Source: Pseudomonadota bacterium (GTDB lineage Bacteria; Bdellovibrionota_B; Oligoflexia; Oligoflexales; CAIYRB01). From it: a stretch of 64,000 nucleotides of DNA. Shown here piece by piece: positions 1-64,000 of the stretch. Position 1 is the stretch's first letter, and each line of letters opens with the position of its first letter. A program made the translations under genes and the position numbers. The stretch covers positions 1-64,000 of the forward strand of contig JANOTL010000146.1 in assembly GCA_031416315.1 (NCBI GenBank). The letters are read 5' to 3'. The notes beneath the pieces are model-generated. The model searched no databases. It saw only the letters and a program-made list of their open reading frames with translations, and was not told the DNA's origin.

Positions 1-33
1 AACGCGACCTCAACTCCAACTGAGAGGCCCCCC

Positions 34-1569
34 ATGTTCACCAAGACCCTCGTGGCAGCTCTTGCCCTCACCGCCTCGATCCCAGCGCTCGCACAAACCT
101 CGGACCTCCTCGCGATCGGCGTCCATGCCTCGATCCTCGAGCAAGCCGTGCAGATCGACTCCCAGAGCTCGACGACGCCAATCGACCGCTACGTCTCAGG
201 CATCTACACGACCGGCATGGCCGTCACGACGGTCAACGTCGCGCAGGGGCTCCTCCCGGTTGACGGCGCCTTTGGCCTGCAGCTCCAGCTCAGCTCCTAC
301 ACGAACACGGCGACCTTCAGCCAGACGCAGCCCCGTCCGACGATCCTCGTCAACTTCAACGCGACGATCGACACTTGGGGCACGACCTTCAAGCAAGTCT
401 ACCTCACGGAGTCCGGCTTCTCGCTCGCGCCGGCGCAATCGACGGCGCAAAGTCAGATCACCTTCCACGACCTGCAGACTTCGAGCTGGGGCCTATTCTG
501 GCGCCTCAAGGACCGCATCGCCTACGAGCAAGCGCAGCAACAGCTGATGGCGCAACGCGCCCAGCAGGAAGCCGAGGCGTCCGCCGAGATCGCCGCGCAG
601 TTGAACCGTAACGTCGACGACCGCACCTGGGCCATGATCGCCCCGCTCGACGCGCTTTACCGCGAGAAGTTCTACGCTCCGATCATCGCCGCAGGCGGTC
701 TCGCCGGCCGCACCCACTTCGCGACCTCGAGCGACCGTTTTACCCTCACCGCCAACGCGAACGCCGCCCCGCTCGCGCTGGTTTCGGCGGCAGTCCCCGT
801 GGAAGCGCGCCTCGGCGACGCGCTCGTCTCCCGTATCGTATCGAGCCGGATCGCTGGCCGCACGATGACCGGCAAGGAGATCTTCCTCGCCGTTGCCCAG
901 GGCGTTGACCCTCAAGAGCTGGGCGACGCCGTCGACCTCGACGGCTTGGCGGCAATCAGCTGGTCGTTCGCCGCGCAGGAGTCGACGAAGATTCGCTTCG
1001 CCAAAGATCGCGTGGAGCTCGACTTCCAACTGCGCACGCTCGGCCGCGGCGCGCAAAAGCTGGAAAACGTCGTCGTTACGGTTCCGGCAGCGCTTGTCGT
1101 CGAAGACGAGACCATCCTTCTGGATCTCGATCAGGAGCTCGCCATCCGGGCATCCGACGGCCGCGCCCTCAGCGAGGACGAGGTCGAGCTAGCCAAGGAG
1201 CTCGTCCGCGCCGTGATCCCGCCCGTGACGCTCGAGCTCAGCGGCCGCAAGGTCGAGCTAGCCAAGATGACCTTGGCGATCGCGGCGCTCGAGGCGAGCA
1301 AGGGCGAGCTGCACCTCACTCTGAAGGCCGTCAAGGCCGGCGGCGCCGGCGTGAGCCCGACGTCCCCGGATTCGCCCAACGCCGCGCCCGTCTCGGAGCT
1401 CGTCGCATGGTGCGCCGCTGCCGGCGGCTCTTGGCGAGCGCCCGGTGCCGACGGGCACGCGAGCTGCGATTGCGGCTCGATGTGGTACCGCGACGACGCC
1501 ATGAGCTACTACGGCGAAGCGGATTTCACCGGCCGCTGCCGCAGTCACAACGGCATCATTGCACCGTGA
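34..1569 (+). CDS. Secreted hypothetical protein with a C-terminal Cys-rich module
   Basis: 511-aa ORF; GAGAGG RBS upstream; signal peptide (…IPALA-Q); C-terminal WCAAAGGSW…SCDCG…C segment after a Pro/Ser linker. Confidence 0.7.
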   Translation: MFTKTLVAALALTASIPALAQTSDLLAIGVHASILEQAVQIDSQSSTTPIDRYVSGIYTTGMAVTTVNVAQGLLPVDGAFGLQLQLSSYTNTATFSQTQPRPTILVNFNATIDTWGTTFKQVYLTESGFSLAPAQSTAQSQITFHDLQTSSWGLFWRLKDRIAYEQAQQQLMAQRAQQEAEASAEIAAQLNRNVDDRTWAMIAPLDALYREKFYAPIIAAGGLAGRTHFATSSDRFTLTANANAAPLALVSAAVPVEARLGDALVSRIVSSRIAGRTMTGKEIFLAVAQGVDPQELGDAVDLDGLAAISWSFAAQESTKIRFAKDRVELDFQLRTLGRGAQKLENVVVTVPAALVVEDETILLDLDQELAIRASDGRALSEDEVELAKELVRAVIPPVTLELSGRKVELAKMTLAIAALEASKGELHLTLKAVKAGGAGVSPTSPDSPNAAPVSELVAWCAAAGGSWRAPGADGHASCDCGSMWYRDDAMSYYGEADFTGRCRSHNGIIAP

Positions 1570-3298
1570 ACGTGCTCCAGTAAGAAGGCGAGCCATTGAA
1601 ACCCTGCGCGTCGCTGAAATCCAACGACTGAAGACCGGACGAGCCGGTCGCGTTCGGATCCAGCGTCGCGCAGACGAGGCCGCTGATGCCGCGGGCGCAG
1701 ATGAGGTTCGCCGCGCCAGTCTTCGCCGCGATGCTGTTGGGGATGAGACGGATCGTCGCCCAGTATGCAGGCGAGATGTGCCAGTTGGCTGCGTCGCCGT
1801 AGACCGACGCCACGTTCACGTAAGACCCAAAGCTCGAGCCGCCGTCCGTGCTCGTGGAGCACAGAAGCCCCGCATGGCCGCGCCCGCAGAACGAGACGCT
1901 ATTGGCTGCGAGACGCACCGTATGGATCGTCGCCCAATACGACGGGTCCGCCTGGAAGCCGGCCGCGTCGGAGAAGGCCGCCGTGCGATACCGGACGTCC
2001 GTGAATCCCGCGCCGTTAGAGACGCCGCAATACATGCCTTCCGAAGCGCGCGCGCAGATGTCGGCCTTGCCGTCGGCGTTCAGATCCGGGTAGTCGATCG
2101 TCGCCCAGTATTGCTTGGCGGAGGCCCAGCCGGCCGCATCGCTGAATCCGGCCGTCCAATACGTCGGCGTTGCGAAGCCGTTGCCGGTCGACAACGCGCA
2201 GACCATGCCCTGCCAGCCGCGACCGCAGATGTCGCCCTTGCCGTCGCCGTTAATGTCCGGGTACGCGATCGTCGCCCAGTAATGCGGCGCCGAGGCCCAG
2301 CCCGACCCATCACCGTACTCGGTAGCCCAGAGCTTGACGTCCGTGAAGGTCGCGCCATTGGAGATGCCGCAGTAGATTCCGTGGCTGCTGCGACCGCAGA
2401 CGTCCTGCTTGCCGTCGCCGTTCAGATCGGGGTAGCGCAGCGTCGACCAGTAGAAGTCGGCAGACGCCCATCCCGCTTGGTCGGAGAATGCAGCCGTCCA
2501 AGGGGTCGGGGTGCCAAAGGTCGCGCCGTTGGAGAGCGCGCACAACATGCCGAAGTTCGCGCGGCCGCAGACGTCCATCTTGCCGTCGCCGTTCAGGTCG
2601 GGAAAAGCCACCGTGGCCCAGTAGTGCGGCGCTGAGCCCCAGCCGGACTGGTCACCGAACTCCGAGGACACGAACTTGCCGGGGTAGAACTCGTTGAGGC
2701 CGTTGCATTTGTGCACCGCGCAGAAGATGCCGCCCGAGCCGCGGCTGCAAGCGTCGAAGCAGCCGTCGCCGCTGAAGTCGGAGGCGCCGTTGCCGGCCGT
2801 GAGGCCGAGGCCGGGGGCGGCGGTCGTGCTGGCTCGCACGCGTTGTTGCGAAAGCTGGCTTAGGACGAACTGCTCCTCGGACAAAGTCGTCAGCGCGGCC
2901 GCGGAGGTGTTCGCGATCGTCGCGTTGCTCGGCGGCTCAGGAGCGACGTCCGGCTCGGTCGTCTTCACCATCGGCTTCGTGAAGCCCGCGGGCGCGCCAG
3001 ACGTGGTCTCCGCCTTCACGACTTCCCCGGAGCCGTCGACGTTTTCAGCCGGAGGCGTCGGCGTCTCCGGAATCGTCGGCAGCGCCGTGGTCGTGCCCGT
3101 GATCCCGGTCGCGCCCGTCGTCGACTTTGCGCCCGTAGCCGACGTCGCGCCCGTTGCTGAGGTCGCCCCGGTTCCTGAGGTCGCGCCCTTGGCGCCCTTG
3201 TCCTTGGAAGAATCCTTGGAGTCGCTCTCGGCCGCCTTGCCGCAGGCCAGGGCGGCCATGAACGCTGCCGGCAGGACGAGCTTCGTGCTCCAGCGCAT
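1556..3298 (-). CDS. Lipoprotein with FG-GAP/VCBS-like beta-propeller repeats
   Basis: AGGAGG RBS; lipobox ALAC; GAT-rich linker; ~57-aa repeats YWxTxxYPDLNGDGKxDxCGR. Confidence 0.85.
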   Translation of the reverse strand: MRWSTKLVLPAAFMAALACGKAAESDSKDSSKDKGAKGATSGTGATSATGATSATGAKSTTGATGITGTTTALPTIPETPTPPAENVDGSGEVVKAETTSGAPAGFTKPMVKTTEPDVAPEPPSNATIANTSAAALTTLSEEQFVLSQLSQQRVRASTTAAPGLGLTAGNGASDFSGDGCFDACSRGSGGIFCAVHKCNGLNEFYPGKFVSSEFGDQSGWGSAPHYWATVAFPDLNGDGKMDVCGRANFGMLCALSNGATFGTPTPWTAAFSDQAGWASADFYWSTLRYPDLNGDGKQDVCGRSSHGIYCGISNGATFTDVKLWATEYGDGSGWASAPHYWATIAYPDINGDGKGDICGRGWQGMVCALSTGNGFATPTYWTAGFSDAAGWASAKQYWATIDYPDLNADGKADICARASEGMYCGVSNGAGFTDVRYRTAAFSDAAGFQADPSYWATIHTVRLAANSVSFCGRGHAGLLCSTSTDGGSSFGSYVNVASVYGDAANWHISPAYWATIRLIPNSIAAKTGAANLICARGISGLVCATLDPNATGSSGLQSLDFSDAQGFNGSPSYWSTFTVQ

Positions 3299-3414
3299 AC
3301 CATCCTCCTTGGATTATGCTTATTTTATCGCCTGATTCCGGCCCGACTTGAGGGGGACTGGACTCCCTGCCGCCCGCCTGATACAAGACCGCGGAATCTT
3401 GGAGTCTTCGCTCT

Positions 3415-4572
3415 ATGACAACTCAGGAAGTCGCGATCGCGCGCGTTCTCAAAGCCATTGATGCCATTCGGGATTCGAATGGTACGGCCGCCGCCGGCAT
3501 GGTCATCATGGTCGACGACGAGGACCGCGAGAACGAGGGAGACCTCGTGTTCGCCGCGACCAACGTCACGCCGGAGAAGATCAACTTCATGACGAAGGAG
3601 GCTCGCGGCTTGATCTGCCTGAGCCTCGATGCCCCTGGCATCGACCGTCTGAAGCTCCCGATGATGGAAGACACGACCAAGCGCGGCAGCGGCAAGTCGA
3701 CGGCCTTCACGGTCTCGATCGAAGCCCGCGAAGGCGTCACGACCGGCATCTCCGCCGCCGACCGCGCCCACACCGTGCGCGTCGCCGTCGACCCCCTGAG
3801 CGGCCCTGACGACATCGTCGTGCCCGGCCACATCTTCCCGCTGAAAGCCCGCACCGGCGGCGTCCTTCAACGCGCCGGCCACACCGAAGGCTCGGTCGAC
3901 CTCGCGCGTCTTGCCGGCCTCACGCCCGCCGCTGTGATCTGCGAGATCATGAACGACGACGGCACGATGGCCCGGATGCCGGACCTCGAGCGCTTCGGCG
4001 CCAAGCATAAGATCCCGATCGTCACGATCGCCGACCTCGTGACCTACCGCCTGCACCGCGAATCGCTGATCGAAGCCCAGCACGAAGCCCCGGTGAAGAC
4101 GGACCATGGCACCTTTCGCGCCTTCGTTTTCCGCAGCCAGATCGACGGCCGCGACCACCTCGCCTTCGTCAAGGGCAACGACTTCGAGCACAAGATCGTG
4201 GACGTCCGCGTCCATCGCCAGCGCCAGCTCGTCGACGTCTTCGCCCACTCGAAGGAGGGCGCGCGCCGGCTCCTCGACTACGGTATGCGCATGCTCGCGG
4301 ACTCGGACTCCGGCGCGTTTCTCTATCTCTTTCCCTCGGACGGACCGACCGACATCGAAGCGGACTTTCAGGCGCTCGCCGGTCAACCCAGCGCCCACGA
4401 CAAGGCCCGCCCGTGGGTCGAGATGGACCCGCGTATGCTCGGCATCGGCGCGCAGATCCTCCGCCACCTCGGCGTGCGCAAGATGCGCGTCCACATGACC
4501 AACCCGCGCCCGCTGAAGAGCCTGGCCGGATTCGGTCTGGACGTCGTCGATACGATCGAGATCAAAAACTAG
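3415..4572 (+). CDS. ribB: 3,4-dihydroxy-2-butanone-4-phosphate synthase fused to a degenerate GTP cyclohydrolase II-like domain (RibBX type)
   Basis: [36 protein letters not shown] and RAGHTE motifs; C-terminal domain has GIGAQIL…TN but lacks the RibA Cys cluster. Confidence 0.93.
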
Positions 4573-4611
4573 ACCCCGACACCGCCATCACGCTACCAGC
4601 GAGGAGCCCCC

Positions 4612-5055
4612 ATGCCCGCCCGCTATCTGATCGTCGCGAGCCGTTTCAACGACTTCGTCACCAAGGCTCTGCTCTCGGGCGCCCAGGAGACCTTCGCCGA
4701 ATCTGGCGTCCGCGACGTCGAAGTCCTTTGGGTCCCCGGCTGCTTCGAGCTGCCCACGGTCGCCGCTCAGGCCGCCCGTTCCAAGCGCTTCGCCGCCGTC
4801 GTCTGCCTCGGCGCCGTCATTCGCGGCGAGACCCCGCACTTCGACTACGTCGCAGGCGAGTGCGCTCGCGGCATCATGCGGGCCGGCCTCGACACCGGCA
4901 CGCCGGTGATCTTCGGCGTCCTGACGACCGATACGACGGAGCAAGCGCTCTCCCGCTGCGGCATCAAGGGCGGCAACAACGGCTCTCATGCAGCCCACGC
5001 GGCGCTCGCCATGGCCAAGACCATGTCGCGCCTCGAGGAGCTCACCAAATCGTGA
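4612..5055 (+). CDS. ribH: 6,7-dimethyl-8-ribityllumazine synthase
   Basis: SRFN, VPGCFELP, LGAVIRGETPHFDYV and FGVLTT motifs; GAGGAG RBS. Confidence 0.96.
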   Translation: MPARYLIVASRFNDFVTKALLSGAQETFAESGVRDVEVLWVPGCFELPTVAAQAARSKRFAAVVCLGAVIRGETPHFDYVAGECARGIMRAGLDTGTPVIFGVLTTDTTEQALSRCGIKGGNNGSHAAHAALAMAKTMSRLEELTKS

Positions 5056-5495
5056 ACGCCGCCATTCCAGAGAAGAGCGCCGTCGAGAAGAACCCCCGCA
5101 CGATCGCGCGCGAGTTCGTCGTCCAGTTCCTTTACCAGTGCGAATCCGAAAAGCTGATGCACTTCTCGGAGAGTCACTTTACCCAATTCGTGCAACATTT
5201 CCAGGTGCCTAGCCAGGTCGTCGCCATGGCCCGCGAGCTCGCGCGCGGCACCCTCGAGAAGCTCCCGGAGATCGACGCGAAGATTCAGGCCGTCGCGGTG
5301 AACTGGAAGATCTCGCGCATGAGCGTCGTCGACCGCACCGTGCTCCGCCTGGCGAGCTACGAGCTCCTTGAATCCGAGACCCCGTCTAAGGTAGTCTTGA
5401 ACGAAGCAATCGAATTAGCCAAGAAATACGGGGCGGAAGAGTCGAGCAAGTTCGTCAACGGACTCCTCGACAAGATCGCCCATACGATCAGGTAG
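5052..5495 (+). CDS. nusB: Transcription antitermination factor NusB
   Basis: GTG start overlaps the ribH stop (GTGA); AREFVVQFLYQ, VDRTVLRLA, VVLNEAIELAKKYG and FVNGLLD; usual ribH-nusB order. Confidence 0.93.
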   Translation: MNAAIPEKSAVEKNPRTIAREFVVQFLYQCESEKLMHFSESHFTQFVQHFQVPSQVVAMARELARGTLEKLPEIDAKIQAVAVNWKISRMSVVDRTVLRLASYELLESETPSKVVLNEAIELAKKYGAEESSKFVNGLLDKIAHTIR

Positions 5496-5500
5496 CACCC

Positions 5501-6100
5501 ATGAAGCCGACGAGCGAAGGGACCGAATACAGCTCGTTGGCGGTCGCGACCATGCGTCCCGGCCAAGATCCGTTGTCCATTCAGCCGATCGAGATCCGTC
5601 TCGTTCCGAGTGACGTCGGCATTCCGTGCAACTTCTGGATCGGGCTCACCGTCCGCGGCCCCGAGACGCCGACCCGCCTGATGGACTTCAAAGACGTCGG
5701 CGCGCTTTTCGGCGAGGCCGCCAGCCGGGGCGTCAACGAGCCCGGTCCGCTGATCCTCTCGGACACGAGCACGAAACCTCCGCGCTTCGTCTACCTCCTG
5801 CCGATCCCGACCTCCGACCCGAAAGAGCGCGAAGCCTGGACCCTACAGATCCTGTCGACGGTCAGCGCCTGGGCCCCGCCCGCAGTGGGTTTCTACATCG
5901 CCCCGGAGCTGATGACGACCCAGGCAGCCCAGGACCTCCTGCGCTCGGTGCTCACGCGCCTCATCGACACCGACTCAGGCTGCCCCGAGGAGATCTATCT
6001 CCTCATCGGCACCTACGGTCTCAATGCGTTGCTGAACGTGGTTTTGCAGCTCAAAGGCGAGCTCGAGACCGAGACGCGCAAGCTCTTCGTCCACCACTGA
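5501..6100 (+). CDS. Hypothetical cytoplasmic protein, co-oriented directly after nusB
   Basis: 199-aa ORF starting 5 bp after nusB; host-like GC3 codon usage. Confidence 0.65.
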   Translation: MKPTSEGTEYSSLAVATMRPGQDPLSIQPIEIRLVPSDVGIPCNFWIGLTVRGPETPTRLMDFKDVGALFGEAASRGVNEPGPLILSDTSTKPPRFVYLLPIPTSDPKEREAWTLQILSTVSAWAPPAVGFYIAPELMTTQAAQDLLRSVLTRLIDTDSGCPEEIYLLIGTYGLNALLNVVLQLKGELETETRKLFVHH

Positions 6101-6114
6101 TTCTGGCCTAGGGC

Positions 6115-6300
6115 TTAGTTGGGCAAGCCTGCATCGCAGGTGTCGACGAACAGCTCAAAGACCGCTTGCGGCAGCGGCTCGCTCGCCTTCGTCTCGCGCT
6201 CGTCGCCACTTTGGCGGACGTGCGAGATCGGCTCGAAGTGCACGGCGAACTCGTGGTCGCCGACGTTTTCGATCACGGCTTTTTGGAACGTACGGTTCAT
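6115..6300 (-). CDS. Small hypothetical protein (61 aa)
   Basis: GGAGGT RBS shortly before the ATG at 6300. Confidence 0.5.
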   Translation of the reverse strand: MNRTFQKAVIENVGDHEFAVHFEPISHVRQSGDERETKASEPLPQAVFELFVDTCDAGLPN

Positions 6301-6564
6301 AAGGACCTCCCTTGACACGGCGTCAGGATGCCATAGGAGGGGCTTGATGGGAAGGGAGCCGGGGTGGCTTTTGTGATTTCAACGACTTAGAAGCGAGCCA
6401 GTCAAACGGAGCATGCTTTTCGAGCTGCTCCCGCGCTCATCACGCTTGCAACTGTCGCAGCGTATGGCAGTCACAAGCACCCGAAAATAGAGCCGTTTGA
6501 CCGCATTTGCTCAACTTCTGCGCGCACTTGGCGATGAGCTGGAAGCCTAAATCGGGAGCTTCCA

Positions 6565-8388
6565 ATGCAGTCGTTCTTCAAAGGAATCATCGTCGTCGCC
6601 ACCGCTTGCACCGCAGCGAGCTGCGAGAAACAGAACGACGCAAGCGCGGAGAAGCCTTCCGCCACGTCAACGACTCCCGCGACTGGCGCGACTGGCGCGA
6701 CCGGTACAACAGGCGCTAGCGGCAAGTCCGGGACCGAAACGCCGGCGGCGAGCGTCGGAACTCTGGGCTTCACGAGCGAGCTCTCGGCCTCCTTTCCCGA
6801 GGGCCTAACCGTCACAGCGTTTCCACAGGCGGTCGACCCGACGCCCGGCGTTGCCGCGATCGGCACCATCGGCGTCTCGGCGCTCGCGCTCATTGAAGTG
6901 TGCCCGCCGCCACCGCAACCCTTGACGCCCGGCTGCACCGCGCCCCTAGGAGGCAAGGTCGATGGCCAGGTCGTCGGCCCCGTTGGGCCGCTCAACCCCG
7001 ACGGTCCCATGGGTACCGGCGGCGCTGGCACGCTCCCGAACGCCGACGTCTCGTCGACCAATCAACACGTGAAGGACAAACTGAAGAATGCTGGGGAGCG
7101 TCTCAACGGCAACGCCGACGAATGTTTCGACGCCGGCGCCATCTCGTCGCTCGACCGCCAACACAACGTCGCCGACGGCTGCTTCGGCTTCGACTACGGC
7201 ATCGTGTCCGGCACGGCTCTCGGCGATGTCGATCCGGGCCGCCTCAATCCGACCTTGAGCAATGTGACCGACCAGTCGTTAGCCGGGGTCCGCAGCGCCA
7301 TTTTGAAGGTCGAAGGCCGCGTCGCAGACGCGGGTAACGAGGCTTGTATGGTGAAAACCGGTCGACAGATGGTCGCGCAAGCGTCGGCGCGGGTCGAGAG
7401 CGTCTTGAAGATCTTCGAGGGTATGCTTTGCCAGGCGAAGAAGAGCAAAATCGCCACTGCACTGCCGGAGGCCGGCGCAGCGCTCGACTTGAAGGCGGCA
7501 TTCGCGAAGTTTACAGCCGCCACGTTCTCCGAGGCGTCGATCACGCGCCTTGCCGATCGCGAGGGGCGCGCGGTCTATCGCTCGCGCCTGGCGTTCACGC
7601 GCCAAGGGATGAATCGCATCGAGCCGATGACCGTAACGCTCGTGCACTCCCCGGGCGCCGAAGGCAACACCGCCTACGACGGCGTCTTGTGGACCGAGGG
7701 GGAGCGCATAGACGACCAAAATGGCGCGACTTATGCCGTGCTGACCAACATCTCCTATGAGCGCACCGGCAAGGAGCTGGCCGATCAGCGCCTGCGTATG
7801 GAGATCCGCAACGGGGAGTTCAATACGTCCAAGGTCAAGGCCGAGCTCATCGGCAAAGATGGCAAGATCGACCTCAACGCCGGCGCGGGCGCCGACGGCA
7901 GTTTCGGACCAGGCGAGGCCAACGACTACCTAGAAGGCGCTCGCTACTTCGCCTTCGACGTTAACCCTTCGACGTACGCCGGAAAGATCAGCTTCTGGAC
8001 CAATCCGGGCGGCAACTATAATGAGCCGGCACGTGGATTTCTATTCGAGTCGGCGCAGAATGCCGACGGCACCCTTACCGGTTGCGCTTACGCCGGCGCC
8101 TACCGCGAAGGCAGCATCCGCAAAGCCGTGCGGGAGGGCAAAAGCCTCGAGCCGACCGGCTGCTTCACGCCACAGCTCTCGTACGGCGCTTGCGGTAGCA
8201 ACGGAGACAACCAGGGCTCGCAGATCTGGAAGCAATGCTTCAAGCAGCAGGGCGACGGCTATTACGTCGTCGACACGAGCAACGTCGCGTCGGCCGACGG
8301 CTTCGACGTCATCGACCTAAAGACGGAGAAGCCGGCGCTGCCAATCGCCGACGCGATCGATACCGGTGTGGGTACGGTTGCGGACTAG
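6565..8388 (+). CDS. Hypothetical lipoprotein with a low-complexity tether and multiple Cys
   Basis: GGGAG RBS; signal peptide with AASC lipobox; ATGATGATGTTG linker; followed by a hairpin. Confidence 0.8.
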   Translation: MQSFFKGIIVVATACTAASCEKQNDASAEKPSATSTTPATGATGATGTTGASGKSGTETPAASVGTLGFTSELSASFPEGLTVTAFPQAVDPTPGVAAIGTIGVSALALIEVCPPPPQPLTPGCTAPLGGKVDGQVVGPVGPLNPDGPMGTGGAGTLPNADVSSTNQHVKDKLKNAGERLNGNADECFDAGAISSLDRQHNVADGCFGFDYGIVSGTALGDVDPGRLNPTLSNVTDQSLAGVRSAILKVEGRVADAGNEACMVKTGRQMVAQASARVESVLKIFEGMLCQAKKSKIATALPEAGAALDLKAAFAKFTAATFSEASITRLADREGRAVYRSRLAFTRQGMNRIEPMTVTLVHSPGAEGNTAYDGVLWTEGERIDDQNGATYAVLTNISYERTGKELADQRLRMEIRNGEFNTSKVKAELIGKDGKIDLNAGAGADGSFGPGEANDYLEGARYFAFDVNPSTYAGKISFWTNPGGNYNEPARGFLFESAQNADGTLTGCAYAGAYREGSIRKAVREGKSLEPTGCFTPQLSYGACGSNGDNQGSQIWKQCFKQQGDGYYVVDTSNVASADGFDVIDLKTEKPALPIADAIDTGVGTVAD

Positions 8389-8420
8389 CAGCGCGCGTTT
8401 CGCCGATACACGGAAGAACG

Positions 8421-8458
8421 AGACGCCGCTCCCGAACCGTCGGGGCGGCGTCTTTGTT
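8421..8458. terminator. Probable (bidirectional) intrinsic terminator
   Basis: AGACGCCGCTCCCGA-ACCG-TCGGGGCGGCGTCT followed by TTGTT; lies between convergent genes. Confidence 0.7.
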
Positions 8459-8468
8459 GCTGGCCTAG

Positions 8469-9509
8469 TCAATAGATCAACTTATAGATCCGCAGCGACT
8501 GCCGCGTCGTCAACATCAGCTTCGACCCGTCGCGCGACACACTCGCGCCGGCGACCACCTCGAAGCCGTCGGCGGCGTTCAAGACGACGGTCTGCAACAC
8601 AGTGCCAGTCGCAATGTCCCAGAGCTTCATCTCCGTTCGCCCCGCCGTGTTCTCCCCGGCGGAGACGACGCAGCAGAGATCCGGCGTGAAGGCGACCGCC
8701 GTGACGTGCGACGGATGCGGTCCGACGCGCTGCACGATCTGCCGCGTCGCGACGTCGATCAGGATCGCATCGGTTCCGGCGCCGGCGGCGATGTACCTGG
8801 AATCGGGCGAGAAGACGTACGTCTCGCCGGCATTCCACCAGCGCGCGTCATAGCTCCAGACGAGAGCTCCGGACTCCAAGTTCCACAGATGCAGATCGCT
8901 GCCGACAGACCCGTAGAGAAAGCGGCCGTCGGGCGAGAAGCTGATCGCGTACACCGCGCCGCCAGCGCTCTCCAGCGTGCGCTCGAGCCGCAACGTCGTC
9001 GCATCGAAGAGACGCACCTTGCCGTCGTCGTAGCTGCCGAGCGCAATGAAGCGTCCGTCCGGGGACCAGTTGAGCGAATCGAGCCAGCCGTCCGCGTCGG
9101 CGAGCGCGATCTCGCGCAGGAGCGAGCCGTCGGTCATCGAGAGGAGCCGCAACTTGCCGGAGCCCTCCTCGAAGCCGGAGCCATGCGCCACGACCCGACC
9201 ATTCGGCGAGATCAGCGCCTTCGAGATCTCCATCCGATGCCCGAAACGGTAATTCCAATGCGGACGGATCGACGGCAGATCCAGGTAGGTCACGTCGCCG
9301 CCCGCGGCGACGACGGCGGCGTCGGGCGACTCGGGGTCGAAGCTCGCGGCCCAGATCTGGGCGCCGGAGTCGATCCTATGCACGCTGTCGAGCTCGATGC
9401 GGACGGTCGGCAGCTCGGGGTCGTCATTCAGCTGAGCCAAGGGCTCGGAGCGGGGGCCGCAGGCCGTCACGACGAGGGAGAACGTGAAGAAGAGAACGAG
9501 GGACTTCAT
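8469..9509 (-). CDS. WD40-repeat lipoprotein
   Basis: ATG at 9509 overlaps the upstream stop (ATGA); VTAC lipobox; repeated FSPDG…V.LWD motifs. Confidence 0.85.
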   Translation of the reverse strand: MKSLVLFFTFSLVVTACGPRSEPLAQLNDDPELPTVRIELDSVHRIDSGAQIWAASFDPESPDAAVVAAGGDVTYLDLPSIRPHWNYRFGHRMEISKALISPNGRVVAHGSGFEEGSGKLRLLSMTDGSLLREIALADADGWLDSLNWSPDGRFIALGSYDDGKVRLFDATTLRLERTLESAGGAVYAISFSPDGRFLYGSVGSDLHLWNLESGALVWSYDARWWNAGETYVFSPDSRYIAAGAGTDAILIDVATRQIVQRVGPHPSHVTAVAFTPDLCCVVSAGENTAGRTEMKLWDIATGTVLQTVVLNAADGFEVVAGASVSRDGSKLMLTTRQSLRIYKLIY

Positions 9510-11161
9510 GGGTTTCCTTCCAGTTTGAGCACGCCACCCGTGTTCAAGAACAAGTCTTTGGCCTGATCGCCGCCCCAGATGACGAGCTCGCGGCCCGTCC
9601 AGACGGCGCTGAAATGCTCGCGGGCGACCGGCGTGAAGCCGGCGATGGGGAGATAATCCCAACGGCCGTCGCCCGACGGGTAGTAGCGCGTCGAGCGGAT
9701 CAACTCGGAGTCGATGTCCGAATACGTGTCGACCGAGTTGACGCCGCCCCAGACGAGCATCGACGTGCCGGTCCACACCGCGGCGTGGCCGGCGCGACCC
9801 GCGGAGCCCAGATAGTTCGTCTCGTGCCAACGCCGCGTCGTCGGATCGAAGGCGGCGCCGTCGTCGAGGAAAGCGCGGCCGCCTTGGCCGCCCCAAACGA
9901 TCATGCGGCTTCCCGTCCAGATCGCGCTGTGGCGCCAACGCGTACGGAGGAGGCCGGGATCCGCGGGAAGATCGTCCCAGGTATCGGTCTCCGGATCGTA
10001 GATGCCGCCGTCGCCGCGCTCGTCGGTGCAGTACCAAGTCATTTCGCGGGCACAACCGCCGAAGACGAGCATCTTCGTCCCTGTCCATACCGCCGTGTGC
10101 TCGAACCGTGCCGACGGCGCGCCCGCGGCCCGGAGGAGACGCCAGGTGCCCAGGGCCGGATCGAACGCAGCGCCGGTGGCGAGGGCCGCGGGCTCCTGCG
10201 GACTCTGGAAGCCCGTCTCGCCGCCCCAGACGATCATTTCCTTACCCGTCCAGACGGCCGTGTGCCGCACGCGCGGCGCAAAGCCCACGGGCGGGGAGGG
10301 GAGTCGCGTCCAGTCGCCTCGGGAAGGTGCGTAACGCGCGCCGTCCGCGAACGACTCCAAGCAGGCCAGGTCGTCCCCGCGGCAACCGCCGAAGACCAGC
10401 ATCTCGCTTCCCGTCCATACGGCGGTATGCCGCGCGCGGGGCGCGAGCTCCTCGCCGGCCGGAGGTAGAGCCGTCCAAGTTTTCGCCGCGAGGTCGTACG
10501 TCGCGCCGTCGTTGAAGTAGGTGCCGCACTCGACGACCGACCGCGGCGAGTCCGTGCAACCGCCGAAGACGATCATCGCGTCGCCCGTCCAGACGGCGGT
10601 GTGAAAGCCGCGGGCGCTCGGGGCGTCTTCACGGCGAACGAACTCCCACTGCGGCTTGCGGCGATCGATCGATCGTTGCCAGGCGTCCAAGACAGCGATC
10701 GCGAGTTGGTTCGCGAAGCGTTCGCCGGCGGTGTCGGAGGCGACGCCGAAATGGTGCGCCGCCTCGTGGAGCACCAGCTCAATCTGCAACTCGGCGGTCG
10801 TGTGCGTCTTCAGACAAGTTTTCTTGAAAAAGCGGACGACCCGCGGGCTTTCGCCGGGGATGTTGGTAAAAGCACAGTTCTCCGGCTCGTCTTCGTAGTT
10901 CCACTGGAGCTCGAGACCGCGGATGTCGGTGGCAAGCGCCTCGCGCCGCGCGAGAAACCAGTCGACGAGCTCCGTCGCCGTGCTTTCCGGGAAGTGATCG
11001 GCCCGCGTCACGGCCAGGACCGCGAGCGCCGCATTGAGCCGCGCCTCCTCGATCTGGATACGGTAGCCGTCACCACCGTCACCGACGGCGCTGCCGCCGC
11101 CCTCACGGGCTTGCGCGGTCCACGCAAAAAACAGCATCACCAAGCTACTGAATCGACGCAT
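9506..11161 (-). CDS. Secreted protein: HExxH-containing domain plus Kelch-type propeller
   Basis: Signal peptide (AQA-R); GGGSAVGDGG; LHEAAHH; six R..H.AVWTG..M.V[FW]GG-type repeats. Confidence 0.85.
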   Translation of the reverse strand: MRRFSSLVMLFFAWTAQAREGGGSAVGDGGDGYRIQIEEARLNAALAVLAVTRADHFPESTATELVDWFLARREALATDIRGLELQWNYEDEPENCAFTNIPGESPRVVRFFKKTCLKTHTTAELQIELVLHEAAHHFGVASDTAGERFANQLAIAVLDAWQRSIDRRKPQWEFVRREDAPSARGFHTAVWTGDAMIVFGGCTDSPRSVVECGTYFNDGATYDLAAKTWTALPPAGEELAPRARHTAVWTGSEMLVFGGCRGDDLACLESFADGARYAPSRGDWTRLPSPPVGFAPRVRHTAVWTGKEMIVWGGETGFQSPQEPAALATGAAFDPALGTWRLLRAAGAPSARFEHTAVWTGTKMLVFGGCAREMTWYCTDERGDGGIYDPETDTWDDLPADPGLLRTRWRHSAIWTGSRMIVWGGQGGRAFLDDGAAFDPTTRRWHETNYLGSAGRAGHAAVWTGTSMLVWGGVNSVDTYSDIDSELIRSTRYYPSGDGRWDYLPIAGFTPVAREHFSAVWTGRELVIWGGDQAKDLFLNTGGVLKLEGNP

Positions 11162-12008
11162 CTGCTTCTTTCCTTCCCGATGGCGCCAGTCGGAAAAACT
11201 GCGCCGAAAGACAGTACACCTCAGTCACGCCGCCCTGGGCGCCAGTCGCTTCGTCGAGGACCTGATTCTGGAACGTGCGCATCATGTCGCGCACCTTTGC
11301 AACCTGCTCCGGTCGCACCGGCATGAACACGGACCGCATCGTGCGCTCGCTCATGCTCTGGCAATCGAGCGCTTCCTGCGCCTTGCCGAGAACGCTGCGA
11401 TGAAAAGAGCGCACCGCGCTCGACGGCACGGGGCTGTCGACTTGCCGTCGGTTCGTGACCGCGACGAGCCCGCGCGCCGCATCTTCGCGGAGCGCCCCGA
11501 CCCGCAAGAGCCGTTCGACCGCCGCCGAGGCCTCCTCCGCGGAGATCCCGAGCATCGCCGCGATCCAGGCCGGATCTGCCCGAAATGATTCAATAAACGT
11601 CAGCTCCACCAGGGCGAGGTGGTGCCATTCCGCGATCATCGCGAAGGCGTCCGCCTGCATCTGGGTGAAGAGAGTCGCAGAGCGCCACGCCGCAAGCCGC
11701 CGGGACGCGACTTTCCGCGCCGCAGGCGAGCGCCCATGCTCCGACTCGACCAGGTCGCAGAAAAACTCCGTCCGCGTCGGATCGAGCTTCAGGGCGGCCG
11801 CGATCTTCCGCGCCGACAAAGCCGACAAGCCTTGCTTCCGCGAAGGGTCCAAAGTCTCCGACAAGCGCGCAGGCGACAGCTCGAGATCGCGCGCGAACGA
11901 CCGTAACGAGTAGCGCGGATTGCGCCGCTTCCGCAGCTCCAATGCCGCGGCGAGCACGTCGCGGAAACTCGCCGCCTTGGCGAAGACCGTATGCAACGAC
12001 TCCGTCAC
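11145..12008 (-). CDS. TIGR02147/DUF4423-like HTH protein
   Basis: GTG start coupled to the upstream stop; RRNPRYSLRSFARDL, I.EWHH, A.ERLLRVG, RSFH, ERT and VYCLSAQFF pattern. Confidence 0.85.
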   Translation of the reverse strand: MTESLHTVFAKAASFRDVLAAALELRKRRNPRYSLRSFARDLELSPARLSETLDPSRKQGLSALSARKIAAALKLDPTRTEFFCDLVESEHGRSPAARKVASRRLAAWRSATLFTQMQADAFAMIAEWHHLALVELTFIESFRADPAWIAAMLGISAEEASAAVERLLRVGALREDAARGLVAVTNRRQVDSPVPSSAVRSFHRSVLGKAQEALDCQSMSERTMRSVFMPVRPEQVAKVRDMMRTFQNQVLDEATGAQGGVTEVYCLSAQFFRLAPSGRKEADASIQ

Positions 12009-12955
12009 GGAACACTCCTTTGAGGCCGCGGAGTCGTGCTCCAAACACGGATGGTCCGATCGACGCTCGCGCTCATCACCCGCGCGCCGTCGGCCGATGT
12101 GGCCAGCGCGACGATCGCGTCGGAATGGCCGCTCAGCCGGTAGCGCTCCTCTCCCGTTGCGAGGTCCCATGCGATGATGAACCCATCCTCGCCCGCGGCC
12201 AGCACGAGATCCAGGCCCGGCGCGAAGCTCACGGCATTGAATTCGTAGCGCCCGGCGCTGAAACGGCGCAAAAGGCGCCCGGTCGCGACCTCCCATAGGT
12301 AGACCTCGGCCCAGCCGGGCGCGAGTAGGTAGCGCTGATCCGGCGAGATCGCGAACGTCGTGATTTGGCGACCGGACGCCTGCATCGTGCGCAAGAGCTC
12401 CCCGCTCGTCAGGTCGAAGATGCGAGCGTTGCCGTCGCGGTTACCGCCGATCACGACGAATCGACCCTCGCCTGCGACGGCGAGCGACCGCACGTACTGC
12501 CCGGGGAGATCGTAGCGGACGAGCGCCTGCCCGTTCGCCACGTCCCAGAGCGTCGCGCCGTCCTTGCCGCCGATCACCGCGAGACGCCCGTCCGGCGTCA
12601 GCGCCGCGCGTTGGCAGCAAAAATCGCCGTCACGATACGTGCGCTCGACGTCACCCGTCTCCAAATTTACGAGCTCCGCCGGCCCGTCGGAGATGCCGAC
12701 GAGCGCATGGCGGCCGTTGGGCGTCAGCGCCACGTCGCTCACGAAGACGTGTTCGTCGTGCACGCGAATCGTGCGCGTCAGCCGCCCCGTCGCCAGCTCG
12801 AAAATCCGCAGCGACGAGTCGTCGTCCGCGGCGAGCGCGAAGCCGTCGTCCGGCGGCAGGAACTGCAGGTCGAAAACCCGCACGCCGCGCGGCAACACGA
12901 TCGTTTGGATCGGCGCAACCGTCGACAACATCAGCGCTATTTTCAAGATGGACAC
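12005..12955 (-). CDS. WD40-repeat protein, probably exported
   Basis: About 7 WD40 repeats (GHSDAI…SASVDRTIRVW); short hydrophobic N-terminus. Confidence 0.85.
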   Translation of the reverse strand: MSILKIALMLSTVAPIQTIVLPRGVRVFDLQFLPPDDGFALAADDDSSLRIFELATGRLTRTIRVHDEHVFVSDVALTPNGRHALVGISDGPAELVNLETGDVERTYRDGDFCCQRAALTPDGRLAVIGGKDGATLWDVANGQALVRYDLPGQYVRSLAVAGEGRFVVIGGNRDGNARIFDLTSGELLRTMQASGRQITTFAISPDQRYLLAPGWAEVYLWEVATGRLLRRFSAGRYEFNAVSFAPGLDLVLAAGEDGFIIAWDLATGEERYRLSGHSDAIVALATSADGARVMSASVDRTIRVWSTTPRPQRSVP

Positions 12956-13007
12956 GAAACCGCCTGCTGCTCTACTCCTAAGCAGCCCTTAACATGGAAG
13001 CCGGCCC

Positions 13008-13373
13008 ATGGTCCTCGGACTTCTCGCAGTTTCTTGGCTCGTCCACTGCTCGACGGTGGCGACGTTCGACCGCGTCGGCGAGGGCTTCATCGCGCGCGAT
13101 TACCTCGAAGAGCAGACGAGCGAGATCGTCGACGGCGGCATCCTGACGCGCTCTTTGAAGTACGAGGAGTTCACTCCGGAGATTGCTACCGGCGACGACT
13201 TCCCGTTAGGCCGCATCTTCGGGCGCAAGACGCGCTTCAGCGAGACCGATTCCGGAGAGCTGCGCATCCTCCGCCCCGAGCAGCACGGCCTCTACACCCA
13301 TCTCGGGACCTACACGCGCTTTCGTAGCTTCGGCGAAGAGACGGTCGACGTCTTCTGCCGCGGCTTCCGCTGA
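13008..13373 (+). CDS. Small hypothetical (lipo)protein
   Basis: 121 aa; hydrophobic N-terminus ending LVHC. Confidence 0.55.
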   Translation: MVLGLLAVSWLVHCSTVATFDRVGEGFIARDYLEEQTSEIVDGGILTRSLKYEEFTPEIATGDDFPLGRIFGRKTRFSETDSGELRILRPEQHGLYTHLGTYTRFRSFGEETVDVFCRGFR

Positions 13374-13504
13374 ACCCGCTCTTGCCCGAACGCGGCCGAA
13401 CAGAACGCACCGGCAGCCGTTGACGCTCGCGACGCCGACGGCCTAGCCTGATCTTGCCCGGGCGTGCTTCCTCAAACCAAAGCTCAATGAGATCGGAGAC
13501 TCAC

Positions 13505-14489
<985 letters not shown>

Positions 14490-14503
<14 letters not shown>

Positions 14504-16457
14504 TCGGCAGGCAGCCGTCGAGGTCGAGCGCGTCGACGACCTTCTTCGCGCCCGTAACCGTCAAATGGTCGTCATCGACATAGAAGATACGACTCCCATC
14601 CGAAGAGTGACAGCGCTCGCCGTCACAAAGAACGTCCGCGATTCGCGGCGCGCACACACGCGGCCGCGTCGCGGCGATTCTTTCCAGGATGCGATGTATG
14701 GGCTCTAGGCGCCTGCGAACTGCGGCAGCTGGCATCGTGCAGCCTTTCGACCGATCGCGCGAGTCGAATAGCCAGCCGAATCGTAGCCGAGCAAGGTGGC
14801 AGTCGACGGCACCGAACGTCAACTCCGGCACGTCGCCAAGGAGAATGACCGCCTTCCCTGCGTCCTTGAGCGCATCGACGATCTTCGTCAGTCTTTGCTC
14901 CAAGAGCGCCTCAGCGGCAGGATCACAGCGCGAAGCGGTGACTGCGTTACAAATGAACGCCGACCACACCCCGACGAGCGCCACCGTCTCGACTTGCGGC
15001 GTTGCAAGCGCGTACGCCAGCATTCTGGCATTGAAGACCCGACATCCCGGGTCACGGTCGTCACCAATCCTGCAAGCAGGTCTCCCTTGTTGTTGGACGC
15101 CGAAGCCTTCCCTACGGCCAAGCTCGACGAATCCAGGCGCGATCGCGAGCGCATGCGAATCGCCCCACAAAAGCATCGATCGAGCCCGGTCGCCCGAAAT
15201 TTTGCATCGGGGGTCGAACTCTTTACTTTGCGTGCTCCAAATGCTCTCCATACACACGCTCGTCAACGGATTCCGGTCGCCTCCGTACGCAGCGATCGCC
15301 GCTTCTTTCTTGCCGAATCGTCCGCTCGCACCTGAAGTCGCGACAATCAGCACGCCCAAAACCGCCACGAACGCCGACGCGACGCCGTATCGCCCGAGCA
15401 CCGTGCTAGCCTTCTCAGGCTTCGCGGCTTTCGTCTGGTAAAATCTCTTCTCGATATGCTTCGTCGAAACGACGGCCACGAGAAATGCGCCGAGTACTGC
15501 GAACATTCGTTCGCCAAACGTCGCGCCACCGAGCGGCAGCAGCGTGCGCATCGCGAATGCCAAAGCAGGCGCATGCCAGAGGTAGAGCGAGTACGAGATG
15601 TCACCCAAATAAACGAAAGCGCGATTCTCCAAGAGATGCGATGCAAAACGCCCCCCGCTTGCGCCACGAATGATCAAGGCCGCTCCAGCCACTGCGAGCA
15701 CTTGCTCGAGGCGCCAAGGGAGCGCGAGGGGGGCGCATGCCGCGGCGACGATGGCGAGAAACCCTACGACAGACAGGACTTCCCCACGTCGCGTGAACCC
15801 GGCTCTCGCAGGCGAGAAGGCGAGGAAGCTCCCCACCATCAGCTCCCAAGCTCGCCCGGGCAAAAGAAAAAACGCGGCCTGCGCGTGTCGCATCCCGAGC
15901 GCCACCCACACGGCCAAGCTGATGACGAAGAGCACGACAGCGAGGCGCCGACCGCTCCAGCCACGGCGGAAGGCCGCATAAAGCATGCAGGGCCACAGGC
16001 AGTAAAATTGCTCCTCGACGGCGAGAGACCAAGTCATCAGCAACGGCTTGAACTCCGAGCCAACCTCGAAGTATCCGGTCTCACGGTAGAACGACAGATT
16101 CGACGAGAACAGCGTCGCGGCGACGGTGTGCTTCCCCAAGGCGCGGTAGGCCTCCGTCGGCAGCACCAGCCAGCCGAAGCCCAAGCAGGCGACGAGCACG
16201 ACAAGGAGCGCCGGCAAAAGGCGGCGCGCCCGTCGCACGTAAAAGTTGCCGAAGGAAAACGTTCCCGCATCCATCTCCCGGCGCAGGAGCCGGGTGATCA
16301 GGAACCCGGAGATGACGAAGAAGACGTCGACACCGACGAAGCCTTTCCCAAAGAAAGGCACCTTCGCGTGAAACGCGACGACCAGAAGAATCGCGAGCCC
16401 ACGCAAGCCTTGGATATCTTTGCGAAATCCGTCCGCCCGCAAGCTCACAAGCGCCAC
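14490..16457 (-). CDS. OafA-like O-acyltransferase (acyltransferase_3 plus SGNH domain)
   Basis: [60 protein letters not shown] and DDDH. Confidence 0.92.
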
Positions 16458-16460
16458 CCC

Positions 16461-16639
16461 TTAAAGAGCCTTGAGGTAGGCCTCGACGCTCTGCCGTTCC
16501 GGCGCGCTCAAGAGCAGCTTGCTTGCGTCTGCAAGCCGCTTCATCTCGTCGAAGTACAAGGCCGTGCTCTCGGTCACGATCTCCTCGAAACGTTGGAACA
16601 AAGCTTCGGCGATCTTGCCGAAGAACTGGAAGCGGAAGT
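16461..16639 (-). repeat. Direct repeat A, copy 1: orphan copy of the last 179 bp of the dynamin-like gene
   Basis: Matches 19495-19673 with 3 substitutions; includes the TAA stop. Confidence 0.95.
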
Positions 16640-16655
16640 AAGCGTTTAGACGCAT
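16461..16655 (-). CDS. Possible 64-aa mini-ORF built on the duplicated dynamin C-terminus (or a gene remnant)
   Basis: GGGGAGGG 6 nt before the ATG; in frame with the duplicated segment. Confidence 0.4.
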   Translation of the reverse strand: MRLNAYFRFQFFGKIAEALFQRFEEIVTESTALYFDEMKRLADASKLLLSAPERQSVEAYLKAL

Positions 16656-16746
16656 TCGATTCCCTCCCCTTTCGCCAAACTTCTTCCTGCCCCAGCCGAG
16701 GGCGGAGTGCCGCCGAATGCCTTGTAGCGGACCTCGCTAAACGCAA

Positions 16747-19134
16747 TCACGGCCGATAAAACAAGCCCAAGTTCCCAACCGTAGCGCTCGGGAAGATCGG
16801 GGAACTGAAATCGATCGTCTGGCGAACCGGCGTGACGAAGTGAGGACAAGGGTCGACCTCAGGCCAAACGCAGAAGCCCGGGATGGTACGAAAGTTGTCT
16901 ACAGTCAGCGTATCGGTTACGTCAATCATCGAGTCGCTGGCGTCTGCCGCAAAGCCGTATTTCTGAGCAGCGCCAAAGGCTTGCGCGGCCGTCGCGTTGA
17001 TGCGGCCCTTTCGGACGGCATGAAAGCCGTAGTGCAAGTTGTCCCATGCTCGGGCGTTGGGCGTGTACATCGAAGCGTCGAAGAACGCCTGGTAGCCGAT
17101 GAAGTTGTTCCACGACATTCCTCTGACTGCCGTCAGGGTGCTGCCATGACGAGCCATGAATCCATAGCCAGCGCCAATGTGGCCAAGCTGATAGACGTTG
17201 GGCGAGCTCGGATTCGAATCCGCGAGGACATGAGTGGGCGTGCCGTCATTGTACCGATTGAAGTGCCCGTGCGCTTTGGCATCGGTAGTGTCGATGTCAG
17301 CTCCAGAGTTGGCCATGAACCCGCCGAGAAGGTTGTCATGGGCGACGGAGTTATAGGCCCGGATGATGCTTCGACCAGCTCCGGTCACAGCGAGCGACTC
17401 TCTGATCACACATTCGTTGAATAGTTCTGCGGTTCTTGCCGGCTCGGCACTCGCTTCCTTGGCACAAAGCGGGAAGCCCGTATCGCCCGCATGATTTAGC
17501 GTTTCCGCGACGTAGCCGAAGCCAAGACCTCGAGCCACGTCGGACGTAAAGCGCGAGACCGTGTGGTCGAGGTGAAGTTTCCCGCCGAAATAGGCGAAGA
17601 ATCCGGCGTCACCGGCTTCGGTGACCGTCACCTGATACGCGAAGCCGGTTGCCTGCTCCTCGGCCGCCATACCGTAGTAGAAGTTGTCGATGCCGACATG
17701 CTCCGCGTGGATGTGACTGCCGGCGAACCTCGACACGAGACCCTTTTGCCACTGCAACCGAACGCTACCCGCAGGCCAGGCTTCGGCCGGCAAGTGGGTG
17801 ACGGTGCGGCGCGGCTCCGAAAGCGGCTTTTCCCAGCCGGAGTAGCCACCCCGAATCGTCAGATTGCGCACGATAATCGCACCGGGCCGATCGGCATAGA
17901 CGGCGAAACCGGCACACGCCTCGAGCCCATTGACGCTATAGTCCAAGGTCGTCTTGTCTCGTCCTGCACCTTCGAGGACGATCATATTCGCGTAACCGTC
18001 GCCAGCGGTGAACGCGGTGCAGTCGCCCTGCGCCATCGAATGACTTCCAGAGCCGAAGAGGACGACGCGTGTGCGACCGGCGGACGTATCGATCTCGCGC
18101 GCGCATCTCGGTTCACCGCTGCACAAAAGTCGCGCGGCGGCGATCGCCGCGTTGGCACGGACCAAATACGCGCTCCGAACTTCGTCGGAGAAGATCGATT
18201 TGTCGGCGGGCATCTGAGGAACCGCGATCGGAACTGCCGGGCTCGGCGGTGTTTCCGGAAGGCCTTGCGTCGTCGGCGTGACCGGCACTTCGTCGGTAGG
18301 CGCAGCTGCCGAAGCGACGTCGTCGAGACCATACCAGTAGTCCTTGAGGCTCGTGCCGTCGGCGACGACGTAATCGACTTTCGTCTGACTCGTCCGGTCG
18401 TAGAATTGGACGGTAATCTGGGGAAACGGTATCCCGCTGCAACTAATGACGTCGTGGCCCCGATCCAAATGGTTCGCCTTAATTGCGGCATACTCGGCAG
18501 GGAGCTTCTCGCTAATGAGAGCAAGCACACGCGTGTAATCGTCTCTGTCCCTGCGTATGTCGCAGCGCGTCAATCCGACGAGCTCGACCTCGGCCGGATG
18601 GCTCGACGGGGAGACATCACTGAGCGTCTTGCTCTCCCCCGGCTCGAGTGCGAAAGGGAACGCGACGTCGACCGAGTTGCTCGAGTCGAACGCGAGACGC
18701 TTCAAGCCATTGGCAAACCCGGCCGCGGACACCGATATCTCGTAATCTTGTCCGGCCTGGATCATCACCGTGAAGACGTTCGATCGCGCATTCTTTTTGA
18801 CGATTTTGTGCAGGACCGTGCGCTTCTTCGATTTGGCGTCGCCATCAAGACGCTGTACGCGCACTTCGGCGCCGACGACTGGTTCATCTTTGGCGCTGAG
18901 GACGGTGACGACGAAGCGGGAGGTCTTGACCGGGTTGCCGACGTCCTCGAACCGAAGATCTCCCGGGAAAAGAAGGAATCCGCGCGCGGTCAGCTCTACC
19001 TCTGGATCGTCGGCTACCTCCGGCCCGTCCTTGCGCTTGGACGCGCCCGACTCGGCCGCCTTTCCGCAACCGACCGCGCTAAGACCGAAAATCGTGGCCA
19101 AAATGAGCGGCCGCATCGCCATTCGCATAGACAT
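16747..19134 (-). CDS. Lipoprotein with an N-terminal Ig-like region and a C-terminal pectin-lyase-like beta-helix
   Basis: AVGC lipobox; IVLEGAGRDKTTL, IIVRNLTIRG and repeated GF.A..G(S/G).(I/L).A..N coils. Confidence 0.7.
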   Translation of the reverse strand: MSMRMAMRPLILATIFGLSAVGCGKAAESGASKRKDGPEVADDPEVELTARGFLLFPGDLRFEDVGNPVKTSRFVVTVLSAKDEPVVGAEVRVQRLDGDAKSKKRTVLHKIVKKNARSNVFTVMIQAGQDYEISVSAAGFANGLKRLAFDSSNSVDVAFPFALEPGESKTLSDVSPSSHPAEVELVGLTRCDIRRDRDDYTRVLALISEKLPAEYAAIKANHLDRGHDVISCSGIPFPQITVQFYDRTSQTKVDYVVADGTSLKDYWYGLDDVASAAAPTDEVPVTPTTQGLPETPPSPAVPIAVPQMPADKSIFSDEVRSAYLVRANAAIAAARLLCSGEPRCAREIDTSAGRTRVVLFGSGSHSMAQGDCTAFTAGDGYANMIVLEGAGRDKTTLDYSVNGLEACAGFAVYADRPGAIIVRNLTIRGGYSGWEKPLSEPRRTVTHLPAEAWPAGSVRLQWQKGLVSRFAGSHIHAEHVGIDNFYYGMAAEEQATGFAYQVTVTEAGDAGFFAYFGGKLHLDHTVSRFTSDVARGLGFGYVAETLNHAGDTGFPLCAKEASAEPARTAELFNECVIRESLAVTGAGRSIIRAYNSVAHDNLLGGFMANSGADIDTTDAKAHGHFNRYNDGTPTHVLADSNPSSPNVYQLGHIGAGYGFMARHGSTLTAVRGMSWNNFIGYQAFFDASMYTPNARAWDNLHYGFHAVRKGRINATAAQAFGAAQKYGFAADASDSMIDVTDTLTVDNFRTIPGFCVWPEVDPCPHFVTPVRQTIDFSSPIFPSATVGNLGLFYRP

Positions 19135-19206
19135 GACTCACTTGGGTGTAAGGTTTCAGTGCTGATCGGTAAAGACGTCCAGGCACATAACCGCAAGACA
19201 TAACAT

Positions 19207-19220
19207 TCTGAATTTTCAGA
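19207..19220. promoter_or_regulatory. Palindromic candidate operator upstream of the beta-helix gene
   Basis: TCTGAA-TT-TTCAGA inside an AT-rich patch, about 75 bp upstream of the start. Confidence 0.35.
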
Positions 19221-19494
19221 TAATTTTTGTTCGCGCCGAGCCCTGCCTCAGGTGGACTGTCACGCCCTGCTGCGCTCGGACAATCCACGGTCGATCACCA
19301 CGCCTCGTTCGGTTGGTCAGATGCCGTCAGGCCATGCGACGTAGGTGAGCTGTGTCGTATAGCGCGAAAAGCGACGCCTACATCCCTTGCAGCGGAAGCG
19401 CTGAGCCTCGGGCGAGCGCCCGGCTTTGCTGCGGAAAACGCCCGACTTCACGACCTGGCGCCTGACAGAATGGGCTCCAGCCTAGTCGACCAGT

Positions 19495-19673
19495 TTAAAG
19501 AGCCTTGAGGTAAGCCTCGACGCTCTGCCGTTCCGGCGCGCTCAAGAGCAACTTGCTTGCGTCTGCAAGCCGCTTCATCTCGTCGAAGTACAAGGCCGTG
19601 CTCTCGGTCACGACCTCCTCGAAACGTTGGAACAAAGCTTCGGCGATCTTGCCGAAGAACTGGAAGCGGAAGT
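19495..19673 (-). repeat. Direct repeat A, copy 2: current 3' end of the dynamin-like gene
   Basis: Matches 16461-16639 with 3 substitutions. Confidence 0.95.
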
Positions 19674-21654
19674 TCTCCTTGGCGCTGCTCACGGAGAATT
19701 CAGAATCCTCGACCGCTGCTTTAAATGCGGCGATCAAGGAGCGCGTCCACAGCTTCTCGACTTTGGCTCGCTGCGCCTCCGCCCCAGGCGCCTTCCGCGT
19801 GACCTTCGCGCGCGCCATCTCGAAGAAGCGCTTGGCGTAGAACTCCGCGGCAAGGCTGCTCTCAACGACGTGGATCAGGACGACGGGCCGCAGGACCTCC
19901 GGCACCGGCGCCGCCAAGGACAACCGCTCCAGCCGCTCTTTCAAACCCGTCATCACGTACGCATGCTCGGGCAGGGCGTGCGACGAAGTCTCGGCCAGCT
20001 TTGGCGCGATGACGCTCGGAATCAACTTGTACATGTGCGCGAGGCTTTCGAGCATCGTCCGGAACCCCGCCTCGATAAAGGGATTCACGTGCTTCAGCCG
20101 CAGGATCTGATCGAAGCGCGTCCAGTCGGTGTTGACCGCCTCGAGCGCCTGCGCCATCACCGCCCCGTGCCGCGTCACGCCGTGGAGGGTCTCCGGCAGC
20201 GGAAACTCGGTGGCGAGCTTCGCGCGCTTGTCCTTGACGTAGGCTTGCAGCTCCTTCTCGATCGGCCCGTACTTGTCGAACGCCTCGAAAGCGAGCTTCG
20301 TCAGCTTCTTGTGCAGCTCGGCGCGCTCGCCTTCGAGGATACGCTTGACCGCGAGCCGCACCTCGCGCTCGCCGAGCTCGCTGCTTTGCAGGCCGAACAC
20401 CTGCCGATCGCGCGCCAACAAGGCTTTCGCGGTCGTCTGCGCCCGTTGCACCAGGACCGGCAGCACGCGCTCGCTCGACTGCAGCCCGGCGGTGGCGGCC
20501 GCCGCGTCGCTCAAGCCGCCGAGAAGTCTGCCGAATTCGCTTTCGACGTGGCGCCAGGTCGCGGCCGCGCCGCGGCTTTCCCAGAGCTTGCGCATGAGCT
20601 CGAGCTCGTCGGCCTTAGTCTCGCGGTAAAGCTCGAGCAGAGCATTCACGACGTGGACCTGAGTCGACGCCAAACCCAGCTGCGTGAGATCGCTCTTCGC
20701 CTTCGCGACGAGCTTCGCCAGCTCGGCTTCCGAAAGCGGCTCGTAGGCCTCGACGTTCAAGATCACGGTCGACTTGTCCGCAAGACCGGCGCGCTGCACG
20801 TGCCCGAGCAGATCGCGATCCGCGAGGCGCAGACCCAGGCGAGAGTTCACCACGTAGAAGATCTGGTCGGCGCGATGGAGCGCGGCGTCGACGGCGGCGA
20901 AATCGAGCGGATTCAGCGAGTCGCTCCCCTGGCAGTCGACGAGCGCGACCCCCTCCGGAAGGCGCGGCGTGAACGGCAGCTCGACCAGAATCTCGTGGAT
21001 CAGCACCGCATACTCGGGCGAAGCCGCCCAACGCAGGTAGTTGCTGAAGCCGGCGCCGCTGAAATCGAGAAAATGCTGCGTGCGGACCTGCTCGACCGTC
21101 TGCGGGTCGAAGTCGCGGTGGATCGCGTCGAGGCACGTCAGGGTGTGCCGCACGCGCGCATAAGCCAGAGCCAGAAAGCTCGAAGCCTCGTCTCTGCCCT
21201 TGATCGCATCGAGCCGACCGTCCTCCGCCGCAGATTTCTCGAAGCCTGCGAACAACTCGCGCAGCTTCGGCACGGCGACGCGGTCGAACGGATTCTCGGG
21301 GATGACGACCTCGCAGCCGAGCATGCGAAAGTCGAAGGCCAGCATCGCCGTCAGCTGCGCCGGCGACTTGAAGCTGATCCGCGCCGCGCGGGTCGTCGCA
21401 TGCTGGACGCGGAAGATGTTGAACGTTTTCACGCCCGAGCCGCGGGGCAAGACGTCCGCAGCCGCAAGCGCCGACAGGAAAGTCGACTTGCCCGACTTGA
21501 TCGTGCCGAGCACGTAGGTCGAGCGCTTGCCGCCGCTGGAGAGCAGCTGGCCGCCGAGCTGACGGAAATCCGGGAACGAGCCGCGGATGCTCGGGACTTC
21601 CGTCTCGAGGCGGAGCGTGAGGTCGGCTAGATCGTCGAGAGAGCGCGCTTGCAT
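19495..21654 (-). CDS. Bacterial dynamin-like GTPase
   Basis: G1 GTIKSGKST, LPRGSGVKT (G2) and LVDCQG (G3); long helical C-terminus. Confidence 0.75.
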   Translation of the reverse strand: MQARSLDDLADLTLRLETEVPSIRGSFPDFRQLGGQLLSSGGKRSTYVLGTIKSGKSTFLSALAAADVLPRGSGVKTFNIFRVQHATTRAARISFKSPAQLTAMLAFDFRMLGCEVVIPENPFDRVAVPKLRELFAGFEKSAAEDGRLDAIKGRDEASSFLALAYARVRHTLTCLDAIHRDFDPQTVEQVRTQHFLDFSGAGFSNYLRWAASPEYAVLIHEILVELPFTPRLPEGVALVDCQGSDSLNPLDFAAVDAALHRADQIFYVVNSRLGLRLADRDLLGHVQRAGLADKSTVILNVEAYEPLSEAELAKLVAKAKSDLTQLGLASTQVHVVNALLELYRETKADELELMRKLWESRGAAATWRHVESEFGRLLGGLSDAAAATAGLQSSERVLPVLVQRAQTTAKALLARDRQVFGLQSSELGEREVRLAVKRILEGERAELHKKLTKLAFEAFDKYGPIEKELQAYVKDKRAKLATEFPLPETLHGVTRHGAVMAQALEAVNTDWTRFDQILRLKHVNPFIEAGFRTMLESLAHMYKLIPSVIAPKLAETSSHALPEHAYVMTGLKERLERLSLAAPVPEVLRPVVLIHVVESSLAAEFYAKRFFEMARAKVTRKAPGAEAQRAKVEKLWTRSLIAAFKAAVEDSEFSVSSAKENFRFQFFGKIAEALFQRFEEVVTESTALYFDEMKRLADASKLLLSAPERQSVEAYLKAL

Positions 21655-21737
21655 GCAGGTGCCACCGAGCTGTGATCACCTAAGTTATCGCATAAGGTCG
21701 CGCGTCGCGCGCCGGGCAAAACTTTCCTAGACGGCTC

Positions 21738-22916
21738 TCATTCGCAGGCTTTGAACGAGCGCTTCAGATCTTGCGGCAAGGCAGAAACGAGCGCGTCGGC
21801 TGTGAACGGGAAGCCGAAGCCGCGGCCCGGCACGACGGAGTCCTTGTGCGACGCTTGCCAACGCTGGCGCACGTCTTCCCACTGCTTCGCCGGATACTGA
21901 CCTGCGTCTAGGTAGGGAGGGCACGGCTGGGCGCCGAAGCCGCCGAACCTGCCGCCGACCGCGGCCGCTGGGCCGTTCGGTGAAGCATCGTACATCAGGA
22001 GAAGGTTCATCGCCGGGTCGTTGAAGAGCGCTTGCAAAGGCGCCCAGTCCGGACTGCAATTCCGCGCCGACGGCGGCACGCCGCCCCCGCCGAAGGGGTC
22101 GAAGGGACTGCCCCCAGGGAAGCCGCCGGTCATCTCGCCGCCGCCACCTTCGCCGTCGTGGCCGAAGTTGTCGGTGATCAGAATAGTGATGGGAACGAGG
22201 TCGTGATCCGGCGACGACGCGCCCGAGATTTTCAGCTGCTCGAGGCCCGTACGTAGCGCCAGCATCCCGCCTTCCGTGCCGTCACCGCCGCCCAGCGCCT
22301 GCAGCCCGCCGACCTGGGACGCGAGGCTCGCGGGCGCGCCGAGCGGGATCAAGCCCTGCTCCGCCGCGACGTCCTTGAAGGCGATCCCGCCGACCGAGAC
22401 GCTCGCGACTTTCACGTCCTTGGTGCCGAAGTCGATCGACGCAACCTGCGTCGCGAATTGCGCGACGTTGGCTTTGACGAGCTCGATCGAAGGCGCCATC
22501 GAGCCGGTGATGTCCATGATGAACATGATCTTGACGTCGACGGGGCGGCGCAGGCAGCGCACCGTCTTGCCGTCTTCGTTGATGACGACGTCGTTGGCGG
22601 CGTCGACGTCGACGCTGCCGTCGTTCTTGTCGTCGCCCGATCCACTTTTGCCCCCGGACTTGCCGCCGGGGCCGCCGGTCGTCCCGTCCTTGCCCTTCTT
22701 GCCGTCCTTGCCCTTCGACTTGTCGTCTTTGCCGTTCTTGTCGCCGCCGCCGGCGGTGGTTTTGTCGCCGTCCTTGCCCGTATCCCCGTCTTTCGCGCTC
22801 TTTTTGGCGGCGCTCGTGGCCGCGGCCCCGCCGCCGCCTGCGAATTCGGAGCCCGAGCAGCCGGCGCCGAGGCCGAGCACGGTGAGCAAAAGCGGCGCGA
22901 TCAAGGGATTTTGCAT
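21738..22916 (-). CDS. VWA-domain lipoprotein
   Basis: AGGAG RBS; GAGC lipobox; K/D/G-rich tether; MIDAS-like DITGSM…GGGDGTE…ITD. Confidence 0.85.
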   Translation of the reverse strand: MQNPLIAPLLLTVLGLGAGCSGSEFAGGGGAAATSAAKKSAKDGDTGKDGDKTTAGGGDKNGKDDKSKGKDGKKGKDGTTGGPGGKSGGKSGSGDDKNDGSVDVDAANDVVINEDGKTVRCLRRPVDVKIMFIMDITGSMAPSIELVKANVAQFATQVASIDFGTKDVKVASVSVGGIAFKDVAAEQGLIPLGAPASLASQVGGLQALGGGDGTEGGMLALRTGLEQLKISGASSPDHDLVPITILITDNFGHDGEGGGGEMTGGFPGGSPFDPFGGGGVPPSARNCSPDWAPLQALFNDPAMNLLLMYDASPNGPAAAVGGRFGGFGAQPCPPYLDAGQYPAKQWEDVRQRWQASHKDSVVPGRGFGFPFTADALVSALPQDLKRSFKACE

Positions 22917-23004
22917 GGATGGTCTCCTGTCTCCCTCATCGGCATGGCGCGTGGCAAAGCTTACCCGTATAGTGCGAGGGTCTTAAAATCGAAGGATTTC
23001 GCTC

Positions 23005-23850
23005 ATGTCCGACAGCACCGTTTCGCCCTTTAGGAAAGACCTCCTGAAAAGTCGCGTCGCATTGGTCACCGGCGGAGGCACCGGCATCTGCAACGGCATC
23101 GCCCACGCCTTCGGTCGCCACGGCGCCAGGCTCGCGCTGATGGGCCGCCGTCCCGAAGTTCTCGACGCCGCCGTCGCGGCTCTGGCGAAAGAGGGGATCG
23201 AAGCCCTCGCGGTGCAAGGCGACGTCCGCGACGGCGCCGCATGCGAGCGAGCGGTCGAGACCGTGCAGAGCCGCTTCGGCAAGCTCGACGTCCTGGTCAA
23301 CGGCGCTGCGGGCAACTTCCTCTGCCCGTCCGATAAGCTCTCGTCGAACGGCTTCAAAACCGTGATCGACATCGACCTGCTCGGCTCGTTCAACATGGCT
23401 CGCGCTGCCTACGAGGCGCTGAAGAGCGCCGGATCCAGCGTCATTCTCAACATTTCGGCGACCTTGCACTATCAGGGCACGCTCATGCAGGCGCACGTGA
23501 TGGCAGCGAAAGCCGGCATCGACGCCCTCGGCCGCAATCTAGCCTGCGAGTGGGGGCCGCAAGGTGTCCGCGTCGTCGGCATTGCACCTGGCGCCATCGG
23601 CGACACCGAGGGCATGCGCCGCCTGGCGCCGATGGGCGCGGACAAACGCGTCGCCGAGGAGACGCCGCTGAAGCGTTTGGGCAAGATCGAGGACATCACC
23701 AACGCCGCAGTCTTCCTCGTCTCGGACGCCGGTTCCTTCATCACGGGCGAGACACTCGTCGTGGACGGCGGACAGTGGCTGGCAAAGCCGCCGTTCGTCA
23801 CCCGCGAGATGTGGGAGAAACTTGCAGCACAGCAAACCAAAGGAAGCTGA
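23005..23850 (+). CDS. SDR oxidoreductase, 2,4-dienoyl-CoA reductase-like
   Basis: TGGGTGI, NGAAGNF, LSSNGFKTVIDID, AAKAGID and TGETLVVDGG. Confidence 0.9.
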   Translation: MSDSTVSPFRKDLLKSRVALVTGGGTGICNGIAHAFGRHGARLALMGRRPEVLDAAVAALAKEGIEALAVQGDVRDGAACERAVETVQSRFGKLDVLVNGAAGNFLCPSDKLSSNGFKTVIDIDLLGSFNMARAAYEALKSAGSSVILNISATLHYQGTLMQAHVMAAKAGIDALGRNLACEWGPQGVRVVGIAPGAIGDTEGMRRLAPMGADKRVAEETPLKRLGKIEDITNAAVFLVSDAGSFITGETLVVDGGQWLAKPPFVTREMWEKLAAQQTKGS

Positions 23851-23860
23851 GTCCGGGTCG

Positions 23861-24859
23861 ATGTCCGCCACGACCGCGATGCAGCTCAACAACCACTGGA
23901 CGCGGCTCATGCGGCGTCTACGCTGGGTGTCGCATCCGATCACGATCTTCGTGGGCCTCCAGATCGTTTGGCTGGCGATCACGATCATCTGGGTCATCTG
24001 GTTCGTCGGGGCCGAGGCCGAGATCTCGAAGCTCGCCGCCCGTTTTGGCGGACAGTACTTCGACAGCACCGCCAGCATCGCCATCCTGATCACGGGATGC
24101 ATCCTGCTCGGCGTCCTGCTTTTCGGGACGATCACGCTCTTCGTCTTCGGGCAGAAGCAGTCGGCCGCGGCCCGTCAGCAGCGCAACTTCGTTTCCTCGG
24201 TGACCCACGAGCTGAAGTCCCCGCTCGCGAGCCTGCAGCTCGGCTTCGAGACCCTCGGCGCCCGCAAGCTCCCGGAAGAGACGCACGCCCGCGTCATGTC
24301 GATGATCGGCACCGATATCGACCGCCTGCGGCGTTTGGTCGATCAGATCCTCGTCGCCGGCCGCATCGACCGCGGGCTCTTGACCTTCGAAGAGGAGACG
24401 CCTCAAGACATCGACATTCACGAGCTCCTCGACAAGATCATCGAAAAGCTCTCGTACGTCGATCATGCCGTCAATGATCGGGTCGTGGTCCAAGCCCCAA
24501 AGGGCTTTCGGATCCGAGGCTCGCGCTCGGTCCTGATCCTGGTCTTGAACAACTTGATCGAGAACGCGCTGAAGTACTCGCCCAAGGGCGAGCAGATCAC
24601 CGTCGCCGTGGCCGTCGAGGAGCGCGAAACGGTCATCAAGGTCGAAGACCGCGGCATGGGCCTCGACAAGGCGGACATGCGCCGCATCTTCCGCATGTTT
24701 CATCGCAGCGAGTCCGCGATCAAAAAGGCGATCCCGGGCACCGGGCTCGGCCTCTACATCGTCCGCTCCGCCGTCACCATGCTCGGCGGCCGCGTCTGGG
24801 TCGAAAGCCCCGGCCGCGGATCCGGCTCGACCTTCTTCGTCGCGTTCCCGAAAGGCTGA
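23861..24859 (+). CDS. Sensor histidine kinase (2 TM segments, HisKA, HATPase)
   Basis: THELKSPL, NLIENALKYS, EDRGMG and GTGLGL. Confidence 0.93.
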   Translation: MSATTAMQLNNHWTRLMRRLRWVSHPITIFVGLQIVWLAITIIWVIWFVGAEAEISKLAARFGGQYFDSTASIAILITGCILLGVLLFGTITLFVFGQKQSAAARQQRNFVSSVTHELKSPLASLQLGFETLGARKLPEETHARVMSMIGTDIDRLRRLVDQILVAGRIDRGLLTFEEETPQDIDIHELLDKIIEKLSYVDHAVNDRVVVQAPKGFRIRGSRSVLILVLNNLIENALKYSPKGEQITVAVAVEERETVIKVEDRGMGLDKADMRRIFRMFHRSESAIKKAIPGTGLGLYIVRSAVTMLGGRVWVESPGRGSGSTFFVAFPKG

Positions 24860-24867
24860 ATCTCGCC

Positions 24868-25590
24868 ATGCCGGACCCGAAAAAACGCATCCTTCTCGTC
24901 GAAGACGAGCCCAACCTAGCCTTCAACCTGCAATTCAACTTGCAGGCCGAGGGTTATGACGTGGTCCCGGCGGTCGACGGACTGATCGCGACGAAAAAAT
25001 TCGACGGCGACGGTCCGTTCGACCTCGTCATCCTCGACGTCATGCTGCCGGAGATGAACGGCTTCGAGGTCGCGGGCCACATTCGCGGCCGCGACGATCA
25101 AACGCAGATCCTCATGCTCACGGCGCTCGGCAAGGAAGAGGACCGCCTTCGCGGCTTCGAGGCCGGCGTCGACGACTACATCACCAAGCCCTTCCACCTG
25201 AAGGAGTTCCTCCTCCGAGTGAAGCGGATGATGCGGCGCTCGGGCTACTTTCAGCCGGCCGAGGGCTCGTCCGCAACCGTCGCGACGACCCTCGTCCGCT
25301 GCGGCCCGTTCGAGCTCGACGTCGATCTTCTGACCTTGAAGTCGCCGCACGGCAGCGCCACGCTCACGGCGCTCGAGGCGGACATTCTCAAGGAATTCAT
25401 GAACAACCCGAATAGAGTCCTGTCGCGTCAGCACCTTCTCGACACCGTCTGGGGGATGAAGGGCGACATCGAGACGCGGACCGTAGACAACTTCATCGTG
25501 CGCCTGCGACGCTATCTGGAGCCTGATCCGACGACGCCTCGCTACCTCGTCTCCGTCCGCGGGCGGGGATACCGCCTTCTGGACTCCTGA
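24868..25590 (+). CDS. OmpR-family response regulator
   Basis: LVEDE, ILDVMLP, DDYITKPF and winged helix TVDNFIVRLR…SVRGRGY. Confidence 0.95.
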   Translation: MPDPKKRILLVEDEPNLAFNLQFNLQAEGYDVVPAVDGLIATKKFDGDGPFDLVILDVMLPEMNGFEVAGHIRGRDDQTQILMLTALGKEEDRLRGFEAGVDDYITKPFHLKEFLLRVKRMMRRSGYFQPAEGSSATVATTLVRCGPFELDVDLLTLKSPHGSATLTALEADILKEFMNNPNRVLSRQHLLDTVWGMKGDIETRTVDNFIVRLRRYLEPDPTTPRYLVSVRGRGYRLLDS

Positions 25591-26510
25591 TGTTCCTCGA
25601 CTTCGAAAAATGGCACGGCTGCCGCAACGACTTCATCGTCACCTGGATCGGGGACGAAGGCGGGGAGCTCGTCGAAAGCTCGTTGCGGCGCCAAGCCGTC
25701 GCGCTCTGCGACCGCCGCGCCGGCATCGGGGCTGACGGGATCCTGATCCTCCGCGGCAAGACGCGCGACGGGCTCACGCCCGACCGCCTAGCCATCGTCA
25801 ACAGCGACGGCTCGCTCGCCGCAAACTGTGGCAACGGCCTGCGGGTCGCTGCGCTCTCCATCCTGAAACGCCACCGCGAGAAGGGCGATCCGAAGGAGCT
25901 GCCCGAAGCCGTGTCCCTGACCGTCACGACGGACCCGGCGGGCGGCGAAAAGGTCTGCCGGTTCCTGCGGCCTTCGGGGCCGTGGCCCTTGGTGGCGGTG
26001 GAGATGGGAGTTGCCCATACCGACGCGGTACCTTGGAAAGCCGAAGTCCTTGCACGCTTCAAGGCGCTTGGAGTTTCCGCGGAAGACGTCGGTGTCTGCG
26101 ATATCGGCAATCCCCATCTCGTCGTCCAGACGGAGTTGGCATCGCGCGAGCTCGTGCTGAAGGTGGGGCCCGCGCTTCAGCAAGGCAACGGTCTCAACGT
26201 CCACCTCGTCCGCTCCGTCCCTCTCACGGACAAAGACCAGCAGCGCGCCGGTCAAGAGCTCGGCGGCCGCCTTGGCAAGCTTTTCCGCGCCTACGTCTGG
26301 GAGCGCGGCGCGGGCGAGACCGAAGCCTGCGGCACCGGCGCCTGCGCGGTTGCCGCGTGCTCTTTGGCGACAGGATTAGGCGAGCGCGAGGCGTGGGTCG
26401 CCGTCGACATGCCGGGCGGCCGCCTTTATGCGAAGCAGGAAGCTCCGACGGAGCCCGTTCTCCTAGCGGGGCCGGGCGTTTTCGTGTATTCGGGCAGGCT
26501 TGGGCTATAA
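25590..26510 (+). CDS. dapF: Diaminopimelate epimerase
   Basis: KWHGCRNDF, GIGADG, NSDGS…CGNG, GNPH and ERGAGETEACGTGA. Confidence 0.9.
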   Translation: MFLDFEKWHGCRNDFIVTWIGDEGGELVESSLRRQAVALCDRRAGIGADGILILRGKTRDGLTPDRLAIVNSDGSLAANCGNGLRVAALSILKRHREKGDPKELPEAVSLTVTTDPAGGEKVCRFLRPSGPWPLVAVEMGVAHTDAVPWKAEVLARFKALGVSAEDVGVCDIGNPHLVVQTELASRELVLKVGPALQQGNGLNVHLVRSVPLTDKDQQRAGQELGGRLGKLFRAYVWERGAGETEACGTGACAVAACSLATGLGEREAWVAVDMPGGRLYAKQEAPTEPVLLAGPGVFVYSGRLGL

Positions 26511-26512
26511 AC

Positions 26513-27238
26513 ATGAATCGCGATGAGCTAATCCAAACCGTAATGCCGCTCCTGCGCGCAGCACGCAGCTACCACCGCCATGAGGTCGTGGGGCTCGAGC
26601 ACGTGCCGAAGGACGGCCGCGCGCTCATCATCGTCAATCACAGCCTTGCCACGTACGATATCGTGCTCCTGATGGTCGCGATCTACGACGACTTGAAGCG
26701 GATGCCGCGGCCGCTGATCGACCGACTCTTCTTCAAAGTTCCTTTTCTCGGCGATTTGGCGACTTTGTTTGGCGCGGTTAAGGGTTCGCAGGGCGGCGCC
26801 GAGTCGCTTCTCGACGAAGACGAGATCGTCACGGTCGCTCCGGGCGGCATGCGCGAGGCGCTTCGCCCCTCAACGCAGCGTTATCAGATCCGCTGGGAGC
26901 GCCGCATGGGCTTCGTAAAGCTCGCGATGCGCAAGAAGTCGCCGATCCTCCTCGCTGCGTGTCCGAAGGCTGACGACCTCTACGAGATCTATCCGAGCCA
27001 CATGACGAAATGGATCTACCAAAAGTTTCGGGTTCCGATCTTTTTCGCGCGCGGCATCGGCCCAACGCCGATTCCCCGTCCGGTCAAGCTCGTCCACTAT
27101 CTGAGCGAGCCCATGGTGCCGCCGGAGTGGATCGAAGACGACGACGACGGCAACGATCAGCGCGCCAAGACCTTCCACAAGAAGCTGATCAAGAGGATGC
27201 ACGCCCTCATCGCGGACGCGATCCAGCACCGCGATTGA
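26513..27238 (+). CDS. Lysophospholipid/glycerol acyltransferase (PlsC superfamily)
   Basis: NHS…D motif, PGGMREA and R.GFVKLA. Confidence 0.85.
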   Translation: MNRDELIQTVMPLLRAARSYHRHEVVGLEHVPKDGRALIIVNHSLATYDIVLLMVAIYDDLKRMPRPLIDRLFFKVPFLGDLATLFGAVKGSQGGAESLLDEDEIVTVAPGGMREALRPSTQRYQIRWERRMGFVKLAMRKKSPILLAACPKADDLYEIYPSHMTKWIYQKFRVPIFFARGIGPTPIPRPVKLVHYLSEPMVPPEWIEDDDDGNDQRAKTFHKKLIKRMHALIADAIQHRD

Positions 27239-27252
27239 AACGGGTCGCGACC
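27202..27252 (+). repeat. Direct repeat B, copy 1 (acyltransferase 3' end)
   Basis: 51 bp; 3 mismatches to 31814-31864. Confidence 0.92.
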
Positions 27253-27351
27253 CGACTCGCAATCCGTGTACGTAACCAGCCGATTCCTTTATATAAAAGC
27301 AAACATTCTCAGGGGGCCAACTAGGTTGACCGAAAAGACCGTGCACTTAGT

Positions 27352-28629
27352 ATGGCGGTTCAACCAATGCGCATCGCAGCCATCATAGCCTTAATGCCCG
27401 TGCTGGCTTGCTCCAATGGAGACGTCCTGTCGGACGGTCACAGTGGCAAAGACAGCGGCTCAAAAGAGGCCGGTCTCGGGCAGTCAGGGTCGAAGGAAGG
27501 CTCAGCGAGCGATTTTGAGTTCTCCACCTCGATTCCGCCGACCAATGTCACCAGCATCAATTTGACGTTCAGCTGTAGCTGGGACCGAATCGCTGCGACG
27601 GATATCGACTCACTTCAGGTTATCTGCACGGCGGGGGGACTTGCCGCCGCGGACACGAAATATGATTGGGTCGTTCCCGGGGCCAAGATTCTGCCGGGCG
27701 ACGCGCCGGAGAAGATCCGGATTGAGACGACACGCGCGCTGCTCCCGCTCGCGAACGTCACCGTGACCGCGTCATCGGAAAGCCGCGGCGAGGCGCCATC
27801 GTCGTACTCGGGTAGTTTGGCAAAGCATCTCCCGGGATTCGCCGGCAGCAGTGGTCTCGCCGCTTGCTTCATCGACGGCCAAAAGCCGGTTCAGGATTGC
27901 CTGAATGCCGCTGGTCTCTACGTGCAAGCTGACAGCTCGATCACGACGGAGCCCGTAGGCGGCGGCTGCAAGCTCACGGCGGAGCCAGCCCTGATCCGTA
28001 AATCGCGTGCCGACGTCGTGACGCTTTCGCTCTCGGCGACCGATGGCGCGAGCGTCGACGACTATCTCTTTGTCGAAAGCGATTTCTCAAACGGCAACGT
28101 CGTCTCACGCCAGGCCACCTCGGTGCAGTTTCAGCCGCTCACGGCCGACGTGATGCTCGAAGACCGGCTGCGTTTCGCCGCGGTCGCCGCCAACGGTAAG
28201 GTCTGTTTCGCGGAAGTGCGCGTCACGTTCGTCGAGGTCGCGGTGGCGGCGCATAGCGAGATTTCGGCCGCGACTTCCGCGGCCGAGCCCGGCCGCTCGC
28301 GGACGACGTTCCAAGTTTCTTTCCTTAGCCCGGACGAGGTCGTTACCGACGCCGCGCTCCTTGCTTTCTCGAAGGACTTTTCGGAGCCGCGCTTTGCCTA
28401 CGCCGCGCCGGTCTGCGTGGGCCGTATCTGCTCGCAAGTCGTAAGCCTCGATTACGCGCGCAAGTTCGTCGCCACGACGACGCGCTACACCGGGCAAATC
28501 GTCGAGTTGCGGGTCAACGCGACGACGACCGCCCCTTTCGCGGTCCGATTCGACCGCGCGTTCAACGTGGTCGTCGGCGGCGAGAAAGTGCCCGCACGGA
28601 CGATCGACGGCTCAGCCGAGTCCTTGTAA
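27352..28629 (+). CDS. Hypothetical lipoprotein
   Basis: VLAC lipobox; S/G/K tether; beta-rich body. Confidence 0.7.
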   Translation: MAVQPMRIAAIIALMPVLACSNGDVLSDGHSGKDSGSKEAGLGQSGSKEGSASDFEFSTSIPPTNVTSINLTFSCSWDRIAATDIDSLQVICTAGGLAAADTKYDWVVPGAKILPGDAPEKIRIETTRALLPLANVTVTASSESRGEAPSSYSGSLAKHLPGFAGSSGLAACFIDGQKPVQDCLNAAGLYVQADSSITTEPVGGGCKLTAEPALIRKSRADVVTLSLSATDGASVDDYLFVESDFSNGNVVSRQATSVQFQPLTADVMLEDRLRFAAVAANGKVCFAEVRVTFVEVAVAAHSEISAATSAAEPGRSRTTFQVSFLSPDEVVTDAALLAFSKDFSEPRFAYAAPVCVGRICSQVVSLDYARKFVATTTRYTGQIVELRVNATTTAPFAVRFDRAFNVVVGGEKVPARTIDGSAESL

Positions 28630-28787
28630 TTGCTTTCGGGCGCCGTTCCGGCCTTCGCCACGGCACGAAAACCCTAAATGTTCTAGTGGTTTGGAACAAT
28701 CGGCAAGAAAGCGACCGTCCCACCGACAAAAGTAGTGAGCTGCTGCAGCCGAAACGGACCTTGGCTCAAATATGCACGGAGACCTAG

Positions 28788-30431
28788 ATGTCATTCGCCC
28801 GCACCGCTGCGATCTGCGCGATCGCAGCCTGCATCTCCTGCTCGAACAACCCCGACGAGCCGTCGAGCGCCTCGAAAAAAGCTGCCGCGAAAAAGGCCGC
28901 AGCGAAGAAGGTCGCGACCGCGGATAAGACTGCCACGGCAGGTAAAACCGGCGGGGCGAGCAAGCCCAAAGGGTGCCTCGCGGTGCTCAACGGCAAACCG
29001 ACGAGCAATTACTCATACGTCCTGAAGATGACTTCGCCGAGCGTCTGCACGGTCTCACTCCTCTCGCCTACGACCCTGCTAACGGCGGCTCACTGCATCC
29101 CGCGGGGACTGACCAGTCTCGCCGTCGACGGACTGGGGACGCTGCAGGTTGAGTCGATCACGACGCGCGACTTTTTCGCGGAGGACGCGGCGGCGCTACT
29201 CTCGAACAAGGACAATATCGGACGCGATATCGCGCTGCTCAAGCTCGCGCAACCGATCACTTCACGACCGTACGCAAAACTGTACTTCGGCCCGCTCGCC
29301 ACCGGAGACGCGGTCGAGATCGCCGGATACGGGCTCAGCCAGACGAGCTCCGCCGCCGGCGTCGTCTCGCCGGCGGGAGGGCCCAGCGAGATGCTGTTGG
29401 TGGCTCCCAACAAACTTTTCGCCAGCATCGATCCGGCGCTCATCGTCGTTCTGGCCAAGGATGACGTACAGAACGGCATCAGCATGCCTGGCGACTCGGG
29501 TGGCCCGCTGCTCCGCAACGACGCGATTCTGGGCGTTATGCACAAAGGCTCTTCGAACTTCGCGATGGGGGGCCTCAGTAGCGTCGTGCCCACGACGCCC
29601 GAGATGCTCGACCGCCTCTCGGCCGCGCCGCCGCAGTTTTTCGCCGTCTGGGCCAGCCTGCAGGATCCAGGGGTCCGAGCGTTTCTCGCCGACGCGAAGG
29701 CAGCCGGCTATTCGTGGGACGCAGTCGGGGAGGCGACGGACGATGGGTCCGTAGCGCCGTCGGTGCCAGGCGTCGCTCCGGCAGCCGCGGACGCTGCTCC
29801 ATCGGCCCCGGGCGCGATGCCGCAAACTGGTGCCACAGCAGGCGTGCCCGCGGCGACCGCGGCGGGTGCGAGCGATTGCGATATCGTGACCACTCCGGCT
29901 GCCGCAGCGCCGCCGTCGGCCGCGACCCCAGCGCCCGTAGCCGCCGCCGAAGTCGATAAACCTGGGTCCGAAACCGTCGCCGCGCCAAGTCCGCCCGTCG
30001 TCAGTACGACGCCGACTGCAGGCTCACTAGACCAGGCAACGGTTCAAAGCTATGTCGCAAAGATGAACGCGGTGCGCGCTCAACCGACGACCTGCGGCGG
30101 CGTTGCCGCTCCCGCCGTACCGGCCTTGACCTGGGACGAGAAGCTGTACCAAGCCGCGTTGCGCCATTCCATCGATCTCGAGAGCAAAGGCATCGCCGGC
30201 CATCAAGGCAGCGACGGAAGCATGCCGAACGATCGCATTGCCGCGGCGGGCTATCTTTTCCGAACCGCAGGCGAGAATCAAGCTTCCGGATTCTTCGATC
30301 TCGAGAGCGTGTATGCCGCTTGGCAGTCCAGCCCGGGACACTGCGCGAACAACATGGCGAACTACTATACGCAGTTTGGACTTGCCGCGAAAAATGGGGT
30401 CTGGACTCTGGTCTTCGCGACCCCCCAATGA
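28788..30431 (+). CDS. Lipoprotein: S1 (trypsin-fold) serine protease plus CAP/SCP domain
   Basis: TAAHC, DIALL and GDSGGP triad; Ala/Pro linker; N.VR…LTWD.KL..AA..HS…H.GSDGS…GEN…W..SPGHC.N. Confidence 0.9.
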   Translation: MSFARTAAICAIAACISCSNNPDEPSSASKKAAAKKAAAKKVATADKTATAGKTGGASKPKGCLAVLNGKPTSNYSYVLKMTSPSVCTVSLLSPTTLLTAAHCIPRGLTSLAVDGLGTLQVESITTRDFFAEDAAALLSNKDNIGRDIALLKLAQPITSRPYAKLYFGPLATGDAVEIAGYGLSQTSSAAGVVSPAGGPSEMLLVAPNKLFASIDPALIVVLAKDDVQNGISMPGDSGGPLLRNDAILGVMHKGSSNFAMGGLSSVVPTTPEMLDRLSAAPPQFFAVWASLQDPGVRAFLADAKAAGYSWDAVGEATDDGSVAPSVPGVAPAAADAAPSAPGAMPQTGATAGVPAATAAGASDCDIVTTPAAAAPPSAATPAPVAAAEVDKPGSETVAAPSPPVVSTTPTAGSLDQATVQSYVAKMNAVRAQPTTCGGVAAPAVPALTWDEKLYQAALRHSIDLESKGIAGHQGSDGSMPNDRIAAAGYLFRTAGENQASGFFDLESVYAAWQSSPGHCANNMANYYTQFGLAAKNGVWTLVFATPQ

Positions 30432-30482
30432 GGCAAGGCATGAGCGAGTTTGGAAGATCGACGGGTTCTGGAGGAACGAGTG

Positions 30483-31790
30483 ATGCTTCGATGCAAAGGC
30501 GCGTGGTTTCTGGTCCTAGGGCTCTGCCTGCCCACGGCATGCAACGAGGCCAAGTTCGACGGTAAAGACTCCAAAGCTAAAAAGGTTGCGAAGCCGGGTG
30601 CGCCGGCTGCCGTGCCGTCGGCACCTGTCGCCTCGGGCGGTCTCGCGACGGTCGGTGGACGCGTGTCGGTCGTTTACGACATCGATCTACCGGAGGCGGC
30701 GCCAATTGCCGGCACCTTCAGCGAGCACTACCGCAGCATCGACCTAGGTCTGCCGCCCGGAGTGCCGACGCCTTTCGGCTGCATTACCGCGATCCCGGGG
30801 CAATCGGAGAGCATCTTGGTCGGCGGGGGCGCCAACAGTCCGGAAGGCAAGCTCTACAAAGTCGCCATTCGTCGCGACGGGCTCGGCCACATCGCCGGCT
30901 TCGACGGCCAGGCCGAAGAGATCGCGCCCGCGCCCTACAACGACGGGGGCTGCGTTTTCCTGACGCCGGACCTGCTCCTGATGTCCAAATGGCCGGTTCA
31001 CCAACTGGCTTTAGTTTCGCTCGCCACGAAGAGCGTTGTCGGCTCAGTGGCGCTCCTCAACGTCGGCATCCCGACGGCCGGACAGGCCGCCAACGAGTCC
31101 AGCGCCGCCATCGCGGTCATTCCGGGCGCCTCCCCGCCGGGGAGCCGGATCAAGATCATGACCTGGCCCTCGGGGCGCATGTTCGAGGCGCAGGTTTCCA
31201 TCGAATCTGGCTTGGTGATCTCAAACGTCGTGGAGAGCGGCGTTCTGGCGACCGTCGGTCCGGAAGGCATCGCCTATGTGCCGCCGGGCTCGCCGGGGAT
31301 CGTCGGCACCGCGGCGATCGTCGCCGAGTGGAGCCGCGGAGCCATCGCCGTCTACCAGACCGACGCGCAAGGCGTGTTGAATCCCGAGAGCCGGCAAGAG
31401 GTTCTGCAGCTCAAAGGCGCGGAAGGCGCGTACTTCGACCCGATCTCGGGCGACTTTCTGTTCTCGACCTTCGGCAACGGCGCGGCCGAGCGCATCGTCG
31501 GCTTGCGCGGATTTGCGCGGACGCCGGGCGAATCGAATTTTACGGTGTTCGACGGTAGCGCCTTTGTCGACCTCGACGGGAACGGCACGCTCAGCGCCAA
31601 TGATCCGAGCGCGGTCGTAAACATTGCGGGACTCTTTCAAATCAGCGGCGTTCCCGCGGGCGACTGGAATGTCGGGCTCGAGGTCCGATCCGCGCACTCG
31701 ATCAGCACGCCGCTGTCGGGGAGTGTCCCGGTAAGCGTCGTTCCGAGCGGCGTCCACGCAGGAATTGACTTCAAGGTGCAGCCGAAATAG
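30483..31790 (+). CDS. Lipoprotein with a propeller-like domain and an SdrD-B-like C-terminus
   Basis: GGAGGA RBS; PTAC lipobox; GPEGIAYVP and GAEGAYFDP; FVDLDGNGTL…G.FQISGVPAGDW. Confidence 0.75.
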   Translation: MLRCKGAWFLVLGLCLPTACNEAKFDGKDSKAKKVAKPGAPAAVPSAPVASGGLATVGGRVSVVYDIDLPEAAPIAGTFSEHYRSIDLGLPPGVPTPFGCITAIPGQSESILVGGGANSPEGKLYKVAIRRDGLGHIAGFDGQAEEIAPAPYNDGGCVFLTPDLLLMSKWPVHQLALVSLATKSVVGSVALLNVGIPTAGQAANESSAAIAVIPGASPPGSRIKIMTWPSGRMFEAQVSIESGLVISNVVESGVLATVGPEGIAYVPPGSPGIVGTAAIVAEWSRGAIAVYQTDAQGVLNPESRQEVLQLKGAEGAYFDPISGDFLFSTFGNGAAERIVGLRGFARTPGESNFTVFDGSAFVDLDGNGTLSANDPSAVVNIAGLFQISGVPAGDWNVGLEVRSAHSISTPLSGSVPVSVVPSGVHAGIDFKVQPK

Positions 31791-31813
31791 CGAGCGGGTC
31801 GAAGCGCGGCTCT

Positions 31814-31864
31814 CGCCCTCATCACGGACGCGATCCAGCACCGCGACTGAAGCGGGTCGCGACC
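31814..31864 (+). repeat. Direct repeat B, copy 2 (cysQ 3' end)
   Basis: 51 bp; 3 mismatches to 27202-27252. Confidence 0.92.
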
Positions 31865-32661
31865 TCGCGCGCGAGCGCGACGTCACCGGCGGCGACGAAG
31901 CCCGGGTTGCGCAGCGAGCCGGTGCGATAGGCGAGGGGCGCGCCGTCGAATCGCAGGATCACGCCCCCGGCTTCCTCGAGCACGAGCTGCGGCGCTGCGA
32001 TGTCCCAAAGGCTAGTCTCGCCGCGGCGCACGTGAGCATCGGCTTCGGCCGAGGCGACAGCGCAATACTTCAACGAGCTGCCGACTGCGCGAAAGCTGGC
32101 GGCGGGCCACGCGTCCCGCACGGTCGCGGCTTCGTCCTTCGCGTGATTGCGGCTGATCAGGAAGACGGGGCCGACGGCGCCCGCGCCGCGGCTTCGCACC
32201 CGTAGTCGTGACGCCCCCGCGATGCCCTCGGCCGATAGCCAAGCGCCTTCGCCCAATGATGCGGCATAAACCTTCTTCGCGACCGGAGCCGCGACGACGC
32301 CGAGAACCGGCTTTCCGTCCTCCATCAACGCCACGTTCACCGCGTACTCGCCGCTCCCCGACAAAAAGTCTTTCGTCCCGTCGAGCGGATCCACGAGCCA
32401 ATACCGCGGGGCCTGCATCGCGACCGCGAGCATCTCCCTTTCAGTCTGGCCGGACTCCTCGGAAAGCACTGGAACGCCGCTCAAAAGTTGGGCGAGCTCG
32501 CGCTCCAAAATCACGTGCGCCGCCTTGTCGGCTAAGGTCACGGGCGACGCATCGCCCTTCGTCTCGACGCCGAGCACGCCGCCGTTCTGAACTTGCACGA
32601 TGGCCCGCCCCGCGGCTGCCGCAATCGCAACCACCCGCTCCATCAGATCTTTTCGGCTCAC
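31822..32661 (-). CDS. cysQ: 3'(2'),5'-bisphosphate nucleotidase CysQ
   Basis: K.DASPVTLAD, LSEE, WLVDPLDGTKDF, GSSLK and WDIAA. Confidence 0.92.
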   Translation of the reverse strand: MSRKDLMERVVAIAAAAGRAIVQVQNGGVLGVETKGDASPVTLADKAAHVILERELAQLLSGVPVLSEESGQTEREMLAVAMQAPRYWLVDPLDGTKDFLSGSGEYAVNVALMEDGKPVLGVVAAPVAKKVYAASLGEGAWLSAEGIAGASRLRVRSRGAGAVGPVFLISRNHAKDEAATVRDAWPAASFRAVGSSLKYCAVASAEADAHVRRGETSLWDIAAPQLVLEEAGGVILRFDGAPLAYRTGSLRNPGFVAAGDVALAREVATRFSRGAGSRP

Positions 32662-33542
32662 CGCGCCACGTTCCGGCTTTTGAAGGCCTGCATCCGGCGC
32701 AAGTTTTGCGAGTTCACCAGCTCGGTGAGATAGCGCGTCAGCACCATCAGCTGCTTGTCGGTGACGAACTCGAAGCTCACGCCTGCTTGAGTTCCCGAGA
32801 TGAACACGCGCCGCACCTTCGCCGAAAGCTTCAGGTAGTCGCCTTCGGTCGGTGGCAGAAAGGTCGCGATGGGCACGTGGATCTTCAGCTGCTCGCCCGG
32901 GTGAAAGATCCGGCCGTCACCGGACTTCACCAGAGCTCCGTGGATGCTCAGATCGATGACCGAGCCCTCGAGAAAGCGGTCCTCATGCAGGAGGAAGTAG
33001 CTTACCGGGATGTCCACCTTGTAGCGGCGGCTCTTCCGGCGATTCTGGTTCATCAGGCTCGCACGAATCTTGCTGAACACGTGGCCCGGCACGGCCTTCG
33101 CGTAGTTCAAATAGTCGTCGACCTCCTGGAACGGCAGGAGGGTCGTGGTGTACGTCTTGATGAGGTCCTCAGGCGACCGCGTCAGGAACAGGACCGGCGT
33201 CGCCGAGGCCGTTCGTTTCTTCTTCAGATCGCGGACGAGATCCATGCATTGGTTCAGGTCGGCGCCGAACTCGTCGTCGATCACCAAGAGCACGACCTGG
33301 CGCGCGAACTGTTTTTTCAGGTCTTCCGGCGTTTTCGGATGACTGATCGCCAGCTGCTTGAACTGCACCTTCAGGAATTGGTCGATGCCGGCCTGAAGGT
33401 CCTGCGAGATGTTCTTCCCGCAGGCGACGAGCACGTAGCTCTTCCTTTTCTTCCGCGGCGCCTGGAGGTACTCGGCGACGCGGTTCTTGCTCGGTTTTTC
33501 GTCGCCGCCCGCGCCGCCGGGAGCGCCGTCATTTTGCGCCAT
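32658..33542 (-). CDS. PilZ-domain protein with an N-terminal receiver-like domain
   Basis: RKSRR (RxxxR) and DLSIHG (DxSxxG); LLVIDD…PVLFLT. Confidence 0.8.
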   Translation of the reverse strand: MAQNDGAPGGAGGDEKPSKNRVAEYLQAPRKKRKSYVLVACGKNISQDLQAGIDQFLKVQFKQLAISHPKTPEDLKKQFARQVVLLVIDDEFGADLNQCMDLVRDLKKKRTASATPVLFLTRSPEDLIKTYTTTLLPFQEVDDYLNYAKAVPGHVFSKIRASLMNQNRRKSRRYKVDIPVSYFLLHEDRFLEGSVIDLSIHGALVKSGDGRIFHPGEQLKIHVPIATFLPPTEGDYLKLSAKVRRVFISGTQAGVSFEFVTDKQLMVLTRYLTELVNSQNLRRMQAFKSRNVAR

Positions 33543-35100
33543 GACCCGGCTCCAACTGCCAGGAGACGACGTGCTTGAAGAAGGCGAAAGGCTCGACCCG
33601 CACGCCGCTGAGGCGCGTGTTGTGCGCCGCGTGGTGCATCAAGGTCCACAGGTAAGTGTACGGCGCCTCGTCCGCAAGAATCGCGTGCAGCTTGTGATAG
33701 ATCGCCCGCCGCTTGTCGAAGTCGTTCGTGGCGTCCGCCTCGGTGAGGAGGGAATCGACCTCCGGGTTCTGGTACATCACGAAGTTGTTGCCCCAGGACT
33801 TCGCGCTCGAGCTGTGAAACAAGCTCGTGATGTTGCTCGCGTCGTCGAAGCTCCACGAGGCGACGGTCACGTCGTAGTCGTGCTCTTCCAGGACCTTTTT
33901 CTTCCAGACGAGCCAGTCCATGAACTGTAGCTCGACCTTGATACCGATCTCTTCGAGGTAGCCTTGAAAAGCGAGCACGATGCGCTTGATCATCTCGCTC
34001 TCACCCGCGAGCGGCACGGCGAAGTTGAGCGTGATGTCCTTGCCTGCGAGCCCGGCCGAGGCGAGCAGCGCCTTGGCGCGCGCCACGTCGTGCGCCATCG
34101 GCTTCACGTCGAGGTTGTAGGCCCATGAGGTCGGCGGAAAGGGCCCGGAGATGAGCCGGCCCTTGCCCTGGAAGAAGGCCTCCATCATCTCCGCGCGATT
34201 GACCGCGTAGCTGATCGCCTGACGCACGCGCTTGTCCTTCAAGACGCCGCGTTGCGTGTTCATACCGAAGAACGAGAACGAGAGCGCGTCGTAAGGCACG
34301 ACGCTCAGCTTCGCGTCGCCCAGGACCTCGCCCAAGTCCCGCGGGCTCACGTACGTCACCAGGTCCAGCGAGTTGAACATCAAGGACTGGGCCATGATGC
34401 TCTGATCCGCGTAAGACTTCATGACGAGGTCGTCGATCGCCGGCTTGCCGCGGTAGTACCGCGCGTTCGCCTTCAGCAGGACCTCGCCCTGCGCATTCGT
34501 CTTAACCAAACTGTACGGGCCGGTTCCGATGGGGCTCTTGGCGAAGGCGCTGTCGCGCGACAAAGCCGGCGCGGAGCCCACGACGTGATTCGGCAGCACT
34601 TTGAACATGAGCGCGCGCAAAGGATCGACGAGAGCTCGATGAAGATGCACCGTCACCTTGTGGGCGTCGACCTTTTCCGCCGACTTCAAGACTGCGAAGC
34701 GCTCCTTGTTCGGGATCGCGCTCGCGGGGGCTATGAGAAGGCGCACGGTGGCAACGATGTCGTCCGCCGTCAACTTCGCGTCGGTCTTGCCGGCGCCGTC
34801 CTGCGGATGCCACACGACGTCGTCCCGCAAAGTGAAGGTCACCTGCGTGCCGCCGTTCTCGACCGTCCAGCTCTTCGCGAGCGACGGAACATACGCGCCG
34901 CCCGGTCCGACCTCGACCAGCGAATCGAAGAGCAGGTCCGCAAGGCGCTGGCCGGAGCCTTCGTGCACCGTATACGGATCGAAGGTGTCGAGGCGCGTCG
35001 TTTCGCCGTAAACAAGCTGGCCGTCGGTAGCGCCCAACGCAAGCTCGCTGCCGGTCAGGAGGAGGCTCACACAACCCAGTTTGATCAACGCGTTCTTCAT
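33529..35100 (-). CDS. Family-5 ABC solute-binding protein (peptide/nickel class)
   Basis: Signal peptide; PSLAKSW…FTLR, PIGTGPY, DKRVRQAI and Y.NPEVD.LL. Confidence 0.92.
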   Translation of the reverse strand: MKNALIKLGCVSLLLTGSELALGATDGQLVYGETTRLDTFDPYTVHEGSGQRLADLLFDSLVEVGPGGAYVPSLAKSWTVENGGTQVTFTLRDDVVWHPQDGAGKTDAKLTADDIVATVRLLIAPASAIPNKERFAVLKSAEKVDAHKVTVHLHRALVDPLRALMFKVLPNHVVGSAPALSRDSAFAKSPIGTGPYSLVKTNAQGEVLLKANARYYRGKPAIDDLVMKSYADQSIMAQSLMFNSLDLVTYVSPRDLGEVLGDAKLSVVPYDALSFSFFGMNTQRGVLKDKRVRQAISYAVNRAEMMEAFFQGKGRLISGPFPPTSWAYNLDVKPMAHDVARAKALLASAGLAGKDITLNFAVPLAGESEMIKRIVLAFQGYLEEIGIKVELQFMDWLVWKKKVLEEHDYDVTVASWSFDDASNITSLFHSSSAKSWGNNFVMYQNPEVDSLLTEADATNDFDKRRAIYHKLHAILADEAPYTYLWTLMHHAAHNTRLSGVRVEPFAFFKHVVSWQLEPGHGAK

Positions 35101-36410
35101 GACTTCGCTCCGAGATAATGAATCTTCGTTCTGAGTCGACTCTCAGTCTGAAGCTGTGTGCCCTGGTTAGTCAGTGCCACGAAAACACGGTCCCAGACGC
35201 CCACTTGCGCCCGGAAACTGAGGATGCCCAGCTTCGACATCAAAATGTCGCGGTTCATCCGCGTCTTGGTCTTGAACATATAGGCGCGGCCCGTGAACAG
35301 ATCGTACGCGTGAATCGGGTTGAACACCGAAGGATCCCGCTTCACGAAGAAGATCTTCCGGCTGTCCGGCGACCACGCGGGCCCCGTGTTGAGGTCGATC
35401 ACAACGTCCTCGGCGACGACCATCGTCATCAACTCGCTTTCCTTGAACGTCCGGCCCCCGTCGGTCGGCACGACGTGGATGTTCCACTTCCGGACCCCGT
35501 CGCCTCCCGCCTCGCCCGAGTCGGAATAGAATGCCACGTAGCGCCCGTCCGGCGATACCGTCGGCCGCAAGTCGTCCCGGGCCCACTGCGTCAAAGGCCG
35601 CGCCTTCGCCCAAGGCGAGCGCCGGTCGGGCCGCTCGACCAGATACAAGTCGTGGTTCAAGGCGTCACCGCTCGCAAACACGATCCGGTTCCCGTTCGGG
35701 AACCACTCGGGAAAGATGTCGACCGAGTCCGTCGCTGAAAGACGCTCGACGTCCTTCGACTTGAGGTCCACGAGGTAAATGTCGCCGTTCCCCGACCGCC
35801 CCGAGACGAAGGCGATCTCATTCGTGGACGGGCTCCAAGTCGCGTAGCCCTCTTTCGTCTGACTCTTCGTGACCGGTTTTTCCTTCGCGCCGATCGCACC
35901 GACATAGATGTTGTACTCGCCGACGCCGCCGTTAGACATGAAGGCAAAGCGCGTCGAGTCGCGGGACCATCTCAGGCCGGCGTTGTACGACTGCGCCGAC
36001 TTCACCACCATGCCGTCGAGAAAGTCGTCCCGTCCCTTCGGCACCATCTGCAGGTCGCGCGCGTAATTGCCCGCGAGATCCTTCAGCATGATCTTTCGGA
36101 AGCCGTCCGTGATCACCTCGAAGCCGAGGTACACCCCGTCTGCCGACCAGCTGAGGTTGGCCTCGTTGAACCGAGCCTCCTCTGGGTTCAGCTGCTTCAC
36201 CTCGATGAGGTTGAGGTCGCTACGCGCTTCGTCGAGCGACGGGTACTTCCTCACGTAATCCGTCGCGGTCGGGAAAAATTTGTTCACGAACGGCGGGAAA
36301 TACTCGCCGTCCTTCGCCACGAACTCCGTGAGCGGCACGCCGGTCGTCTCGACGGTCGTACAGCCGCCGGAAGTCAGGATCGCAATCGCGAGTAAGAAGG
36401 CCTTGCGCAT
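35097..36410 (-). CDS. TolB-like (PD40) beta-propeller lipoprotein
   Basis: SGGC lipobox; repeated P.WSPDG..IAF.S…DIY motifs. Confidence 0.85.
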   Translation of the reverse strand: MRKAFLLAIAILTSGGCTTVETTGVPLTEFVAKDGEYFPPFVNKFFPTATDYVRKYPSLDEARSDLNLIEVKQLNPEEARFNEANLSWSADGVYLGFEVITDGFRKIMLKDLAGNYARDLQMVPKGRDDFLDGMVVKSAQSYNAGLRWSRDSTRFAFMSNGGVGEYNIYVGAIGAKEKPVTKSQTKEGYATWSPSTNEIAFVSGRSGNGDIYLVDLKSKDVERLSATDSVDIFPEWFPNGNRIVFASGDALNHDLYLVERPDRRSPWAKARPLTQWARDDLRPTVSPDGRYVAFYSDSGEAGGDGVRKWNIHVVPTDGGRTFKESELMTMVVAEDVVIDLNTGPAWSPDSRKIFFVKRDPSVFNPIHAYDLFTGRAYMFKTKTRMNRDILMSKLGILSFRAQVGVWDRVFVALTNQGTQLQTESRLRTKIHYLGAKS

Positions 36411-36415
36411 GACTC

Positions 36416-39400
36416 TCACTGATTCGAGACGTTTTTCGCCGCGCCCAAGGACGCTTGCGCCTGCCGGTAGTATACCTGCGCATTCTCCACGTAGGCCTTG
36501 CTCGCACCCTCCGCGGGAAGCGACCTCGCGCTTCCATCCAGGTAGCTGCGCCAAGTCCTCACCGTGTCCGCCAAGCCCGCCTGATCCTGAGACATCAGCC
36601 AAAGCTTGTGCCGCGCCAGGGCGCGATGGAAATCGACGTTGTGCACCGCTTGCGCATACTGCTCCGCCATGACGAAGCGAAGCTGCGGCACGACGTTCTC
36701 GAGAACTTCGATGGCCTTTTTGTAGTGCGCCGCCGCCGCCTGCGGCTGATCCGTCCCCAGCTTCTCCGCCGTCTCGAAGAGCGCGATGCCCTCGTCGACG
36801 TGCGAGCCGATGAAGCGCTTGTCCATGAACTGCTTGACCCCTTCATCCGCCGTCACGAGCCCGAACGCCTCGGCCGCCTTCGCCGGCTGATCGAGCACGT
36901 TCAGGTAGATCTCGCCGGCTTCGTGCCGCGCCAAGAGATAGTCCGAATGCGTCTTCGGAATCGCCTCGTAGGCGGCGAGGGCGTCCTCGACCTTGCCCTC
37001 TTTCAGCAAGCGTTGCGCGATGGTCCTTTGGTCCGACTCCAGCTGAATCGCGTTGGCTCCCGTTAAATCCAGTGTGCCCTGATCCAGCTCGAGGACCTGG
37101 GAATAGGACTTGTAACCGCCACCCGGCGCTTCGATCTCGACCTTGACGAAGCCCGAAGGCACCGGGATCGGCGTCGCCAGCGGCGTCTTCCCGATCAGCT
37201 TGCCTTCCACCTTCACCGCCGCGCCGGTCGGCACGGAGTCGACGCGCAGGAACGCCGTCTCACGCTTCACCGAAACGTCGAGACGCGACTGCGAGGTCAG
37301 GGCGACCGACTTCGACACCGGCTGAAAGCCGTGGCGAATCACCTTGATCGTCCCGGTCCCGGTCGCGTCCAGATACAAGCGCCCTTGATCGTCCGTCGCC
37401 CCGATCCAGGCGTCGTTGAAGTAGACGTTCGCCTGCGGAATCGGGTCCGACCCCGAGCCCTTCAGATTCCCCGACACGCGAATCTGAGCGCCGCCCGCTT
37501 CCATCACGCGCCGCGGCCGTAGCGCCACGAGGTCGCCGCGCTCGATCGTGGCGCGGGATACGAGACCCTGCACCGCGCACTTTGCCGTCGTGTCGAAGAC
37601 CTCGCGGATCACGAGCCGCGCGATGTTTTTTTGCTCCTGGACCAGGCCCTTGTTCGCCGAAACGACGCCGTAAACATCCAGAACGTCTCCGGCTTTCACG
37701 CCGCGGCCGGCGCCGTAGCCGAGGTTGATCACGACCTTGTCGGCTTCCTTCGACAACACGGCGCCCTCGAAAGGGAAGGCGCGCGTGATCTTCTTCGCCA
37801 CCACGGCGACCGCACGGTCGACGGAGGCTTTGTCGTTCACGTTGTCGAGATCTTCCTTCGCCGCGGCGATCACGCGTCCGGCGCTGTCGACGACGCTCAA
37901 TTCCAAGCTCGGCTTCGGGCCTGGGATGATCGTCGGCAAGAGCAAGGCGTCGACCGTCGCCTTCAGGTCCGTGTCGCCCCAACCCTGACGCAACATCTGC
38001 GGCAAGCCGCGCCCGATGCGCTTCGACGCGCGATCGAGCAAAGCGATCGGATACTCTTTGAACGCCGCGGAGGAGAAAAGGTGCTTCCGCGCCGCTGACT
38101 TCACTGCATCGTCCAAAGGACCCTGCAGCGCCGCCGCCGCCTTCGCATCGACCGCGCCGGCTGGCTGCGGCATGAGCACGGCGACGCGCACCGACGGCGG
38201 ATCGGCCGGCGTGAACGGCCGCACCAGCTTCATCGGCCCCGTGGCGACGAAGTCGGTCTCGTAGGTTTCGGGCAGGTAACCTTTCGATTTCAGGGTCACC
38301 GTGATCAAATCGTCGGCTTTCCCCTCATAGACGTGCGAATAGCGGCCGAATCGGTCGGTGACGCCGACGCGCTTGTCGTTGACGTAGATCTCCACGTCCT
38401 TCAAGCCGGTGGTGAAGTTGTAGGCCTTCGTCACCGTGAAGATGTCGATCGTCTGGCCGCGCTCGAGGTCGATCTTCAGGATCTGCTTCTCGTCGACCGT
38501 CGCCGTCACGCTCTTCGTCTTGAAGCCCTGCTTCACTGCGACGAAGGTGACCGCGCCCTCCGGCTTCTCCGGGAAGCGGATGGCGCAACGCCCGCGGGCG
38601 TTCGTGGTGCATGCGACCTTCAGGTCGCCGTCTTCGTCCTGACCGAGGAGCACCTGCGCCTCAGCGACGGGCGCTTCGCCAGCGAAGACGTGTACCGTGA
38701 AGACGTGCGCGCCCTGGTCGGGACGATGCGGCTTCGGATACACCGCCGGCTTTTGCTCGGCGACGAAATCGAGGTTCACCGCAGCGAGCTCAGGCTTCGG
38801 ATTGACGATGGACTGCTCGATCGTGCCGATGGCCGCAGGCGCGGCCGGCTCATCCGCCGCCGGCTCCTCGGCCGCCAGCTCCTCGGCCGCGCCGTCGCCT
38901 TCGGGCGCGGCAATTTCGGCCGCCACATCCGTCGCCTTCGCCGCTTCCGCCGCCAAAACCGCGGTCAGATCCTCATCCTTCGGTGGCGCCGCCTCGACCT
39001 TGGCTTCTGCCTCCGCGCTCGCGCTCACGCCCGTATCCGTAGTCGTAGTCGGACTCGCAGTCGGACTCGCCCCCACATCCTTAGCCCCCGCCACCTCATT
39101 TGCCGAAGGCTTCGGCACGAAGTAAAGCGTCGCCGCCACGTCCAAGTCCAACGGCTTGGCGTCGCCTACCGAAAACGTCTCGTAGTAAGGCGCGAAGTAG
39201 TACTGCGCGCTTTCCTTCTTCACCTCGAGCCGCCGCCGCGCGCCGACGGGAAGATCGGTGTCTCCCTCGAAGAGCCCGAGCGCGTTCGTCCTGCCGAGCT
39301 CGATGCCGTCGAGCGCGACAATCGCCGCGCTCACGGGATCGCCTTGATTCGTCTTCGCCTCGACCCGGAAGCGCACACGCGCTTCGCGCTTCATGCAGCT

Positions 39401-39445
39401 CGTGGCGAGCAAGACGGCAACGACCAATAATCCAAGCTTTTTCAC
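36416..39445 (-). CDS. Large multidomain lipoprotein with PEGA-like and TPR-like regions
   Basis: ATSC lipobox; several G.T…G Ig-like modules; LRVDSVPTGAAVKVEGKLIGKTPL; VINLG…GVKAGD.L.V; helical C-terminus. Confidence 0.8.
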   Translation of the reverse strand: MKKLGLLVVAVLLATSCMKREARVRFRVEAKTNQGDPVSAAIVALDGIELGRTNALGLFEGDTDLPVGARRRLEVKKESAQYYFAPYYETFSVGDAKPLDLDVAATLYFVPKPSANEVAGAKDVGASPTASPTTTTDTGVSASAEAEAKVEAAPPKDEDLTAVLAAEAAKATDVAAEIAAPEGDGAAEELAAEEPAADEPAAPAAIGTIEQSIVNPKPELAAVNLDFVAEQKPAVYPKPHRPDQGAHVFTVHVFAGEAPVAEAQVLLGQDEDGDLKVACTTNARGRCAIRFPEKPEGAVTFVAVKQGFKTKSVTATVDEKQILKIDLERGQTIDIFTVTKAYNFTTGLKDVEIYVNDKRVGVTDRFGRYSHVYEGKADDLITVTLKSKGYLPETYETDFVATGPMKLVRPFTPADPPSVRVAVLMPQPAGAVDAKAAAALQGPLDDAVKSAARKHLFSSAAFKEYPIALLDRASKRIGRGLPQMLRQGWGDTDLKATVDALLLPTIIPGPKPSLELSVVDSAGRVIAAAKEDLDNVNDKASVDRAVAVVAKKITRAFPFEGAVLSKEADKVVINLGYGAGRGVKAGDVLDVYGVVSANKGLVQEQKNIARLVIREVFDTTAKCAVQGLVSRATIERGDLVALRPRRVMEAGGAQIRVSGNLKGSGSDPIPQANVYFNDAWIGATDDQGRLYLDATGTGTIKVIRHGFQPVSKSVALTSQSRLDVSVKRETAFLRVDSVPTGAAVKVEGKLIGKTPLATPIPVPSGFVKVEIEAPGGGYKSYSQVLELDQGTLDLTGANAIQLESDQRTIAQRLLKEGKVEDALAAYEAIPKTHSDYLLARHEAGEIYLNVLDQPAKAAEAFGLVTADEGVKQFMDKRFIGSHVDEGIALFETAEKLGTDQPQAAAAHYKKAIEVLENVVPQLRFVMAEQYAQAVHNVDFHRALARHKLWLMSQDQAGLADTVRTWRSYLDGSARSLPAEGASKAYVENAQVYYRQAQASLGAAKNVSNQ

Positions 39446-39473
39446 GAAGGCTCCTCGCTCATCAGGCCCAAGC

Positions 39474-39878
39474 TCATAGATTCGGCGGCGTCAGCGTCGC
39501 CCCGCCGGCGCCGCGATCCGGGTCGCCGCCGTAGTTAGCGCCCACCGTCGACGCGCGCGCGCGCGGCACCGGCTTCATCTCGATTTCGAGCCCGTCGGTC
39601 TCGCCGAGCATGACGCGGCGCGACTCCGGGGCGAATCCGGGCACCAAGGCCTCGACGAGGTAGGGACCCGGCTCTAGCGACTCGCTCGCCGCAAAGCGAC
39701 CCGAGGAGTCGACCTCGACGACGACCGGCGCCGCCTTGTTGTCGGGAGCGAGACTCGAGATATTCACTCGCGCCTCTTTACTGGTGACGATGATGCCGCC
39801 CGGGCCTTTGAGCTGGCCCGCGAGGGTGGGCGCGCAGCCCGTGACGACGAGTGCCAAAGCCAACGCACGCAGATTCAT
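39474..39878 (-). CDS. Small lipoprotein, carboxypeptidase-regulatory-like Ig domain
   Basis: ATG coupled to the upstream stop; VTGC lipobox; DSSGRF…LEPGPYLVEA..PGF. Confidence 0.75.
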   Translation of the reverse strand: MNLRALALALVVTGCAPTLAGQLKGPGGIIVTSKEARVNISSLAPDNKAAPVVVEVDSSGRFAASESLEPGPYLVEALVPGFAPESRRVMLGETDGLEIEMKPVPRARASTVGANYGGDPDRGAGGATLTPPNL

Positions 39879-40561
39879 TGCACGTCCTTTCGGGAGACCC
39901 ACATGACAGAATCGGTACCGGGAACGACGACCAAGGCCGCGTCTCCGTCAAAGGAAACGGAGCGAAACATCGCGCCTTTCGGGATTTCGACCTTCACCGG
40001 CGAGCGCTCGGGAAAGCTCCGCGCCGCGGCGATCGGCTTCGTCGCGACGAGGGTCGGCAGATCCTCGACCTCGAGCGTCACGGGATCCTTCAGCGCTTCG
40101 CCGTCCGCGAGCGTCTGATGATGCACCCAGCCACGCCGGCCGTTGCCCGGCACGAACACTTTCTGCCAAACGCCGACCCGGTCAAAAAGGAGCACCGAGG
40201 TGCCCTGAGTCAGCACGAACTCCTCGAGGTCGAACTGCGCGCCAGGCCCCGAGCGCACTTCGGCCCGCGGTCGGCTCACCTTCGCGGCTAAGAGCATTTC
40301 GCCCGGCACGATGAAGCGCGCCGCGTCGGCCCGCACTTCGAGCGCGGTGCCGAACACCAGGGGCAGAATCGTCTCGGTCTTCAGAATCGAGGCGCGCGCC
40401 GGCGCTGGCGCCGCCTCGACGGCAGCGCTTGTTTTTTCAGCAGCCCGCGCCGCAATAAGCGACGAAGCCGCGCTCTTGTCGGCGGCCTCCGACTCGAGCT
40501 GCGGCGTCTGACACGCGACCAGAAGGGTCGCGAGCGCGAGCGTTAGTTTCCGGCCTCCCAT
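39875..40561 (-). CDS. SH3b-like domain lipoprotein
   Basis: LVAC lipobox; VRSGPG…W.KV…GWV. Confidence 0.75.
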   Translation of the reverse strand: MGGRKLTLALATLLVACQTPQLESEAADKSAASSLIAARAAEKTSAAVEAAPAPARASILKTETILPLVFGTALEVRADAARFIVPGEMLLAAKVSRPRAEVRSGPGAQFDLEEFVLTQGTSVLLFDRVGVWQKVFVPGNGRRGWVHHQTLADGEALKDPVTLEVEDLPTLVATKPIAAARSFPERSPVKVEIPKGAMFRSVSFDGDAALVVVPGTDSVMWVSRKDVQ

Positions 40562-40565
40562 GGTC

Positions 40566-41630
40566 TCATCTCGTTCCTGAGCCGATCTTGATTTCGACCG
40601 GCACGTTGTAAGTCATTCGGTGGGCGCCCGTCTTGTCGGTGACGCCGATCTTGATGCCGGTAAAAGTGCCGGACTGCTCTTTCGCCACCGGAAAGCTGAA
40701 GCTCATCTTCTTGAACCTGCGGATGCCGAAGTTGGACGACTTTTGTAGCTCGCTCGGCTCGCCGTCCGCCTTCACGCCGATCGACGGCGGATCAGCGATG
40801 TAGGAGACCTCGCCCTTGTCGTTCGTGAAGGCCGCGACTGCCCAAATGTAACCCTCGGCGCGGTCGCCCGATTTGTTGGTCAGGTCGAAATTCAACTGCA
40901 GGGAGTCGGCCGCCGTCTGGATGACCGGGTTGCCAACGCTGACCTGCGACTTCTCGCCGGCGGGAGCGTTCGCGGCCGTCTCGGGCGCCTCTGGGGGGGG
41001 AGCCTTCGCGGCGAGCTTTTGCATGGCTGCATCTTTCGCGGCTTCCTTCGCTGCGAGCTTTTGCGCCAGAGCCTCCTTGGCGGCCTCTTCCTTCGCCGCC
41101 GCCTTCTGCTGCGCGAGCAGTTTGGCCGCTTCTTTTGCCGCTTCTTTTGCAGCCAACTTCGCGGCCGCCTTGCTCGCCGGCGTCTCCCGCTCCTTGGCGA
41201 TCGGCACCGGCTCGGTCGAATCGGCCGCCAGAACCTCCTTCGCCGCCTCGGCCGCCGCCGCTTCCATTTCCGCCTTTTCCTTAGCCTCGCGCGCAGGGCT
41301 CGCCGCCGCGATCAGGGCTTCGTCGCTCTGTGCGCCCTTGCCGGGATAGGCGATCTCGTAGACGCCGTCGTAGCGAGTCTCGTACTCGAACACAGTCGCC
41401 ATCGACGCCCGGAGCGAGCGGGTCAGGCCATCATTATCCTTATGAGCCTGGGCAAGCAGCAGAGCGCTGCCGACGGCCCAAACCATGGTCCCCAGTGCCA
41501 AAAATAGCGTCAGCTGCGCCCGACCCAGAGGGATCTTGAGCGACCGGGTCCGCGACGAGTCGACGAAGTAGATGATGTTCAACGTCTTCTTGCGCGGGCT
41601 TTGCGGCTGTTCAGGGTCGGACTTACCCAC
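40566..41630 (-). CDS. Single-TM protein with an Ala/Lys/Glu-rich helical stalk and a C-terminal beta domain
   Basis: One TM segment; LAAKEAAKEAAK repeats; start uncertain (41630 or 41666). Confidence 0.7.
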   Translation of the reverse strand: MGKSDPEQPQSPRKKTLNIIYFVDSSRTRSLKIPLGRAQLTLFLALGTMVWAVGSALLLAQAHKDNDGLTRSLRASMATVFEYETRYDGVYEIAYPGKGAQSDEALIAAASPAREAKEKAEMEAAAAEAAKEVLAADSTEPVPIAKERETPASKAAAKLAAKEAAKEAAKLLAQQKAAAKEEAAKEALAQKLAAKEAAKDAAMQKLAAKAPPPEAPETAANAPAGEKSQVSVGNPVIQTAADSLQLNFDLTNKSGDRAEGYIWAVAAFTNDKGEVSYIADPPSIGVKADGEPSELQKSSNFGIRRFKKMSFSFPVAKEQSGTFTGIKIGVTDKTGAHRMTYNVPVEIKIGSGTR

Positions 41631-41805
41631 AGGGGCCTCCAGCGACGGGCTCCTAAACGGAAACACCGGGCAAAAATGGTCCGGTGTTCAACTTTTGACG
41701 GCTTTGCTTCCTAAAAGAGTATGCCGGTGGAGCCCCGAACGCAACCGGAGCGCATCCCAGGAGATTCTTTCCACAAAGCGCGATTCGCGGTAAATTGGCC
41801 AAGCG

Positions 41806-43008
41806 ATGCTCACGCCGACCGCCAACGCCCCGACCCTTCGGGTCGCCATCTATCGCACCTCGAGCCTCGGCGACACGGTGCTCGCGACCGCGTGCCTCGA
41901 CCTCTTGGAGAAGCTCGGCGTGCCGACCGAGGTGACCTGGATCGGCCGTGGCGCCGCGCTCGACGTCATCGCGCAAGCGTGGCCGGCGGTGAAGACTCTC
42001 GACCTCGCGCGCACGGCGACGCTCGCCGACCTTCAGCGCGCCGTAGACCAGCTGCAGCATCAGCACCTCCTCGTCGATCTGCAGTGCAACCTTCGCTCGC
42101 AATGGCTGGCGCGCAACCTCAAGGCGCTGCACGGCGTGCCCTTCTTTTCGGCAGACAAAGCCCAGCTTCTGCGCAGCCGCCTCCTCGTCGAAGCGCGCGT
42201 ACGCGGCCGCAGGAAGCCCTTGCCCGAGCGAGCCCGCATCGCGCCTCGCCCGCAGTACGAGATGATGTGTGACGCGCTCCGCCGAGCGCTGCGTCACCAC
42301 CTGCCCGTCGAGATGCGCGACGGGCTCGAGACCGCGGTCGTCCGCCCGCGCTTGTCGATCCCCGACGCCTTCCAAACTCCCTGGCGCAAAGAGCTACGCT
42401 TTGGCGCCTGGCTCGCCGTCGCGCCCGGAGCGGCGCATCCCACCAAGCAGGCGCCGCTTGGGCTCATGCGGGACGTATTGGTCAAAGTGCGCGAGGGGCT
42501 CCTGCGTCTCGGCGGCGATGCGCCTCCGACTCTGGGACTCGCCTTCTTCGGCGACGACAACGACCGCGCCTCGGCGCGCACGCTTCTTGACGATCTCGGC
42601 TGGCGCGATCCGGTGCTGAATATGGCCGGCCGTCTCTCGCTCTGGGAGACCGCCGTCGCGCTGAGCGAGTCGAGCTGCCTCCTGAGCAACGACTCCTCCC
42701 TCGGCCACATCGCTGAGGCCGTCGACACGCCCGCCGTCCTTCTCTTCGGCCCGACGGTCGAGGGCTTCGGGTTCGGGCCGCGCATGCGCCAAAGCCGCGC
42801 GTTCTCGAGTCTGGTCGGCTGTCGTCCCTGCTCGAAACACGGCAAGGTCGACTGCCGCTACGGCGACAAGCTCTGCTTCACCACCTTGAGCTCCGACGCG
42901 ATCGCCGATCACCTGATCTCCCTGATCGTCGCGCCGGAGTCGCGACACCTGCATCGCACTGGCTTCACAACCTCCGCGCGGCCCGCCGCGCCCGAAGCGT
43001 TCGCGTGA
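41806..43008 (+). CDS. Glycosyltransferase family 9 (LPS heptosyltransferase-like)
   Basis: SSLGDTVL, DLQ, PGA….K and SNDSSLGHIAEAVDTP…FGPT. Confidence 0.88.
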   Translation: MLTPTANAPTLRVAIYRTSSLGDTVLATACLDLLEKLGVPTEVTWIGRGAALDVIAQAWPAVKTLDLARTATLADLQRAVDQLQHQHLLVDLQCNLRSQWLARNLKALHGVPFFSADKAQLLRSRLLVEARVRGRRKPLPERARIAPRPQYEMMCDALRRALRHHLPVEMRDGLETAVVRPRLSIPDAFQTPWRKELRFGAWLAVAPGAAHPTKQAPLGLMRDVLVKVREGLLRLGGDAPPTLGLAFFGDDNDRASARTLLDDLGWRDPVLNMAGRLSLWETAVALSESSCLLSNDSSLGHIAEAVDTPAVLLFGPTVEGFGFGPRMRQSRAFSSLVGCRPCSKHGKVDCRYGDKLCFTTLSSDAIADHLISLIVAPESRHLHRTGFTTSARPAAPEAFA

Positions 43009-44303
43009 TCCGAGCGGCGCTCTTCCTCGTTTACTCGCTCCTCCTAGCGCTACCTTTCCGGATCGTGCGACTCGCCGCGCGCTGGAACCCGAAGCTCGCG
43101 CGCCAATTCGGCGATCGGCCGACGGCGGCGGCGCTCGCCGCCAACGTCGCGCAGCCACGCGCCGCCTTTCGCCGCGCGGTCCTCTTCTTCGTCAGCTCGG
43201 CCGGCGAATACGAGCAAGCGAAGCCGCTGATGGACCGCCTCGTCGCGCGACGCGACACGTATCTCCACGTCCTCTTTTTCTCGCGCTCGGGCCTGGAGTA
43301 CGCGAAAGCGCGCGGCGAGACCGTGCCGTATGCGCTCGTTCCCGCTACCGATTCCGTCTTCGACTGGGGCCACTTCCTGACGGCGCTCCGCCCCGATGTC
43401 GTCTGCGTCGTCCGCTACGAGCTCTGGCCCGGGTTCCTGGAGAGCGCGCGCCACTTCGCCAAGCTTTACCTCATCGACGCTTCGCGCGGGGTCGGCGAGG
43501 CCAGCTCACGCGTGAAGCGCTGGGCGCGACGCTCGATGCTGCGCACCTTCGACGGTATCTTTGCGGTGAGCGAGGCGGACGCCGCCTTCTTCCGCAGTGA
43601 GTACGACATTGCCCCTGAGCGCGTCCTCGTCGCCGGCGACACGAAATACGACCGCGCCCGCGAGCGCGCCCTGGCGAAACGGCCCGAGGTCGAAGCTTTA
43701 CGCGCCAAGCTCGACGCCATGGCGCCCGGCCGCCGGCGCCTCGTCGTCGGCAGCGCTCATCCCCCGGATCTCGCCTGTCTCCTCGGGGCGCTCGCGGCCA
43801 GCCCGGCCTGGGATAAGACCTGGCAAATCGTGGTCGCGCCGCATCACATAGGTCGTGATAACGTCGAGGCGATGACGTCACTCTGCCGCGCTCAAGGTCT
43901 CGATCCCGTCTGCTGGAGCCAAGCTCCCGCCTCGGGCTCGCTCGTGTTCCTCGACACGATGGGCATGCTTGCCGAGGCGTACGGCGCCGGCGAGGCCGCT
44001 TTCGTCGGCGGCGCCCTGCATCACAAAGTCCACAACGTCCTAGAGCCTGCCGCTCACGGACTCGCCTTGGCGTTCGGTCCCCATCACCAGACGAGCGCCG
44101 AGGCGGTGGATCTCGTCGCGCAAAAGGCCGCGACCGTCGTCGACACGAGCACGGCCTTTGCGACCTGGTGGCACAGCCAGGAATCCCAAAGCCCCGCCGC
44201 GAGCCGCGACGATCGCATCGCCCGCGTGACCGGCCTTGCCGGCGCCGCCGACCGCATCCTTGCGACCTGGCAGACGACGCTGGACGGTCAAGATGTCCGA
44301 TAG
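43005..44303 (+). CDS. kdtA: 3-deoxy-D-manno-octulosonic acid (Kdo) transferase
   Basis: SSAGE, ELWPG, GDTKYD, DTMGML…Y, FVGG and HNVLEPA. Confidence 0.88.
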   Translation: MIRAALFLVYSLLLALPFRIVRLAARWNPKLARQFGDRPTAAALAANVAQPRAAFRRAVLFFVSSAGEYEQAKPLMDRLVARRDTYLHVLFFSRSGLEYAKARGETVPYALVPATDSVFDWGHFLTALRPDVVCVVRYELWPGFLESARHFAKLYLIDASRGVGEASSRVKRWARRSMLRTFDGIFAVSEADAAFFRSEYDIAPERVLVAGDTKYDRARERALAKRPEVEALRAKLDAMAPGRRRLVVGSAHPPDLACLLGALAASPAWDKTWQIVVAPHHIGRDNVEAMTSLCRAQGLDPVCWSQAPASGSLVFLDTMGMLAEAYGAGEAAFVGGALHHKVHNVLEPAAHGLALAFGPHHQTSAEAVDLVAQKAATVVDTSTAFATWWHSQESQSPAASRDDRIARVTGLAGAADRILATWQTTLDGQDVR

Positions 44304-45819
44304 GCAGCTGATCATCAACGCCAACTCTTCCGAGACGCGCATTGCGCTGCTGGAGAAAGAGCGCCTCGCCGAGCTCTTCATCGAGCGCCACCTGGACCGC
44401 GGCATCGTCGGCAACATCTATCTCGGCACCGTGATGCGCGTGCTTCCGGGCATGCAGGCCGCCTTCGTCAACATCGGCGCCGAGCGGACCGCCTTCCTTT
44501 ACGGCGGCGACGTCATCGACCCCGATTCGCTGAAAGAGCAGCGCGACGCCGCCGCGGTCGCCGACCTCTCACCCGAAGAGCTGCGCGAGCGCAGCGCCAA
44601 ACAGCGCAAACCGATCGAGAAGCTCATCCGCGAAGGCCAACAGATCGTCGTCCAGGTGGCGAAAGAGCCGCTCGGCACGAAGGGCGCCCGCGTCACGACC
44701 TTCCTCTCGCTGCCGGGGCGCTACCTCGTCCTGATGCCCGACTTCACCCACATCGGCATCTCGCGCCGGATCGAGGAGGAGGCCGAGCGCCTGCGCCTCA
44801 TCGAGGTCGTGAAAGAGATCAAGCCCGAAGACGTCGGCATCATCGTGCGCACCGCGGCCGCCGGCGTCGAGGCCGTGCACCTGCAAAAAGACGTGAAGTT
44901 CCTGCTCAAGCTGTGGAAATCCGTCGAGGCGAAGAAGCGTCGGGGCGAGTCTCCGTCTCTTCTCTATCAAGATCTGAACTTGGTGCTGAAGACGACGCGC
45001 GACCTCTATTCCGAGGAGGTCGACCGCATCGTCGTCGACGATGCGGAGACCTACGAGGACCTGAAACGCTTTCTCGCCGCGACCATCCCGGGCGCCGGCA
45101 AGAAGCTCTTCCTCTACGAAGAGCAGCTGCCGATCTTCGACGTCTACGGCATCGAGATGGACATCGGCCGCGCCCTGAGCTCGCGGATCGAGCTGCCTTC
45201 GGGCGGCTATCTCGTCGTCGACCAGACCGAGGCGCTCACGTCCTTCGACGTGAACACGGGCAAATACGTCGGCTCCGCCAGCGCGCACGAGACGATTCTC
45301 AAGACCAACCTCGAGGCCGTCAAAAAGGTCGTCGCCCAACTACGCATCCGCAACATCGGCGGCATCATCGTCATCGACTTCATCGACATGGAGCGCCTCG
45401 AGGACCGCGAAAAGGTTTTCACCCTCCTGACCGACGAGCTGAAGAACGATAAGGCGCGCACGAACGTCCTGCGCATCAGCGAGCTCGGCCTCGTGCAAAT
45501 GACGCGCAAGCGCACGAGCGAATCCCTCGAGCGGCAGCTCATGGAGCCGTGCCCGTACTGCGAGGGCCGCGGCCGTATCCGCAGCACGATGACTGAAGCC
45601 TACGACCTCCTGCGCGAGATCAAGCGCCACACGCTGCAAACCAGCCAGCGCTCGATCAAGGTGAAGGTCAGAGACGACATCCGCGACTTCATTCTCCGCG
45701 AGGAGCATGAGCTCTTCGAGAAACTGATCAAGGATTTCGAGCTGCAGATCGAATTCAAGACGACCGCCATGACGGCCGCGGCCTTGAACGACGATCCTTA
45801 CGAGATCATCTCGGTTTGA
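44293..45819 (+). CDS. rng: Ribonuclease G (Rne/Rng family)
   Basis: GNIYLG.V.RVLPGMQAAFV, KEPLGTKGAR, DVNTG, GGIIVIDFIDM and CPYCEGRG; no long RNase E tail. Confidence 0.93.
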   Translation: MSDRQLIINANSSETRIALLEKERLAELFIERHLDRGIVGNIYLGTVMRVLPGMQAAFVNIGAERTAFLYGGDVIDPDSLKEQRDAAAVADLSPEELRERSAKQRKPIEKLIREGQQIVVQVAKEPLGTKGARVTTFLSLPGRYLVLMPDFTHIGISRRIEEEAERLRLIEVVKEIKPEDVGIIVRTAAAGVEAVHLQKDVKFLLKLWKSVEAKKRRGESPSLLYQDLNLVLKTTRDLYSEEVDRIVVDDAETYEDLKRFLAATIPGAGKKLFLYEEQLPIFDVYGIEMDIGRALSSRIELPSGGYLVVDQTEALTSFDVNTGKYVGSASAHETILKTNLEAVKKVVAQLRIRNIGGIIVIDFIDMERLEDREKVFTLLTDELKNDKARTNVLRISELGLVQMTRKRTSESLERQLMEPCPYCEGRGRIRSTMTEAYDLLREIKRHTLQTSQRSIKVKVRDDIRDFILREEHELFEKLIKDFELQIEFKTTAMTAAALNDDPYEIISV

Positions 45820-45902
45820 TCCTAGCTCGCAACACATCGTTGCGAGAACCGTTGTGGGGGCCGTGCGGCACGGGTAGAGCGGATGCATGAGCCCTGAGCT
45901 CG

Positions 45903-46178
45903 ATGATGCTCGCATCGGCGACGTCGGCGCTGCTCAATAACGGCTGGCTCGACGATCTGAATCCGGTGACGACTGCGGGCTCGATCGAAGTGAGGGTGGC
46001 GTTCGCGAAGACGGTCGACGGCTTTATGAAGCTCGCTCCTGGCGAGGGCGTGTTTCTCGGCGGCTACGTCTGCGAAGAGGACACGACCGATTGCTTCTCG
46101 CTCACCACACGCCTCGGCGCCATTCGCTCCGTACAAGGCAGACCGAAAAGGGCGGTTCGGCTGGTGAGCGGCCTCTAG
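45903..46178 (+). CDS. Small hypothetical protein or gene remnant
   Basis: 91-aa ORF; no clear RBS. Confidence 0.3.
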   Translation: MMLASATSALLNNGWLDDLNPVTTAGSIEVRVAFAKTVDGFMKLAPGEGVFLGGYVCEEDTTDCFSLTTRLGAIRSVQGRPKRAVRLVSGL

Positions 46179-46365
46179 GGGAACGTGTCGCGGGCGCATC
46201 GACAGAGTGTCGCCGATGGAGCGCGAGGGGTTATTTTTATTATAATTTCAATTAGATACGGTCATACGCCCCCAGCTCCACACCCGAGCCTCAAGTCCGC
46301 AAGCCACTATCCCGACTAGTCCTCCGTCTGGAAAGCCGAGAGTTTCCCAACCGTTCGGGTTCGAC

Positions 46366-48516
46366 GTGGCGCACTGCATCCCCGAGAAAACCGTCCGCAC
46401 TCTCATCGTCGAGCCCTCCGACGTCAAGAGAACGATGCTCGCGGTCGGCATGCGTGAGCTGGGATTTCGCAACGTCAAAGCGACCAGGTCAATCGCGGAA
46501 GCGCTGGCATTGATCGAGAGCGACGAGGAAATGCCCGAGTGGATTCTGTCGCCGTTGCTCGGCGACGAGCCCGTCAATGCACTCAACATGTTAACGCTTT
46601 GCATCAAGGAACCGGCGCTCCACGCTTGCCGCGTCAGCCTTTTTCTCGCCCCCGACGAGCGCGATTGCCTCGTCAATGCCTTCGAGCTCGGTCTGTTCTC
46701 CTGCCACGATCGGTCGTCCGACGTCGGCTCGCAGCTTCTGCGCGTCGAGGAGCTCAGTCAAATCTGCGAGCGTTACGCCGGCGACGACTGTTTGATCGCG
46801 GCCCACTACCTCCGCGCCCACCTGGCCAAGAGCGAGATGTTCCGGGACCTCCTGCGCCTCGATACGGCGATGCTTGCCCTTTTTCCCAAGAGCGAGCGCT
46901 GCCTGTTGCAACTCGCCGAGGCGCTATTTCTCAACGACCGCCCGCAGGTCGCATTAATGGCGCTGGCGCGCGCGCCCGAGCTTCAGCCTGAGGCAGCCGA
47001 GACGGCGCGGCGGCTGATCGACCAGATCACGACCGCGTCGGGCTTCACCTCGACCGGCGAGGTCCAGTTCGCGGCGCGGCACGGTCTTCGCTGCTGCGTC
47101 GTCGTCGATCCAGACGGCGCCACGGTGAAGCTCCTCGGCGAAGCCTTGAGGGCGCTCGGTGTCCCGAGGATCGAGACCTTCGGAGACGGCGAGGCAGCTT
47201 GGGAGTTTCTGCGGACGGCACCCGAGCCGGATCTGATCATCCAAGAGTGGCGTCTGCCCAAGCTCTCGGGCAGCCTTCTGATCCAGCGCCTGCGCTCGAA
47301 AGGTCGAGCCATGGTGCCGATCATCGTTTACAGCTCGGTCGTCAAAGGCAACATCGACCACATCTTGCTGCGTGAGCTGGGCGTCACCGACGTCCTGGAG
47401 AAGCCGAAGCCGTTGAAGCAACTCATTCCGATTCTCTGCACGATCGTCAAGGAGCACCTGACGCCACACAAGCCACAGAGTGCCGTCCTCAGAATCCGCC
47501 GGCTCCTCATGACGAGGGACTTTGCGGCGGCGCAAAACTTGTTCGAAGAGCTGAACCGCGGCCCGGGCACCCTTCCCGAAGCGCTACGCCTGCACATGCT
47601 TGCCGAATTGGCGTTCCACCAGGGCCGTTACGTCGAGGCGGGCTACCTCGCCGCCGAGGCGCTGCAGACCGGCGGCGAGGACTTGCTGGTCCTGAACCTC
47701 CTCGGCAAGACTTACACGAAGTTGCGCCAGTTCGAGCAAGCCCAAGCATTTTTCAGCCGCGCGACGGCCATCTGCCCGCAAAACATCGAACGGCTTTGCC
47801 AGCTCGCCCAGGTGCAGAGCGAGCTCGGCCTGGGCGCCGCCGCCGCCGGCTCCTTGGACCGAGCCAGGTCATTCGACGGCCAAAGCGAGACCGTGGCCGA
47901 GGCCGGAGCGAAGATCGCACTCGTGCGCGGCGACACGGAAGGCGCCAAGGAGCTGCTGACCCAGCTGGAATCGTTTTCGGGGGTGATCGCCTTCATGAAC
48001 AATCGGGCCGTCGCGCTCGCGCTTCAGGGAAAATGGGCGGACGGCATCGCCATGTATGAAAGGACGCTCGCCGCCATGCCGGAAGAAATGGGCGGTCTCA
48101 AGTCCATGGTCAGCTTCAATCTCGGCCTTGGCCTGGTGAAAAGCGGCGATCTCGCGGCCGCTAAAGCCCCGCTCGCGGCCGCGGTCGCCTATGACTGCGG
48201 TCCGGTCACTGCCAAAGCGCGGTCCCTGCTCAAGCGCCTCGAGCGGTCTTTGGCCACGGGGGAGCCGCTCAAGCTCAACACCGGCGAGGGCGGCCGCCAC
48301 GACGAAGGCCGCGACGAGGAAATGGCCACCCCCGAGCCGCGTACCTTGCCCGTCGCCCTCGACGTCGAGCTCGGGACCATGCGATGCCACCTAGTCTTCC
48401 ACAGCGGACGAGGCGTCGAAGCGCGCGTTGCGATGCTGATCGCCGCCAGCCCCCGCTTCGCGATGCGGCCTTCGATACTGCGCGGCAAGACCGGGTCCAA
48501 GAAGGCGGCGTACTGA
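46366..48516 (+). CDS. Protein with two atypical receiver domains and TPR repeats
   Basis: LIVEPS…PEWILS and VVVDPD…PDLIIQEW.LP…EKP; TPR-like helices. Confidence 0.8.
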   Translation: MAHCIPEKTVRTLIVEPSDVKRTMLAVGMRELGFRNVKATRSIAEALALIESDEEMPEWILSPLLGDEPVNALNMLTLCIKEPALHACRVSLFLAPDERDCLVNAFELGLFSCHDRSSDVGSQLLRVEELSQICERYAGDDCLIAAHYLRAHLAKSEMFRDLLRLDTAMLALFPKSERCLLQLAEALFLNDRPQVALMALARAPELQPEAAETARRLIDQITTASGFTSTGEVQFAARHGLRCCVVVDPDGATVKLLGEALRALGVPRIETFGDGEAAWEFLRTAPEPDLIIQEWRLPKLSGSLLIQRLRSKGRAMVPIIVYSSVVKGNIDHILLRELGVTDVLEKPKPLKQLIPILCTIVKEHLTPHKPQSAVLRIRRLLMTRDFAAAQNLFEELNRGPGTLPEALRLHMLAELAFHQGRYVEAGYLAAEALQTGGEDLLVLNLLGKTYTKLRQFEQAQAFFSRATAICPQNIERLCQLAQVQSELGLGAAAAGSLDRARSFDGQSETVAEAGAKIALVRGDTEGAKELLTQLESFSGVIAFMNNRAVALALQGKWADGIAMYERTLAAMPEEMGGLKSMVSFNLGLGLVKSGDLAAAKAPLAAAVAYDCGPVTAKARSLLKRLERSLATGEPLKLNTGEGGRHDEGRDEEMATPEPRTLPVALDVELGTMRCHLVFHSGRGVEARVAMLIAASPRFAMRPSILRGKTGSKKAAY

Positions 48517-48574
48517 CCCCCTTTTGCGAGGTCCCATCAGTCGCCTTCGCCGCGCTACCCTCCATATGCTAAGA

Positions 48575-48767
48575 GCGTGCGGCATTTTCGCTGCGCATGC
48601 TTCAGCGACCGCGCCGGCTGCACTTCTTTCCTTCGTTTCTTCTATGCCTACAAAGAAGGAATGAAAAAAAGGAAGAGCCGCGGTGATCTTCCTCGGCCCA
48701 GTGAACCCAAGTCAGCGAACGGGTAAATTTCCGGCTCGAATGACTCTGGGTCGCGCACCCCGCACGC
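48575..48767 (+). ncRNA. Candidate structured non-coding RNA (unassigned)
   Basis: Terminal helix GCGTGCGG/CCGCACGC encloses three hairpins; G-U pairs work on the + strand only. Confidence 0.4.
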
Positions 48768-48907
48768 GCGCAATTTCCCGACCTATGCGAGTCGCAGACG
48801 GCTTCGACCTGGCTTGCGAGCTTGCCGGGCCTGATGCGAAACCACCCGGCATACCCGAACTTTCCGATGCACGAGCTATAACTCGCTCGCCTCGGCCTGG
48901 GGCTAGG

Positions 48908-49126
48908 TCACTTCGCCAACATAACGTTCACGGCCTTAACTACGACCGTGACCTTGTCGCCCTTTTTCAACTTCAGATCTGCGATCGAGTCGAGGGTCAT
49001 TACCGAGCTCATGACCTTGTCGGTGCCGTCGAGCTTGACGTCAACCTGGCCCATCACGCCGCCCGTCTTGATCTCGGTGACCGAACCGACCAGCTGATTC
49101 TTCGCGCCGAGGCTCTTCGTTTCCAT
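48908..49126 (-). CDS. Mop/TOBE (molbindin-like) protein
   Basis: GGGAG RBS; GAKNQLVGSVTEIKTG…SVMTLDSIADLKLKKGDKV…KAVNV. Confidence 0.9.
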   Translation of the reverse strand: METKSLGAKNQLVGSVTEIKTGGVMGQVDVKLDGTDKVMSSVMTLDSIADLKLKKGDKVTVVVKAVNVMLAK

Positions 49127-49164
49127 GGCATCCGTCTCCCTTCGAAGTTTCCGGCAATCTACCA

Positions 49165-49212
49165 CAAGCAGAAACGCGGCGGCGCAGGGCCTCGTGCCCC
49201 GTGCCGCCGCGT
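49165..49212 (-). terminator. Intrinsic terminator after the 213-aa gene
   Basis: Long GC stem (49174-49212) followed on the minus strand by TTCTGCTT. Confidence 0.65.
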
Positions 49213-49228
49213 CCGAAATCGGTCGCGC

Positions 49229-49870
49229 TTACTTCTGAGTGACCGAGCCGGCCTTCGCCGACCACGTGCCCTTGTCGTCCTTCTCGGGCTGGAAGAAGAT
49301 CCAGTCGTTCGCCTTGTACGTGCCGCCGTCCTTCAGCTTGATGACGGAACCCGTCTTCACTTTGTCGAACTTGGAGTCGTTCACCTTGGCGGTGACGATG
49401 CCCTTCTCCGACTTCAAGACGATGGCTTTGACTTCGCCCGCGTTCGCCGGACGATCGGCGGTCTTGGCGCGGATGCCGCCTTCGGAGACCGAGCTCTCGA
49501 GGGCCAGCTCGACCGACTTCTCGCGGATCTTGGTCTTCGAGACCTGATCCAAGAAGTCCGCTTCCTTGCCCGTGTAGGTGATGGTGACGGCGTCTTTGCC
49601 CTTGGCCGCGACCTTTACGCCATGCGTGCCGCCGAGCTTCGACTCGAGCGAGCTCTTCACCGCGTCGGCGGAGAGCTTCACGCCCTTCTTCAGCTCGGCC
49701 GAGGTGTCGAGCGTGAACTCGTACTCGCCGTCCTTCACCTTCTTCCACGACTTCGCGAGGCCGGCTTTCGGCCCCGGCATCTCGATCAAAGTCTTCGCCG
49801 CGGCCGAGGCCACGCTGGTGAAGAAGAACATCGCGGTCACCACGGTCATGAGCTTGGCGGTAAATTTCAT
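49229..49870 (-). CDS. Secreted protein containing a family-5 SBP-like N-terminal subdomain
   Basis: Signal peptide (ASA-A); LAKSW…YEFTL…KLSADAVKSSL; strongly biased codons. Confidence 0.75.
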   Translation of the reverse strand: MKFTAKLMTVVTAMFFFTSVASAAAKTLIEMPGPKAGLAKSWKKVKDGEYEFTLDTSAELKKGVKLSADAVKSSLESKLGGTHGVKVAAKGKDAVTITYTGKEADFLDQVSKTKIREKSVELALESSVSEGGIRAKTADRPANAGEVKAIVLKSEKGIVTAKVNDSKFDKVKTGSVIKLKDGGTYKANDWIFFQPEKDDKGTWSAKAGSVTQK

Positions 49871-50037
49871 CTGACTCGTCTCCCGTCCATGAAGAGAAGA
49901 TTGGCCTGCCGAGGGTCTGAGGCTGCAAAGCGCATGCGCGCCCTTTGGCTTTCAGAATCCCCCGAGTTTACTGACTATTCCTAAAATCTGCCAGGGCTCT
50001 GTGGCCGTTCGGACCGTGGTGAAATCACCACGCTTCC

Positions 50038-50538
50038 TCAGGGAAGCTCGGCGTACGAAACGACCTTCGAGGTCGGCTCCTTCGCCGTCGGGGAGTCGAC
50101 CGTCTTCAGATCGAGGATCACCTTCTTGCCGCTCAACTTTTTCAGACCGTCCGGCACCTCGGCTAGCGCCTTCATGTTACCGTCGTCGGCCGTCACCTGA
50201 AAGACGCCACCTTTTTCGGCCAGCGTGCCGACGACCGCTTCGCGGCCGTTGCTCAGCTTCTTCACCGTGAAGGCCGAGGCGTCGACGCATTTCTTCGCGC
50301 CGTCTTTGCCTAGCTGCCATTCGCCGCTGACCCGGACGGTCATGCCCGTGAGCCGGCCGATGCGCTTCTGCACGTCGCCGCGGCACACGGTCGGCCCGTT
50401 GCCGCCGGCGGCCTCGGCGAGGATCGTGCGCTGCTCGATGGCGGAGCCGACGAGACGGACGACGCCTTCGACGTCTTCGGCGAGGGCCGAAGGCGCCAGG
50501 ACGAGCCCGAGCATGAAACCGAGGATCTTCGTGTGCAT
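50038..50538 (-). CDS. Secreted hypothetical protein, two short beta-rich repeats
   Basis: AGGAG RBS; signal peptide (ALA-E). Confidence 0.75.
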   Translation of the reverse strand: MHTKILGFMLGLVLAPSALAEDVEGVVRLVGSAIEQRTILAEAAGGNGPTVCRGDVQKRIGRLTGMTVRVSGEWQLGKDGAKKCVDASAFTVKKLSNGREAVVGTLAEKGGVFQVTADDGNMKALAEVPDGLKKLSGKKVILDLKTVDSPTAKEPTSKVVSYAELP

Positions 50539-50547
50539 CTGGGCTCC

Positions 50548-52365
50548 TTACTTGACGCGTACGGCAGAGACGGCGGCGCCCGGAACGTCGGCCGGCAGCG
50601 CGAAGATCACGTTTTCGTCGGGATCGGTGACCGTATAGAGCAAGGGCTTCGTCATATAGTGCTCGACCTCGACCGACGTCACGCCGTCGAGCTTCGCATT
50701 CTCGGTGATTTCCTTGACGTGATCGATGGTCTGCTCGGCCGCGGCGCCGTACGCGCCGTTGAAGGTCATCCCGTACTTTTTGCCGGCCGTGCCGTTCAGG
50801 TCGGTGACGCCAGCCGTCCGGCCCTGCGTCTTGTACTTGGCGGAGATGCCAGGGACCGTGCCGCCGTCGAGGACGACTGCGCCGAGAAAGTCGCCCACTT
50901 TTTCCGTCCACGCGCCGAGGTCGGCGCCGAGCGAGGAGGCGATGCCCTTCGGTCCGGCCGAGGCGCTGTTCTTCACGATCGAGGTGATGAGGTCGAGGCC
51001 CGCGCCGCCGGAAGCGCGGCCGTCCGCGCCGAAAGTGACGCCGCCCTTTTGGCTCGCGAGGTAGAACATCAGCATCTGAGAGGAACCGCGCGACTCCGCC
51101 GCACCGCCGTTGGCGGCGTTGAGAAACGACGAGGTACCGAAGCTGAACACGTCGAGAAACTTCTTCGGATAGCCTTCGAAGTTCTCGGCGCCGTAGCCCC
51201 AGACATCCTCAAAGAAGTGGGCGATGCCCTCGTCGACCGCGACCGTCTCTTCCACGCCGGCCGTTTTGCGCACGTGATACCAGTTGCTGATCGCGTGTTG
51301 CATCTCGTGCGCGATCGTCGAGTGCCAGAGCTTGTTGGCCAGGGCCGCATCGGCGGGGCCGCCGACCGTGGCAAAGTCGGCCGCCATGTAGAGCATCGGC
51401 ACTTTCGCTTCGCTGGAAGCGGCGCCGAGGAAGACGCCGGCGACTTTGAGCGCCGCGACGTCGGTCGGCCAACGGTTCGGGTTGGCGAAGTCGATGATCG
51501 CGATCACGGGCTTGAAGGTGTAGCCCGTCGCGCCGGTGAAATCGTCCTTGTAGATCGTCTTCTTGTAGCCGTCGACGACGGCCTTCACGGTCGCCTGGAT
51601 CTTCGTCTTGTCGGCTTCGGTCTTCGGCTCGTCGACGTAGACGAGACAGAAATCGGTGCCGTCGACCGCGGGCGTAGCGAAGTCGAGCGGCGCGAACTTC
51701 AGCGCGTCGCCGGCCTCCATGTCGGGATCCGGGCTGACGACGTTGGCGACCGGGCATTCGCCCGCCGTCAGCGGCAGGGAATGCTTAGCCTTCGCGACGG
51801 CCTTCGGCGTGTTGCGGTAGAAGCCTTCGATGCTCGGGCCGCCATGGAGCTTGAGACCGGCGCCGGAGGCGTCGACCGCCTTCGCGATCGCCCAAAATTC
51901 CGCGCCCTGATCCGTGCCCTTCGAGGGATCGTAGCGGTTGAGGAGCGTCCGCAGATTGTGGTCGCGCTCGCTCGCCGTCATCGGCTTTTGCGCCGCGGCG
52001 AACTGCGGCGACAAATCGATGAGGCCCGCGCCCTCTTTCGGCGCGGTCGCGGCCTTTTTTGCCTTCGAGACCGCGAAGGTGAACTTGGTGTTGCCGTCCG
52101 AGCCTTCGATCGCGAGATCGCCGAGGACGTAGGGCATCAATACATATTGAGCGCCGACCTCAGCGTCGGGAAAGGTGACGGTGACCTTGCCTGCTACGGC
52201 CTTCGTCACGGTGCCCTTGCCGGTACAGTCGGCGGTGCATTCATCGCCGCTGTCGTCATCGTCGTCGTCGTCGCCGGACTTTTCCTCGTCTCCGCAGGAG
52301 ACGAGGCCGAAGCACAAGACGACCGGCCACAGCGCTTTCACCTTCTGACCCAAACGACTTCTCAC
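50548..52365 (-). CDS. Lipoprotein zinc metallopeptidase (M30-like gluzincin pattern)
   Basis: LVSC lipobox; poly-Asp tether; TIAHEMQHAI…DEGIAHFFED. Confidence 0.8.
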   Translation of the reverse strand: MRSRLGQKVKALWPVVLCFGLVSCGDEEKSGDDDDDDDSGDECTADCTGKGTVTKAVAGKVTVTFPDAEVGAQYVLMPYVLGDLAIEGSDGNTKFTFAVSKAKKAATAPKEGAGLIDLSPQFAAAQKPMTASERDHNLRTLLNRYDPSKGTDQGAEFWAIAKAVDASGAGLKLHGGPSIEGFYRNTPKAVAKAKHSLPLTAGECPVANVVSPDPDMEAGDALKFAPLDFATPAVDGTDFCLVYVDEPKTEADKTKIQATVKAVVDGYKKTIYKDDFTGATGYTFKPVIAIIDFANPNRWPTDVAALKVAGVFLGAASSEAKVPMLYMAADFATVGGPADAALANKLWHSTIAHEMQHAISNWYHVRKTAGVEETVAVDEGIAHFFEDVWGYGAENFEGYPKKFLDVFSFGTSSFLNAANGGAAESRGSSQMLMFYLASQKGGVTFGADGRASGGAGLDLITSIVKNSASAGPKGIASSLGADLGAWTEKVGDFLGAVVLDGGTVPGISAKYKTQGRTAGVTDLNGTAGKKYGMTFNGAYGAAAEQTIDHVKEITENAKLDGVTSVEVEHYMTKPLLYTVTDPDENVIFALPADVPGAAVSAVRVK

Positions 52366-52419
52366 GGTTCAATCCTCCTGCTGATCCCGGACCTACGCCT
52401 CAGATCCGATGACTGTAAA

Positions 52420-53244
52420 TCATTTGCCGAATTCGCACACGACATCGTCGAGGAGACTCGGGCGAAGTCCTATGCCGCAAGCAAGCTTCGCCAGCTCGAA
52501 TTTCGCCTCGCATGCACTCGGCGCTCGAGCCTCGAGAGGCTTCGGCAAATCCGCGCCGACCGCTTTAAGCGCGCGGCAAAAAGCCGGCCGCGACGGCTCC
52601 TTGCAAGGCTCCGCCTGAAACGCCGGACACTCGCCGTCCAAAGATTGTGTCGCGCAGGCGACACCCTTGAGCTTGCGCGGATCGAGGCGCGCGCGGCACC
52701 CCGACGCCTTGATCGCATGCTCCGCGTAGCAGCGGCTCATGCCGTGCGCGCGCACGGCTTGCTCGGCGCTCAGCCGCTGCTCGCCGTAGATCGTGGCGAT
52801 GCACGTCGACGGAGAGAGAACGTGCGGGCACGTCGGCGGCGGCGGCGGACAGTAGCCCTCGCTCGGATCGGGAACGCACTCGACGCGCGCGAGCTTCGAC
52901 GGACGCAGGCCGTTGCCGCAGGCCGCGCGCGCGAGATTCAGCCGCGCGACGCAGAGGTTCGGGCCCCAGGCATAGACTTCCTTCGAGGGCACTAGCGGCA
53001 AACCTTCATGCTCTTTCGCGGAGCAAGCCATCGGCTCCACCTGATTGCCGCAGACGACGTCCGCGACCGGACATTCCTTCGCTCCCGGCGTCGCGGGCGC
53101 GAGCTGCGGCGCCGAGCTGGTTTGCATAGGCGGCGCACCGCGCACGTCGCTCGTGTCGCTCGTGGTCGAACGGCAAGCGGAGACGAAGAGCGTGGCGAGC
53201 ACGACGAACGTCGCGACGAGCTGAGGTGCCGGGAAAAATCTCAT
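52420..53244 (-). CDS. Cys-rich lipoprotein with three 6-Cys (Kazal-like) repeats
   Basis: VSAC lipobox; three copies of CP…C…P..C.A…C.A…C…L.P..L..V.C. Confidence 0.7.
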   Translation of the reverse strand: MRFFPAPQLVATFVVLATLFVSACRSTTSDTSDVRGAPPMQTSSAPQLAPATPGAKECPVADVVCGNQVEPMACSAKEHEGLPLVPSKEVYAWGPNLCVARLNLARAACGNGLRPSKLARVECVPDPSEGYCPPPPPTCPHVLSPSTCIATIYGEQRLSAEQAVRAHGMSRCYAEHAIKASGCRARLDPRKLKGVACATQSLDGECPAFQAEPCKEPSRPAFCRALKAVGADLPKPLEARAPSACEAKFELAKLACGIGLRPSLLDDVVCEFGK

Positions 53245-53262
53245 GGTCCTGAGATTGTACGA

Positions 53263-54528
53263 TCAGCTGCCCGTGAAGGGTACGGAGGTCGCGCCGCCGA
53301 GCGGGTCCATCGTCCGAATGTCGGCAGCGTTCTGGCCGCCGTTGGCGGGCTGTTGCGCGACCGGCTTGGCTGCAGGCTGTGCGGCCTGCTGCTCAGGCTT
53401 CGCAGGCTGAGACTCTCCAGGAGTCCCTTCAACAGGCTGAGGTGCCGCAGTTGCGCCTTGTTGTGCCGCTGGCGCCGCTCCCGGCAAGCCCTGCGGTCCT
53501 GCTGCGCCTGCAGCCTGCATGGCTGCTTGCATCGCGGCTTGGATCGTTTCGGGGCTCATTCCCTCAGCACCTGCGATGGTCATCGCGGGCGGCACGGCGC
53601 CAGCGTTCGCTTGTGCTTCTTTTAGCACTTTACCAAAAGTCCCTTGGTCTCCGACCGAAGCGACCTCGTTGATTCCGATCTTGCCGACATCCGTGTAGAA
53701 GGAGCCGCCCAGATCCTTCAGATCAACGCCCGTCACCCGGACGTTCGCTTTCACGCGGACGTCCACCGGCTGACCCTGCACGTCCTTCGCGATGAAGCCG
53801 AAGGAGTAGATGCCGTCCTTCACCGGCTTGCCGGCCCCGTCCAAGCCCTTCCAGGTGAGTTTGTGCTCGCCGATCGGCTTCTGCCCGATCTGCTCGGTGG
53901 AGACGACCGCGCCGGAAGAGTCGCGCACTTCGAGCGTGAGCTGCGAGACGTCCTTCTCGAGGTCCATCGTCGCGTCGGTCAGCTTGCCCTTCTGCCAGTT
54001 GAGCTTGCCGTTATCGATCGACAGCTCCTTGCCGACGAACGAAACGAGGTTCACCGCGCGGCTCGTCTGGTTCTCCGCCGACATCTTCTCGAGCGTCTTG
54101 TTGATGTTCAGCATCTGCTCCAGGCCGTCGAACTGCGCCAGCTGCGCCGCCATCTCGGAGCTCTTGTCGGGATTCAGCGGGTCCTGATTCTGCACCTGGG
54201 TGATGAAGAGCTTCAGGAAGGCGTCTTTGTCGAGCTTGTTGCCCGGCGTCCGCGCGTTGGCGCTGTTGATCTTCTGCGCCATCGCCGCGGCGAACTCCTC
54301 GTCCGTCTTCGCGGCGGCCAGGCCGTTGCCGTTCTTCATCGCCGCGCGCGCCCGAGAGGCGTCGTCGTTCGAATTCATCATCAGGTCCTTGAACGACGTT
54401 TTCGTCGTGCCCGTTGAGTCCTTCGCCGCCGGCGGCGTCTTGATCTTCGCCTCCGGATTCAAATCCAGCGGCTTCTGCTCCAGCGGCGGGCTGATGCGAT
54501 TTTTGAGATCGACGCTATTCATCGCCAT
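53263..54528 (-). CDS. flgD: Flagellar hook capping protein FlgD
   Basis: LDKDAFLKLFITQVQNQDPLNP…AQLAQF..LEQ; W.GLDGAGKPV.DG.Y. Confidence 0.93.
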   Translation of the reverse strand: MAMNSVDLKNRISPPLEQKPLDLNPEAKIKTPPAAKDSTGTTKTSFKDLMMNSNDDASRARAAMKNGNGLAAAKTDEEFAAAMAQKINSANARTPGNKLDKDAFLKLFITQVQNQDPLNPDKSSEMAAQLAQFDGLEQMLNINKTLEKMSAENQTSRAVNLVSFVGKELSIDNGKLNWQKGKLTDATMDLEKDVSQLTLEVRDSSGAVVSTEQIGQKPIGEHKLTWKGLDGAGKPVKDGIYSFGFIAKDVQGQPVDVRVKANVRVTGVDLKDLGGSFYTDVGKIGINEVASVGDQGTFGKVLKEAQANAGAVPPAMTIAGAEGMSPETIQAAMQAAMQAAGAAGPQGLPGAAPAAQQGATAAPQPVEGTPGESQPAKPEQQAAQPAAKPVAQQPANGGQNAADIRTMDPLGGATSVPFTGS

Positions 54529-54540
54529 CGCGTTTTACCC

Positions 54541-56895
54541 TCAAGCACGGACTTGGATGCGGCCGGGGGCGACCGAAAGGCGCGACGCCGCGAGCGACGG
54601 CGCGATCACGTCGCGCAGGGCTGCGGTCGACTTGACGACCGGAGGCGCCTCGCCGAAACGCTGCCGCTGCTGCTGTTGATGGTTCTGGTTCTGCTGGAAG
54701 CCGCCGGCGAAGCCGGAGAATCCGCCATGCGGCTCGTGCTGCGGCTGCTTGCCGCCCACGCCGACTTCGACCTTGCCGAGCTGCACGTGTTGCGCCGACA
54801 GCGCATCACGCAGCTTCGAGAGACCGTCGGTCATCATCTCGCGCGCGCGGTCGCTGCTGGCCAAGATCTTCAGGTCGACGCGGTCGCCGTCGACCATCTT
54901 CACCGCGAGCTCCATCCGGCCGATCTCGGCGTTCCCGACATCGAGGCGCACCACGCCGCCACCGTCTTTAGCCAGATAGGTCGCCCGCTCGACGATCTTC
55001 TGCATCATGTCGGCGCGCTCTTGCGGCGACATCAGGATTGGATCGGCCTTCGGCGCGTCCAAGGTGAAGCGCTCGGACGCGTCCATTTTGTGCAGCGATT
55101 GTAGGCTCACGTGCTCGGGGGCAACGCCACTCGCCGCCTCACCGAAGCCCTGCTCCTTGCGCTCGTCCTGGTTGCCGAAGCCACCGCCGTCACGCGCGCC
55201 GGATCTCTCGCCCCGGCCTTCGATCATCGCGAGCGGCGCGGCGAGGCGTAGCTCCTCGATAGGCATTCTGGCGCCAGCGGCGGTCGGAGCCTGCGGGGCG
55301 GCGACTGAGGGCAGCATGCTCAAGGAATCCGACGTTGCCCGCTCGGGACGATCGCCGCGCAACGACGCCAGTGCGTCGACCAAGGCGGGCGTCGGCACGT
55401 TTCCGGCCGCGACGTTCGTCATGGGGACGTTCGTCATGGGGACGTTCGTCATGGGGACGTTCTTCATGGGGACGTTCGTCATGGCAAGGTTCGTGAGCGC
55501 GCTGTTCGATGCTCCAGTCGCCGCTCCGTTCGCCATCCCGATCGGCGCGCTGGTCACGCTGATCGCTTCGGTCGTCGGGTTACCCATGCCGGCGAACTGT
55601 GCCATCACGTCCTGCGGCGACGCGGCGCCTTCGGAGCGCAGCGCCGCTTCGATCCAAGCATTCATCTCGGGCTTCGCCGCGGCCGCGACGTCTTTCGGGG
55701 AGGTTGGCGCTTGCGGAGCGATCGTCACCAGCTCGATGTCGCTCGCCGCCAGGCGCTCGCCCATCTGCGCGAACGCGTCGAAGCTCGCGGCATGGAACTG
55801 CGGTGCCCTCGGCATCGCCGCCACCGCGGGAGTCGCTACCGAAGCGGGCTGGGCCGCCAGAAAGTCCTGGGGCAGACTGTCGGCCGAGATCATCGAGCGG
55901 GCGCTGCGCGGATTCGCGCTGGGGCCATCGGCCTTCACGCGCGGCATCGTGACGCTCGCGCCCATCTGCTGGGCCTGGGGAGTCTGCGGGGCCTGCAGCG
56001 TCTGCGGCGTCTGCGGCGTGCTCATCGCGACCGCATTCGCGAGTTCCGGAGTCGGCATCACCGGGAGCTGGATCGGCTGCGGCAGGCCTGGCGTCATCGC
56101 CTCGAGCGGTGCCCCCGCCTTCTTGCTCGGACTCGCCGCGCGCGGATCGTCGATCTGCACCTTGCCCGGGAGCTCGGCGCTCGCCCGAAGCGCCGCGGCG
56201 CGCGCGAGGTAGGGCGCGATGCCGTTCGTCGCCAGATTGTCTTTGAGGAGCTTGAGCTCGGCCGACACACGCTGCGGGTCGACGCCGATCGCCTTGAAGA
56301 GCTCGTTGGCGGTGATGTTCGCCTTGAGGTCGATGCCGAGACTCTCGGCCTCGTCGATCAAGGCGTCCGGCAGCTCGAGGTCAGAGACCAGATCGCCGAG
56401 CTCCATTCCGGTGGTCAGGAAGGCCTGAAGATCGGGCTGCGCCATCGCGGTCGTCAGAAAGTCGTTGCCGGTCACCAGCTCCGGAATGTCGCCTGGAACC
56501 AGCCTTTCCAGGTGGCCGGTCAGGAAGGCGACGACCGGCGTCTCCTCGAGCTCACGACGATTCGCGAGCGCCGCCTGGCGCAGGGGTTGCGCGAGCCCCG
56601 GCTTCTGCGGGTCTTTGCCCTCGCCCTTTGCGGCGTCCGGGCCGTCGGCCTTGCCGACGTCTTTCCCGGGCTCCTTGCCGTCGGCCTTCAACGGCTCCTT
56701 GCCGTCGGCTTTCGCCGGCGCGGCCTTCGTCGGGACTTCCTTGGCCGAAGCATCCTTGAGCGCCGGGCCTTCGAGCTCCTCGCTGAAGCTTTTCCCACCC
56801 GACGCGGCTTTCGCCTCACGCCTCGGCGCGGGCGTGGAGACTGGCGGCGGCGCCAGCAGCGGGTTGGTTTGCGTTTTCTTCAGGTCGAAGGCCAC
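54541..56895 (-). CDS. fliK: Flagellar hook-length control protein FliK
   Basis: Pro/Ala-rich N-region; C-terminal VRLDV…IGRMEL…LRDALSAQHVQLGKVEV plus Gln-rich tail; directly upstream of flgD. Confidence 0.85.
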   Translation of the reverse strand: MAFDLKKTQTNPLLAPPPVSTPAPRREAKAASGGKSFSEELEGPALKDASAKEVPTKAAPAKADGKEPLKADGKEPGKDVGKADGPDAAKGEGKDPQKPGLAQPLRQAALANRRELEETPVVAFLTGHLERLVPGDIPELVTGNDFLTTAMAQPDLQAFLTTGMELGDLVSDLELPDALIDEAESLGIDLKANITANELFKAIGVDPQRVSAELKLLKDNLATNGIAPYLARAAALRASAELPGKVQIDDPRAASPSKKAGAPLEAMTPGLPQPIQLPVMPTPELANAVAMSTPQTPQTLQAPQTPQAQQMGASVTMPRVKADGPSANPRSARSMISADSLPQDFLAAQPASVATPAVAAMPRAPQFHAASFDAFAQMGERLAASDIELVTIAPQAPTSPKDVAAAAKPEMNAWIEAALRSEGAASPQDVMAQFAGMGNPTTEAISVTSAPIGMANGAATGASNSALTNLAMTNVPMKNVPMTNVPMTNVPMTNVAAGNVPTPALVDALASLRGDRPERATSDSLSMLPSVAAPQAPTAAGARMPIEELRLAAPLAMIEGRGERSGARDGGGFGNQDERKEQGFGEAASGVAPEHVSLQSLHKMDASERFTLDAPKADPILMSPQERADMMQKIVERATYLAKDGGGVVRLDVGNAEIGRMELAVKMVDGDRVDLKILASSDRAREMMTDGLSKLRDALSAQHVQLGKVEVGVGGKQPQHEPHGGFSGFAGGFQQNQNHQQQQRQRFGEAPPVVKSTAALRDVIAPSLAASRLSVAPGRIQVRA
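55411..55485 (-). repeat. 15-bp tandem repeat x5 within fliK, encoding PMTNV units
   Basis: GACGTTCGTCATGGG x3 exact, plus two copies with one mismatch each. Confidence 0.93.
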
Positions 56896-56938
56896 TCAAG
56901 TTCTCGCGAGGAATACCGATGGTGAGTCGACTACCATA

Positions 56939-56954
56939 AGCACGTCTCGTGCCA
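56939..56954 (-). promoter_or_regulatory. sigma54 (-24/-12) promoter for fliK-flgD
   Basis: TGGCACG-AGAC-GTGCT on the minus strand, about 45 bp upstream of fliK. Confidence 0.7.
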
Positions 56955-57022
56955 GCCGCCCCGCGACGGAACTCTTGCGCAATTCAGGCGCCGGAGCCCT
57001 GTGCGCGCGGCAACTCCTGCCT

Positions 57023-57844
57023 TTAGCGGGCAGCGATTGCCGGATGCGCCGCGATCCAAGCCGCCACGGCCGCCGTCAGCTCGTCCGCACGGTCGAGCGT
57101 CAATTCGTGCCCCCCGCCGGCGACCGGCGACAGCGAGGAATTCGGCAACAATTTAGCCAGTTTAATACTGTTCGCGTTCGGCACGAAAGCATCGTCCGTA
57201 CCGTACACGACGAGCGTCGGAACGCGCATTTCCTTGAGGCGCTCGCGCACGCGAAAACGCGCGGCCGAGCTCAATTGCGCGACCACCGTACGCGCATGCA
57301 GCCCGTCGGATGCCGCAATTGCCGCATATTTCGCCGCGATCTCCGCCTGCTTCGCCGCGGAGCAATCCTTGCCGACCATCGCGCGCGCGAGGTTCGCATG
57401 GAGCTTCTCCTTCGGCCCGAGCGCGCCGGAAATCAAGCCGTAGGCTCCCGGAAAGCTCATGCGCAACGTCTTTTGCCCGGCGATGCTGGTGTTCACGGTG
57501 ATCAGGCTGCGACAGCGCTCGGGATGACGGAGCCCGCAACCGAGCGTCACCATGCCGCCGAGCGAGACGCCGAAGATATGCGCCTGCGGGATCTTCAACG
57601 CCGTCAGCACGTCGGCGACGTCGTCGGCAAGATCGAAGAGCGAGGTCGTCATCCCGTGCGGCAAGGTCGAACGGCCGATGCCGCGGAGCTCCATTGTGAT
57701 CACTTGGAACCGCTCGGCGAGCTTCCGATCGTAGCCGAGCCAGTGCTTGATCGAGCGCCCGAGCCCGCGCAGCATGACGAGCGGCTCGCCCTCGCCGTGG
57801 ACTTCGTAGTAAATCGCGCCCTGCTTTTTCGCTAGAGTCGGCAT
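57023..57844 (-). CDS. Alpha/beta hydrolase
   Basis: ELRGIGRS, GVSLGG nucleophile elbow, GTDD and GGH. Confidence 0.9.
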   Translation of the reverse strand: MPTLAKKQGAIYYEVHGEGEPLVMLRGLGRSIKHWLGYDRKLAERFQVITMELRGIGRSTLPHGMTTSLFDLADDVADVLTALKIPQAHIFGVSLGGMVTLGCGLRHPERCRSLITVNTSIAGQKTLRMSFPGAYGLISGALGPKEKLHANLARAMVGKDCSAAKQAEIAAKYAAIAASDGLHARTVVAQLSSAARFRVRERLKEMRVPTLVVYGTDDAFVPNANSIKLAKLLPNSSLSPVAGGGHELTLDRADELTAAVAAWIAAHPAIAAR

Positions 57845-57853
57845 CGCCCTCGA

Positions 57854-60430
57854 TTATACCCGATCCGGCGTCGCTTTATCCTCGAGGTCCTGCACGCGAT
57901 CAGAGACTTTGCGCAGCTTCGCGAGGAGCTCTTCCTGCTGCTTCTGCAGCTCGGCGACCTTGTCGTCGTCGCCGCGACGCAGCCCGGCCAGGATCTCGTC
58001 GACGGCGACTGCTTCCTGATGCGGCAGCGTGTTGCGGAACGCCTCGAGCCCTTCGGCCGCTTCCTTAACACGACCTAAACGAACGGCGCGCGCCGCCGTA
58101 TGCTGAATCTGACGGTCCGGATCGCGCAGCAAGTCGATGAGCTTCTCGTGCGCTCTCGCGCGCGCCTTGCGCTCGGCGAAAGGGGCCAGGGCCGCCAGCC
58201 CGTAGAGTGCGCCGCCGCGGGCGCGGAAATGCGTCTTTCCGAGCGCTGCCTTGCCTTCGAGAAAGCCCACCACTTCGTCCTTCCGCGACATGCCGATCGC
58301 CTGCAGCGCCGCGTGAGCCTCGTGCCCGTAACGCCGGTTCTCCTGCTCGGCCGCCTTGGTCAAGAGCTCGATCGGCGCCTCGTTGCGTTGCGCGCCGAGC
58401 GCGTAATACGCCGACGCCGTCGCCGTCGGGCCGAGGTCTTTTTTCGCAAGCCGCGCCTTCACCGCCTCGGCGATCCGCGCGTCGCGGAAATGCCCGGCGC
58501 GCGCCATCACGGACGGCAATACCAGTGGATCCTTTTCCTGCGCCACGAGCTCGCAGAGGCCGAGGATCGCGTCGTCCGTTCCGGCCTTCTTCAAGGCCGC
58601 CGCGATCTCGCGGCGCACTCCCCAGAAAGGCTCTTTCCGCCAGGCTTCGACCAGCTCGCGCACGTTTGCGCGCTTGCCCGTCTCCGCCAGAGCGAACGCC
58701 GCGTGAATCCGGCCGCCGACGTCCTTCGCCTCCCGCAGCTGCTTCCGCAGCTTCTCGTCGCCCGGCTGCATCTCGAGCTTGTGCAGCGCCTTCCAAAAGG
58801 GGTCAAAGCGCACCATCTCGGGGTCGGAGGCCATCGGCACCTGGAACGACTGGCGCACCTCGCTCAGCTCGATCGCCATCGTCTCGGTCTTGCCGGCGAT
58901 CGTCCACCCGAGGTCGGTCTTCAGGCGGAAGGGGCGGATCCCCTTTTTATCGTCGACCTGCTTCTGGACGATCTCGAAGCTACCGACCTTCTTTTCCTTG
59001 TCGTACGTGAAGGTGACTTTCAGGTTCGGGTAACCGGCGGTGAACACCCACTGGTCGAAGAGCTGCTGCAACGAACGGCCGCAGCTGGCCTCGAGCTTCT
59101 TGCGGAAGTCGTCGGTTTCGACGGTTTTCTCGCGGTACGTGGTGAGGTAGTCGTTCACGCCTCGCCAGAAGTTGACGTCGCCGATCTCGTTACGGATCGT
59201 GTGCAGGCGGCACGCGCCGCCCGGATAGAGGTGGCGGTCGTACATCTGCCAAGAGGAGGCGAACTTGCGCGTCACGAGGGGACGCGAGTAATGCTCGTCG
59301 GCCTCCTCGAAATATGCCCGCGCGTTGCAGATCAGGTCGTACTGCTGCTCGTCTTCGCCGCGCTTGTCCTCGAGCCAGCAGGTCTCCATATAGGTGGCCC
59401 ACGACTCCTTCAGCCAGGCATGCGCGAAATCGCGGCAAACCACGAGGTCGCCGAAGTAGCTGTGCGCCATCTCGTGCACGTTTACCTGATCGACGAGCCA
59501 GGTGCGCTCCGGCGCGATGCGCTCGTCGTGCACGAACGTGTCGCTCCAGCTGACGAGCGAGATATTCTCCATGGCGCCGCCGAACTGCGGCAAGGCGAAC
59601 TGGTAGTACTTCGGGAAAGGAAACGGCACGCCGAGCTTCGCCGTCATCCAGCCGAGCATCTCCTTCGTCCGGCCGAACGAGCGCTTCAGATCGTCCGGGC
59701 GGAAGTCCTTGCCCGCGAAATAGGCGACGGGCAGGCCCTGGAACTCGCCGTCGTCGAGCCGGATGAAGTCACCGATCGCGAAGCACACCAAATAGCTCGG
59801 GCAGCGCTGGTCGAGCTTCCAAACCGCGGTCTTCGTGCCGTCCGCGTTCTTCGTCTCGGACTGCAGGGCGCCGTTCGCCAGGATCGTCAGGTCGGCCTTC
59901 GCCGTGAGGTGGAACTCCAGGGTCGTGCGTACGTTCGGCAGGTCGATCGTCGGCAGCCAATGGCGCGCCAGCTCGGTCTCGTGATCGGTCGCGGCGTACA
60001 GAGACTTCGTCGGCTCGGCGGCCGTCGGCTTCATGAACAGGAGACCCGCCGTCGGCTGCTCGACGCGGTACGTCACCTCCAGCCCGCGCTTCTCGCCCAC
60101 CGTGAACGGTTTTGACCAGCGCACCCACAGCTTCTTCCCGTCGTAGCCGTGCTCCAGCCCGCCGTCTTTCGCGTCACGCACCGTGACGGCGTCGAATGCC
60201 ACCGCATCGAGCTCTAAAAGCTGCGCGCCGTCGCGATTGCACACGATCGTATGCGTGACGGTCCCGGTCGCGGTCTGAGCCTCGAGATCCAACAGCAAGG
60301 CGATCTTTAGATGTATGGGCTCGAGCTCCAGGCTCGGCGGGTACTGCTCGATCGCGGCCGGTCCGCCGAAGATCTCGTGGCGTCCGTGGGCGTGACGGCA
60401 GGCGTGCTCGCGCTGGGAAAAGTAGTCCAT
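57854..60430 (-). CDS. pepN: M1 aminopeptidase with C-terminal HEAT-like repeats
   Basis: GAMEN, HEMAH-x18-E and Y.GG motifs. Confidence 0.9.
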   Translation of the reverse strand: MDYFSQREHACRHAHGRHEIFGGPAAIEQYPPSLELEPIHLKIALLLDLEAQTATGTVTHTIVCNRDGAQLLELDAVAFDAVTVRDAKDGGLEHGYDGKKLWVRWSKPFTVGEKRGLEVTYRVEQPTAGLLFMKPTAAEPTKSLYAATDHETELARHWLPTIDLPNVRTTLEFHLTAKADLTILANGALQSETKNADGTKTAVWKLDQRCPSYLVCFAIGDFIRLDDGEFQGLPVAYFAGKDFRPDDLKRSFGRTKEMLGWMTAKLGVPFPFPKYYQFALPQFGGAMENISLVSWSDTFVHDERIAPERTWLVDQVNVHEMAHSYFGDLVVCRDFAHAWLKESWATYMETCWLEDKRGEDEQQYDLICNARAYFEEADEHYSRPLVTRKFASSWQMYDRHLYPGGACRLHTIRNEIGDVNFWRGVNDYLTTYREKTVETDDFRKKLEASCGRSLQQLFDQWVFTAGYPNLKVTFTYDKEKKVGSFEIVQKQVDDKKGIRPFRLKTDLGWTIAGKTETMAIELSEVRQSFQVPMASDPEMVRFDPFWKALHKLEMQPGDEKLRKQLREAKDVGGRIHAAFALAETGKRANVRELVEAWRKEPFWGVRREIAAALKKAGTDDAILGLCELVAQEKDPLVLPSVMARAGHFRDARIAEAVKARLAKKDLGPTATASAYYALGAQRNEAPIELLTKAAEQENRRYGHEAHAALQAIGMSRKDEVVGFLEGKAALGKTHFRARGGALYGLAALAPFAERKARARAHEKLIDLLRDPDRQIQHTAARAVRLGRVKEAAEGLEAFRNTLPHQEAVAVDEILAGLRRGDDDKVAELQKQQEELLAKLRKVSDRVQDLEDKATPDRV

Positions 60431-60539
60431 AAAGATTCCCTAACTTGGCGGAATGACAGGCATGGACACATATCAAACAAATCCACAGCTTGTCCACAGG
60501 CCGTCCCGCACTAGGGCTTCCCGCCGTCGCGGGTTTCAG

Positions 60540-60568
60540 TTGACAGTCCAAGCCTGCTCGACGAATAT
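60540..60568 (+). promoter_or_regulatory. Probable sigma70 promoter of the rplU operon
   Basis: TTGACA-17 bp-GAATAT. Confidence 0.5.
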
Positions 60569-60605
60569 GCAGGGCTCTCGCATCCCGCCCGTTCTGGAGT
60601 TTACG

Positions 60606-60914
60606 ATGTACGCGGTTATCGATACCGGCTCCCGTCAGTTCAAGGTCACCGAAGGCCAGATCCTGGTCCTCGATCGCGTCCCGGGCAATGAAGGCGACAA
60701 GTTCACCTTCAAGAACGTCCTGATGATCGGCGGCGCCAAGACCGTCATCGGCGCCCCCCAAGTTGCCGGCGCCACCGTCGAAGCGACGATCAAGAGCCAC
60801 ACCAAGGGCGACAAGATCCTCGTCTTCAAATACAAGCGCCGCAAAAACTACAAGCGCACGCAGGGCCATCGTCAGCCGCTGACGACGCTCGAGATCAACA
60901 AGATCAACGGCTGA
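60606..60914 (+). CDS. rplU: 50S ribosomal protein L21
   Basis: MYAVIDTGSRQFKV…KYKRRKNYKRTQGHRQ; GGAG RBS. Confidence 0.97.
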   Translation: MYAVIDTGSRQFKVTEGQILVLDRVPGNEGDKFTFKNVLMIGGAKTVIGAPQVAGATVEATIKSHTKGDKILVFKYKRRKNYKRTQGHRQPLTTLEINKING

Positions 60915-60942
60915 GCAGCCGTTTCTCCTGAGGTAGCCCTTC

Positions 60943-61200
60943 ATGGCACATAAGAAAGCTGGTGGTAGTAGCCGCAACGGTCGCGATTCGAACCCTCAGT
61001 ACCGCGGTACGAAGGTTTACGGCGGCCAGACGGTGACGGCGGGATCGATCCTGGTCCGCCAGGTCGGCAGCACGATCAAGCCGGGCAAAAACGTCGGCCT
61101 CGGCCGCGATTTCTCGCTCTTCGCCCTGATCGACGGCGTCGTCGCATACGACACCGTCGCCGGCGGCCGCAAGCGCGCGAGCATCCTTCCGCAAGCCTGA
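60943..61200 (+). CDS. rpmA: 50S ribosomal protein L27
   Basis: [16 protein letters not shown]. Confidence 0.98.
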
Positions 61201-61215
61201 TCCGATTTTTCCGGG

Positions 61216-61252
61216 ACGCGGCACGGAGCTTCTCCGTCGCCGCGTTTCGTTC
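61216..61252 (+). terminator. Hairpin/terminator between rpmA and obgE
   Basis: ACGCGGC-ACGGAG-CTT-CTCCGT-C-GCCGCGT followed by TTCGTT. Confidence 0.55.
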
Positions 61253-61325
61253 CTCGCTCCTGCTCCTACCTCCTCCCACTGCATCCCCATCCATATCCGC
61301 CTCGTGTCAAACGGGTCCTCGTCCT

Positions 61326-62501
61326 ATGAAGTTCATCGACAGCACCCAGATTCGCGTACGCGCCGGCCGCGGCGGTGACGGCATCGCCAGCTTCAAGTCG
61401 GCCAAAGGCGCCCCGAAGCTCGGCCCCGACGGCGGCGACGGCGGCACCGGCGGCAGCATCATCTTTCAGGGTCACAACGGCCTGAACACTCTGAGCAACC
61501 TCCGCTACCGCGCCATTTATCGCGCGGAAGACGGCGTGCGCGGCGGCACCAACGGCGCGACCGGCGCTTGTGGCGAAGACCTCGTCCTGCGCGTGCCGCT
61601 CGGCACCGTCGCGATCGACATCGCCACAGGCGACTGCGTCGCGGAGATCATCGAGCACGGCGAGGAGGTGGTCGTCGCCAAAGGCGGCCGCCACGGCTTG
61701 GGCAACATGCATTGGACCTCACCGACGCACCAGGCGCCCGAAGAATACCGCCCGGGCACCGAAGGCGAGTCGCGCGAGCTGCGCCTCGAGCTGAAGCTGA
61801 TCGCCGACGTCGGCCTCGCCGGCTTCCCGAACGCGGGCAAATCGACCCTCCTTTCGCGCATCAGCGCGGCGCGCCCGAAAATCGCGGACTATCCGTTCAC
61901 GACCCTGAAGCCGAACCTCGGCGTCGTCGAGCTCAAGACGGGCAGCGGCGACTACGGCTACGACGCCATCGTCGTCGCCGACGTGCCGGGCTTGATCGAA
62001 GGCGCCAGCATCGGCAAGGGCCTTGGGCACGCGTTCTTGAAGCATCTCGAGCGCACCTGCATGATCGCCTACATCGTCGACGGCAACGATGCCGCCCGCG
62101 ACGTCGAGACGACGCTCGCGACCCTGAAGAACGAGCTGGCGAGCTTCGGCACCGAGCTCGCGAAGAAGCGCTCGATCGTCGTGATCAACAAGATCGACCT
62201 CCTCGACGAAGAGCTGGTCTCATATCTGATCAGTGAAGTGAACACGCTCGGCCACGAGGCCATGGCGATCTCTGCCGTCGAGGGCGCCGGCATCGACAAG
62301 CTGAAGTACCGGCTCCTCGACCTCGTGAAAGAGGAAAAGGCCCGGCTTCTCATCGAAACCGCGGTCCTCGGCAAGAACACGTCCGAGCCGCGCCGCAGCG
62401 GCGGCTACTACGGGCTCGCCGAGCCCGAAAGCCACAAGTCGATTCAAGCTCTCGCGCGGACTCAGGCGCTGATCCTCGAAGCCGATGCCCACCGCAGCTG
62501 A
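61326..62501 (+). CDS. obgE: GTPase Obg/CgtA
   Basis: Gly-rich Obg fold, GFPNAGKST, YPFTT, DVPG and NKID. Confidence 0.96.
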   Translation: MKFIDSTQIRVRAGRGGDGIASFKSAKGAPKLGPDGGDGGTGGSIIFQGHNGLNTLSNLRYRAIYRAEDGVRGGTNGATGACGEDLVLRVPLGTVAIDIATGDCVAEIIEHGEEVVVAKGGRHGLGNMHWTSPTHQAPEEYRPGTEGESRELRLELKLIADVGLAGFPNAGKSTLLSRISAARPKIADYPFTTLKPNLGVVELKTGSGDYGYDAIVVADVPGLIEGASIGKGLGHAFLKHLERTCMIAYIVDGNDAARDVETTLATLKNELASFGTELAKKRSIVVINKIDLLDEELVSYLISEVNTLGHEAMAISAVEGAGIDKLKYRLLDLVKEEKARLLIETAVLGKNTSEPRRSGGYYGLAEPESHKSIQALARTQALILEADAHRS

Positions 62502-63174
62502 AGCCTGGAGTCCCGAGCTCGTCATTTACGGCGGCTCCTTCGATCCCCCGCATGCAGCGCACACGGCGCTGCTCGTGTCGGCGCTGCGCGAGTTTCCGGC
62601 GGCCCGGGCTTGGATGGTGCCGGCCGCGGCGACGCCCTTGGCGGGCGCAGCTCCAGGCGAAGCCGCCAACAGCGGCAGCAAGGTCTCCGGCGCAACCTAT
62701 GCACAGCGCTTTGCCATGTGCGAGCTCGCCGTCGCCGCGCTTCCCCGCGAGCTCATGTCCCGCATCACGATTTCCACCCTGGAAGCCGAGCTTCCGCAAC
62801 CGAACTACACCGTCACCACGCTGCGTGAGATCCGTAAGCGCCAGCCAAAGACACGCCTCGCCCTTCTCATCGGCGGCGACCAGCTGGAGGCCTTCTCCCG
62901 TTGGCGCGAGCCGCGCGAGATCCTCGCGCTCGCCTCTCTCATCGCGGTCCAGCGCGACGGCGCGAAGGGTGACCCGAAGGCCGTCCTGTCAGCCCTCGAT
63001 TTCGCGGCGCCCTCGCAAGACGGTCGCCCCCTGATCTATTCTCTCGACGGCCAGCCCGTCGCGGCAGCGAGCCGCGCCCTGCGCGCCGCGTTTGCCCGCG
63101 GCGACACAGCTCCCGAAGGCTGGCTCGAACGTTCCGTGGCCCATTACATCGATCGTGAAGGACTTTATCGATGA
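62485..63174 (+). CDS. nadD: Nicotinate-nucleotide adenylyltransferase
   Basis: GGSFDPPH..H, YTVTTL, IGGD…W and YI…GLY; obg-nadD-rsfS order. Confidence 0.85.
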   Translation: MPTAAEAWSPELVIYGGSFDPPHAAHTALLVSALREFPAARAWMVPAAATPLAGAAPGEAANSGSKVSGATYAQRFAMCELAVAALPRELMSRITISTLEAELPQPNYTVTTLREIRKRQPKTRLALLIGGDQLEAFSRWREPREILALASLIAVQRDGAKGDPKAVLSALDFAAPSQDGRPLIYSLDGQPVAAASRALRAAFARGDTAPEGWLERSVAHYIDREGLYR

Positions 63175-63518
63175 ACGCTCTCGACATTGCCAAAGAAGCC
63201 GCCGCCGCCGCCTCGGACAAGAAGGCCGTACGCCCCGTACTGCTAGACTTGCGCGGCATCTCGGATTTCTGCGATTTCCAATTCATCTGCTCGGGCGAGA
63301 ACGACCGCCAGACGCGCGCCATCTGCGAGGCGATCGACGAGCGCTGCCGCAAGAACGGCGTGCGCCCCGCCGCGGTCGAGGGCAAGCAGACCGGCAACTG
63401 GATCACGATGGATTACGGCTCGACGATCATCCACGTCTTCTTCGACCACCTCCGCGACTACTACGCGCTCGAAGAGATCTGGCCGAAGGCGAAGTTCGTC
63501 GCGCTCAAAGACGCCTGA
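63171..63518 (+). CDS. rsfS: Ribosome silencing factor
   Basis: DKKA…LDL, D…ICSG..RQ, W..MDYG…HVF and R.YYALE.IW. Confidence 0.95.
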   Translation: MNALDIAKEAAAAASDKKAVRPVLLDLRGISDFCDFQFICSGENDRQTRAICEAIDERCRKNGVRPAAVEGKQTGNWITMDYGSTIIHVFFDHLRDYYALEEIWPKAKFVALKDA

Positions 63519-63523
63519 CGCAA

Positions 63524-63961
63524 GTGCAGCTCCGGATCGCGAAGATCGGCCGCGTCGCCTATCCCGAGCTGACGGCGATGGCCGCCGTCTACGAAGGGCG
63601 CCTCAAGCCTTTCGGCAAGGTGGAGGCCCTCGACTTCAAGGACGAGGACGCGTTCCTGCGTTTCGCCGGCAAACTTTTGCCCGGCACTCGCGTCGTGATG
63701 ATGGACGAGCGCGGCAAGTGCCACCGCTCGACCGAGCTCGCCGAGCGCCTCCGCGCCTGGACGGACGATCCGGCCATCAAACAAGTCTTGTTTGTGATCG
63801 GCGGCCCGCTCGGCCTCGGCGAAGAGGTCAAGGCCCTGGCGCAGGAGACCTGGAGCCTTTCGCCCGCGACCTTCACCAGCGACTTCGCCTGGGTGCTTTG
63901 CTGGGAGCAGCTCTACCGCGCCTTCACCATCCTCAAGGGCACCGGCTACCACCACGACTGA
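63524..63961 (+). CDS. rlmH: 23S rRNA (pseudouridine1915-N3)-methyltransferase
   Basis: GTG start; DERGK…S.ELA, FVIGGPLGL and EQLYRAFTILKGTGYH. Confidence 0.93.
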   Translation: MQLRIAKIGRVAYPELTAMAAVYEGRLKPFGKVEALDFKDEDAFLRFAGKLLPGTRVVMMDERGKCHRSTELAERLRAWTDDPAIKQVLFVIGGPLGLGEEVKALAQETWSLSPATFTSDFAWVLCWEQLYRAFTILKGTGYHHD

Positions 63962-64000
63962 TTCCACGGTAGAATCAGGGGCATGAAACCCATTCTCCGC

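Follow-up and report, generated by a model that had tools for sequence, protein, structure and literature searches.

Two cassettes of predicted lipoprotein genes flanked by duplicated gene ends likely match the footprint of insertion with long target duplication

The window analyzed here, a 64,000-nucleotide stretch of DNA, contains two cassettes of predicted lipoprotein genes, each flanked by a direct repeat made of resident gene 3′ ends. These cassettes likely fit a footprint already in the literature, “insertion with long target duplication” (ILTD), for which one-sided homologous integration (HFIR-like or Campbell) is the best explanation. We lean modestly toward the view that the inserts stem from the DNA of a relative and were built in by recombination of the cell itself, with no dedicated integrase. 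Novelty of the route is not supported: insertions that lack an integrase and have long duplications, many of them running across a stop codon, were already reported (PMC2853133), and the two cassettes are a further example of this known pattern. The footprint has been known mainly for restriction–modification genes and toxin arrays, and is now seen with ordinary genes in an uncultured sediment lineage, possibly allied by its gene content to Bdellovibrionota/Oligoflexia.

Structure of the two cassettes

Repeat 1 (16461–16639 and 19495–19673; 179 bp, 3 mismatches) encloses an insert of 2855 bp. The right copy is the end of an intact gene for a 719-aa dynamin-like GTPase (PF00350; 19495..21654, reverse strand), and the repeat stops exactly at the TAA of this gene; the left copy, also on the reverse strand, is an orphan of the same last 179 bp. 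Between them lies cargo 1, a reverse-strand gene (16747..19134) for a 795-aa predicted lipoprotein without a Pfam or NCBIfam family. The protein has two separable homologous regions, about residues 9–312 and 308–795, and its C-terminal region was not found in the 11 family genomes searched; as a lead only (Atlas score 0.89, under 0.9), this part is possibly a right-handed β-helix. An acyltransferase-3/SGNH (OafA-like) gene with low codon adaptation (14490..16457, reverse strand) starts 3 nt past the orphan stop codon and may be older cargo.

Repeat 2 (27202–27252 and 31814–31864, unstranded; 51 bp, 3 mismatches) encloses 4561 bp and represents the 3′ ends of two convergent genes, an intact acyltransferase gene (PF01553; 26510..27238, forward strand) and an intact gene for a cysQ-like phosphatase (31822..32661, reverse strand; TIGR01331 228.3 bits, cut-off 228.8). 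The left copy holds the last 37 bp of the acyltransferase gene plus 14 bp of cysQ-tail sequence, and the right copy the last 43 bp of cysQ plus 8 bp past its stop. Each copy reaches into both genes, and therefore a true duplication of the overlap occurred once. Three forward-strand genes for predicted lipoproteins fill the insert: cargo 2a (27352..28629; 425 aa, no family), cargo 2b (28788..30431; 547 aa, with trypsin and CAP domains), and cargo 2c (30450..31790; 435–446 aa), which has a domain known from PEP-CTERM and other exported proteins and is present in 1 of 11 family genomes.

The lengths and mismatch counts of both repeats, as first annotated, were borne out, with bit scores (310 for repeat 1 and 79.7 for repeat 2) well above the maximum of 41 in 30 shuffled windows, and each repeat has exactly two copies in the whole 6.36-Mb assembly. 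Both include a stop codon, as the initial annotation had stated; its description of a single neighboring gene end holds for repeat 1 and needs correction for repeat 2, which spans two. The flanking genes are indeed whole, and the dynamin-like protein has the same length, 719 aa, in a genome of the same genus (G001). No repeat flanks the VWA-like gene at 21738–22916.

All four cargo ORFs have lipobox-like N-termini, as judged by a regular expression of our own, compared with a base rate of 611/4591 in the genome, which agrees with their earlier prediction as lipoproteins. GC3 and codon adaptation are lower in the cargo than in neighboring genes. Searches of the 63 six-frame ORFs of the two inserts against Pfam (E ≤ 0.1) yielded no recombinase or transposase family; a sub-threshold match to Arm-DNA-bind_3 (E = 0.068) lies in the wrong frame within a cargo gene. 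Likewise, tblastn with the genome's 7 integrases and 4 transposase-like ORFs gave no match in the inserts, contig C146 lacks PF00589 and PF07508 matches, and no restriction–modification family was found in the cargo of the two cassettes. The proposed absence of recombinase and transposase genes thus stands, and insert 1 nevertheless carries a trace of a mobile element that the initial annotation had overlooked, described below.

The selC att junction in cassette 1

At 16640..16691 (forward strand) lies the attP-like junction of a selC (tRNA-Sec) island; its sequence agrees with both ends of a single element that occupies selC on contig C95 (38 bp at 97%, E = 2.6e-11; 35 bp at 94%, E = 1.3e-8). 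It consists of a 15-bp right arm, a 23-bp tRNA-Sec 3′ core (16655–16677, 1 mismatch), and a 14-bp left arm. Because the core is unsplit and both arms are still attached, the selC integrase did not make the cassette 1 insertion. Since the cassette ends in this junction, cargo 1 likely came from such an island, either as an excised circle or by way of the internal junction of a tandem array. The unsplit site is a rare direct clue to the origin of integrase-free cargo.

Of 12 family genomes, 3 contain the core pattern, with a single occurrence in each apart from G000, and the arm patterns had no match in viral or metagenome contigs. A possible illegitimate joint shows a loose likeness of 4–5 bases to the C95 arm and nothing stronger. 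A 64-codon mini-ORF (16461..16655, reverse strand) runs in frame with the orphan dynamin tail, and its ATG and Shine–Dalgarno-like run come from the reversed att core; this ORF may be translated. At the cassette junctions, no tRNA, Rfam family, or stable fold was found. Elsewhere, a tRNA-Cys-like match on contig C10 was rejected as chance, being inside a coding gene.

Recurrence, relatives, and proposed mechanism

The gene-end repeat signature was found at nine loci in this genome (about 1.4 per Mb), of which one has an integrase; another genus yielded two further cases, and the predicted recurrence is thus supported. Stop-adjacent palindromes, tRNA pairs, within-gene repeats, paralogue pairs, IS-like remnants, and intergenic repeats were dropped from this tally. 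The repeats measure 30 to 359 bp, their target genes are unrelated to one another, and PF00589 matches are lacking at 8 of the 9 loci. Besides lipoproteins, the cargo includes glycosyltransferase, MBOAT, HipA-like, and ATPase genes, which argues against the suggested specificity of the route for lipoproteins or effectors.

One ABC-ATPase gene has left three orphan 3′ fragments (two on C104, one on C219), which start at about nucleotides 250, 716, and 848. At this C104/C219 locus, a fixed crossover core was not reused, unless the starts were eroded later. The three different starts, together with the unrelated targets, speak against a single trans-acting recombinase, which had been one of the routes considered initially. 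The two C104 orphans are 92% alike and 81–82% identical to the intact end. On C219, the ABC fragment is joined directly to a 5′ piece of its left neighbor, and the fusion partners are only 73–84% like the resident genes. These loci point to several events of different age within one genome.

If an orphan had decayed after exact duplication, 39% of the differences between intact and orphan copies would be expected to be synonymous. Pooled over eight pairs, we counted 82 synonymous and 55 nonsynonymous differences (p about 1e-6, for sites that are not independent); taken singly, two of the eight pairs were significant, and C208 showed the opposite trend (10:15). The mainly synonymous differences therefore point to a donor allele that displaced the native end, and the orphan ends would then be a record of displaced alleles. 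Repeat 1 gave 2 synonymous and 1 nonsynonymous difference (p = 0.28, from three sites only), and repeat 2 was excluded since both its strands are coding. The test is thus uninformative for the two window cassettes themselves, which counts against our preferred explanation.

At the gene level, 8 of 11 family genomes have an empty acyltransferase/cysQ site, these genomes being too distant for base-level comparison; in G000, G002, and G004 the interval is occupied, by different genes in each. For the dynamin site, no empty counterpart was found, and other genes are present there in G001, so that the expectation of empty sites in relatives held for cassette 2 only. The dynamin-like protein had no match in metagenome contigs and matched only G001 among genome contigs. 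Searches of genome, metagenome, and run contigs revealed no empty site, donor, or excised form from the same species, and no excision joint was seen among those listed in four contig sets, a result that does not show absence since contigs drop rare forms.

Homology-driven integration, also proposed initially, is supported by the empty site 2 in relatives, the allele differences, and the presence of competence genes; ComEC (PF03772) and DprA (PF02481) both score over the cut-off. In the proposed scheme, DNA from a donor, with the target gene and the cargo behind it, would enter, probably by transformation. Homologous recombination on one side, within the target gene, would let the donor 3′ end complete the gene, and the far end would be joined illegitimately inside the resident gene, as in HFIR, stranding the resident 3′ end downstream as the orphan. 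Alternatively, the fragment could circularize first and integrate by a single (Campbell) crossover, giving the same product; Ku was not found in the genome (93% complete), which weakens the variant with an end-joined circle. Selection would retain events that leave both neighbors whole, and because both must stay whole at the overlapping acyltransferase/cysQ ends, the overlap would be duplicated. In cassette 1, the selC att site would have been carried along unsplit with the cargo. The route of uptake, which copies are the donor's, and a linear or circular intermediate are points that we infer. One-sided homology alone leaves the overlap duplication at repeat 2 unexplained, and HFIR is called rare (PMC5361080); both count against this explanation.

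Alternative origins and known systems

The repeats could instead be exact long target duplications made during break or fork repair, with nonhomologous foreign DNA joined at two staggered resident positions (e.g., on two sister copies) and 51–179 bp duplicated in one step. We consider this possible, if rather improbable. The six mismatches of the window repeats are all transitions, as decay of identical copies could produce, and a contig from another study has the orphan's base in the intact copy at 19551. The presence of both gene ends on both sides of repeat 2 also fits, as does direct insertion of an attP-bearing piece. However, the older cases diverge with a synonymous bias, their orphans are closer to each other than to the intact gene, and the C219 fusion joins fragments well diverged from the resident genes.

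It is unlikely that the cassettes are site-specific elements that have decayed or are mobilized in trans, with the repeats as attL and attR (as for e14 at icd) and an integrase that was lost by deletion or is provided by another part of the genome. The genome does have 11 PF00589 matches, an element with its own integrase and a 30-bp repeat at the 3′ end of groEL, and a tandem selC array in which the outer element lacks an integrase remnant; e14 itself leaves a 163-bp icd tail (PMC6379469). Against this, neither insert contains an integrase remnant, the targets share no core, the fragment starts vary at one gene, and the sole real att site is the unsplit one in cassette 1. Moreover, the other genes at acyltransferase/cysQ in G002 and G004 have no repeat, and none of the 11 family genomes has an integrase-bearing element at site 2.

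It is very unlikely that the cassettes arose without incoming DNA, by a tandem duplication inside the genome and a later deletion or replacement. Cargo 1 and cargo 2a have paralogues in the genome (those of cargo 2a on C75 and C225), but at 27–35% these are too distant, and their contexts are unrelated. The low GC3 and codon adaptation of the cargo and the failure to find the cargo 1 C-terminal region in the 11 family genomes also disagree with this reading, and the empty sites, near which no homologue of the cargo lies, largely refute it.

Misassembly or chimeric binning is scarcely credible, even for a short-read metagenome assembly at about 10× depth: the layout is borne out by contigs re-assembled from public runs, of which those of run X1 have zero differences and span junctions 19494, 27252, and 31813, the two copies of each repeat differ at three sites, and the collapsed repeat has a depth of 17 versus 10–11. 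Junction 19494 is also bridged by a contig from a second study, and a contig of a second sample passes 16639 with a short side of 11 letters; among the pieces listed, none bridges 16639/16640 with at least 31 letters on both sides. Runs X2–X4, which cover a small share of the stretch, were used for single bridging contigs only.

The cassettes can be set beside several known systems. In ILTD, the repeats frequently cover a start or stop codon, and most cases come from competent species (Furuta et al. 2010, PMC2853133). The present cassettes resemble them in having inserts below 20 kb, a unique duplication above 30 bp, repeats that run across a stop codon and leave the target intact, competence genes in the genome, and no mobility gene. 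ILTD cargo consists of restriction–modification genes, which were the search filter of that study, whereas predicted lipoprotein and envelope genes are found here. HFIR has been invoked for T6SS effector–immunity arrays (Kirchberger et al. 2017, PMC5361080) and shares one homologous anchor, one illegitimate joint, a downstream shift of resident sequence, and serial stacking, here at C104/C219. The anchors there are toxin loci, whereas here they are housekeeping or ordinary genes whose 3′ end is resupplied. Unlike in rhs C-terminal displacement (Jackson et al. 2009, PMC2935791), there is no variable toxin tip or immunity gene, and the cargo lies outside the target ORF.

Prophage-type insertion of e14 at icd, with its icdC tail (PMC6379469, PMC13626634), likewise leaves a duplicated 160–180-bp 3′ end of a protein gene flanking foreign DNA, but e14 is site-specific, whereas the inserts here have neither an integrase nor a common core. 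Integrase elements of the e14/icd type that carry a gene end should show a synonymous bias as well, a point against our preferred reading.

The acyltransferase/cysQ site, occupied by different genes in three genomes and empty in eight others, resembles the MGE-free HGT hotspots attributed to recombination in the core genes on either side (Oliveira et al. 2017, PMC5635113); the hotspot model involves a double crossover that leaves no duplication, whereas a duplication is present here. More tentatively, and with rather low confidence, integrase-less selC elements may excise through a neighbor's integrase, and the resulting attP circles may be captured at unrelated gene ends by host recombination, fixing island cargo in the core chromosome. 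Cassette 1 would then be a captured 3-kb circle, and the genus would owe much of its lipoprotein repertoire to alleles of relatives stacked in this way. Such capture, if true, would connect gene gain without MGEs to site-specific islands, a question that studies of HGT hotspots have left open.

The two repeats and their inserts

Self-comparison of the window bore out the two direct repeats at gene 3′ ends described in the initial annotation: repeat 1 (16461–16639 and 19495–19673) is 179 bp long and repeat 2 (27202–27252 and 31814–31864) 51 bp, each with 3 mismatches. Both occur exactly twice in the whole source assembly (6.36 Mb, 226 contigs), and they score 310 and 79.7 bits, whereas 30 shuffled control windows reached no more than 41. 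Repeat 1 terminates at the stop codon of a dynamin-like gene. Repeat 2, first read as one neighboring gene's end, spans the 3′ ends of two convergent genes, for an acyltransferase and cysQ. The repeats enclose 2855 bp (cassette 1) and 4561 bp (cassette 2), and all four cargo ORFs, annotated as predicted lipoproteins, match a lipobox-like pattern of our own, which is matched by 611 of 4591 predicted proteins genome-wide (gene calls from a home-made hexamer model). As proposed, no recombinase or transposase family rose above noise among the 63 six-frame ORFs of both inserts, and PF00589 and PF07508 had no match anywhere on C146, the contig of the window. Between the dynamin and SDR genes, the window also encodes a VWA-like predicted exported protein (21738–22916) that has no flanking repeat and is missing there in the relative G001.

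Contigs re-assembled from public run X1, probably the source sample, show zero differences from the window and span the junctions at 19494, 27252, and 31813; the depth of the collapsed repeat 1 in this run is 17.4, versus 10 to 11 in the flanks. A contig from X2/X3, which belong to a second study and may be a single data set deposited twice, bridges 19345–19603, and an X4 contig crosses 16639 with a short side of 11 letters; under a 31-letter rule, none of the pieces listed bridges 16639. No excision joint was present among the joints listed in the contig sets.

Empty sites and recurrence

Empty sites in relatives were found, at gene level, for cassette 2 and not for cassette 1. In 8 of 11 family genomes, the matches to the acyltransferase and cysQ are overlapping or separated by no more than 500 bp, and in G009 the cysQ frame extends into the acyltransferase end. 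G002 and G004 carry different genes at this site and lack the repeat, and in G001 the site is broken by contig ends. The dynamin gene was found in 2 of the 40 relatives searched and is followed in G001 by other genes, so that no empty cassette 1 site was found in this set. Around a dynamin homologue in G013 (L007:4498–18580), there are several intergenic repeats of 150 to 180 bp with 90 to 97% identity. The source genomes of stretches L043 and L044 (G005 and G006) have a PilZ-domain gene match with 2 and 1 in-frame TAG codons.

The genome-wide tally suggested initially revealed further cases. Gene-versus-contig BLASTN gave 190 hits, 30 over a 3′ end and 2 over a 5′ end. With stop-adjacent palindromes removed and shared repeats counted once, the source genome has nine loci, including the window pair: six carry a same-orientation copy of the 3′ end downstream (C74, C104, C146 twice, C176, and C188), and at three, a mid-gene fragment lies downstream (C55, C138, and C208). 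It has no same-orientation 5′ case at ≥80% identity; one on C219 has 73% identity. Only C188 carries an integrase, in a classical element with a 30-bp repeat at the 3′ end of groEL (C188:198–7003), and C74 has transposase remnants. In 858 kb of relatives' contigs, the clear cases were two, both in G004: dapF (359 bp) and an outer-membrane-like gene (107 bp). The cargo includes lipoproteins, as first claimed, and is not confined to them, since glycosyltransferase, MBOAT, HipA-like, and AAA_14/DUF4143 genes are also carried. The dapF repeat (90% identity; L045:6096–6439 and 12440–12797) surrounds 6 kb encoding a GLUG/chitobiase-domain protein and an AAA_14/DUF4143 ATPase; by eye, the second G004 case (C4:26209–26901) seems to hold a remnant of such an ATPase. 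A 210-bp intergenic direct repeat (92%) flanks a 4.8-kb block at C120:2609–7867, which we take to resemble arsenic/metal resistance genes.

At C104/C219, contigs that appear to adjoin each other, an ABC-ATPase gene has left three stranded ends (orphans), starting at about nt 250, 716, and 848, and these alternate with divergent copies of a single lipoprotein gene. A 5′ fragment from the opposite neighbor is joined, with nothing between, to one of the orphans. C219:5143–12424 and C104:1–7665 are probably a single array of three diverged ~700-residue lipoprotein copies and one unrelated lipoprotein, separated by ABC-ATPase 3′ fragments and the other neighbor's 5′ fragment.

Allele divergence and mechanism

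The inserts are a real, recurring, integrase-free footprint of gene gain, of a known kind. Insertion with long target duplication was defined by Furuta et al. 2010 (PMC2853133), who describe repeats often over start or stop codons, mostly in competent species. Models of orphan arrays, both of the homology-facilitated illegitimate recombination type and of the circle-plus-crossover type, appear in Kirchberger et al. 2017 (PMC5361080) and Jackson et al. 2009 (PMC2935791), and hotspots free of mobile elements in Oliveira et al. 2017 (PMC5635113). The e14/icd case looks alike but is driven by an integrase (PMC6379469, PMC13626634).

We compared alleles in eight pairs, seven from the source genome and one from G004, leaving out repeat 2, C176, and C188 as short or double-coding. 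Of the pooled differences, 82 were synonymous and 55 non-synonymous, whereas neutral decay of an exact copy would give 39% synonymous (p ~1e-6); only two of the eight pairs were significant singly, and C208 had no synonymous bias. For the older cases, this excess indicates that each copy was a functional allele while it diverged, which fits displacement of the resident end by one from a donor. We lean toward host recombination with one-sided homology as the best explanation of the inserts. Exact duplication during repair, which the same excess speaks against, is rather unlikely, although the two window repeats fit it and a conspecific donor alike. ComEC and DprA were found in the source genome, and Ku was not.

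A selC junction in cassette 1

Apart from one mismatch, positions 16655–16677 reproduce the 23-base 3′ end of tRNA-Sec on C95, a match seen in 0 of 100 shuffled controls. Both flanks of this core match the outer element in the selC tandem array on C95: the 15 bases on the left its distal end, and the 14 bases on the right its proximal end. Right arm, core, and left arm in this order form the layout of an attP site or of a tandem-array inner junction of tyrosine-integrase elements. The junction adjoins the orphan dynamin tail, and its core is unsplit. A selC-type element is therefore the likely origin of the cargo, but the integrase of such an element did not place it here. That the inserts are decayed site-specific elements is quite improbable. 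The literature listings searched showed no report of an attP-bearing piece captured in this manner, which is a weak negative.

On C95 (26462–44676), tRNA-Sec lies beside selB and a tandem of two islands, the inner with a tyrosine integrase and the outer, of 13 kb, with arms matching the window junction and no integrase remnant. A 10-mer from the selC arm end also occurs ~110 bp from the orphan in L045 of G004, possibly by chance. Eight bases of the att arm recur as an inverted copy ~90 bp from the arm, at the cargo gene end (16730–16750). In reversed orientation, the att core contributes an in-frame ATG to the orphan tail, which stops 3 nt before the next gene, and this ATG may keep the tail and the next gene translationally coupled.
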